37,056 nt of DNA, from contig CAZWPQ010000007.1 of the NCBI GenBank assembly GCA_964636085.1, positions 42,988-80,043 of the forward strand. The letters run 5' to 3'. The DNA is from an uncultured Nitrososphaerota archaeon. GTDB lineage: Archaea > Asgardarchaeota > Njordarchaeia > Njordarchaeales > Panguiarchaeaceae. A model generated the notes under the pieces. It was not told the DNA's origin, searched no databases, and saw only the letters and a list, made by a program, of their open reading frames with translations. The first letter of the stretch is position 1; each line of letters starts with the position of its first letter. Below, piece after piece: positions 1 through 37,056 of the stretch. The position numbers and the translations under genes are program-made.

Positions 1-2019
1 AACCGTCCTGTCATCGGAGCCACTATATATGTATTTATCATCCGCAAAAACAGAAAGAACAGAGCCTGTGTGTCCTTTTAGTGTTGCTATTTCTCTGAAT
101 TTACTCCAGTATATTTTTCCATTTATTATCCTATAATTTTTTTCCTTGAGTATTTTTTCCAGGTCTTGTGGGAGTATTTTTAGGCTGTTCGCGGCCTCGT
201 CTAGTGTTTTTCCTAGTATTTCTGTTGTCATTGTTTTTTCTATCCGCTCGATTCTTCCTTTTGGGTACCATATTCCTTCTGTTGTTAGTGATTTTTCAGC
301 TATGTTTTGTAGTAGCCATTCTGTGTCTTCTGGGAGTATTCCCATCTCTACTATTTGTTGTTTTGTTAGCCATGGTTCTTCTTTCAGTTTTCTCCAGATT
401 TCTTCTAGTGTTTGTTTTAAGCGTTGTTTTTCGTAGTAGTGTCCTTTTCTCATTGATCTGTATGCTTTCCGTTCTAGGATTTCTCTTATTGTTTCTGTTT
501 TTGCCGTTATTTCGCGCTGGATTTGTCCTATGGTTGCTATTCCTCTCTCCCTGAGTATTTTCTCTATATGCTCTTCGATTTTCTGTTTGTTTATAGCTTT
601 TGTCCCTATGATCCCATATCCCTTCTCCATTATCTGTTTTGCTAGGTCTTCTATTGGTATTTTTGTTGTTTTTGCTATTGCCTTTAGATCGGCCTCTTCG
701 CTTTCCATTATTTGTTTTTCTATCGCCCTTATTGTTTCTTGGATGTGTTGTTTGTCTATCCATATTCCCTCTTTTTCGGATCTTACCGCTACTTTCTCTA
801 ACGTTTCTCTTATTTGTTGTTTTGGTGCTGGTATTTCTATTTGGTCTTCGCTTATTACTTTGTTTGTTTTTAGGATCTCCACTATCTTTTGTGGGCTCCA
901 TATTATATCTCCCGCCGCTTTATATCCTCTTTTTTGGAGTTCCCGAGCGAGATCTTCTGGGAATATTCTTAGTGTTTTTGCTGTTGTCTTTACCTCTATC
1001 CATCCCTTCGATTTTAGCTGGTTTATTGCTCTTTCTATTGCTTCTTCATAGTGTTTTTTGTGATAGTAGAACCCCTCTCTCTGCGATGCTACTGCGTAGG
1101 GTGCTATGTCTAGTAGGTCGTCTATTTCTTCTTTTGGTATTCCTGTCTCTCTTTCTAGTATTCCTATTCCCGCTACTCCAAGTCTTATTAGTGCCTGTTC
1201 TATGTCGAGTTTTTCTGGGGTTTCCTCCGGTGTTGGCTGTGGTGTTGGTATTGCCTCTGTCTCCATTAGTTCCGCTTTTGTTTCTGGTACCTCTATGGTT
1301 AGTTCTTTTATTAGTTCGTCTATTGTCTGGTATCTCTCGTCTGGATCCTCCCTCAGGCATTTCGATACTATTTTTCTTAAGTATTCTGGCGTTCTCTTAT
1401 ACGCCAATACTATTGGTTTTTCTCCCTCAATTATCTCATAGAATAGTATCCCTAGTTGGTATATGTCCGTTCTATCATCAATCCTTGATATGTCGCCAAG
1501 TTTTTGTTCTGGTGCCCCATATCCTGGAGTGTATTGCATAACATTATCGTCCTCTGTGAGTATTATTGCTTCTTCCCAGTCGCTTAGTTTTGGTATGTTT
1601 GCTTCATCGAGCAGTATGTTTTCTGGCTTTATGTCTCCATGTACCACGCCCAGTTCGTGTGCATCTCTCAAAGCGTTTGCTATTCTCAATATTATTCCCT
1701 TAGCCATTCCTGCTGGTAGTCTTTTTCTTTTTTCTAGTATTTGTCTTAGTGTCTTAGGGTAGTACTTTATTATGAATGCTGCGTTTTTCCTATCGTAGGC
1801 TATGAGCTCCGCTATGTTTGGATTCTTCCTTAGTTCTCTCCATACTGCCGCTCTCTTCGCATAGTATTCCAATTCTCTCGGAGTTACTGTGAATGACGGT
1901 GTCTTAACAATGACTTTTTCCCCGTTCATTTCTCCGAGCCATATGCTCCATCTTGGTGATGACGATAGTTTCTTGATGAGTTTAATATTCATCCTTATCA
2001 CTTTGGTGCCCGTACTCAT
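1..2019 (-). CDS. Ser/Thr protein kinase-like domain + tandem winged-helix-like repeats + WD40 repeat(s); runs off the left edge of the window
   Basis: Manual translation of the minus strand is open from ATG 2019 (alternative ATG 1992) to position 1. Kinase motifs: VIVK, HGDIKPENILL (H at 1641), DWE in place of DFG, YTPGYGAPEQ, TDIYQLG, CLREDPDERY. Helical repeats follow, then EIATLKGHTGSVLSVFADDKYIYSGSDDRTV (WD40). Absent from the ORF track because the stop lies outside the window. Confidence 0.9.
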   Translation of the reverse strand, partial: MSTGTKVIRMNIKLIKKLSSSPRWSIWLGEMNGEKVIVKTPSFTVTPRELEYYAKRAAVWRELRKNPNIAELIAYDRKNAAFIIKYYPKTLRQILEKRKRLPAGMAKGIILRIANALRDAHELGVVHGDIKPENILLDEANIPKLSDWEEAIILTEDDNVMQYTPGYGAPEQKLGDISRIDDRTDIYQLGILFYEIIEGEKPIVLAYKRTPEYLRKIVSKCLREDPDERYQTIDELIKELTIEVPETKAELMETEAIPTPQPTPEETPEKLDIEQALIRLGVAGIGILERETGIPKEEIDDLLDIAPYAVASQREGFYYHKKHYEEAIERAINQLKSKGWIEVKTTAKTLRIFPEDLARELQKRGYKAAGDIIWSPQKIVEILKTNKVISEDQIEIPAPKQQIRETLEKVAVRSEKEGIWIDKQHIQETIRAIEKQIMESEEADLKAIAKTTKIPIEDLAKQIMEKGYGIIGTKAINKQKIEEHIEKILRERGIATIGQIQREITAKTETIREILERKAYRSMRKGHYYEKQRLKQTLEEIWRKLKEEPWLTKQQIVEMGILPEDTEWLLQNIAEKSLTTEGIWYPKGRIERIEKTMTTEILGKTLDEAANSLKILPQDLEKILKEKNYRIINGKIYWSKFREIATLKGHTGSVLSVFADDKYIYSGSDDRTV

Positions 2020-2273
2020 ATATTCTATTTCAAATAAAAATTTAGTGCTCCATTGTGGCTTTCCATAAAGATTATAGTTCTTGCCTCTAAGTCGTGTGGA
2101 TTAATCTAGAGGATTAATAATCCAAGGAGTTTTTGTGGCTACACTTATTCGATACTAGCCTTTAGGACTTAAAACGGTCTGGGCGGCGTCATTGGGGATA
2201 GATAGGATCCGCATCTTTGATTGTTTGGAATTATAATAAGATAAAAATATAAGTATCTTAGGGGTGTTATGAT

Positions 2274-3134
2274 TTGTCCAAGCAGAGCGTGACAAGTAAG
2301 CTCATAGACCTGATCTGTAGGGATAGGGAACCGATATGTCAGCTTGCAGTTATGCAGTTGGTAGAGACTATGAATAAAACCTGTAGTGAATGCCAGGCCG
2401 ATAGAAGAGTCTTACTATTGGATCCCCTATGTAATGGACGGTTTTACCTATCCTTATTGGTTGAGGCTTCTTTGCCGATAAATGCTCTTCCTAGGGACTG
2501 CTATAAGATCCGGTTGGAGGAGATTAAAAAGATTCTTCTCGGTAAACCCGTCCCTGTTCCGACTTCAGACTCTGTCATCAAATTGAAGGATTTTCTAAGA
2601 ATACTTGCCGATATCACGGGGGATAAAGAGACATACAAAAAAATCGGTGAAGTCCGTAGAAGAGATGATCTCATAGCGATCTGCAGGGAGTTATTATCGA
2701 AGTTGAAGAGTAAGGTATCTTTAGGCGACTCGCTCACCAACAATTTCCTATGTATCATATATTCTGGCGATACACCTATAATATGCCTCATTGATTTTGA
2801 GAGAAGAATAGTCTATGTGAATTTACAATATCGAAAACCTTTCCTATCAATATTGAGGGAACTATCTACACTCCTACTTCGTGATTATGGTCTTCATGGC
2901 GATGTTCTTGAGAGCTCTATGGGTAATACCTACCTAGAAATAGAGATAGATACAAACTTTGATCATTCTTCTTTAGAGTCTTATGGTTTTTCAGGTCTCG
3001 TATCTATTTTGGCGCGGAATGGGAAAAAAATTTTGCTGATTAGGGTCATGGAGAATGGTTCTCCTGTATTGTCATATTCCAAAATATTGGATATTATCCG
3101 TTTTATAGGAGAGAAGCATGGCGAGAAACAATAG
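2274..3134 (+). CDS. Hypothetical protein (286 aa), N-terminal part Cys-rich
   Basis: Long ORF with TTG start preceded by GGGGTG (2261-2266). Overlaps the next gene by 17 nt. No family recognised. Confidence 0.75.
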   Translation: MSKQSVTSKLIDLICRDREPICQLAVMQLVETMNKTCSECQADRRVLLLDPLCNGRFYLSLLVEASLPINALPRDCYKIRLEEIKKILLGKPVPVPTSDSVIKLKDFLRILADITGDKETYKKIGEVRRRDDLIAICRELLSKLKSKVSLGDSLTNNFLCIIYSGDTPIICLIDFERRIVYVNLQYRKPFLSILRELSTLLLRDYGLHGDVLESSMGNTYLEIEIDTNFDHSSLESYGFSGLVSILARNGKKILLIRVMENGSPVLSYSKILDIIRFIGEKHGEKQ

Positions 3135-6100
3135 GATCAAGAGCATTATATACGATTTTCTTCTAAGGTCTGGATGCCTCGACCTCCAGACAATTTCGCT
3201 GGCCCTTAACATAGATAGCAATGTCGCCAAAAGGGTTATCAATGGTATGTTGAAAGAAAACCTCGTCACTAAGATAGGTACATCAAACTACTATACAGTC
3301 CTACCGAACTCACTGGGTGTTTTTAATAATTTTAAAGTAATAGAAAACAACATCTCTACTTTAATAAAACAATCAAAAGATGGGATCGAATCAATTGAAA
3401 AAACCCTCACAAATATATCTGAGGAAATAACATCTGGAGTTATCGACTCCCTACGTTCACCAATTCAAAATGTTTTGGATACTACCACAAACATCGCAAC
3501 AGATTTGGACAGAGAAGCAGAATCGCTGACTTCCTCCATGAATTCAATTTTAAATAACCTATCACAAATTCTAAATGACATAAGGTTCTTATCTAAAAGC
3601 ATCGATAATATAAACACAAATACGGCGACTATTTTGGCAACCACACTCGACAAAATTGGATCTGGGATTTCTGGCGAAATCAATGATTTTCTTTCTAAAT
3701 TGTCTGAGTCTTTTCTTGCAGTACGCGAATATGCCACATCCTTAATCTCAAACTACAAAGCAGAGATCAATAATGCCTTTGACCAAACCAAGAACAATAT
3801 AGTACAACAATTGGAGAATGTAACAAAAGCATTGGATCAAATGTTTAATTTCCTTAAAAGCGAAATATCTGCCCTAAGGGACAATTACAATGATTTAACC
3901 ATAAAACTATCGGGCTACATATCGGATCTAAAAGATGACCTACTTGAACAGGTAGGCGTAATCGCTAATTCCCTCACCAAGCACTCCATGGACGCTATAA
4001 ATAGCATCATTTCCGACCATATTAACTTAGTAATTGGGTATCTTGGACACCTCCGTGCCAAGAGCGGTGATGAACTACCAGTGATCAAAAATAATGTTCT
4101 CTCAAAAATGGAAAATATTAGACAGTCATACTCTCAACTCATACAAGAATTTATCAACGGATTATATCGAAGCTTGGACATGCATTATAAATCTATATCG
4201 TCACATATTACGGAAATAAAAAATGTAATTTCTGACGCCAAGACGAATACTGAGAATACAACAAATAGCGTCATAAATTCTTATCTATCAACTATTAGAC
4301 ACGAAACTAACAAAACTAATGAGACCATTTTTGGGCTCTTAGAAAATAAGCTTCTTCCATTGACACAAGGCATAATAGCATCTGCTGAGGGAATTACGAA
4401 TGTATCCAACCTGATAAAGTCCACTAGTAAGAATTTATTTTCTTCCCTTAATTCTCACGCCAGTGGTGTCTATCAGAAAATATCTACCGATCTTGAAAAG
4501 GTCAATAATATTATCTCGGATAAATTGGCTACAATGGAGAAGAATATAGATTTTGGCTTAAAAGATTTTGAAAAAACGTTTTCAATCGAAAGTTTTATAG
4601 ACCTATTGAGAAATTCGCTTGAATCCGCAATGAGTCCAATGTTTGATCGACTTATTGGTGTTCTAACGGATACCATTAAAGGTGTCTTTGAGGATCTAAA
4701 AACAATGATCAGAGAATACTTGGCTCCAGTATCTACACAACCACAAATGACGAATACGAATCCCAGTAACAAGGATTTAATACCTAAAGGAAACCCAGAT
4801 CATAATTCCAGTGAAGCTATAGACCTAAATAATAATAAGGAAATCTTTGGACTTGTAGAGGGTAAAATTGAAGAAAAACTAAAATTTTTATCCACCATTC
4901 TGTCAAGAGAGATAAACTCTATAAAGAAGAGCATGTCAAATGTTATCCTAAATGCGACTAAGACTACCCTAGAGAAGATTAGAAATGACACTATCAATTT
5001 AATATCCAACACCAAGACTAAAATTATAAATGATGTTATCTGGCTAGGGTCTGAATTAGGGGCCCGAGTGAGGATAATACTTGACAGAACGCAGTCACTC
5101 ATAAATGATTTTAGAGAGATAATCCAAAGAAACATTGAGAATATGGATAAACAAATAGTTTCATTCATATCCTCCAAGACAAGAGATATAATTGAGACTG
5201 GAAATGCATTGTCAAGCGTCATTAATGATATCAAAAATGAGGCCACGAGTAGCATATTATCACTGATAGATTCCCTAGATAAAGAATTCAAGAATAGCAT
5301 AAATACTTTAAGGACATCTATTTTGACTAGCATAGATCGGGTATTGGAACTAACAGAGACACTAAGATCTGCTATAGATGCCAACTACAATGACCTTAAG
5401 AACAATATTAGAGATCATTCATCTCTAACTTCAGCAAAGTTTGGGAATAGTCTTGATAAATATGTCACGGAGGTTAACCAACTAATTGATGAATATCGCA
5501 ATTCAATCGACAACATGGCAAAGGATATCACAGAAAAAGTAACAAATCTTGCTCCAGCAATATTAAACCAGATCGAGGACACCGTATCAAAGATCCATAG
5601 TGAGGCTATGGATCAGCTTCACGCCAGTATTGACTCCACAATTAGTAGAATAGAGTCGGATTACGAGACAGGCAAGAGTAATATATTAGAACTTATCGAC
5701 TCCGTCTACGAAAATATTAACAACAGATTACAAGAACAAATCAAATATTCAAGATCGATTTCAAATGCCGTATCAGAATTCCTTGTTGGGAGCATCCATA
5801 AGTATCAGGAATCCACGAATTCTATGGAGAAAAACCTTGTGGATAAATTGGCCGAATTTAAGGAGACACTCACATCAAGCCTCTTAAGTAGACACAAAAC
5901 ATCGATCGAAACCATAGAATCCATAATTAATGATTGTAGTGAATCTATAACCAAACTACTAAAGCCTACTGTAGAGCTTATTTCCAACCTCTTGAACAAA
6001 ATTAAGGATGAAATAGAGGAACCCTATAGGAACCTATCAGCGTCGATATCTAAACTAATAAACAACTATCGAACCAGACTGTCAAGGCTTGCAGAATCCA

Positions 6101-6657
6101 CCGAGGAAAACATGAAAACATCCTTTGATTTGTTAAGGAATTATATAACTGAAAAAACCGTCGTCATCAGAAAAGCTATACTTGATTTTTCCGGGAAGAA
6201 TGAAGAGAGTCTAAATAACTTATTAGTGGACATAAATAGTACAAAGGATCAGCTTCTCAATTCCATAGGAGATTTCGTGAAGTCGGTGCAATCACGACCA
6301 ACAAGCGTATTTGTCTTCTATGGAGCCGAAGCAGTATATGCCGCCATTAGATCTATGATATCTAGAGCATCAAGATCTGTGTCAATAATTACTAGGGTTG
6401 TTGATAAGCCCCTATGTGAGATTATAAAAACCATAGACCCTAGCATACTAATTGAGGCTTATTGCAGTACATATGAAGAAACTCCACCATTGAATGTAAG
6501 TATTATTCCGCTTCAGGGAATCCCACAATCGATTATACTAGTATCCACCGATAATGATGGTTTACTATTAGTCGTTAGAAATAAAACTGGTGAGTATATC
6601 GGTGTTGTCTTTGAGGATGTACCTCTCGACGAATTTCTACGTAATCTTCTTAAATAA
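3118..6657 (+). CDS. TrmB-like regulator: N-terminal wHTH, ~1000-aa amphipathic helical/coiled-coil region, C-terminal PLD-like (TrmB effector) domain
   Basis: N-terminus IYDFLLRSGCLDLQTISLALNIDSNVAKRVINGMLKENLVTKIG..YYTVLP fits a TrmB wHTH. C-terminus VFVFYGAEAVYAAIRSMISRASRSVSII fits the start of a TrmB/PLD-like domain. The middle is helical and rich in I/L/S/N/E/K. Confidence 0.75.
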   Translation: MARNNRIKSIIYDFLLRSGCLDLQTISLALNIDSNVAKRVINGMLKENLVTKIGTSNYYTVLPNSLGVFNNFKVIENNISTLIKQSKDGIESIEKTLTNISEEITSGVIDSLRSPIQNVLDTTTNIATDLDREAESLTSSMNSILNNLSQILNDIRFLSKSIDNINTNTATILATTLDKIGSGISGEINDFLSKLSESFLAVREYATSLISNYKAEINNAFDQTKNNIVQQLENVTKALDQMFNFLKSEISALRDNYNDLTIKLSGYISDLKDDLLEQVGVIANSLTKHSMDAINSIISDHINLVIGYLGHLRAKSGDELPVIKNNVLSKMENIRQSYSQLIQEFINGLYRSLDMHYKSISSHITEIKNVISDAKTNTENTTNSVINSYLSTIRHETNKTNETIFGLLENKLLPLTQGIIASAEGITNVSNLIKSTSKNLFSSLNSHASGVYQKISTDLEKVNNIISDKLATMEKNIDFGLKDFEKTFSIESFIDLLRNSLESAMSPMFDRLIGVLTDTIKGVFEDLKTMIREYLAPVSTQPQMTNTNPSNKDLIPKGNPDHNSSEAIDLNNNKEIFGLVEGKIEEKLKFLSTILSREINSIKKSMSNVILNATKTTLEKIRNDTINLISNTKTKIINDVIWLGSELGARVRIILDRTQSLINDFREIIQRNIENMDKQIVSFISSKTRDIIETGNALSSVINDIKNEATSSILSLIDSLDKEFKNSINTLRTSILTSIDRVLELTETLRSAIDANYNDLKNNIRDHSSLTSAKFGNSLDKYVTEVNQLIDEYRNSIDNMAKDITEKVTNLAPAILNQIEDTVSKIHSEAMDQLHASIDSTISRIESDYETGKSNILELIDSVYENINNRLQEQIKYSRSISNAVSEFLVGSIHKYQESTNSMEKNLVDKLAEFKETLTSSLLSRHKTSIETIESIINDCSESITKLLKPTVELISNLLNKIKDEIEEPYRNLSASISKLINNYRTRLSRLAESTEENMKTSFDLLRNYITEKTVVIRKAILDFSGKNEESLNNLLVDINSTKDQLLNSIGDFVKSVQSRPTSVFVFYGAEAVYAAIRSMISRASRSVSIITRVVDKPLCEIIKTIDPSILIEAYCSTYEETPPLNVSIIPLQGIPQSIILVSTDNDGLLLVVRNKTGEYIGVVFEDVPLDEFLRNLLK

Positions 6658-6678
6658 TTTCCGCACCATATTCATAGA

Positions 6679-7290
6679 TTATCTGAATTCTGAAAATGTG
6701 TTAAGAATTGTCTTTATAATACCTTTCTTGTTTAGTTCAGCTTTTATTATGTTTATCCAGTCTGTGAGCCCGATCATGCTTCTTACTTCTTGGGGTTGTC
6801 TAAAGTAATAATCTTTTATAACTCTCTGGGCGACATCGTCAGTAATTATCTTCGCAAGACATCTTTCTATTTTTCTCCTAAATATTGGATGGAAATGTTT
6901 GATAATTGGTATGTATCCCCTATATTGTTCCATGGCCTCCCTCAGTATATTCTTATATATCTGGGAGATAATGTTGGATATTCTAGAGTATAAATAAATC
7001 TCCTTTTGTAGACAGATTATATCGTATTCTTTGATTCCTATCTCTCTTAAGACTTTTTCTATCATGGACTCGAACATTGCGAGATTTGTATCCTTAATTT
7101 TCATCACAACATATGTTGGTTTCCCACAATACAAGTATAAATAATCCTTGGATTTCTTATACTGGCGTATCAAATACAGCACTGGATGTCTATAGGTTAC
7201 CTCAATTTCTCCCTCTATATCGAGCTGCTCCCCAACCTCTTTTGGGATTTTTATGGTTACTCTTGATATGAAGGCTATTTTCTTAGTCAT
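6679..7290 (-). CDS. Hypothetical protein (203 aa), possible AbrB/SpoVT-like N-terminus
   Basis: ORF overlaps the upstream Nudix stop by 8 nt. VTIKIPKEVGEQLDIEGEIEV resembles the AbrB pattern (weak). Confidence 0.65.
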   Translation of the reverse strand: MTKKIAFISRVTIKIPKEVGEQLDIEGEIEVTYRHPVLYLIRQYKKSKDYLYLYCGKPTYVVMKIKDTNLAMFESMIEKVLREIGIKEYDIICLQKEIYLYSRISNIISQIYKNILREAMEQYRGYIPIIKHFHPIFRRKIERCLAKIITDDVAQRVIKDYYFRQPQEVRSMIGLTDWINIIKAELNKKGIIKTILNTFSEFR

Positions 7291-7828
7291 GTTTCTTTCT
7301 CTTCATAAGCTCAAAAAATAGGACTGCCAAGATAGTTTTAGCATCAGTAATCTTGCCATCTTGAATCATTTGTAGCAGTTCTCCATATCCTAATTTTACC
7401 ACTTCTATTGCTTCATGTTCCTCTAAATGCTGGCCAACATATTGCAAGTTATACGCCACATATAAGTGTATCCTTTCATCACTATAGCCAGGCGATAAGT
7501 AACAGGAGACTAACTTCTCCAGTTTTTTTGGAGTATATCCTATCTCCTCCTCTAGTTCTCTTATACATGTAGATTCTGGATCCTCACCCCGCTCTATTTT
7601 TCCTGCTGGAATCTCATAGACCCATCCTCCAACAGGCCCCCTAAACTGTCTTATTAGTATAACAGTATCCATATCCAAAAATGGCAGGACAGCCACACTT
7701 TCGCCAAATTTTATCACCTCGTGGAATGTATCCTTTCCTCTAATCCTTAGTAGAAGTTTACTCAAATTTATTTTCCTTCCCCTATATATGTTCTCCTCGC
7801 CTAGAATTTCTACACTACTTTCCTGCAT
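7283..7828 (-). CDS. nudF: Nudix hydrolase, ADP-ribose pyrophosphatase-like
   Basis: Nudix box GKIERGEDPESTCIRELEEEIGY, plus IRQFR, YLSPGYSDE and ITDAKT. Start probably ATG 7828 (or 7840) rather than 7888, which would overlap hutI. Confidence 0.85.
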   Translation of the reverse strand: MQESSVEILGEENIYRGRKINLSKLLLRIRGKDTFHEVIKFGESVAVLPFLDMDTVILIRQFRGPVGGWVYEIPAGKIERGEDPESTCIRELEEEIGYTPKKLEKLVSCYLSPGYSDERIHLYVAYNLQYVGQHLEEHEAIEVVKLGYGELLQMIQDGKITDAKTILAVLFFELMKRKKHD

Positions 7829-7850
7829 TCTTATCCCCATGTTTTTATAG

Positions 7851-9125
7851 CTATTTACATTTTTTAACGATGGTTCCTCTCTCAACAACGAGCTTGCCGT
7901 CTTTTATTACATACTCTACACAATTATGGCCGAAAACATAGCCTATATGCATATGATTTGGTACATCGATAATTATTATGTCTGCTTTCTTTCCAACTTC
8001 TATACTACCTACTTCTCTTGCTTTTCCTATCGCATGAGCTGCGTTTATTGTTGACGCCGATATAGCCTCAGCGGGCGTCAGCTTTAAGAAATATACCGCT
8101 AGGGTTATTATGAACTGCATGTTCATTACCCAACAGTTAGGATTAAGATCCGTTGCCAACGCAATCGGTATACCCATTTCGATCATTTTTCTAGCATCTG
8201 CAAACTTACACTGCATCAACACCATGGATGTTGCTGGCAGTAATATTCCTATGACCCCCTTCTGTGCCATTAATTTTAGGCCCTGCTCGGAGGAGTTAAG
8301 TAAATGATCTGCCGATATAGCTCCAACCTCAGCCGCCAGTGCTGCGCCCCCTAGATCATTGAATTCATCCGCATGTATCTTTGGTATCAAACCATATCTC
8401 TTCCCAGCTTCTAGAATTTCCCTGCCCTGTTCTATTGTAAATACGTTCTTCTCGACAAATACATCGTTAAATGTTGCCAAGCCATCCTTCGCGACTCTTG
8501 GAATCATATCATTAATTATCATTTCCACATATCCATCGGGGTTATCACGAAATTCTGGGGGAATTGCATGAGCACCAAGAAATGTTGAGATTACGTCTAT
8601 GGGATGCATTTGATCGAGTTTTTGGTTAACCCTTAGTATTTTCATCTCATTTTCGGTGTCTAAACCATATCCACTCTTAGCCTCTAGAGTCGTTGTTCCA
8701 TGGATTAGCGCCACGTCTAACCTTTTTAGGGCTTGGTCAATTAACGCTTCCTCCGTGGAGCTTCTAGTTAACCTTACGGTCTTCAGTATGCCGCCTCCCC
8801 TCCTAAGGATCTCCAAGTATGACATACCCTCTAGCTTCTGTGTTAGCTCCTCTTCACGCGAACCCGCAAACACCAAATGAGTATGAGGGTCTATAAAGCC
8901 AGGTAAAACGATCTTGCCTTCCGCATCTATCTTAATTGCCGAGTCATATTTCTTTAAGATTTCCCTTGATTTTCCAACATCGAGAATTTTGCCTTCAAGA
9001 ATAGCTATCGCCCCATTTCTGATAATGTTTAGTTGCCTCAACTCTTCTGCTATTTTAGGTCTGTTGGAATTCCCAGCCAGTGTTACTATTTCATTAGCAT
9101 TATATATTATTATATCTACATGCAC
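7851..9125 (-). CDS. hutI: Imidazolonepropionase
   Basis: PGFIDPHTHLVFAGSR, SYLEILRRGGGILKTV, EAKSGYGL, FLGAHAIP, KIHADE, SADHL, ATDLNP. Confidence 0.95.
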   Translation of the reverse strand: MHVDIIIYNANEIVTLAGNSNRPKIAEELRQLNIIRNGAIAILEGKILDVGKSREILKKYDSAIKIDAEGKIVLPGFIDPHTHLVFAGSREEELTQKLEGMSYLEILRRGGGILKTVRLTRSSTEEALIDQALKRLDVALIHGTTTLEAKSGYGLDTENEMKILRVNQKLDQMHPIDVISTFLGAHAIPPEFRDNPDGYVEMIINDMIPRVAKDGLATFNDVFVEKNVFTIEQGREILEAGKRYGLIPKIHADEFNDLGGAALAAEVGAISADHLLNSSEQGLKLMAQKGVIGILLPATSMVLMQCKFADARKMIEMGIPIALATDLNPNCWVMNMQFIITLAVYFLKLTPAEAISASTINAAHAIGKAREVGSIEVGKKADIIIIDVPNHMHIGYVFGHNCVEYVIKDGKLVVERGTIVKKCK

Positions 9126-11893
9126 TCTTCTTCCCTTTTCGTAATCATAGCCTCCATTTTGTGGGCTTTTTGGATCCCTAAGAATCTAAACTGAATCTCT
9201 CCGCCCTTATAGATCTTAATTTTGACTTTTGTTATTGATAGTGTTTTGTTTCCAAACTCATATGTGGGCTCAATTACGGACCCTGTTGAATAGATATTCC
9301 AGCCAAAAATTATGACAATATCTACATTATTACATGTGGCTATTCTCCATGTTTCATTGTACATTGGCGACTCATTAATGAGTATTCTCATGTTTCTATC
9401 ATAGATATAATTTGGTACAGATATCACCAGATTCGACTTTCCCTCCTCTAGGTTTCGTTCTTGCTTTTCAATAAACTCATAACCATCAAACATTATATAC
9501 CTATTAGGATATGGAAAAACACTAATGGACACGTTCTCTAGGGTCTCCCTGTCTATAAGACATAATGGCAGACACTCATAGCCCATTATTATGCTCACAT
9601 TTTGGGGGAGAAGGCCCAATATATCTCTATTCCAAGCATACCTGAATGCTTCAATCCACACATTGTAGGACCCATTAGAGATTAGCTGAGAGATATTAGG
9701 GGGATAATATTCATCTATTAGATCATCAACACTTGTAGCATTCCAACCTGTATCGTTCCTAATTATGTCCAATACCAGCGAGATATTTTCTGTATCGTAT
9801 CTATCCTCATACATCTCAATCAGTGAGGATGCGAGATAGGACTTAGATTCATATCTCCATCCAGGCATAAATCTCTGAATGCCACTAATAATGATCGCCG
9901 AATTATTGCCTACTTGGAGGTTGTTTTCAAGATTTGAAAATCTATCCATAACATTATTTATTTGGTTACGTACTAGTTGAATATTATCTGGCACCAATTC
10001 TAGATATCTCTCCCGTATGTTACTAGTATCATTTTTATAAACCACTTTAGGAACCATCGGGTCATATAAAAGATCCGTAAGGTTTATCATTATGCATACC
10101 GATAGGTTACTTTCAATCAATTTATCTACAACTTGCTCGCTCAATAAAGCCCCCATCGATGTTACATCTATAACAATAAAATCTATGCCAAGATCCTTAA
10201 AAACTTCTATATCCTTTTCGAGCCTAACAAGTGAGGAATCATAATATCCATCCACAGGCCTAAGCTTTGCGTTCTCCCATGGACCTCCAGGAGTTTCCCT
10301 ATCATGTGTCGGATTTATATACCACTCGTAAAAAATGCCTACTAGCTTGTTACTTGTCGGATGATTCATATTCATCGTAGTTGTGGATTTTTCCTTTGAA
10401 ATTCTGCCAGCCAACAGACCTCCTACAACGCATACAAGAATTATACAGACCACACTTATTCTTAGATTAGACTCAACTGATGTTATTATTCTCTTAGAGA
10501 TACTCCTCATGCGATATATTAATTCCGCCCTCCATGCTCGGGGCGGATGCAAAAAGGATATTTTGGATGCCATTGATTCCATATATAGTGTCTCTATGAA
10601 AAGCCAACATAGTTTAACTGTTATGAGTATGGAGAATATGGATATCATTATTATTGTAGGGGTATAAGTGATGGTATCTTTTCTTATAAAGATGCACCAT
10701 AATGTTCTCATGATGGTAAGTTTGGAGTATTTTGGAAGCCAAAGAAAGTTAATGCCACCTATTGTGGTTAGGATCATAAGAGACATAACCATGTATAGTA
10801 TCGAGTTTATCCTATCTATCGAGGATTTCTCTGGCATTGAGTATCCATAAACTATGCCAACACCGGCCAAGAGGACAAAGTATTGGGGATTAGACACTTT
10901 GTTAAGGAATAATATTACAAGCAAAGACAGAACAAATGCTTGTAGGAAGAAAATATTGTCATTTTCGTCTATAGAGAGATATTTTATCGCGATCCAAAGT
11001 AATACAACTATCATAACTACAAAAGATATAAACGTTATTATTGATGAGATCATGTCAATTGCCATAAACCCATAGGTTTGTTGGTAGGCCAATGATGATA
11101 AGCCCAAATAAATTATGCTAGGAAGACTGACACCCTGAGGAGGTCTCCCTATGTGGAACATAAATACTTGATAGATAAAATTATTGGGATGCATCATAAG
11201 AAATGGAAACGATACAAATAGGAAAGTGGAGACAGATGTAATAATAAACATTAGTAGATCTTTTATGGATGACTTCTTTATTAAATATGCCAAAAAAAGA
11301 GGAGCCAGAAGTATCGTTAGTTGCTTTACTAAAGCACTAAGCCCAAAAAAGATCGCTGCCTTTTTATTCTCTCGCTTTACAATAAAATAGATTGACCCTA
11401 CTAGAAATGCCGCTGACCAACTATCAATCATGCCCCATAATGATGACACAAATATTATGAACGGATTAAATAATATGGCTCGCTCTATTTTCTCGGCTTT
11501 ATTTTGGCCAGAAATCTCAATACCAAGCTTATATGAAAAATATGCAAGCAGAATATCGCCGAGACTGATGACCAGACCAACGAAGAACCGCTCAAATAGT
11601 AGGCCCTCAATACCAGTCAATTTTGAGAAAATCATATATAATAAGTAGCCCAAGGAGAAGATAAAGAGTGGCAAGGGGGGATATGCATACCAGTTATACT
11701 GAGAGGGATAATAGGGAATATATGCCAATAACTCCTCCTTAAGCAAAGGATCATATGGAGATATGCCATACAGCAGAAACATCTTTGCTGTCATAGTGAA
11801 TACATGAATATCCCAATCATGTGCAAATAACACAACCAGTGGTATCCGGATCAGTACAGCGATTAGGTACCAATATAGCCTTCTAAGTTTCAA
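9116..11893 (-). CDS. GT-C fold polytopic glycosyltransferase (PIG-M/GT87-like) fused to a C-terminal GH99/GH71-like domain
   Basis: About 12 hydrophobic segments with HDWD, YAYPPL, FNPFIIFVSSLWGMIDS and LNKVSNPQYF. C-terminal soluble domain with VGIFYEWY, P..GYYDS, LGIDFIVID and GWNIYSTGSVIEPT.EFG. Confidence 0.8.
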   Translation of the reverse strand: MKLRRLYWYLIAVLIRIPLVVLFAHDWDIHVFTMTAKMFLLYGISPYDPLLKEELLAYIPYYPSQYNWYAYPPLPLFIFSLGYLLYMIFSKLTGIEGLLFERFFVGLVISLGDILLAYFSYKLGIEISGQNKAEKIERAILFNPFIIFVSSLWGMIDSWSAAFLVGSIYFIVKRENKKAAIFFGLSALVKQLTILLAPLFLAYLIKKSSIKDLLMFIITSVSTFLFVSFPFLMMHPNNFIYQVFMFHIGRPPQGVSLPSIIYLGLSSLAYQQTYGFMAIDMISSIITFISFVVMIVVLLWIAIKYLSIDENDNIFFLQAFVLSLLVILFLNKVSNPQYFVLLAGVGIVYGYSMPEKSSIDRINSILYMVMSLMILTTIGGINFLWLPKYSKLTIMRTLWCIFIRKDTITYTPTIIMISIFSILITVKLCWLFIETLYMESMASKISFLHPPRAWRAELIYRMRSISKRIITSVESNLRISVVCIILVCVVGGLLAGRISKEKSTTTMNMNHPTSNKLVGIFYEWYINPTHDRETPGGPWENAKLRPVDGYYDSSLVRLEKDIEVFKDLGIDFIVIDVTSMGALLSEQVVDKLIESNLSVCIMINLTDLLYDPMVPKVVYKNDTSNIRERYLELVPDNIQLVRNQINNVMDRFSNLENNLQVGNNSAIIISGIQRFMPGWRYESKSYLASSLIEMYEDRYDTENISLVLDIIRNDTGWNATSVDDLIDEYYPPNISQLISNGSYNVWIEAFRYAWNRDILGLLPQNVSIIMGYECLPLCLIDRETLENVSISVFPYPNRYIMFDGYEFIEKQERNLEEGKSNLVISVPNYIYDRNMRILINESPMYNETWRIATCNNVDIVIIFGWNIYSTGSVIEPTYEFGNKTLSITKVKIKIYKGGEIQFRFLGIQKAHKMEAMITKREEECM

Positions 11894-12059
11894 TATCTCT
11901 TAACACCCTGGATCACATCCATATAAAATTTACATTAACAGGATAACCAATGATCCCACCACAATAAAGTAGAAAATTTTGGATATATAGGTATATTAAT
12001 ATGCACCTTATGAATGAAATTTCCTACAAAATTTTTGGCTATGATTCGGGAAGCTCCAT

Positions 12060-12983
12060 ATGGCTGAGAATCTCATCAATGTGAGCATAATAATACCGAC
12101 ACATAATGAGGAGAAAAACATAGGAAATACCTTACAGTCAATTTTGAATCAAGATAAAAATGTTAGAGTAGACAACAATATAATTCACCTAGATACAGAA
12201 ATTATAATGATAGATTCGGGATCCACAGATAATACTGTCGCTGTAGCATTGTCATACAAGCAAAAATTCAAGAAGTTCAATGCATATATGACCCATCACT
12301 TCCACCACAGCATAACACGAAATTTTGGGGCAAAAAAAGCTTCAGGGGAGATACTCATCTTCCTAAACGCCGACGCCAAACCCGCGAACAAGTATTGGTT
12401 AAAAAATCTCGTATTACCACTTCTCAAAGGTTATGCTGCATCCTTCTCTAGACAGATCCCCCCTTCTAATCTTCTTAGTGTTGATAGCCTACTAGTAGTT
12501 GCTGGTTTTCCAGATGCCTCATATAGTATAGACAAAAGTAACTATGTGGAATATTTTAGCAAATTTGGTGTCCTACTTTCCTCGGTTTCATGCGGAATAG
12601 ACAGACAAATTTTTTTCAGTATTGGTGGCTTCAATAAATATGTCCCTATAAATGAAGATCAAGAATTAGCACTTCGACTTATAAAATCTGGCCACAAGAT
12701 ATTCTATGCAGCAAATTCATGTGTTGTTCATGCCCATAGTGATCACCCAATAAAAACCCCTATACGATACTACAGGTATGGTGTTGGTTGGAAAATTATT
12801 GCCCAGCTACATAGAGATTTCAAACAAAAATACTCAATGGAAATTCCCAAATCAATTATCCAACAGATATTTACCAAAGAACTTGATGGTTCTAGGAGGA
12901 TAGTTATATCATTAGGAAGAATAAAGACATTTATCTATACAACAATAGCACTCATATCTGCTGGTGTAGGAAGATATCTTTAA
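12060..12983 (+). CDS. Glycosyltransferase family 2 (rhamnosyltransferase-like)
   Basis: VSIIIPTHNEE, IDSGSTDNT, TRNFGAKKASGEILIFLNADA, GGF...NEDQE, VVHAH. Confidence 0.92.
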   Translation: MAENLINVSIIIPTHNEEKNIGNTLQSILNQDKNVRVDNNIIHLDTEIIMIDSGSTDNTVAVALSYKQKFKKFNAYMTHHFHHSITRNFGAKKASGEILIFLNADAKPANKYWLKNLVLPLLKGYAASFSRQIPPSNLLSVDSLLVVAGFPDASYSIDKSNYVEYFSKFGVLLSSVSCGIDRQIFFSIGGFNKYVPINEDQELALRLIKSGHKIFYAANSCVVHAHSDHPIKTPIRYYRYGVGWKIIAQLHRDFKQKYSMEIPKSIIQQIFTKELDGSRRIVISLGRIKTFIYTTIALISAGVGRYL

Positions 12984-13035
12984 ATTCTCTATACTAATTC
13001 AATCTTGTAGAGTATTAAAGAAAAACACATAGTTT

Positions 13036-14253
13036 TTGGGGATGATCCTAATGAGTGAATTAAACTATGAAAAAAGACTTTTAAGTCGTCTCGTAGCCAT
13101 CAAAACTATTACTGGTAACTCGGAGGCCTACCAGGAGATAGCTTCATTCATATCGAATGAGCTTAACCAACTTGGATTAAAAGTCGATATATTCGATGGC
13201 GAGGCGGAGGCAAAAGACAATGTTGCGAGGCCTAATATTGTTTCTCGTCTTGATGCGGGGGCACCACAGACCCTCGGAATACTCACACACTATGATGTTG
13301 TCCCACCTGGATCTGGATGGGATACGGATCCATTTAATTTAGTCATAAAGACTGTTGATGATGAGGCTAGAGCCATAGGTAGGGGCGCCGCTGATGATAA
13401 AGGCTGTATTTGTGCTACTATTGCCGCCATTAAATATCTCGTGGAAAATAATTTACCATTGAAGTGGAACATCTTATTTATGTGTACGGCTGATGAGGAA
13501 ATAGGCGGTATGTATGGTGCGGGTTATCTAGCTAGAAATAGACTAGTGGATATGGATGCTCTAGTGGTTCTTGATTCGTCATCCATGGGGCTTGTTATAG
13601 GTACGAGTGGTATAATGCATGGGGATATAGAGGTTCTAGGAAGACAGGGGCATGCTGGATACATTTTCTCAAGTCAAAATGCTTTACATAAGGCCATAAC
13701 GTTTCTCAATGTGTTTCTTGAGTTCACTAACCATAGAGCCCTAAAACTAAGCAATCTAAAAAACCCAGCCGGTATACCCATACCACAAGTCTGGGGCCGA
13801 TACTCGCTGACCTGGATTAAAACGGATACAATGACCTATAATATTATTCCAGGCAGGGTTACTATTGGATTTGACATGAGACTGTTGCCTGAGGAGGATC
13901 CAAATGATGCTATTGCTGAATTGAAATCATACTTCGAGATGACGAAATATAGGCTCTCCATGGATAATGTCTTCTTAAGGATAAGGAGAGCCTTTCCTGG
14001 ATATATGACTGATAAGGAAAACCCATTTGTTAAAAAGGCACTGAAGGCCGCATTGGCCAGCACGGGTAGAACATTACCGCTAATCGGAATGCTGGGCGGG
14101 AACGATGGGGGATGGTTCAGAGATTATAATATTCCGATAATATCCTTCGGAGCATGGGATGAAAGATCAAACATCCATGGTCCCAACGAATCAGTGAGTC
14201 TTAAGAAGATAGAGGAGTTAAAGAACTTTATAATTCGCCTCGTCACGGACTAG
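13036..14253 (+). CDS. M20 family metallopeptidase/deacylase (DapE/ArgE-like)
   Basis: THYDVVP, GRGAADDKG, ADEEIGG, GRQGHAG, IHGPNE. The true start may be ATG 13051. Confidence 0.92.
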   Translation: MGMILMSELNYEKRLLSRLVAIKTITGNSEAYQEIASFISNELNQLGLKVDIFDGEAEAKDNVARPNIVSRLDAGAPQTLGILTHYDVVPPGSGWDTDPFNLVIKTVDDEARAIGRGAADDKGCICATIAAIKYLVENNLPLKWNILFMCTADEEIGGMYGAGYLARNRLVDMDALVVLDSSSMGLVIGTSGIMHGDIEVLGRQGHAGYIFSSQNALHKAITFLNVFLEFTNHRALKLSNLKNPAGIPIPQVWGRYSLTWIKTDTMTYNIIPGRVTIGFDMRLLPEEDPNDAIAELKSYFEMTKYRLSMDNVFLRIRRAFPGYMTDKENPFVKKALKAALASTGRTLPLIGMLGGNDGGWFRDYNIPIISFGAWDERSNIHGPNESVSLKKIEELKNFIIRLVTD

Positions 14254-14332
14254 ATCCCTATCGCCCAACAAGATACCAATGGGCACATAACATATTTTTA
14301 TCTATTGTTATCGATTTTTCTGGAGGGAAGAA

Positions 14333-15787
14333 ATGGCTCTTGGCTCTCATCACAGTTATGATGAAAAATACTTCATAAAATGCATGGAGTGTGACGCCCA
14401 GTTACGCGAGGCCGAAAATTCTTGCCCCCTATGCGGTGGTCTGCTTACAGTTGTTTATTCTAGCCCTACTATTAATATACGGGATCTTGGGAACATGTGG
14501 AGATATATTGATAGGCTACCAATAACGTCAGAGGAAATTATTTCCCTGGATGAGGGGCTTACCCCCCTAATACGTACGTATAGTTTGGGTCGTGTCTTTG
14601 GATTGGAGAAATTATTCATTAAAGACGAAACAAGAAACCCAACAGGCTCCTTCATAGATAGGGGTATGTCCGTGGAGATAACAAAAGCAAAAAGCAAAAG
14701 TAAAAATATAGTCTGTGCAACACTTGGCGATACTGGAGCATCCTTGTCGGCCTATGCATCTAGAGCTGGGTTAAAATCGATTATCTATGCCCCAGAAAAT
14801 GTCGACTTAGGAAAATTATATCAAATGCTTCTGTTCAATGCTGAGGTCAGGATTGTGGAAAACTATGAAATTGGATTGTCGATGTTGAATGTCCACGCAT
14901 CTAAAGATAAAATCTTCACAGTCACCTCGCCATACTACTTGGAGGGCATAAAGACCATCGCATTCGAGATCGCTGAACAATTAAAATGGACTACGCCAGA
15001 TTTTGTAGTTGTTCCTGTTGGGACTGGTGGTCTTATATCAATGCTGTGGAAAGGGTTTAAGGAGCTATTTGATTGTGGTCTTATTCAAGAACTCCCCTCC
15101 TTGATAGGTGTTCAAATTAGGGGGTCTGACCCAATAATTTCGCGCTTATATGGCACCCGGAGTAAAAGTGGATTAGATAAAATTGAGATCCTAGCTACAG
15201 ATCTCAACGTTTCAGAGCCTCCACTCGGCTCGCTAGCTTTAAGAGCTATAGTGGATAGCAAAGGCTATGGCATAAGTATAGATAATAGAATGATTCCAGA
15301 CGCGATTAAAGAATTAGCGAGAAAGGAGGGAATTATTGCTGAACCTGCGGGCGTAATATCAATTATCGCACTTAAGGAACTTGTCGATAGGGGGATACTG
15401 TCAGCTACAGATACAGTTGTAGCAATCGTTACTGGTTCTGGACTCAAAACAATAAATGTATTGATGAGTATTATACCCATAGAAAAGCTCGGAGGGAAAA
15501 TCTCCAGCGTAACACCTAGCATAAAAGTGCGCATGCTCGGCGACACTAAAATTAAGATACTACGCCTTTTAGAGAAAGAGCCCTCCCATGGCTATAACCT
15601 AAGAAAAAAGCTATACGAAAAATATAAAATCCTACTATCCATCTCCACGATATATCAACACTTACACGAACTCAGGAGGCTCGGATTCGTAACGAGAATC
15701 CCAAGCAGGAAGGGCAAAAAAAGAGTATATTATTATGTTATAACCGACAGAGGAAAAAAAGCTTTGCGAAAAATCGAGGCGCTATAG
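14333..15787 (+). CDS. thrC: Threonine-synthase-like fold-II PLP protein lacking the PLP lysine, fused to a C-terminal PadR-like wHTH
   Basis: N-terminal CxxC...CxxC, EGLTPL, KDETRNPTGSF(I)DRG, VPVGTGG, EPAG, TGSGLK. Then KILRLLEKEPSHGYNLRKKL...STIYQHLHELRRLGFV...YYVITDRG (PadR). Confidence 0.88.
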   Translation: MALGSHHSYDEKYFIKCMECDAQLREAENSCPLCGGLLTVVYSSPTINIRDLGNMWRYIDRLPITSEEIISLDEGLTPLIRTYSLGRVFGLEKLFIKDETRNPTGSFIDRGMSVEITKAKSKSKNIVCATLGDTGASLSAYASRAGLKSIIYAPENVDLGKLYQMLLFNAEVRIVENYEIGLSMLNVHASKDKIFTVTSPYYLEGIKTIAFEIAEQLKWTTPDFVVVPVGTGGLISMLWKGFKELFDCGLIQELPSLIGVQIRGSDPIISRLYGTRSKSGLDKIEILATDLNVSEPPLGSLALRAIVDSKGYGISIDNRMIPDAIKELARKEGIIAEPAGVISIIALKELVDRGILSATDTVVAIVTGSGLKTINVLMSIIPIEKLGGKISSVTPSIKVRMLGDTKIKILRLLEKEPSHGYNLRKKLYEKYKILLSISTIYQHLHELRRLGFVTRIPSRKGKKRVYYYVITDRGKKALRKIEAL

Positions 15788-15794
15788 AGACGAA

Positions 15795-18281
15795 TCAGGA
15801 TTTTATCTCAATACGAGATATCCTGTCCAATAGGCGTCTATTTTCTTCTTTTATCTTCTCTATCTCCTCCCTTAGTTTTTGGTATTCGACTCCCCTCTCA
15901 AGATGTTTTCTTATTTTTCTGGCTGTCTCCCTTGCCCGTCTTCTTATTCTCTCATCTAAATCTTCATCTGCCAATTTATCCAACATAGGCAATAGCTTTG
16001 GTGACATCATCTGCTGTGCGGCCATCACAGTTGCGTATCTTACGCGCATATTTTCGTCTTTGCTCGCATCTACTATTAAATCTATTGCTTCTTTTTTATC
16101 TGGGAATTTTGCCAAAGCAGTGATTGCCGTAGCCCTAACGAGAGTTGGTTTTCCTTTAGAGACATATTGCTTTATTATATTAAAGGCCTCATCTGTCCCC
16201 AGCTCAGCTAGTCCACTTAATGCGCCTCTCAATATCACATCATTGTGAGACTTCACCATTAATGCTTCCCTTAGGTGTTTGAATGCTTCATTCCATCTTG
16301 TTTTTCCTAGACTTACTGCTGCTTCTGCCCTCACATAGTAGCTTTCGCTATCATCTTTAAGTATTTTGGATAACACCTTTGCGGATTCCTCATCCTTGAA
16401 TAGCCCCAATGCCCTAGCAATAGCCCTCCTAACTTTGGGATGCTTTACGATTTTCTCGGCATGTATTAGTGCTTCTAAAGCCTCCCTTGTCCCTATTTTA
16501 CCTAGCGAATTAGCCGCCTCGGCACTTACCCCCCAGAATTCATCGCTAATTAAGGCTTCCCTAAGAGCTTCGATGGCTCTAGAGCTTTTATGCTTTGCGA
16601 GAGCTCTAGCCGCGAGTATTCTACAATACACACTATCGCACTTTAGCTCCTTAACCAATTGTTCGAGCTTATGTTTTATGTCAATAACAGCAAATATTTT
16701 AAAGTCTGGATCCACACATATACACTCAACTTTTTCGTCCATCGGAAAATAGAAAGTTTGTTCTTTTTCCTTCAACATAACAAGCCTTTTTTCATAGCCA
16801 TGCTTTGTTTTTATTCTTATCTCTAGTGGGATTCTATATACGTCCCAACAATCTTCGCCCTGTATCTGCTTTATGTTTATTTTCAATGCATGCATCTCTG
16901 CATCATATGAATATGAAATAGATAACTCGGGATGTCCAGCATTATATACATACTGATCAAAAAACCACTCAAAGTCTTTTCCAGTTACCTCTTCCACGAC
17001 TTTTCTGAAGTCCTCTGTATCCGCGGATTTATATTTGAACCTCTCCAAAAACCTCTTTAAAACCAGTCTGAACTTGTCCTCTCCTATAATTGAACTGAGC
17101 GTATGTAATACTAGTGCTCCCTTTGGATAACTATGAGCATCGAATAATTCACTAGGATATTTATATACCCGTGTTACAATAGGCCTTGAATATCTGCTCT
17201 TATATTCTTTCAAATATTCGTCCATATTGATTATCATCTCGTATATAAACTCATTCTTACCTTTCCAGTGTCTTCTATATAAAGCCTCTAGATATGTAGC
17301 GAAGCCCTCATTAAGCCATATATTTCCCCAATCCTTTGTTGTGACTAAATCTCCAAACCATTGATGCGCTGCCTCATGTGCTACAAGAGGCTCGCTTTCA
17401 AAGTCTATATGGGCCTTCTCGTCGTGTAATGTGTGTTCTGTTAGTATAGTAAGTGTTGTATTTTCCATACCGCCATATATGAACTCGGATACGCATACTT
17501 GTTTGTAATTATCCCAAGGATATGGAACTCCTGTATATTCCTCAAAGAACTTTATTATGTCCCCTGTTCTAGAGAAACTCCTAGATATATCCTCCTTTCT
17601 TCCCTTCGGAACCGCATATATCAATGGAATACTACCGACTTTATCCTCGATTACATCAAAGAGGCCTATTGCTAAGGCTATTAGATATGTGGAGTGAGGT
17701 TTATCCATTCGCCAATGCCATACCTTCCAGTCCCCCTCCTCCTTCTCCTCTAGGAGTCTACCATTAGAGATTACATAATATTGCTTAGGCGCATATACAA
17801 TGAATTCGGAAGTACATTTCATGTTTGGATAATCGTAAAGAGGTATCCAATATCTATTATCCTCCGTCTCGCCTTGAGACCAAATCTGGGGAACACGATC
17901 GGGATAATACTTGTCTGGTAAGACAAAGTATAGTCCCTTCTTGGGTTTCGCGGTATATGAAACAACAACACTAATTTTTTGGCCTTGTCCTAGTTCCTTG
18001 CTTAGGTATATATGTATCTTCTCGCCATCATAGCTATAATCTGCACTAACTCCATTTACCTTCACCTCCTTTATTGTCATATCCATAGCATCGAGGGGTA
18101 TATATTTTAGTCCATCCTTCAAACTCTCTAATAATAATGTTGCAATACCCTCTATCATCTTGTCATCTACAAATACCTTTATCTTCACACTAACATGTTG
18201 CAGTTTGAAGTCGGGAGATCGTGGATAATTGGGCCCATAATCTGGAAAAGCAAAATCTCTACCATGTTTCTTTATATACAT
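15795..18281 (-). CDS. pepN: M1 family aminopeptidase N with C-terminal HEAT-like repeats and coiled-coil tail
   Basis: GGMEN exopeptidase motif, HEAAHQWFGDLVT...WLNEGFATY zinc motif, SYPKGA. Repeated R..AA.ALG HEAT_2-like units; terminal heptad repeat. Confidence 0.95.
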   Translation of the reverse strand: MYIKKHGRDFAFPDYGPNYPRSPDFKLQHVSVKIKVFVDDKMIEGIATLLLESLKDGLKYIPLDAMDMTIKEVKVNGVSADYSYDGEKIHIYLSKELGQGQKISVVVSYTAKPKKGLYFVLPDKYYPDRVPQIWSQGETEDNRYWIPLYDYPNMKCTSEFIVYAPKQYYVISNGRLLEEKEEGDWKVWHWRMDKPHSTYLIALAIGLFDVIEDKVGSIPLIYAVPKGRKEDISRSFSRTGDIIKFFEEYTGVPYPWDNYKQVCVSEFIYGGMENTTLTILTEHTLHDEKAHIDFESEPLVAHEAAHQWFGDLVTTKDWGNIWLNEGFATYLEALYRRHWKGKNEFIYEMIINMDEYLKEYKSRYSRPIVTRVYKYPSELFDAHSYPKGALVLHTLSSIIGEDKFRLVLKRFLERFKYKSADTEDFRKVVEEVTGKDFEWFFDQYVYNAGHPELSISYSYDAEMHALKINIKQIQGEDCWDVYRIPLEIRIKTKHGYEKRLVMLKEKEQTFYFPMDEKVECICVDPDFKIFAVIDIKHKLEQLVKELKCDSVYCRILAARALAKHKSSRAIEALREALISDEFWGVSAEAANSLGKIGTREALEALIHAEKIVKHPKVRRAIARALGLFKDEESAKVLSKILKDDSESYYVRAEAAVSLGKTRWNEAFKHLREALMVKSHNDVILRGALSGLAELGTDEAFNIIKQYVSKGKPTLVRATAITALAKFPDKKEAIDLIVDASKDENMRVRYATVMAAQQMMSPKLLPMLDKLADEDLDERIRRRARETARKIRKHLERGVEYQKLREEIEKIKEENRRLLDRISRIEIKS

Positions 18282-18420
18282 AATTCACACCAATCCTCCC
18301 TACAATAGAAATAAAAGATGGATATACGCCCCCTCTATATATTTTGGATAATAATAACTATATAGCCAGAAGTATGACCACTTATATTTATTTTGAAACA
18401 TTATTGCAGGATGCATTTTA

Positions 18421-20142
18421 ATGGTGCATAGGATGGTTATACAGGGAAGGGTTGTTCAGGTAAGGGGAGACTATGTCAAGGTAGGTTTTAGGGATGAGGA
18501 TTTAAAGTATGTGGGTGCCCGTGGACAATTTCTCAAGATTATGACCAAGATGGGTAAAGAGCTTATCTGTATTGTAGCATCGTTGGAACTCTCTGACGAG
18601 CTTTATAGATACACAAAGTCACTAGCAATGTTTCCCGAATCATATGAGGATTTGATCCTTAGTAAGAATGATATCCTTGTGACTGTCGTAGGCACAATCC
18701 AGGATAATGGATCCATCACTCGTAAACATGACGCCATTCCAAGCCCTGGAGATATCGTAGAACCCATGACGGATGAGGAACTAAATAAGATATTCAGTAG
18801 AAGTGGCCCTAGGTTTATAAAGATAGGTTCTTTGGTGAACAATCCCTCTGTGGATGTATCTCTTGATCTGAATCAATTGGCGACAAAGCATGTCGCGATT
18901 TTGGCTATGACTGGTGCAGGAAAGTCAAATACTGTAGCTACTCTTATCGCCAGAATATTAAAGCATATGCCGTCCGCCAGAATAATACTTATAGATACAC
19001 ACTCTGAGTACATCGGTATGGCCAGCCTTAATAATGTTCTAGGAGATAAAGTATCCATATATTGTCCCATGGGGCGCTATAGGGAGCTTATTAGGCAGGA
19101 AGTCGATGAGAAAGCCCTTAAGAATTTGGAGATACCATACTGGTTTCTCAATGCGGATGAATGGTTCTCCCTACTTAACTTAGGGCCCCAAGCTACAACC
19201 CAGAGGAGAGTATTAAGGATGAAGCTCCGCGAACTTAAGGGGCCATATTTAGACGCGCCAATATTCTTTGAGCTAGAATCTGATGGTAGGGGACTTATAG
19301 ATCTGATTAAGGCTGAGAAGAGCGTACAGAGGAGCTCAATCGATTCTCTTCTGGATAAGATCGATGATGTGCGTTACAGTCCCGAGTATGAATTCATTTT
19401 TAATCCCACAGAATCTTTGAGGATTAAGGATAATCCCCACGAGGTTTTTAGAAGGGTAATAGAGCCCATAATAAATCCTGGACTCAAGATTTTTGCATTA
19501 GGTGGGATACCATCAGACGTTCAATCGGCCGTTATATCCATGCTTTTGAGATCCCTCTTTAGGGTTTCTGTTGAAGCAAAGCTCATTGGAAAAGTTATAC
19601 CTACAATCATAGTCATAGAAGAGGCACATCTCTACGCCCCAAGCGAACACTATTCCCCCGCTAAGAGCATTATAGAAAGAATATCTAAAGAGGGTAGAAA
19701 GTTTGGGACAGGCCTTATCATAATCTCTCAACGCCCAAAAGAGCTTTCTAGCACAGTCTTAGCTCAGTGCGGAACCCTCATCGCACTGAGACTCGTAAAT
19801 CCAGCCGATCAGAGATATATAATGGAGTCAATCGAGGACATTACATGGTATCTAACCAGGTCCTTGCCTGGTCTTGGAATCGGTGAAGCATTGATTTCGG
19901 GTCTCTCTGTTCCTATACCATGTATAGTAAAAATAGATAAGTTTGAGGAGGTTGTATCAGAAGAGTTTGGCCTGCAGATAGGATTAGGCGGGAGGGATGT
20001 GGACGTAACCGGGGTCTGGTCTAGAGATGTGACATATGAAGACATTAAGGATATTATCGATAGTCTCTATGACGCATACAAAGTTAAGCCAGAGCCGTCC
20101 AAAAAGCAGGATAAAAAACAGCTAACACTATTCGAGGTATAG
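18421..20142 (+). CDS. herA: HerA helicase/translocase (HAS barrel + FtsK/HerA ATPase)
   Basis: HVAILAMTGAGKS (Walker A), IDTHSEY, IVIEEAH (Walker B), KEGRKFG, ISQRP, SQ-like AQCGT, LPGLGIGEA. Confidence 0.93.
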   Translation: MVHRMVIQGRVVQVRGDYVKVGFRDEDLKYVGARGQFLKIMTKMGKELICIVASLELSDELYRYTKSLAMFPESYEDLILSKNDILVTVVGTIQDNGSITRKHDAIPSPGDIVEPMTDEELNKIFSRSGPRFIKIGSLVNNPSVDVSLDLNQLATKHVAILAMTGAGKSNTVATLIARILKHMPSARIILIDTHSEYIGMASLNNVLGDKVSIYCPMGRYRELIRQEVDEKALKNLEIPYWFLNADEWFSLLNLGPQATTQRRVLRMKLRELKGPYLDAPIFFELESDGRGLIDLIKAEKSVQRSSIDSLLDKIDDVRYSPEYEFIFNPTESLRIKDNPHEVFRRVIEPIINPGLKIFALGGIPSDVQSAVISMLLRSLFRVSVEAKLIGKVIPTIIVIEEAHLYAPSEHYSPAKSIIERISKEGRKFGTGLIIISQRPKELSSTVLAQCGTLIALRLVNPADQRYIMESIEDITWYLTRSLPGLGIGEALISGLSVPIPCIVKIDKFEEVVSEEFGLQIGLGGRDVDVTGVWSRDVTYEDIKDIIDSLYDAYKVKPEPSKKQDKKQLTLFEV

Positions 20143-20146
20143 ATAG

Positions 20147-21553
20147 ATGCCTATGGATGTGTTCAAAGCATTGAAGAACATGATTTCTGCTAAACATGCA
20201 GAAGATATTATGGAGGAGCTCAAAAACTTCAAATATAGAGTGAAAGAACAACTAGGCACAATTAATGTGGACTCATTAGACAATATAGATGGGATAGATG
20301 GCGCAATAGGAGTATTCACAGATGGTAGCAATGTTGTATCAGAGAGGCGGGGGGCAGGAGTCGCAATATTCTCTGCAGCCTCCTTACTATTCGAGATTTC
20401 TGGAAAAAATCTGAAATTTAGGGGAAAACATATTATAACACCCAATGATTGCATCCTGATAATAATTCCAAGGTTCTATATTGGGACTAGGGCAAACACT
20501 ATTATGAGGGGGATAGAATACCTATCAACACTCCATTTGATTAGCACAACTAAGGACATAGACTTCGCCATTATTGACGGTTCATATGTCTCCACGCTTC
20601 TGTCGGCCAGGTGGGGAATTGAGCATCTGTATAGGGACTTCTATAATACCTTGACTGCTTTTTGCTCATCATCCAAGACCAGTAAAAAACCCAAGACAGA
20701 CATTATTGTGGATATTTGCGAATCCATTAGTGATGCCACAAATAGAATACTTAGTAATCATGTATTCAGGGGACTACGTCGACCCCAGTCTATACTATCA
20801 AACTTTTGTGAGAACTATGCGGAGTACATCTCGATGATCTATGAGGCTGTTGTCAACAACCATGAGATTCCCGAACCATGTTATGTATCTCTGATGAATT
20901 ACGTCTCTATGTTCTTTGAGATAAACTTGTCAATGAAAGCACTCGTAATGTTGCTTAATAATGCCCATAAGAGGAGGCTAGTTTTATTATGGCTCAACAA
21001 GGAACCAGAAAGTAGAATCCTCACCAAAAATGTTGACCACAAGCTCTTCAGAATGTTTACTGATGCAACAGTACTGGATTTTTCGCTCGATAATGGAGAG
21101 TTTTTACACCATTATGGTCTCCCCTCAATATCTCCCTCTGGAATATATATCTCGAAAACTCTGGCTTCCCGTACCTCTTCATCATCTCATGTGCTTATTC
21201 CGGAGCTGGCCGATGTTATATATGGGATCTATGGCGAGTATGGCGTTGTCTATGTCAAATATCTGGAGTATGTCATACAATACACATACCCTAGAACTCT
21301 CTTCGGGGTATTCGATGAAGAAAGGCTCAAGATTGATGAGGCTGTATTAAAGTATATCAAGTTGCTTGGAAATATAAGCGATGTTGGATATCCACTTCCA
21401 ATGATCCATGCGCATAACACTACAGTTTTAAAAGCAGGACTTGCAGAGATTCTAGCAGACAAATTCACTGAGATACTCTCACTAGACCCTAGGCTATCCC
21501 AACTCGCTAGAAGATTAATAGGTAAACCAGGACGAAGATTAATTGGAATATAA
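20147..21553 (+). CDS. nurA: NurA-family 5'-3' nuclease
   Basis: TDGS, IIDGS, K...SR and GYPLPMIHAH motifs; starts 4 nt after the herA stop. Confidence 0.85.
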   Translation: MPMDVFKALKNMISAKHAEDIMEELKNFKYRVKEQLGTINVDSLDNIDGIDGAIGVFTDGSNVVSERRGAGVAIFSAASLLFEISGKNLKFRGKHIITPNDCILIIIPRFYIGTRANTIMRGIEYLSTLHLISTTKDIDFAIIDGSYVSTLLSARWGIEHLYRDFYNTLTAFCSSSKTSKKPKTDIIVDICESISDATNRILSNHVFRGLRRPQSILSNFCENYAEYISMIYEAVVNNHEIPEPCYVSLMNYVSMFFEINLSMKALVMLLNNAHKRRLVLLWLNKEPESRILTKNVDHKLFRMFTDATVLDFSLDNGEFLHHYGLPSISPSGIYISKTLASRTSSSSHVLIPELADVIYGIYGEYGVVYVKYLEYVIQYTYPRTLFGVFDEERLKIDEAVLKYIKLLGNISDVGYPLPMIHAHNTTVLKAGLAEILADKFTEILSLDPRLSQLARRLIGKPGRRLIGI

Positions 21554-21639
21554 TTTCCCATCGAGTGCATCATTTGGGTCTAGGTTGTTCTCAAAATCTT
21601 TACTTTTTTATTTTAATTTGTAACTCTTTTTAATTATAG

Positions 21640-22824
21640 GTGCGTTTAATGCTATCAAATTTATTTTTATCCAACTATACATTTGTTGATGACAAAGGTA
21701 TAGAATTGAGCCTCAACAGAATAAATATAGTATTGGGTTTATCATCTATAAAAGCAGCACTATTTATGGCTCCATGCCTGCTTGAGGGCGTCATGTCGAA
21801 CCTTAATATTAGATACACAACACCAAGATTGAGCTTTGGATCTTTTGACGAAGTTGTATTTAATGGATGTATAAGTAAGCCTATAACCGTCTACATGCGT
21901 TTTAAGAAGTTCAAAAAGTCGCTACATGAATCATTTTTCTCTCTTCTATTCAGCGCATCACCAGTGGCCTTCGATAAATACTCTGATGAATTTAGACACA
22001 TCGATGTCCTCGATCTATACTTGGAAATTCTTGGAGATAGAATAAATATGTTGAGGCTTATAATAAACGAGCATATTATGTTCAGTGTTGCCAGACATGA
22101 GGTTTGGACTTGGAAGTTTGAGATCGATAAAAAGACTATTGTCGAGAAATCTAATAATTTTCCAGCCGTCAACTTTAGCGGTTTATTAAGCAGTATATTG
22201 GACTCCATACATTACGCCGACATACGATCTTGGTTTGTTGATAAATATCAATCACTTGGTACTGAGAGCATGCGCTCTGTTATAGCAAAGAAGTTAATAG
22301 ATGTCTTCTCTGATCTAGACAGCTCCCAGAAACTTAGGACATTTCTTAGGGATACGGGAGATATGGCGATACGTCTTCGATATATCCCTCCATCATCCCT
22401 AGGGGTCGAATTTAAGTTATCTAGCTCTTGGAAAAAAATGAATTTCTACGACCTAGACTTCATAAGTTTGCTTCCAATATTAGCGATATTATTTGGAACT
22501 TCCGAAGAGGACTCTATAATTATACTTGAACCCTCAATAATGGCCCCAAAGATCCAGCGCGCTTTGTTCCAAATTAGCACCGACATAGCACTCAATGAGA
22601 ATAAGCAAGTTATCTTCCTAACGAATTCCCCTATTATTGTAGGGGAATTGCTTAAAAGTGATAAGAAGGTAAAGGATAAAGCGAGACTAATGCTAGTGTA
22701 TTATGAAAATAGGGCATACATTAGAGACCTAAAATTTGATTCGAATGGCATAAGAATGGGGGAGTATAAGGAAAAATTCAAACAATTTTGGACTGACGAC
22801 CTAATAGAATCTTTTTCATCATAG
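21640..22824 (+). CDS. Degenerate ABC/AAA_21 (AbiEii/OLD-type) ATPase-like protein
   Basis: Layout matches the family: L.NY...IELSLNRINIVLG, then IIILEP...PKIQ, then QVIFLTNSP. Walker A, the D-loop and the H-switch are all substituted. Confidence 0.7.
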   Translation: MRLMLSNLFLSNYTFVDDKGIELSLNRINIVLGLSSIKAALFMAPCLLEGVMSNLNIRYTTPRLSFGSFDEVVFNGCISKPITVYMRFKKFKKSLHESFFSLLFSASPVAFDKYSDEFRHIDVLDLYLEILGDRINMLRLIINEHIMFSVARHEVWTWKFEIDKKTIVEKSNNFPAVNFSGLLSSILDSIHYADIRSWFVDKYQSLGTESMRSVIAKKLIDVFSDLDSSQKLRTFLRDTGDMAIRLRYIPPSSLGVEFKLSSSWKKMNFYDLDFISLLPILAILFGTSEEDSIIILEPSIMAPKIQRALFQISTDIALNENKQVIFLTNSPIIVGELLKSDKKVKDKARLMLVYYENRAYIRDLKFDSNGIRMGEYKEKFKQFWTDDLIESFSS

Positions 22825-22826
22825 TC

Positions 22827-24041
22827 CTACCTCGTCCCAGCTATTTCTCTAGACTTAATATATCCCTCCAAATACATTGCTAGGCTCTTCGCCTGATCAG
22901 ATATAAGTCTATATGGTAGCCCAAGGGCATCATCATCCGCGAGTATATCACGTATATCATTGGGTCCTAGAAGGTGCGTAGAAAAAATAAATGGCAGTAT
23001 ATTATGTACATCGTCGGGGGGAGGAACAACATATAGGTTTGCTGGTACTGTTTCCAATGTTTTCTCCATCTTTAGCTTCTCTACCAACAATTTAAGTTCG
23101 TCTGGAATTTTTACCTTTTTGCTGATATCTACTAATACATTTTCTGAGTTGCCAAACAATAGGTGGTAAAGAGACAATATGTATAAGGGCTCCATATATT
23201 TAAATCTTGGTTTTTTTCCAGATATCGAAGATAGGAACTCCGCGGTTATTCTAGACGCGTGCAGAATCACATCCTTAGCCATCCTAGAGAAGCTAAATAG
23301 GGCCATATTTTCCCTCCTTCTGAGAGTCTCTAACAAAGAATCCTGGAAGTTTTTTAGTATTGTCTTCAGTATAATTATCGTGTTATAGATCCATAATGTA
23401 GAATTTACCACGACGATGAGATTCTTCATGGAAAAAACTTGGGGCTGGATATTGAATATGCTTCCCAGCTTGCTTATACCATCAAACAACATCTCCAGTT
23501 CGTATGTTAATCCTTGCTCATGAAGAATTGCGAACCTTGTTATACTACCAGTAGCCCATATATAAAATAGGAGAGGACGAACGTCTATACCAACACTTGT
23601 CATTTCACTAATCTCAGATCGGATGCCCTTTAGACTTGTCACGCTTATCGTGTTGAATGCTGATAGATTTAGATTTGTATCAACAATAACACCAGATACA
23701 TCAAGAGCAACAGCTAGTTTTATTGGAAGAAGAACATATGATGCTACATCTATCATTGAATTTGGGGTGGCAAGATAAAGGTTATTACTTGATAGCCTCA
23801 CAATCGACATGGATATATTCCTACCAAAGACAGACGTCTCCATGGATTCTATCTCATTGGTTGTGGATTTTCGCAATATATTAAACATATCTTTATTTTG
23901 CGTATTCAAGTCTAGCAGTAACATCTCTGCTGGATCTACATATTTTATCTCAAAAAAAGCCCTATGAAGACACATCGACATCAGCGTCTTTCCAGCCCCT
24001 CCCTTGCTGGCAAAAAACCAGAATACATTTAATGGCTTCAT
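22827..24041 (-). CDS. ParA/MinD-like (deviant Walker A) ATPase with uncharacterised C-terminal region
   Basis: FFASKGGAGKT, LLLDLNTQN, VIVDT. Start reassigned to ATG 24041, which forms an ATGA overlap with the upstream stop and follows GGTGG. Confidence 0.75.
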   Translation of the reverse strand: MKPLNVFWFFASKGGAGKTLMSMCLHRAFFEIKYVDPAEMLLLDLNTQNKDMFNILRKSTTNEIESMETSVFGRNISMSIVRLSSNNLYLATPNSMIDVASYVLLPIKLAVALDVSGVIVDTNLNLSAFNTISVTSLKGIRSEISEMTSVGIDVRPLLFYIWATGSITRFAILHEQGLTYELEMLFDGISKLGSIFNIQPQVFSMKNLIVVVNSTLWIYNTIIILKTILKNFQDSLLETLRRRENMALFSFSRMAKDVILHASRITAEFLSSISGKKPRFKYMEPLYILSLYHLLFGNSENVLVDISKKVKIPDELKLLVEKLKMEKTLETVPANLYVVPPPDDVHNILPFIFSTHLLGPNDIRDILADDDALGLPYRLISDQAKSLAMYLEGYIKSREIAGTR

Positions 24042-24520
24042 CCACCATACCTTAAACATTCGAGTATTTCATTTATCTTTGAGTTCACGATCTTTATGTT
24101 CTTATATGCGAATATAAAGACAAGCACGTAATCAACTATAAATACTATAAATAACTTTATTGCCAAAGAGGCTTCTATCACATTTATTGTCAACGTTATA
24201 GTTATGAGTATTGGTATGAATACGAGAGAGACTAAGGGAATCGAAAATCCATAGAATGCTCCATATGCTATTCTAAGAATATTTCGTTTCAACATATCTA
24301 GGGATAATTGTTTCCTGAATTTTTTTGTCAGAAGTATCGATAGCTTCACAGCGAGAAATACTCCAGCAGAGGCCATAAAAATCATGTAGACCAGCATCAA
24401 TCTTATATCAAACCTCGAAAGTAAATAGTACGGCAATATGAACAACAGGCCATAAAAGTTGATTATATTCATTAACCAAGCTCTCCTAGCAGTTTCTATG
24501 AGATATACCTTCTCTTTCAT
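24038..24520 (-). CDS. Hypothetical membrane protein (~4 TM)
   Basis: Four hydrophobic segments. Start ATG 24520 forms an ATGA overlap with the upstream stop and is preceded by GGTGGG. Confidence 0.8.
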   Translation of the reverse strand: MKEKVYLIETARRAWLMNIINFYGLLFILPYYLLSRFDIRLMLVYMIFMASAGVFLAVKLSILLTKKFRKQLSLDMLKRNILRIAYGAFYGFSIPLVSLVFIPILITITLTINVIEASLAIKLFIVFIVDYVLVFIFAYKNIKIVNSKINEILECLRYGG

Positions 24521-25365
24521 ACCCACCACTTTACCTTCTTTTGAAGCTCCTCAAACATCTTTCTAGTATCCTCACCCCTCCACAGAGTCGTTACATATAA
24601 CGCTGCCTGGAAGCTTGGCACGGCTAGGATTGTACTTATAAATGCATATGATAGCAATGTTATTATCCAACAGAATATGCTTCCATATCCACTAGGGACA
24701 ATGGTATATATCTCCAGGATACATGCTACAAATACAACCAACAATACTAGAAAGTTTATTGAAAGTATATTTCTCTCCGATATCTCCCTAACCGGGTTCT
24801 TCCAGCAATCCATGGCCATTGTCAAGTAGTAATATGCAATAGCGGCCACGATTGCAATAGCTGGGAATACAATTCTACATACAACAACGATCCTGTTTGC
24901 TGGAAATGCGATCAATGCAAGCATAGGTAACGATGCACATAATACATATTCAACAGATACTAATTTTTCCTCTATTTCCCTAGGTGTGAGAATCGACGCT
25001 ATAGATCCCTTTCTAACGAGATCCAATAGGACATATGTTATGAATCTCGTTGACAGAGAAACCATTTTTGGGTATACTAGTATATGCATTAATAATAGAA
25101 AACCTAGGAGGCTTAGACCGATCCTCGTATCTTCCTGAAGTACCCACACCACAAGAAGCACTGAAAAACCTAGCAATATTCCCCTTATCCTCGGAACATT
25201 CTTCGACCTAGTTAAAAAGCTAGATATTCTACGGGAAAACCGAGTTATTTTTTCTGTAATTACCTCCAGTCTTGATGGTTTTGGGATCCTCAGAATGCCG
25301 CCGTAGGGCTCTTCCTTGATTTTCTTTTCTAATACCTCCTCAAGCTTCTCCAACTCGTCTGACAA
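24517..25365 (-). CDS. Hypothetical membrane protein (~6 TM) with charged N-terminal region
   Basis: 282-aa ORF with three apparent TM hairpins separated by soluble loops. Confidence 0.8.
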   Translation of the reverse strand: MSDELEKLEEVLEKKIKEEPYGGILRIPKPSRLEVITEKITRFSRRISSFLTRSKNVPRIRGILLGFSVLLVVWVLQEDTRIGLSLLGFLLLMHILVYPKMVSLSTRFITYVLLDLVRKGSIASILTPREIEEKLVSVEYVLCASLPMLALIAFPANRIVVVCRIVFPAIAIVAAIAYYYLTMAMDCWKNPVREISERNILSINFLVLLVVFVACILEIYTIVPSGYGSIFCWIITLLSYAFISTILAVPSFQAALYVTTLWRGEDTRKMFEELQKKVKWWV

Positions 25366-25514
25366 TAATATCCAACCAAGCTAACCAATATTATCTTATG
25401 GTAGCATAGATTTTTTAAAATTATGAATTTTAAATTGATCCACACCAACGTTAGTAAGGAGTATCATTGGGTCGAAATGGTGATGGGGAATAAAAATAGG
25501 AGTAACTAATTGTT

Positions 25515-26873
25515 TTAAGCCTCATAAGTATGTTTTTTGGCTTCTAGTTCCCTTATTTCCATCAACAGTACCTCGTCATGCTTCAGTCTTAGCCCAAAGA
25601 TTATGGTTAGGAAAAAGAATATTAGTGCTGGTATTCCTATCCCTATCAGTCCGCCCCATTTTTCCCATGCCTTACCCATGAAGTATTTATGGCCCCAATA
25701 GTACCCAATGCCTCCAATAATCACTCCGGTAACCTCCCCCATACTGGTAACGAATTGAAAACCACTGGAGACTATTCCTCTCTCTCCAGTCACAGCAGTA
25801 TCTCCTAATCTCCCTAAAAAAGATGGGCCAATCGATGCAAAACAGAATATCCCAGGAGCCAGTATTATATAAAATTCTATATCCTCATAAGTTATATTGA
25901 ATACTTTGTAGGATAGTACTCCCAGCATTGCAGTTATTAGTAAACCAAGGACTCCAATCGTTGCGGTTTTTTTCCTTCCAATTTTATCCGCCACATAGCC
26001 CCAGAAAGGCGATGTTCCACCGATAAATAGGACGATTATTGCTGTTATGAAACCAGTCTTCTCCTCATCTACACCGAGATCTCTCATCAATGTATACGGT
26101 CCCAATGTAAATAGCAGGCCCCATAGACATGCCAACGTAAACCATGTGATTCCCTGATCCCTCCTGAGCTTTCCAAACATCACCTTAGCGCCTGCTCCGA
26201 TATGTTCGAATATACGAGTCCACAAGTGTTCGACACGACCCTTTCTCTCAGGAGGGATATGAGGAAGGCCCATGTAAAATAGAAAACCAGTAAAAATAAA
26301 GATAACAGCGAGAATTAGAAAAGCTTTTAGTGCTTCCGCTGCCTCAAAACCATTATTCGAGCCGTTCACGAAGATGCTATATAAAACGCCTGATACCGCA
26401 AGGCCGCAGATTCTCCCATACATCAATATCATGTCATAAAATCCCATCATTCTTGCACGATCTCTATATTCGGTGTATCTGGTGATAACAGCAACAGTGG
26501 GGGTAACCTTAAGTGAGGATGATATACCATGTACTATATGGCCTATTATTAGAATCATTAAGAATATCTGTAGATTTGTTGCAAATGGATACGCCGCAAG
26601 ATATATGAGCATTGATATTGATGCTATAACCGCTGAAGACAAGAGAACTATACGGGCATCAAGTATGTCGGTTGCATATCCGGTTGCTCCAGCCAAGAGC
26701 CCCTCTGGTAGGGAGAAGGATATTGCGAATGCAACTATAGCGAATGGGCCATATCCAAGATTTTTCATTATCGTAATTGCAAGCAATGCAGCTGTTCCAA
26801 ACGCAAACCTAAATATGAATGTGCCCAGATACAATATAAAGAATACCCTCTGTCGCTCCTTCAGCGCATCCAT
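25515..26873 (-). CDS. MFS transporter
   Basis: About 12 TM segments; motif A GYVADKIGRK; DRARMMG; ERG. Confidence 0.93.
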   Translation of the reverse strand: MDALKERQRVFFILYLGTFIFRFAFGTAALLAITIMKNLGYGPFAIVAFAISFSLPEGLLAGATGYATDILDARIVLLSSAVIASISMLIYLAAYPFATNLQIFLMILIIGHIVHGISSSLKVTPTVAVITRYTEYRDRARMMGFYDMILMYGRICGLAVSGVLYSIFVNGSNNGFEAAEALKAFLILAVIFIFTGFLFYMGLPHIPPERKGRVEHLWTRIFEHIGAGAKVMFGKLRRDQGITWFTLACLWGLLFTLGPYTLMRDLGVDEEKTGFITAIIVLFIGGTSPFWGYVADKIGRKKTATIGVLGLLITAMLGVLSYKVFNITYEDIEFYIILAPGIFCFASIGPSFLGRLGDTAVTGERGIVSSGFQFVTSMGEVTGVIIGGIGYYWGHKYFMGKAWEKWGGLIGIGIPALIFFFLTIIFGLRLKHDEVLLMEIRELEAKKHTYEA

Positions 26874-26919
26874 ATTTATATACCAACTTATCTTTTTTAT
26901 AAAACAATACGAAAAGATC

Positions 26920-27858
26920 CTAAAATATGGTTGGTGGTGGTTCTAATTCTATCTTAACCTTATAACTAGTTCTTCCTCTCCAAAATTCTATCTCCACCAC
27001 ATCTCCGATCCTATGCTTCCTAATTATACTGGACAAATCCTCTGCTGTCTTAACCTCATCTCTATCAATTCTGACTATGATGTCGCCTGGCTTAAGACCA
27101 GATTTAAACGCGGGGGAATATGGAACTAGTTTAACTACCAGAGCACCTTTCTCGATGGGCAGGGCATAAAAATGCGCTAGGGGTTTCGTGACGGAGGCCA
27201 CATATACGCCAAGCCATGGCAATATAACCTTGCCATACTCTATAATGTCCTTGTATATCCTTATAGCCGTGTTTATTGGTATGGCAAATCCAATACCCTG
27301 CGCAAATGGTATTATGGCTGTATTCACACCTATTACTTTACCATCTATAGTAGCTAGGGGGCCGCCCGAATTGCCCGGATTTATCGCCGCATCTGTTTGA
27401 ATAACATTCTCTAATGTTACATTGGGGGCTCTAATAGTCCTATTTAGTGCTGATATGACACCAATTGTGACAGAAGGTTCACCAATAAGACCCAACGGAT
27501 ATCCTACGGCTACAACAATCTGACCCACTTTTAGGTTATCTGAATCGCCTATATTCACTGGTTTATATCCACTGCCAGGTAAATCTAGCACGGCTACATC
27601 GAAACGTGGATCGCCCCCTAGGATCCTTGGTTCGGTCATCTCTCCCTCTGGTGTTATGACTTTTAATATTTCTCCTCCAGCTATTACATGGTAGTTAGTT
27701 ATTATGTGGCCTTCCTTGTTTACAATAAAGCCAGATCCGACACCTCTAACGGGTACGGGTTCCAGTAGGAAGTCGTATGCGATCCTAGTAGTTACTATGG
27801 TGACAACACTGTTCTTTAACTCCTTTACCGCATTGACTATCAGTTCCTGAAGTGACAT
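26920..27858 (-). CDS. htrA: HtrA/DegP-family serine protease (trypsin + one PDZ), no signal peptide
   Basis: GSGFIV, TNYHV, DVAVL, IQTDAAINPGNSGGPL, PWLGV, SPAFKSGLKPGDII. Confidence 0.95.
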   Translation of the reverse strand: MSLQELIVNAVKELKNSVVTIVTTRIAYDFLLEPVPVRGVGSGFIVNKEGHIITNYHVIAGGEILKVITPEGEMTEPRILGGDPRFDVAVLDLPGSGYKPVNIGDSDNLKVGQIVVAVGYPLGLIGEPSVTIGVISALNRTIRAPNVTLENVIQTDAAINPGNSGGPLATIDGKVIGVNTAIIPFAQGIGFAIPINTAIRIYKDIIEYGKVILPWLGVYVASVTKPLAHFYALPIEKGALVVKLVPYSPAFKSGLKPGDIIVRIDRDEVKTAEDLSSIIRKHRIGDVVEIEFWRGRTSYKVKIELEPPPTIF

Positions 27859-27936
27859 TTTACTTCACACATATTAGTCCTTTATTTATGTTAAAATAGA
27901 CAAGTACATATGGGTTTTGTCTCTAGGCATAGTGTC

Positions 27937-30420
27937 CTAAGCTACCTCTATCTCGTATTTGTTGACTATCTTTTCCTCCTCGGTCTCTAGTAGAAGCTTT
28001 ATCTCTTTTTTCCCTTGCACATTGCTTGGTATGCGATATGTGATCTCATACTCTTTTATAGAGTCTTCATCTATGACCACGTCTTTTTCCCAGACCGTAT
28101 CCCCATCAAAGTATAAATAGGCCTTAGCATTAAACCTCTTATGAAGATCATTCACGATATAAATTTTGAACTTGTACCTTTTGCCCGCCTTGTATTTGAT
28201 TTTTGGCCATTCCATAAATATGTATACAGGCCTAAATGTTTCCTTTAGGGCATAATATGCCTCTTTGGGTTTCCTCCAGTAATCCAATACTGCCCAAGTT
28301 ATGAGTGGCGCTATGTCTGTAAACATAAATTGTAGAGCTCCCCCTACTGGTCTAAATCTTCTTGATCTCCAATACTCATTATAGAATTTTATCAATTCGG
28401 CTTGGTATCTTTGTGTTGCCTCTATAAAATCGTCGATCGTCTTAAATTTCTTGGGATCCAGCCATAATCTCATAAATTCGGGTTGATATTGATGATATTT
28501 CTTCAAGTACTTGGATAATTCTTTGTATGCTGTTGCAAAATCTTGTTTTTCAAGTGTGCTCTTTAATTTATCGGGAAGCATCTTAAGTAGGTTCTCTTTG
28601 CATGGAAAGGCTTGAGCTCCATATTCTGTGACGAATCTAGGTACTCTCTTAAATATTCCCGTGAATTGTTTTGCATGCCTATATCCTCTACATCTTCTAA
28701 ATGGACACAGCCACCCAGTGTACCATCCATCGTATATATGTATATCGGTTCCATCTATAAACCATCCCATTATCCCAGAATGCCTCACAATTGGGTGAGA
28801 GTCCATATCCTCAAATCTAATTAACCTCTCTATATACTTATCTAGAACATTCTTATTCCAGTTCCAGGTAAGGAGAACAACTGGACTACCAGATATTAAT
28901 AGAAATATCGTTAGGAAGATTATAACGTCCCATGGCATGATAATGGCGAGTATGATACATATGAGAATCCCCTCGTATCCACCCGTAGCTAGGGCTATTG
29001 CTGGGTAATATAGTGCAAATAGTACCAGTAGCGATATAATGGCTCCATAATTTAAAAACCAAATGTTTCTAGATAAGACATCTAGCATGTAACTCCAGTA
29101 TGGAGCCTCTATATACGGTATAGGTACCTCCAGACTTCTCCCCATGCTCCCAATGGATAATGATATTAATAGCGACAGCACAAACGCTAGTGCCCCGAGG
29201 ACGGCATCACTTTTTGTTGGAATTTTGAATGGTTCGTTGTGGCAATTAATTACCGCTACACTTGGATGGTTCTCTACAATTTTTACTAATTGTCGGGCGT
29301 TATCAGTAACAACATTCTTTATTTTCTTGCTATACATCCATTGAAGGGGCATATCCTGCCATACGAGTATACCGTATTCATCGAATATAGAAAGTGTCTC
29401 TGGATTTATTTGTGCATGTATCCTCACCATGTTTATATTGGCTTCTCTCATTAATTTTACATCGCGCTCAATCATCTCCCTACTGACATAAGCTATTCTC
29501 TGATCAGTAGGCCCATAATTTGTACCCCTAATGAAGAGTCTTTTGCCGTTTAGATAAAAAACCCATCCCTTCTTCGATCTTTCTAGCCGTATTTCTCTAA
29601 TACCTATTATTTCTGTTTTTTGGTCGCTTATCTCCCCATCCTCTAGGACATATACGTCAAGACGATAAAGATGTTGGGGGCCTAGATCCCAAGTCCACCA
29701 TAGTTTTGGCTCTTTTATCCTTACTGTTAATTCGACTCGACATTCTCCTTTTTTGACCTCTATCTGTTTTTTTATCGATTGCGTCTCTCCTTGAAAGTTG
29801 TGTGGCTTGATCTCTATCAATACTTCTGATGACATGTCGCGATCCGATCCAAGCCATAACAATACACTTAATATTGCTTCTTCATCTCTGATCTCCTTGG
29901 TAATTATTTTTATCCGCTCCACCCATATGTTGCCTGTCTCATATATTTCTACAGATCTCCAGATTCCCCCGGGGTTAAACGTTGGGTCTCTGCAATCCCA
30001 ATGATAAAATACTCCCCCCACCTGAACTTTTTTGTTCAGGTTTTTCTCATCGTAGCTCTCCACTTTGACCGCTAGTGTGTTTTCATTTCGTATGAACTCT
30101 GTAATGTTGAATTTGAATGGAAAAAAATAGCCTTCATTGCATCCTAGTTTCTTTTCATTGAGCCAAACAGTTGTCTTATAGAACACACCGTTAAATCTAA
30201 GCCACACAATTTTTTTCTTCTTCTCATAGCTAAATTTTCTTCTGTACCATACTACCCCCGTGTATTCTCTTAGATCCTCTATCTCCTCCTGCCAGTGCCC
30301 AGGTACATTTATATCATACCAATCAGAATCATCAACTAATATTCCATAAAATCCCAGACTCTCCCCCTTGTTGTTAGGATCTGGATAGGCTTTCCATTTC
30401 CCATCAAGACAGAATGACAA
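27937..30420 (-). CDS. Glycoside hydrolase family 2 (beta-mannosidase-like) with internal transmembrane insertion
   Basis: VPGHW, VVWYRRKF, GGIWRSV, PKLWW...LY, RGTNY, ANINMVRIH, DEYGILVWQD, NHPS, HNEP (acid/base), VTEYGAQAFP (nucleophile). TTG start preceded by GGTGA. Confidence 0.92.
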   Translation of the reverse strand: MSFCLDGKWKAYPDPNNKGESLGFYGILVDDSDWYDINVPGHWQEEIEDLREYTGVVWYRRKFSYEKKKKIVWLRFNGVFYKTTVWLNEKKLGCNEGYFFPFKFNITEFIRNENTLAVKVESYDEKNLNKKVQVGGVFYHWDCRDPTFNPGGIWRSVEIYETGNIWVERIKIITKEIRDEEAILSVLLWLGSDRDMSSEVLIEIKPHNFQGETQSIKKQIEVKKGECRVELTVRIKEPKLWWTWDLGPQHLYRLDVYVLEDGEISDQKTEIIGIREIRLERSKKGWVFYLNGKRLFIRGTNYGPTDQRIAYVSREMIERDVKLMREANINMVRIHAQINPETLSIFDEYGILVWQDMPLQWMYSKKIKNVVTDNARQLVKIVENHPSVAVINCHNEPFKIPTKSDAVLGALAFVLSLLISLSIGSMGRSLEVPIPYIEAPYWSYMLDVLSRNIWFLNYGAIISLLVLFALYYPAIALATGGYEGILICIILAIIMPWDVIIFLTIFLLISGSPVVLLTWNWNKNVLDKYIERLIRFEDMDSHPIVRHSGIMGWFIDGTDIHIYDGWYTGWLCPFRRCRGYRHAKQFTGIFKRVPRFVTEYGAQAFPCKENLLKMLPDKLKSTLEKQDFATAYKELSKYLKKYHQYQPEFMRLWLDPKKFKTIDDFIEATQRYQAELIKFYNEYWRSRRFRPVGGALQFMFTDIAPLITWAVLDYWRKPKEAYYALKETFRPVYIFMEWPKIKYKAGKRYKFKIYIVNDLHKRFNAKAYLYFDGDTVWEKDVVIDEDSIKEYEITYRIPSNVQGKKEIKLLLETEEEKIVNKYEIEVA

Positions 30421-30435
30421 TTTTGGTTCACCATT

Positions 30436-31602
30436 TTATTGGAACAAAAAATGTTCATATGTTTTTACATGTTCTGGTATAATTCTATCTGGATGAAACA
30501 TCTTTGCTGTATTTCTAGCATTTGTAGACATCTCTTCGTAGAGTTCATCAGAATTGAAGATTTCCTTAATATATTTTTTCGCTTCTCTCACTGTTTTGTA
30601 TATGAATCCATTAACACGATGGCTTATATATTCATTATGTCCACCCTTATAATACGAAACTATCGGTGTTCCCTGCGCCATTGCCTCCATGACGGCGAGA
30701 GGCATATTATCGAAACTACTAGCTATTACAAAACATCTAGCATCCTTGAGGAGAGATCTCAGTACTTCATTCTTAACGAATCCTGTCATAATGACGTTCT
30801 TTGGGGCCATTTTTTTCAGAGTATTAAGCAGCGGGCCCTTACCCACTATTACAAGCTTATACCCAATAAGCTTAAATAGTTTCATCAAGAAAGGAATATT
30901 TTTCTCATGACTAATTCTACCAACCCAGATGGCGTAATTTTTATCTTCCAGACAATCATAATAGTGGCTTGCATTATTCTTCGGGATTATATAGTCATCC
31001 CGACTTAACGGATTTGGAATTCTTATGAATTTATGCCTATATTTTTTCATTCCAGGATTCAAGTGCTTCAGCAACATCTTCTTTGCGTAGTTTGTCGGGA
31101 CTATGATTGCCTTTATTCTTCTTATAAGATCGCCCATAAAAACACTATCGATAAATGAGGCAAAGCCGTAGAAGGGACCAAATCGCTTTTTCATATATTC
31201 ATCAACCAATGTATGGTATGTAAGCAATATTGGTATTTTCTTTCCCATTCTTCTAGCTGCGATCCTGAGAATTGTTGTTGTTAAATACGGTGTGTGTGCA
31301 TGCACAAGGATGTCTCCATCCGAGATATTATTATTGAGCATTCTCTTGATGGCAATATAGGCCCCAATCATCTCTGGAGCCCTAACTTCTGGATAAAATG
31401 CAAGAGGTTTAAGAGATCTTAGATATAGCTTGTCCACAGAATCCGTCCTCTCATACACATAGGCCTCCTTGATGCTTGCGGGAACCATGATCGAGACTTT
31501 ATATCCATATCTCGGTAATTCATAAGCAAATATGTCTACTATTTTTGTGACTCCACAGACAAATGGATGATAAACATCTGTTGTGATTATTATTCTTGCC
31601 AT
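30436..31602 (-). CDS. Glycosyltransferase family 4 (resembles monoglycosyl-diacylglycerol synthase-like GT4s)
   Basis: TDVYHPFVCGV, HAHTP, TYHT, VGRISHEKN, IVGKGP, S.FDNMPLAVMEAMAQGTPIV. Confidence 0.92.
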   Translation of the reverse strand: MARIIITTDVYHPFVCGVTKIVDIFAYELPRYGYKVSIMVPASIKEAYVYERTDSVDKLYLRSLKPLAFYPEVRAPEMIGAYIAIKRMLNNNISDGDILVHAHTPYLTTTILRIAARRMGKKIPILLTYHTLVDEYMKKRFGPFYGFASFIDSVFMGDLIRRIKAIIVPTNYAKKMLLKHLNPGMKKYRHKFIRIPNPLSRDDYIIPKNNASHYYDCLEDKNYAIWVGRISHEKNIPFLMKLFKLIGYKLVIVGKGPLLNTLKKMAPKNVIMTGFVKNEVLRSLLKDARCFVIASSFDNMPLAVMEAMAQGTPIVSYYKGGHNEYISHRVNGFIYKTVREAKKYIKEIFNSDELYEEMSTNARNTAKMFHPDRIIPEHVKTYEHFLFQ

Positions 31603-31644
31603 CTACCCACAACCATGCCGTCCTCAAGCCTCTTACAAATATGC

Positions 31645-32115
31645 TTAACAAATCAGATTTAATAGGTATATTTCCTTTTTAATAAGCTGGCTCCATCCAT
31701 TCTTATACACAAATCTCCCAAAAATCGTCTTATCTTCTTCCAAAACCAACGGCAGCCAATAGCGGTCATCCTTCCACATTCTATCGTAAGGCAAATTGCT
31801 AATCCTAAACCACACTGGCCTAGCCTCATCCGTTTCAACAAGTTTTCCTTTATATTGTGTAGCTAAGAAAACGTATACCAGTCCATAAAATCTTTCATCA
31901 TTATGAAATTCAAGAATTCCTCTCCACGTGAGATCTATGGGGGTTACTCCTATCTCTTCCTTGCATTCGCGTATTGCGGCTTGAACCGGGGTTTCTCCAG
32001 GATTTATCTTCCCACCCACACCGTTGTATAATCCTTTCCCTATCCCCCTTTTTTTCTCTATGAGTAGTACATAATCCCCATTTAATATATATAGAAGCGT
32101 TTCAATCCGTCCCAA
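31645..32115 (-). CDS. 8-oxo-dGTP diphosphatase, MTH1/NUDT1-like Nudix
   Basis: KKRGIGKGLYNGVGGKINPGETPVQAAIRECKEEIG; PYDRMWKDDRYWLP. Confidence 0.9.
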   Translation of the reverse strand: MGRIETLLYILNGDYVLLIEKKRGIGKGLYNGVGGKINPGETPVQAAIRECKEEIGVTPIDLTWRGILEFHNDERFYGLVYVFLATQYKGKLVETDEARPVWFRISNLPYDRMWKDDRYWLPLVLEEDKTIFGRFVYKNGWSQLIKKEIYLLNLIC

Positions 32116-32149
32116 AAGCGTATCCCCACTCGAAAAAAGATATTTTGGG

Positions 32150-32635
32150 CTATTCTATTCTTTTTATTATGGGTCTTCCTTTCTTGAAGGTTATCCGTAC
32201 AGTGCCTTTTTTAGTGTCCTTTTTCGTCCCCTCTTTCTTTGTGGAGGATGCCTCCACTGAGTCATGCCTTATTATTATGGGTTTCCCGCCACTAAACGCT
32301 ATACTTATTGATGGTTTGTTCATTTTTTGTGGTTCTTCCTGCCTAGAAAAAACTTCTGGTTCCTCCTCCCTCCTTATATATGCCCCACTCTCTCCCTCTT
32401 CTGTCTCTATTACTATTTTTGCTCCTGGGTACATATTTTCGAGCTGTTCACGCAGTTTTTGGGGATCGGTATCACCATATACTCTTGCATGTACTTCCAT
32501 TCCATTTGGCGTAGATCTTATCTCTATTGAATACCCACTCATGCCGCCCTCAAGGGGAATGTCAAACATACTTTCGAACTCATCAAATATGTCGTCGAAA
32601 AATCCCCTCTTTTTCTTCTTTACCATGCCATTCAC
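32150..32635 (-). CDS. Hypothetical protein with an archaeal small-HSP-like N-terminal segment but no alpha-crystallin domain
   Basis: FFDDIFDEFESMF...GYSIEI resembles archaeal Hsp20 N-termini. C-terminal duplicated motif. Start may be ATG 32626. Confidence 0.7.
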   Translation of the reverse strand: MNGMVKKKKRGFFDDIFDEFESMFDIPLEGGMSGYSIEIRSTPNGMEVHARVYGDTDPQKLREQLENMYPGAKIVIETEEGESGAYIRREEEPEVFSRQEEPQKMNKPSISIAFSGGKPIIIRHDSVEASSTKKEGTKKDTKKGTVRITFKKGRPIIKRIE

Positions 32636-32670
32636 CCGTGATGCATGAATACCATAAAAAATGTAGTTAT

Positions 32671-32678
32671 TTTAAGTA
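32671..32678 (+). promoter_or_regulatory. Putative TATA box of the C/D sRNA
   Basis: TTTAAGTA about 25 nt upstream of box C at 32704, the usual archaeal TATA-to-start spacing. Confidence 0.45.
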
Positions 32679-32700
32679 TTATTTTTTTGTGTAAAATATT

Positions 32701-32755
32701 CGGATGATGAGCCTTACCCTCTCCGATCCTAATGATGAGAGGCAGGTGCTGACAT
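32701..32755 (+). ncRNA. Box C/D guide sRNA
   Basis: Intergenic. C ATGATGA 32704-32710, guide GCCTTACCCTCT, D' CCGA 32723-32726, C' ATGATGA 32732-32738, guide GAGGCAGGTG, D CTGA 32749-32752. Canonical ~50-nt geometry. Confidence 0.9.
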
Positions 32756-32765
32756 ATTTTTCTAA

Positions 32766-33701
32766 TCATAGTTCTATGTTCTCAATGACACCTATCTTCT
32801 TTATTTTTACGAGCGGTCTTGGATCTACCCTCCATATCTCTATCCCGACAATGCCTTCCTCCCTCATTTCATGATCCAACATGGACATGAACTCGTCCAA
32901 TGTCATTATTTCCTTACCCCTCACACATGACCATACTTTTCTCATGAATTCATATGTATATATTATACAGCTGTAGAAATCATCGTCACTAAGAATATTT
33001 TGAAATGTTTCGCTTGGACTACGCGTCTTGGGTAATATTTCTGACAATGAGCCAGCCTTAGCTATGGCCAATTTGATGGATTCATATACACGTGTGAATA
33101 TGTCATTGATACCAACAATTTTTATTTCCCTTATGTGGTCATGTATCTCTTTCCAACTACAGGGAACATGATTATATGTATTCTGAATAAGGGCAATGGA
33201 TGAATATCTCAAACAATTATATGCGTCCTCCAAAAGCATATCTAATTGGCCGTGCATAGCATCATTTAGGGCCATTCCATATGCCACGAATGCCCTTTCT
33301 AGTGAAAAATTTATTGCTCTTGTACTGCATTTGTACTGCATATTCTTAAGTTCATCGATGGCTTTGCTACTTAATGCAAAAAATGCATTCTGAACTGCTA
33401 GAACATAGTCAGCTATTCCCTCCAGGTACCCATCATGAAAATCATCTATATGGACTATATCCACACATGTTCTTTTTTCCAGAACTGTCTGGAGGTCAAA
33501 TTGTAGACTAGATTGAACTATGAGCCTATCTTCAATCATTCTATTTAATACCACCATTACATTTATTGTATCCAGCGCTTCGTTAAATTCGTCTGGATGT
33601 AGTATTTGACCCCATATGGAAACCGCCTCCAAAGATTCCTTAAAGTATCTTTTAGCAATATTATGGGCTACCTTTCCAATGTATTCTATGTCATAGCTCA
33701 T
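32766..33701 (-). CDS. Hypothetical protein, probable degenerate minimal nucleotidyltransferase + HEPN-like helical domain
   Basis: AVSIWGQI...DTINVMVVL...VDIVH aligns by eye with the MNT pattern hGS...SDhDhhVh...VDh. A helical region follows (AYNCLRYSSIALI...P.SWKEI). Confidence 0.55.
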   Translation of the reverse strand: MSYDIEYIGKVAHNIAKRYFKESLEAVSIWGQILHPDEFNEALDTINVMVVLNRMIEDRLIVQSSLQFDLQTVLEKRTCVDIVHIDDFHDGYLEGIADYVLAVQNAFFALSSKAIDELKNMQYKCSTRAINFSLERAFVAYGMALNDAMHGQLDMLLEDAYNCLRYSSIALIQNTYNHVPCSWKEIHDHIREIKIVGINDIFTRVYESIKLAIAKAGSLSEILPKTRSPSETFQNILSDDDFYSCIIYTYEFMRKVWSCVRGKEIMTLDEFMSMLDHEMREEGIVGIEIWRVDPRPLVKIKKIGVIENIEL

Positions 33702-33734
33702 CTATGAATACTCCTCTTCTTAGCAAATATGGTG

Positions 33735-35012
33735 CTATATTCTATATGTTTCTCCGACCTCGGGCACTGTGACATCAAACCCATATTCCTCCTTAATCTC
33801 CTCGGCAAACATCATTGTTTTGTCTCCCTCTCCATGTACAAGGAATATTTTTTCGGGGGATTCGAGCTTGGATAAGATATATTTAAGCTGACTCTTTCCC
33901 GCATGCGACGAGAGGTCAAAATAATCGACGTATGCACATACATCCACATATTTTCCATCATATCCTATTCTTCTCTCATTTAGGACCCTATATCCAAGAG
34001 TCCCAGGTACTTGATACGAGACAAATAAAATCGCATTATTTTGATTACCAAATATCCTCTCTAGATACCACTTACTCCAACCTCCTAATAACATTCCCGC
34101 TGGAGCTATTATCGTTGTTGGATTTCTGATAGCTTTTTTGCGCTCCTTTTTGCTCATAATCCACCTAGCCCTCCTTGCTGCCTCTTTTAATGCCGCCCAA
34201 TTATGCACAAACTCGGGGTGGGCCAACAATATATTCGTAGCTATTTGGGACATTCCATCCAGAATTATTGTCCCATCATAATTATGAGCTATTAGGGTCA
34301 CTAAAACTTCCTGTGATCTTCCTACAGAGAACGCTGGGATCAGACATACTCCCCCATTATCCTTAATTCGTTTGGCAGTTAACGCGAGCCTATACTCCTC
34401 ATTTTTTCTGTCGGGATGATCCTTATAAGAGTATGTTGTCTCCATGATAACTATATCGGCATCCGTTATTATATCAGCTCCACGCGTCAACCACGTATCG
34501 GTTAGGTTTATATCACTTGTATACCAGATCTTCTTGTTTCCTACCTTAAAATATATGGATGCGGAACCAGGTATGTGTCCCGAGTTTATTAGTTCGGCTA
34601 TCATATTCTGCCCAATTTTTATTTCTTGATTATATTTAAGTGGCACACTTGAGGACATCATCCGTTGTAGCTCAGGCAACCCGAAGGGCAATTTTCCCCC
34701 CGCTAGTTTTATCATGTCCCTAATCAACAAATCAGATAGTTCCAACGTGAGAGGAGTAGCTATAACTAATGGCTTATATGCCAACCTAAATAACCATGGA
34801 ACTGCACCACTATGGTCAATATGGGCATGCGTTATGAATACCGCTAATACTCTTGATGGATCAACCTTCAAGGGCAATTCCGGCTTCTTGGACTCTGGCG
34901 AGCTACCATAGTCAAGCAGTACAGAATCTCCGCCAGAGTCAATCATTATCGAAGAACAACCAATACTCTTAGTACCCCCCAGGAAAATTATATGATCCAA
35001 TGTGCCCACCAT
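33735..35012 (-). CDS. beta-CASP metallo-beta-lactamase ribonuclease (aCPSF2/aCPSF1b-like, no KH domains)
   Basis: LLDYG, THAHIDHSG, GHIPGS, YTSD, METTY, PAFSVGRSQE, SSHAG, LVHGE. Confidence 0.93.
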   Translation of the reverse strand: MVGTLDHIIFLGGTKSIGCSSIMIDSGGDSVLLDYGSSPESKKPELPLKVDPSRVLAVFITHAHIDHSGAVPWLFRLAYKPLVIATPLTLELSDLLIRDMIKLAGGKLPFGLPELQRMMSSSVPLKYNQEIKIGQNMIAELINSGHIPGSASIYFKVGNKKIWYTSDINLTDTWLTRGADIITDADIVIMETTYSYKDHPDRKNEEYRLALTAKRIKDNGGVCLIPAFSVGRSQEVLVTLIAHNYDGTIILDGMSQIATNILLAHPEFVHNWAALKEAARRARWIMSKKERKKAIRNPTTIIAPAGMLLGGWSKWYLERIFGNQNNAILFVSYQVPGTLGYRVLNERRIGYDGKYVDVCAYVDYFDLSSHAGKSQLKYILSKLESPEKIFLVHGEGDKTMMFAEEIKEEYGFDVTVPEVGETYRI

Positions 35013-35140
35013 TCGCTTCCCATACTATGCCACTACTAAATCTACCAAATTTGTCATTTCCCAATAAATTCCTAGTCTATTCCCCTTCCACATAGATTCA
35101 CAACTATATGATACTCTACTACCAATTTTCCATTTTTTAT

Positions 35141-35149
35141 TTTTAAAAA
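35141..35149 (+). promoter_or_regulatory. Putative TATA box for the tandem C/D sRNAs
   Basis: TTTTAAAAA about 30 nt upstream of box C at 35179. Confidence 0.4.
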
Positions 35150-35175
35150 TACTTATATTTGATGAGGACTACATG

Positions 35176-35231
35176 ACCATGATGAGGGAGGTGATCACGG
35201 AAACGATGAAGAAGCCTGGCTTTTCTGATGT
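35176..35231 (+). ncRNA. Box C/D guide sRNA (D' guide complementary to the 16S rRNA 3' end)
   Basis: C ATGATGA 35179-35185, guide GGGAGGTGATCA, D' CGGA 35198-35201, C' ACGATGA 35203-35209, guide AGAAGCCTGGCTTTT, D CTGA 35225-35228. Confidence 0.8.
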
Positions 35232-35253
35232 CTTCTAGAAGCAATCGCGACAC

Positions 35254-35309
35254 GATATGATGAGAAGACCTCTACGGAACTTGATGACGATGCTCCAAAG
35301 GGCTGATCC
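35254..35309 (+). ncRNA. Box C/D guide sRNA
   Basis: C ATGATGA 35257-35263, guide GAAGACCTCTA, D' CGGA 35275-35278, C' TTGATGA 35281-35287, guide CGATGCTCCAAAGGG, D CTGA 35303-35306. Confidence 0.87.
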
Positions 35310-35310
35310 C

Positions 35311-36108
35311 CTACCCGCTTTCCCTAATCTCCTCTTCCTTTTCTTGTTTTGCTCTGAGAATTCTAGAGACCACAGCCCTAGGGAGTGCTATATCCTCCCT
35401 TGTCAATACGGCTGGTCGAAGTAGTTTTATTCCTTCACCATCTACAATATCTATCTCCCATAGCCGCAAGTCGTGAGCTGTTTGCCTCATTTTTTCCACA
35501 ATCACAAAACGGCGCAACTTCCCTCCCCTTAAATACCTCCTAAACCTTATTATCCCATCCGCAATATGTTCTATACCAAACCCAAATGCATCGCTAGTGG
35601 TTATGGCATACTGCGAAGTCGCCAGCGTTGTTACATTCCAGTGGTGAAGCCTCCTCTTGACGTAATAGGCATATTTCCTCGCCATGGCTGGCTTGTCCAG
35701 CCAAAATGCTGACATAGAATCTATGACGAGACGAGTATGCTTAAACCCTAGCCTTTTCTTGGCCTTTATAATCATAGAAACAAGCTCCTCCACTGTGACC
35801 TTAAATAATGACCACTCATCAGTTTTTTTCCTTATTAGGGCATCAATAATTATTAGATCCCCCCTAGTCATATAATCTAGAAAATCCCAGCCAAACATCT
35901 CTGCTTGCTGGATGATGCTATCTCTACTCTCCTCCGTCGTAATATATATGCCTGGCTGGTCATTAAGCAAACCATTCCATATAAAATGCATACAGAAAAT
36001 AGTCTTGCCAGTGCCAGGCTCGCCAGTCACGGCAACGAAGAATCCTCTTGGAATACCTCCACCTATGAGCTTGTCGAAATCTAGAATTCCGGTGGATAAG
36101 CGCTCCAA
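35311..36108 (-). CDS. Single-domain KaiC-like RecA-superfamily ATPase
   Basis: LSTGILDFDKLIGGGIPRG, GEPGTGKT, TTEES, LVIDSMS, EHIADGII, VEKMRQTAH. TTG start preceded by GGTGG. Confidence 0.93.
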   Translation of the reverse strand: MERLSTGILDFDKLIGGGIPRGFFVAVTGEPGTGKTIFCMHFIWNGLLNDQPGIYITTEESRDSIIQQAEMFGWDFLDYMTRGDLIIIDALIRKKTDEWSLFKVTVEELVSMIIKAKKRLGFKHTRLVIDSMSAFWLDKPAMARKYAYYVKRRLHHWNVTTLATSQYAITTSDAFGFGIEHIADGIIRFRRYLRGGKLRRFVIVEKMRQTAHDLRLWEIDIVDGEGIKLLRPAVLTREDIALPRAVVSRILRAKQEKEEEIRESG

Positions 36109-36325
36109 AGTAGGCCACCAAACCTCAGCATCTCTAAAACAATAAACTACAGAAATTCACAATAATAAAACTTGCTCGACAATTTAAGGTACTTAATGCG
36201 GAAAAAAAGGAGCAATATTTCAAACCATAAATTAAGAACCCACCTTGAATCTTTTCGTTTGATGTATCCCATCTCTATTATCGATCTGATTTTGTTACTC
36301 CTTTGAATTGTTGTCTGGATACATG

Positions 36326-36924
36326 CTATATCTGTGGTAGTCCTGCCATTTTTGCGAGTTTTCTGATGTGTTTTGCCTCGAGGAGATATATGCCTTTTTC
36401 TTTTGCGTAATCTATCAGTTCTTTTTGGAATCCGAAATATGAGAAGATTATTGCCAGTTCTATATCGTAGCCGAGTTTTTTTGCTAGAATTATTCCTTTT
36501 TCTAGTTCTTTCGCTTTTTCTGGTTTTGCTTTTTCTCCAAAATAACATTCTCCAACAAGTACTCTGTTTTTCTTGATTATTCCTAAAATGTCAATTTCTA
36601 TGTCTCCTTTTGTCAGTCTTTCTATTCGTTCTAGCTTTGGGATTATTAGTTTATCCCCCTTAACATCTTCGATCTCTAAGTCCTGTTGGAGAGAAAATAA
36701 TATTTCCCGGATGTATGACTCGAAGCTTAGTGATGAAACAAGGATTCGCTGTATCGTTTCTCTACGAAGCTCTGGAAATTCTTTTAGCTTTAGCCATGCC
36801 ACGAAAACTTTGTCATATATGCTGTATGTTACGCGTTTTCTTCCTTTCTCAATTTTTCTTACTATGCCAGCCTTGACAAGATCTTTTAGAGCTCTTATGG
36901 TATTTATCGATGTGAACTGTTTAT
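36326..36924 (-). pseudogene. 3' fragment of an archaeal ATPase gene (wHTH + DUF234-like PD-(D/E)xK domain), 5'-truncated
   Basis: The frame extends upstream of the tracked ORF through TIRALKDLVKAGIVRKIEKGRKRVTYSIYDKVFVAWL (second half of a wHTH) to an in-frame TAG at 36927-36925. Downstream motifs: FESYIRE, EIDILG, VGECYF. The ATPase domain is absent. Confidence 0.7.
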
Positions 36925-37056
36925 CCTAAGAAAGTTCGACAGTGTTGCCCACTAGACCAGTGTGAGACTCACATAGAGAACACCCTCATGAATCGAATCG
37001 AAAAACTTCATCACATGATACACTCTTCCCACATCAATGCCAGTTATATAGCGTGA
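36925..37056 (-). mobile_element. Possible IS110-family remnant or element end
   Basis: Minus frame reads SRYITGIDVGRVYHVMKFFD..., similar to the IS110 N-terminal GIDVxKxxH motif, and stops at 36952. Palindrome TGTGAG-A-CTCACA at 36961-36973. Abuts the truncation point of the ATPase gene. Confidence 0.35.

Follow-up and report, generated by a model that had tools for sequence, protein, structure and literature searches.

A lysine-free threonine synthase-like protein fused to a PadR winged helix is a candidate vitamin B6-sensing regulator in an uncultured archaeon

The window (the whole stretch of DNA that was analysed, 37,056 nucleotides) carries an open reading frame for a protein of 484 residues (14333..15787; this and all other features given below with window coordinates are on the plus strand, and the frame is open throughout). 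This protein resembles threonine synthase (ThrC) but lacks the Schiff-base lysine of that enzyme, and it ends in a DNA-binding domain. This raises the question of what such a protein does. We consider it probable that it is not an enzyme and that it acts as a one-component regulator, which senses a B6 vitamer and acts on the promoter that drives an ECF importer operon of the same genome.

The protein starts with a zinc ribbon (14381..14434) with four cysteines (C17, C20, C31, C34), which are conserved in fused as well as unfused relatives. The PALP domain follows (residues 70-368, 14540..15436; Pfam PF00291, E 1.6e-60), which represents fold-type II PLP enzymes and has 35% sequence identity to ThrC from B. 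subtilis. A linker (residues 389-400, 15497..15532), which is flexible as judged from its pLDDT of less than 50 in the AF2 model, leads to a winged helix of the PadR type (residues 404-484, 15542..15784; Pfam PF03551). The PadR match covers residues 409-480 with an E-value of 2.2e-12 and with 47.2 bits, the Pfam gathering threshold being 27. In the AF2 model, residues 404-483 adopt the order helix-helix-helix-beta-beta-helix. The recognition helix corresponds to residues 437-449, and its residues Y441-Q442-H443-L444 are invariant in the fusion family. Sequence matches of the winged helix in the PDB are 3elk and 4ejo, both PadR-like.

With a mean pLDDT of 91.1 for the AF2 model of the complete protein, the fold is confidently predicted to be ThrC-like with an added winged helix. 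The closest folds in the PDB are the ThrC structures 6cgq and 2zsj (TM 0.86 by target). Compared to ThrC (TIGR00260; 6CGQ from B. subtilis, 2ZSJ from Aquifex, 1UIM from Thermus), the same fold-type II PLP fold is seen, with 34-36% identity and an rmsd of 2.2-2.5 Å; the archaeal-type N-terminal four-Cys ribbon, the Gly-rich phosphate loop and TGxGLK are common to both. The score against the thrC equivalog model TIGR00260 is 181.7 bits and thus above the cut-off of 167.1. This model is blind to the catalytic residue. Dimerisation is also predicted, via the domain that ThrC uses: the homodimer model scores 0.74, the best of three controls 0.00, and the runs show a contact agreement of at least 78% and a partner pLDDT of at least 83. 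Of 30 proteins whose solved structures are same-chain pairs, 20 attain the mark applied, as does 1 of 23 whose solved structures are single chains. Because ThrC dimers have already been solved, this result may reflect the likeness to ThrC.

When aligned to the SFKDRG motif of ThrC from B. subtilis and Aquifex, the position of the Schiff-base lysine is found to be occupied by Ile108 (ATA, 14654..14656). To our knowledge, this lysine is needed in all fold-type II PLP enzymes. Further positions on the substrate side are altered. Residues 129-133 read ATLGD instead of ASTGN, with Asp133 (GAT, 14729..14731) at the place of the Asn of the S-x-G-N motif of ThrC and most family members, which is usually the contact to O3' of PLP. 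Residues 199-208 read SPYYLEGIKT instead of NPYRLEGQKT, and a Tyr replaces the Arg of N-P-x-R-x-E-G, which, from Thermus ThrC structures, we take to bind the substrate phosphate. The ThrC motif ATAIRIGNP is represented by ATDLNVSEP. Retained are VPVGTGG (residues 227-233, 15011..15031), which in enzymes of fold type II forms the loop around the PLP phosphate, with G230 and G232 being invariant in 72 family members, and TGSGLK (residues 367-372, 15431..15448), with T367 and G370 invariant and G368 and K372 at least 90% conserved.

The loss of the lysine is a property of the family, a search for which gave over 600 hits. None of the 118 fused homologues has Lys at position 108, which is occupied by I, L, M, V, R, T, A, N, F, or S, while Lys is found in 45 of 45 unfused ThrC. 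In the genomes of relatives, all wHTH-bearing ORFs but one are devoid of the lysine, which every unfused ThrC keeps. Among 50%-identity representatives with a wHTH, Lys is present in 2 of about 76, and 71 fusions with the YQHL motif are without it as against 2 that have it (eight Lys-bearing matches of 610-627 aa were excluded as they have no YQHL motif and are not wHTH fusions). Among the alignment columns with a conservation of 80% or more in the 45 unfused ThrC, K108 is the sole one that is conserved in all 45 yet kept by no family member; S106, F107, R110, G132, G230, G232, T367, G368, G370, and K372 are still conserved in the fusion family. Because the loss is family-wide, sequencing error or chance can be ruled out for Ile108. 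The original prediction had argued against such an error, and had described the isoleucine codon, the ATLGD and SPYYLEGIKT changes, the preserved loops and zinc ribbon, and a complete PadR-like domain; these observations were all confirmed. Its view of the protein as a pseudoenzyme, with a non-catalytic ThrC fold joined to a PadR winged helix, is likewise supported.

In a tree computed from the PALP domain only, the protein belongs to a clade of 16 rows, all of them fusions (SH-aLRT 95), and its nearest rows are from the congeners G002 and G003. It has the architecture of the fusion family: zinc ribbon, PALP domain, linker, and C-terminal PadR winged helix with the YQHL recognition helix.

The gene context of this family points to vitamin B6. 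There are no B6-related genes in the 37-kb window. An S-component of an ECF importer, of the HmpT/PdxU2-like type that is also encoded in the genome under study, adjoins the family gene in 15 of 30 related genomes, which span nine families. P0009 and P0010, two close homologues, are each encoded divergently from an S-A-A'-T operon. Of four distant homologues sampled, two have pdxS-pdxT as the divergent neighbour and one has an S-component. In genome G020, the family gene is directly upstream of pdxS. Among 31 genomes, the S-component occurs in 23 and PdxS in six, with both present only in G020, so that the two are almost mutually exclusive, the PdxS absences resting on MAGs which are 66-91% complete. 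ThiC served as a control: it is present in the genome under study and in 15 of the 23 S-bearing genomes. In the genome under study (83% complete), PdxS, PdxT, and PdxJ were not found, while a Phos_pyr_kin kinase is present. The organism appears unable to make B6.

The organism's own ECF operon, with gene order S-A-A'-T, is at G000:C7:24341-27476 (minus strand), on the same contig and 30 kb upstream of the regulator. The only PDB sequence match of its S-component (275 aa) is HmpT (4HZU_S, E 1.4e-13), and on the basis of this match the S-component resembles the pyridoxamine transporter HmpT/PdxU2, so that pyridoxamine is its putative substrate. The reported key residue His84 of HmpT corresponds to a Lys, and an insert of roughly 100 aa is present.

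It is unlikely that the ligand is a thiamine-pyrimidine precursor (HMP-P or HMP-PP) and the target an HMP importer, even though HMP-P and PNP/PLP are alike in shape and genes for Thi4, ThiN, and ThiL-like (AIRS) proteins are found near the S-component or the regulator at several loci (L079, L114, L116, and the organism's own C7:28570-29343). HmpT was indeed first predicted as a transporter of hydroxymethylpyrimidine, but pyridoxamine is the cargo that was found (PMC4860826). In other lineages, the regulator adjoins pdxS-pdxT, and the palindrome there is of the same type (see below); moreover, the S-component is complementary to PdxS and not to ThiC. The reading as a thiamine-related regulator is weakened because ThiC co-occurs with the S-component.

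Upstream of the organism's own S gene is the sequence CGATATATATCGGT-AATA-ACCGATATATCGGT, followed by CCTATATATT. These tandem palindromes of the CCnATATATnGG type are at G000:C7:27524-27555, just upstream of a TATA-like box, and are thus located at the candidate target promoter. The perfect 14-mer ACCGATATATCGGT has a single occurrence in the 2.4-Mb genome. At the equivalent place in relatives, the sequence reads TATATAGGT-N4-ACCTATATATAGGT, with the half-sites altered together, and promoters adjacent to pdxS carry CCCATATATGG or ACCTATATATTGG, which are palindromes of the same type. The genome was scanned with ACCGATATATCGGT (exact and with up to 2 mismatches) and with the relaxed pattern C[CT]nATATATn[AG]G, and the ECF promoter is the only site that stands out. 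The core ATATAT is similar to an archaeal TATA box, and part of the motif may represent promoter and not operator. A wider regulon in the same genome was considered and rejected: the counts are near chance (16 versus ~12 expected) and most of the sites are inside ORFs. In the region upstream of the regulator (14254..14332), an A/T-rich TATA-like stretch can be read, as well as GGAGGG directly before the ATG. A CCnATATATnGG palindrome is absent from this region as it is from the corresponding region of the unlinked regulators of G002 and G003, and autoregulation was therefore discarded.

We propose the following for the B6-sensing regulator. The pocket, derived from a fold-type II ThrC, has lost the Schiff-base lysine and retains the residues that hold the PLP ring and the phosphate; it would most likely bind a phosphorylated B6 vitamer (PLP, PMP, or PNP) in a reversible manner. 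Dimerisation probably occurs via the ThrC-like domain, with the two PadR winged helices probably occupying a palindrome of the CCnATATATnGG type. In this genome, the promoter of the ECF operon is the best candidate target; it would be controlled in trans from a distance of ~30 kb. The regulator would adjust B6 uptake to the intracellular B6 level, since the organism is apparently devoid of B6 synthesis and uptake is therefore what would be tuned. Repression with the ligand bound is the most likely mode. Several observations speak against the proposal: no B6-related gene is found in the window and no palindrome upstream of the regulator gene, the core of the motif is TATA-like, the S-component differs from HmpT in the Lys and the insert, the regulator has diverged from that of G002 (see below), and position 133 is Asp. 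Of the 72 family members, 61 have Asn at this position and 11 have Asp, the latter mainly from the clade of the window. In this scavenging clade, the replacement of Asn by Asp at the O3' contact could reflect a shift in vitamer preference, e.g. towards PMP.

A reading that is more doubtful still takes the ligand to be an amino acid or phospho-amino acid (threonine, O-phosphohomoserine, or a PLP-amino-acid adduct) and the targets to be genes of amino acid or peptide catabolism, including those of the flanking M20 and M1 peptidases. It would fit with the origin of the sensor domain from ThrC, whose substrate is O-phosphohomoserine, and with GabR, a PLP-bound regulator which senses an amino acid as external aldimine. 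It would also fit with the location of the regulator gene between genes for an M20 and an M1 peptidase. However, these neighbours are unconserved: G002, a congener, has the M1-HerA block in inverted orientation and no M20 gene in the neighbourhood, and none of the other relatives examined has the two peptidase genes as neighbours. The regulator gene and the M1 gene converge with a gap of only 7 bp, so that the two share no promoter, and the surroundings of the M20 and M1 genes yielded no palindrome. In addition, the substrate-side motifs of ThrC are changed (SPYYLEG, ATDLNVSEP). The control of peptide catabolism that had been proposed from the M20 and M1 neighbours was thus abandoned, as even members of the same genus do not share them and most relatives have the ECF S-component or pdxST as neighbour. 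The ligand originally proposed was PLP, an amino acid, or a phospho-amino acid. PLP stays among the candidates, and the gene context favours a B6 vitamer over the other two.

We regard it as improbable that what remains here is a gene in decay or without function, cut from an ancestral place at the ECF operon and untied from its target. At locus L079, the regulator and a GltB-like gene are between the S gene and a pair consisting of a gene for a 311-aa protein and Thi4, while both are missing from this place in the organism's own genome. Moreover, the regulator has only 52% identity to that of G002 as compared to 70-75% for neighbouring genes, a greater divergence which could represent relaxed constraint. 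On the other hand, the frame of 484 residues is intact and contains all 33 family-invariant residues including YQHL (present by construction of alignment A1), the predicted fold has a pLDDT of 91, and the ECF promoter has its tandem palindromes in perfect form. The congeners G002 and G003 also keep an intact copy that is likewise unlinked.

It is hardly credible that the protein is still a threonine synthase as annotated in databases, with or without a moonlighting DNA-binding tail, since the TIGR00260 score and the lack of another ThrC in this genome (83% complete; none was detected with TIGR00260, NF004170, or the Lys-bearing paralogue of a congener) are set against the family-wide lack of the Schiff-base lysine and a separate Lys-bearing ThrC beside the fusion in many relatives, including the congeners G001 and G004. 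The NCBIfam equivalog model NF004170/PRK05638 ("threonine synthase", 442 positions) aligns end to end with residues 15-481, but the score of 290 bits is below its cut-off of 421. This model spans zinc ribbon, PALP domain, and winged helix and therefore models the fused family. Two relatives are above the cut-off (G030 and G017), and both have Arg at the lysine position; from these sequences, the name "threonine synthase" appears to be a misannotation.

The protein thus differs from ThrC in the missing lysine and the altered substrate motifs (R to Y; ATAIRIGNP to ATDLNVSEP), in the added linker and PadR domain, and in a family neighbourhood of B6 uptake or synthesis instead of threonine synthesis. 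Classical PadR proteins (PF03551), e.g. TA0346 (3ELK), match the C-terminal 80 residues with their helix-helix-helix-wing-helix topology. They are small stand-alone dimers with the effector site in or between the winged helix and the C-terminal helices, whereas in the protein from the window the enzyme-like domain of 390 residues presumably provides ligand pocket and dimer interface.

The archaeal vitamin regulators ThiR (ThiN domain plus wHTH, for thiamine) and RbkR (riboflavin kinase plus wHTH) each combine an enzyme-derived pocket for a phosphorylated vitamin with a DNA-binding domain and control the synthesis and uptake genes of that vitamin. The same one-component logic would apply here, although vitamin, enzyme fold, and DNA-binding family differ. 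RbkR keeps its enzyme activity, whereas the protein analysed here cannot be a PLP enzyme. PdxR and other MocR regulators of Bacteria (GabR, TauR) likewise join a sensor derived from a PLP enzyme to a winged helix. In MocR proteins, the wHTH is N-terminal and of the GntR type, the aminotransferase domain is of fold type I, and the PLP lysine is retained; in our protein, the fold is of type II, the wHTH is C-terminal and of the PadR type, the lysine is gone, and Pfam matched neither a GntR nor an aminotransferase domain in the 484 residues. The original idea of a metabolite-sensing transcription factor, a fold-II counterpart of MocR/GabR, is plausible, and a functional analogy to MocR, GabR, and PdxR is supported. 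The genes of PdxR regulons (pdxST, pdxK, and pdxU; PMC5320631) match those adjoining the fusion family, and MocR regulators are reported to be absent from Archaea (PMC5320631). A search of the accessible full-text literature returned no description of a ThrC-like/PadR regulator or of any B6-responsive regulator in Archaea.

We lean towards the view that this family is the missing archaeal B6 regulator: a lysine-free sensor which binds PLP/PMP of the free pool reversibly and which controls pdxST in lineages that make B6 or a PdxU2-type importer in those that scavenge it, in the present case in trans. If true, it would be a second, independent PLP enzyme fold that was turned into a sensor, of fold type II and lysine-free, and testable regulons for B6 synthesis and uptake would result for Asgard archaea, Bathyarchaeia, Nitrososphaeria, and some Methanobacteriota. 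Given the label "threonine synthase" on these genes, metabolic reconstructions may assign threonine synthesis to uncultured archaea whose genomes lack it; the genome under study, in which no other ThrC was detected, is an example. Such reconstructions may also miss B6 auxotrophy, which is relevant to cultivation attempts.

The regulator is encoded by an intact ORF of 484 residues at 14333-15787 (+) of the window. Pfam assigns residues 70-368 to the PALP domain of fold-type II PLP enzymes (E 1.6e-60) and the C-terminal residues 409-480 to a PadR winged helix (wHTH; E 2.2e-12, above the gathering score). In an alignment to the threonine synthases (ThrC) of B. subtilis and Aquifex, Ile108 (ATA, 14654-14656) occupies the Schiff-base Lys column of SFKDRG. 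The regulator has ATLGD where threonine synthases have ASTGN, and SPYYLEGIKT in place of NPYRLEGQKT. PVGTGG and TGSGLK are retained, as are all four Cys of the N-terminal ribbon. All features named in the original prediction are present in the sequence. Its reading as a pseudoenzyme transcription factor is well supported.

The AlphaFold2 model, based on a 72-row alignment, has a mean pLDDT of 91.1; in it, residues 389-400 form a disordered linker and residues 404-483 a helix-helix-helix-wing-helix domain. The ThrC structures 6cgq and 2zsj occupy the top Foldseek ranks (TM 0.86 by target, rmsd 2.2-2.5 Å). For a homodimer model the score was 0.74 (best of three controls: 0.00); of proteins solved as one-chain pairs, 20 of 30 attain this mark, compared with 1 of 23 among those solved as single chains. 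At least 78% of the contacts agreed between runs, the partner pLDDT was at least 83, and the confident interface is confined to the PALP domain. Because ThrC dimers have been solved, this pass may simply reflect the likeness to ThrC.

Among 5.8 billion proteins searched there were 633 matches, and the Lys column was tabulated for the best 120. Nearly all of these 120 are PALP+PadR fusions, from Bathyarchaeia, Nitrososphaerales, and other Thermoproteota; where named at all, they are called "threonine synthase" or "PLP-dependent enzyme". In the top set of the best 120, the column holds Ile (65), Met (20), Leu (17), Val (7), Arg (4), and a few others; the one Lys belongs to P0117, an unfused ThrC of 397 aa from Altarchaeaceae. 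Among 71 ThrC-like ORFs from related and bacterial genomes, all wHTH-bearing proteins save one (L012) lack the Lys and all unfused ones have it. In a set of 150 representatives (50% identity), the fusions that have the YQHL recognition helix number 71 without Lys and 2 with it. This tabulation over fusions, proposed with the original prediction, identifies the loss as a family trait; judged from these sequences, Ile108 is such a trait and not an error.

In a tree of the PALP domain only, computed with the Lys column taken out, the window's protein lies inside a 16-row clade consisting solely of fusions (support 95). A second fusion-only clade carries Arg in place of the Lys, with the Lys-bearing L012 nested among its members. 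The fusion of PALP and wHTH may have a single origin. A few fusions of the Arg-type clade, L012 (G021:C60), P0162, and P0166, have Lys at the Schiff-base position (NPTNSFKDR) and might form a covalent bond with PLP; this Lys was either kept from an ancestor or regained from Arg. Eight Lys-bearing ThrC-like proteins of 610-627 aa (P0189, P0190, P0198, P0216, P0230, P0249, P0250, P0263) carry a different C-terminal extension of ~200 aa without the YQHL helix. Elsewhere in the window's genome, a cysteine-synthase-like PALP gene (YNPSGSIKDR; G000:C14:6028-6928, minus strand) apparently consists of two ORFs (170 and 126 aa), which could be due to a frameshift, an assembly error, or a pseudogene.

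When 72 fusions were compared with 45 unfused ThrC, K108 was the sole residue conserved in all 45 of the latter yet kept by none of the 72 fusions. The fusions keep S106, F107, R110, G132, K207-T208, E212, T367, G368, G370, and K372, and also G230 and G232 of the Gly-rich loop. Positions on the substrate side are now variable: the NPxRxEG Arg and the ATAIRIGNP stretch. The Asn of S-x-G-N is Asp in 11 of the 72 fusions, mainly those of the window's own clade. The residues kept are those with which fold-type II enzymes hold the ring and the phosphate of the cofactor. The pattern is thus consistent with a pocket that would retain binding of a phosphorylated B6 vitamer but be incapable of chemistry.

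Gene neighbourhoods point to the same vitamin. The genes for P0009 and P0010, close homologues with 46-48% identity, lie divergently to an ECF importer operon, S-A-A'-T, in which S stands for the S-component. In counts that are non-independent samples, the genomes compared being kin, the regulator directly adjoins an S-component of the window genome's type in 15 of 30 related genomes from nine families; of 31 genomes, 23 have the S-component and 6 have PdxS, G020 being the only one with both; there, the regulator lies immediately upstream of pdxS. PdxS was found in 0 of 14 genomes of the window's order. Of four distant homologues, chosen solely for long contigs, pdxS-pdxT is the divergent neighbour of two and an S-component that of another; the fourth has neither. 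PdxS, PdxT, and PdxJ were not found in the window's genome (a MAG, 83% complete), and a Phos_pyr_kin kinase is present. The only sequence match of its S-component in the PDB is HmpT (4HZU_S, E 1.4e-13); Glu41 of HmpT is conserved and His84 is replaced by Lys. The S-component (G000:C7:26652-27476, ~16 kb before the window start) has 275 aa versus 166 aa in HmpT, with an insert of ~100 residues (103-200) between the two HmpT-aligning halves. HmpT has been shown to carry pyridoxamine (PMC4860826), and a later survey names both HmpT and PdxU when listing the few B6 transporters known in family PF07155 (PMC9997740). HMP is the rival substrate, for which ThiC served as control: ThiC is present in the window's genome and in 15 of the 23 genomes that have the S-component, so that the S-component and ThiC are not complementary, which speaks against HMP. 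From the conserved neighbourhoods, the phyletic complementarity, and a conserved palindrome, we predict that the regulator is a B6 sensor controlling a B6-type importer, which replaces the ligand and regulon originally proposed.

The window spans G000:C7:42988-80043, and the orthologous ECF operon is located on the same contig (C7:24341-27476, minus strand), ~30 kb from the regulator. In the relative L079, the genes run T, A', A, S, operator, regulator, GltB-like gene, 311-aa gene, Thi4. In the window's genome, unlike L079, the putative operator and S are immediately next to the 311-aa gene and Thi4; by this comparison of gene order, the regulator and the GltB-like gene are thus removed from the ancestral site. 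The regions compared are G000:C7:27476-29343 and L079:4899-11144, and the GltB-like (Glu_synthase) gene is now on contig C51. PyrRedox and HAD genes, which in L079 lie on the flanks of the operon, are found at C7:39735-41521.

Upstream of the S gene (C7:27555-27476, gene orientation), the sequence reads CGATATATATCGGT, AATA, ACCGATATATCGGT, ACATT, CCTATATATT, followed by 32 nt and ATG. Relatives have TATATAGGT-N4-ACCTATATATAGGT at the equivalent position, and thus the palindrome arms change jointly. Variants in other lineages are CCAATATATAGG, CTTATATATAAG, or CTTGTATACAAG; pdxS-adjacent promoters carry CCCATATATGG, ACCTATATATTGG, or CAATATGTAGGT-AACA-ACCTAAATATATTGG. The perfect 14-mer occurs once in the 2.4-Mb genome, and relaxed scans of this genome gave chance-level counts elsewhere, mostly within ORFs. 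The recognition helix (Y441, Q442, H443, L444) is invariant across the family, in keeping with the constant ATATAT core. As this core resembles an archaeal TATA box, part of the signal may be promoter. Because the putative sites abut the presumed BRE/TATA, repression is the favoured candidate mode.

Control of peptide catabolism had been suggested from the adjacent genes for an M20 peptidase (upstream) and an M1 aminopeptidase (7 bp downstream, convergent). This adjacency is not conserved in the congener G002, where the genes run 394-aa gene, regulator, 468-aa gene, HerA, M1; relative to the window, the stretch from M1 to the 394-aa gene is inverted and M20 is missing, and the peptide-catabolism regulon was dropped. 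In the window, this block (15795-22824) comprises M1 (-), HerA (+), the 468-aa ORF (+), and the 394-aa ORF (+), and the regulator gene sits at the inversion breakpoint. Neither of HerA's partners (468 aa and 394 aa) matches a Pfam family. Between congeners, the regulator shows 52% identity (to L066:5992-7404) and the neighbouring M1, HerA, and 394-aa proteins 70-75%; by these values, it is evolving markedly faster than they are. In the rest of the 37-kb window, no gene related to amino-acid or B6 metabolism was found. Helical repeats of the apolipoprotein type (PF01442, 94 bits) occur in a 1179-aa ORF (3118-6657), and no Pfam family matches a 925-aa ORF (9116-11893).

The regulator shares the fold of ThrC but fails its defining catalytic feature. 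NCBIfam NF004170, an equivalog named "threonine synthase", models the fused family end to end; because both relatives above its cut-off have Arg for Lys, this name is probably wrong for the whole model. By analogy, the functionally nearest system would be PdxR, a bacterial member of the MocR subfamily that Archaea reportedly lack; PdxR regulons include pdxST, pdxK, and pdxU (PMC5320631). PdxR joins a fold-type I domain to an N-terminal GntR wHTH, whereas the regulator joins a fold-type II domain to a C-terminal PadR. Archaeal ThiR and RbkR follow the same logic of enzyme domain plus wHTH for other vitamins. A full-text literature search that covered few subscription journals found no description of the ThrC-like/PadR family, which may be novel. 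The window presents an Asgard member of this family in which the regulator has been separated from its operon and the putative operator has been left in place.
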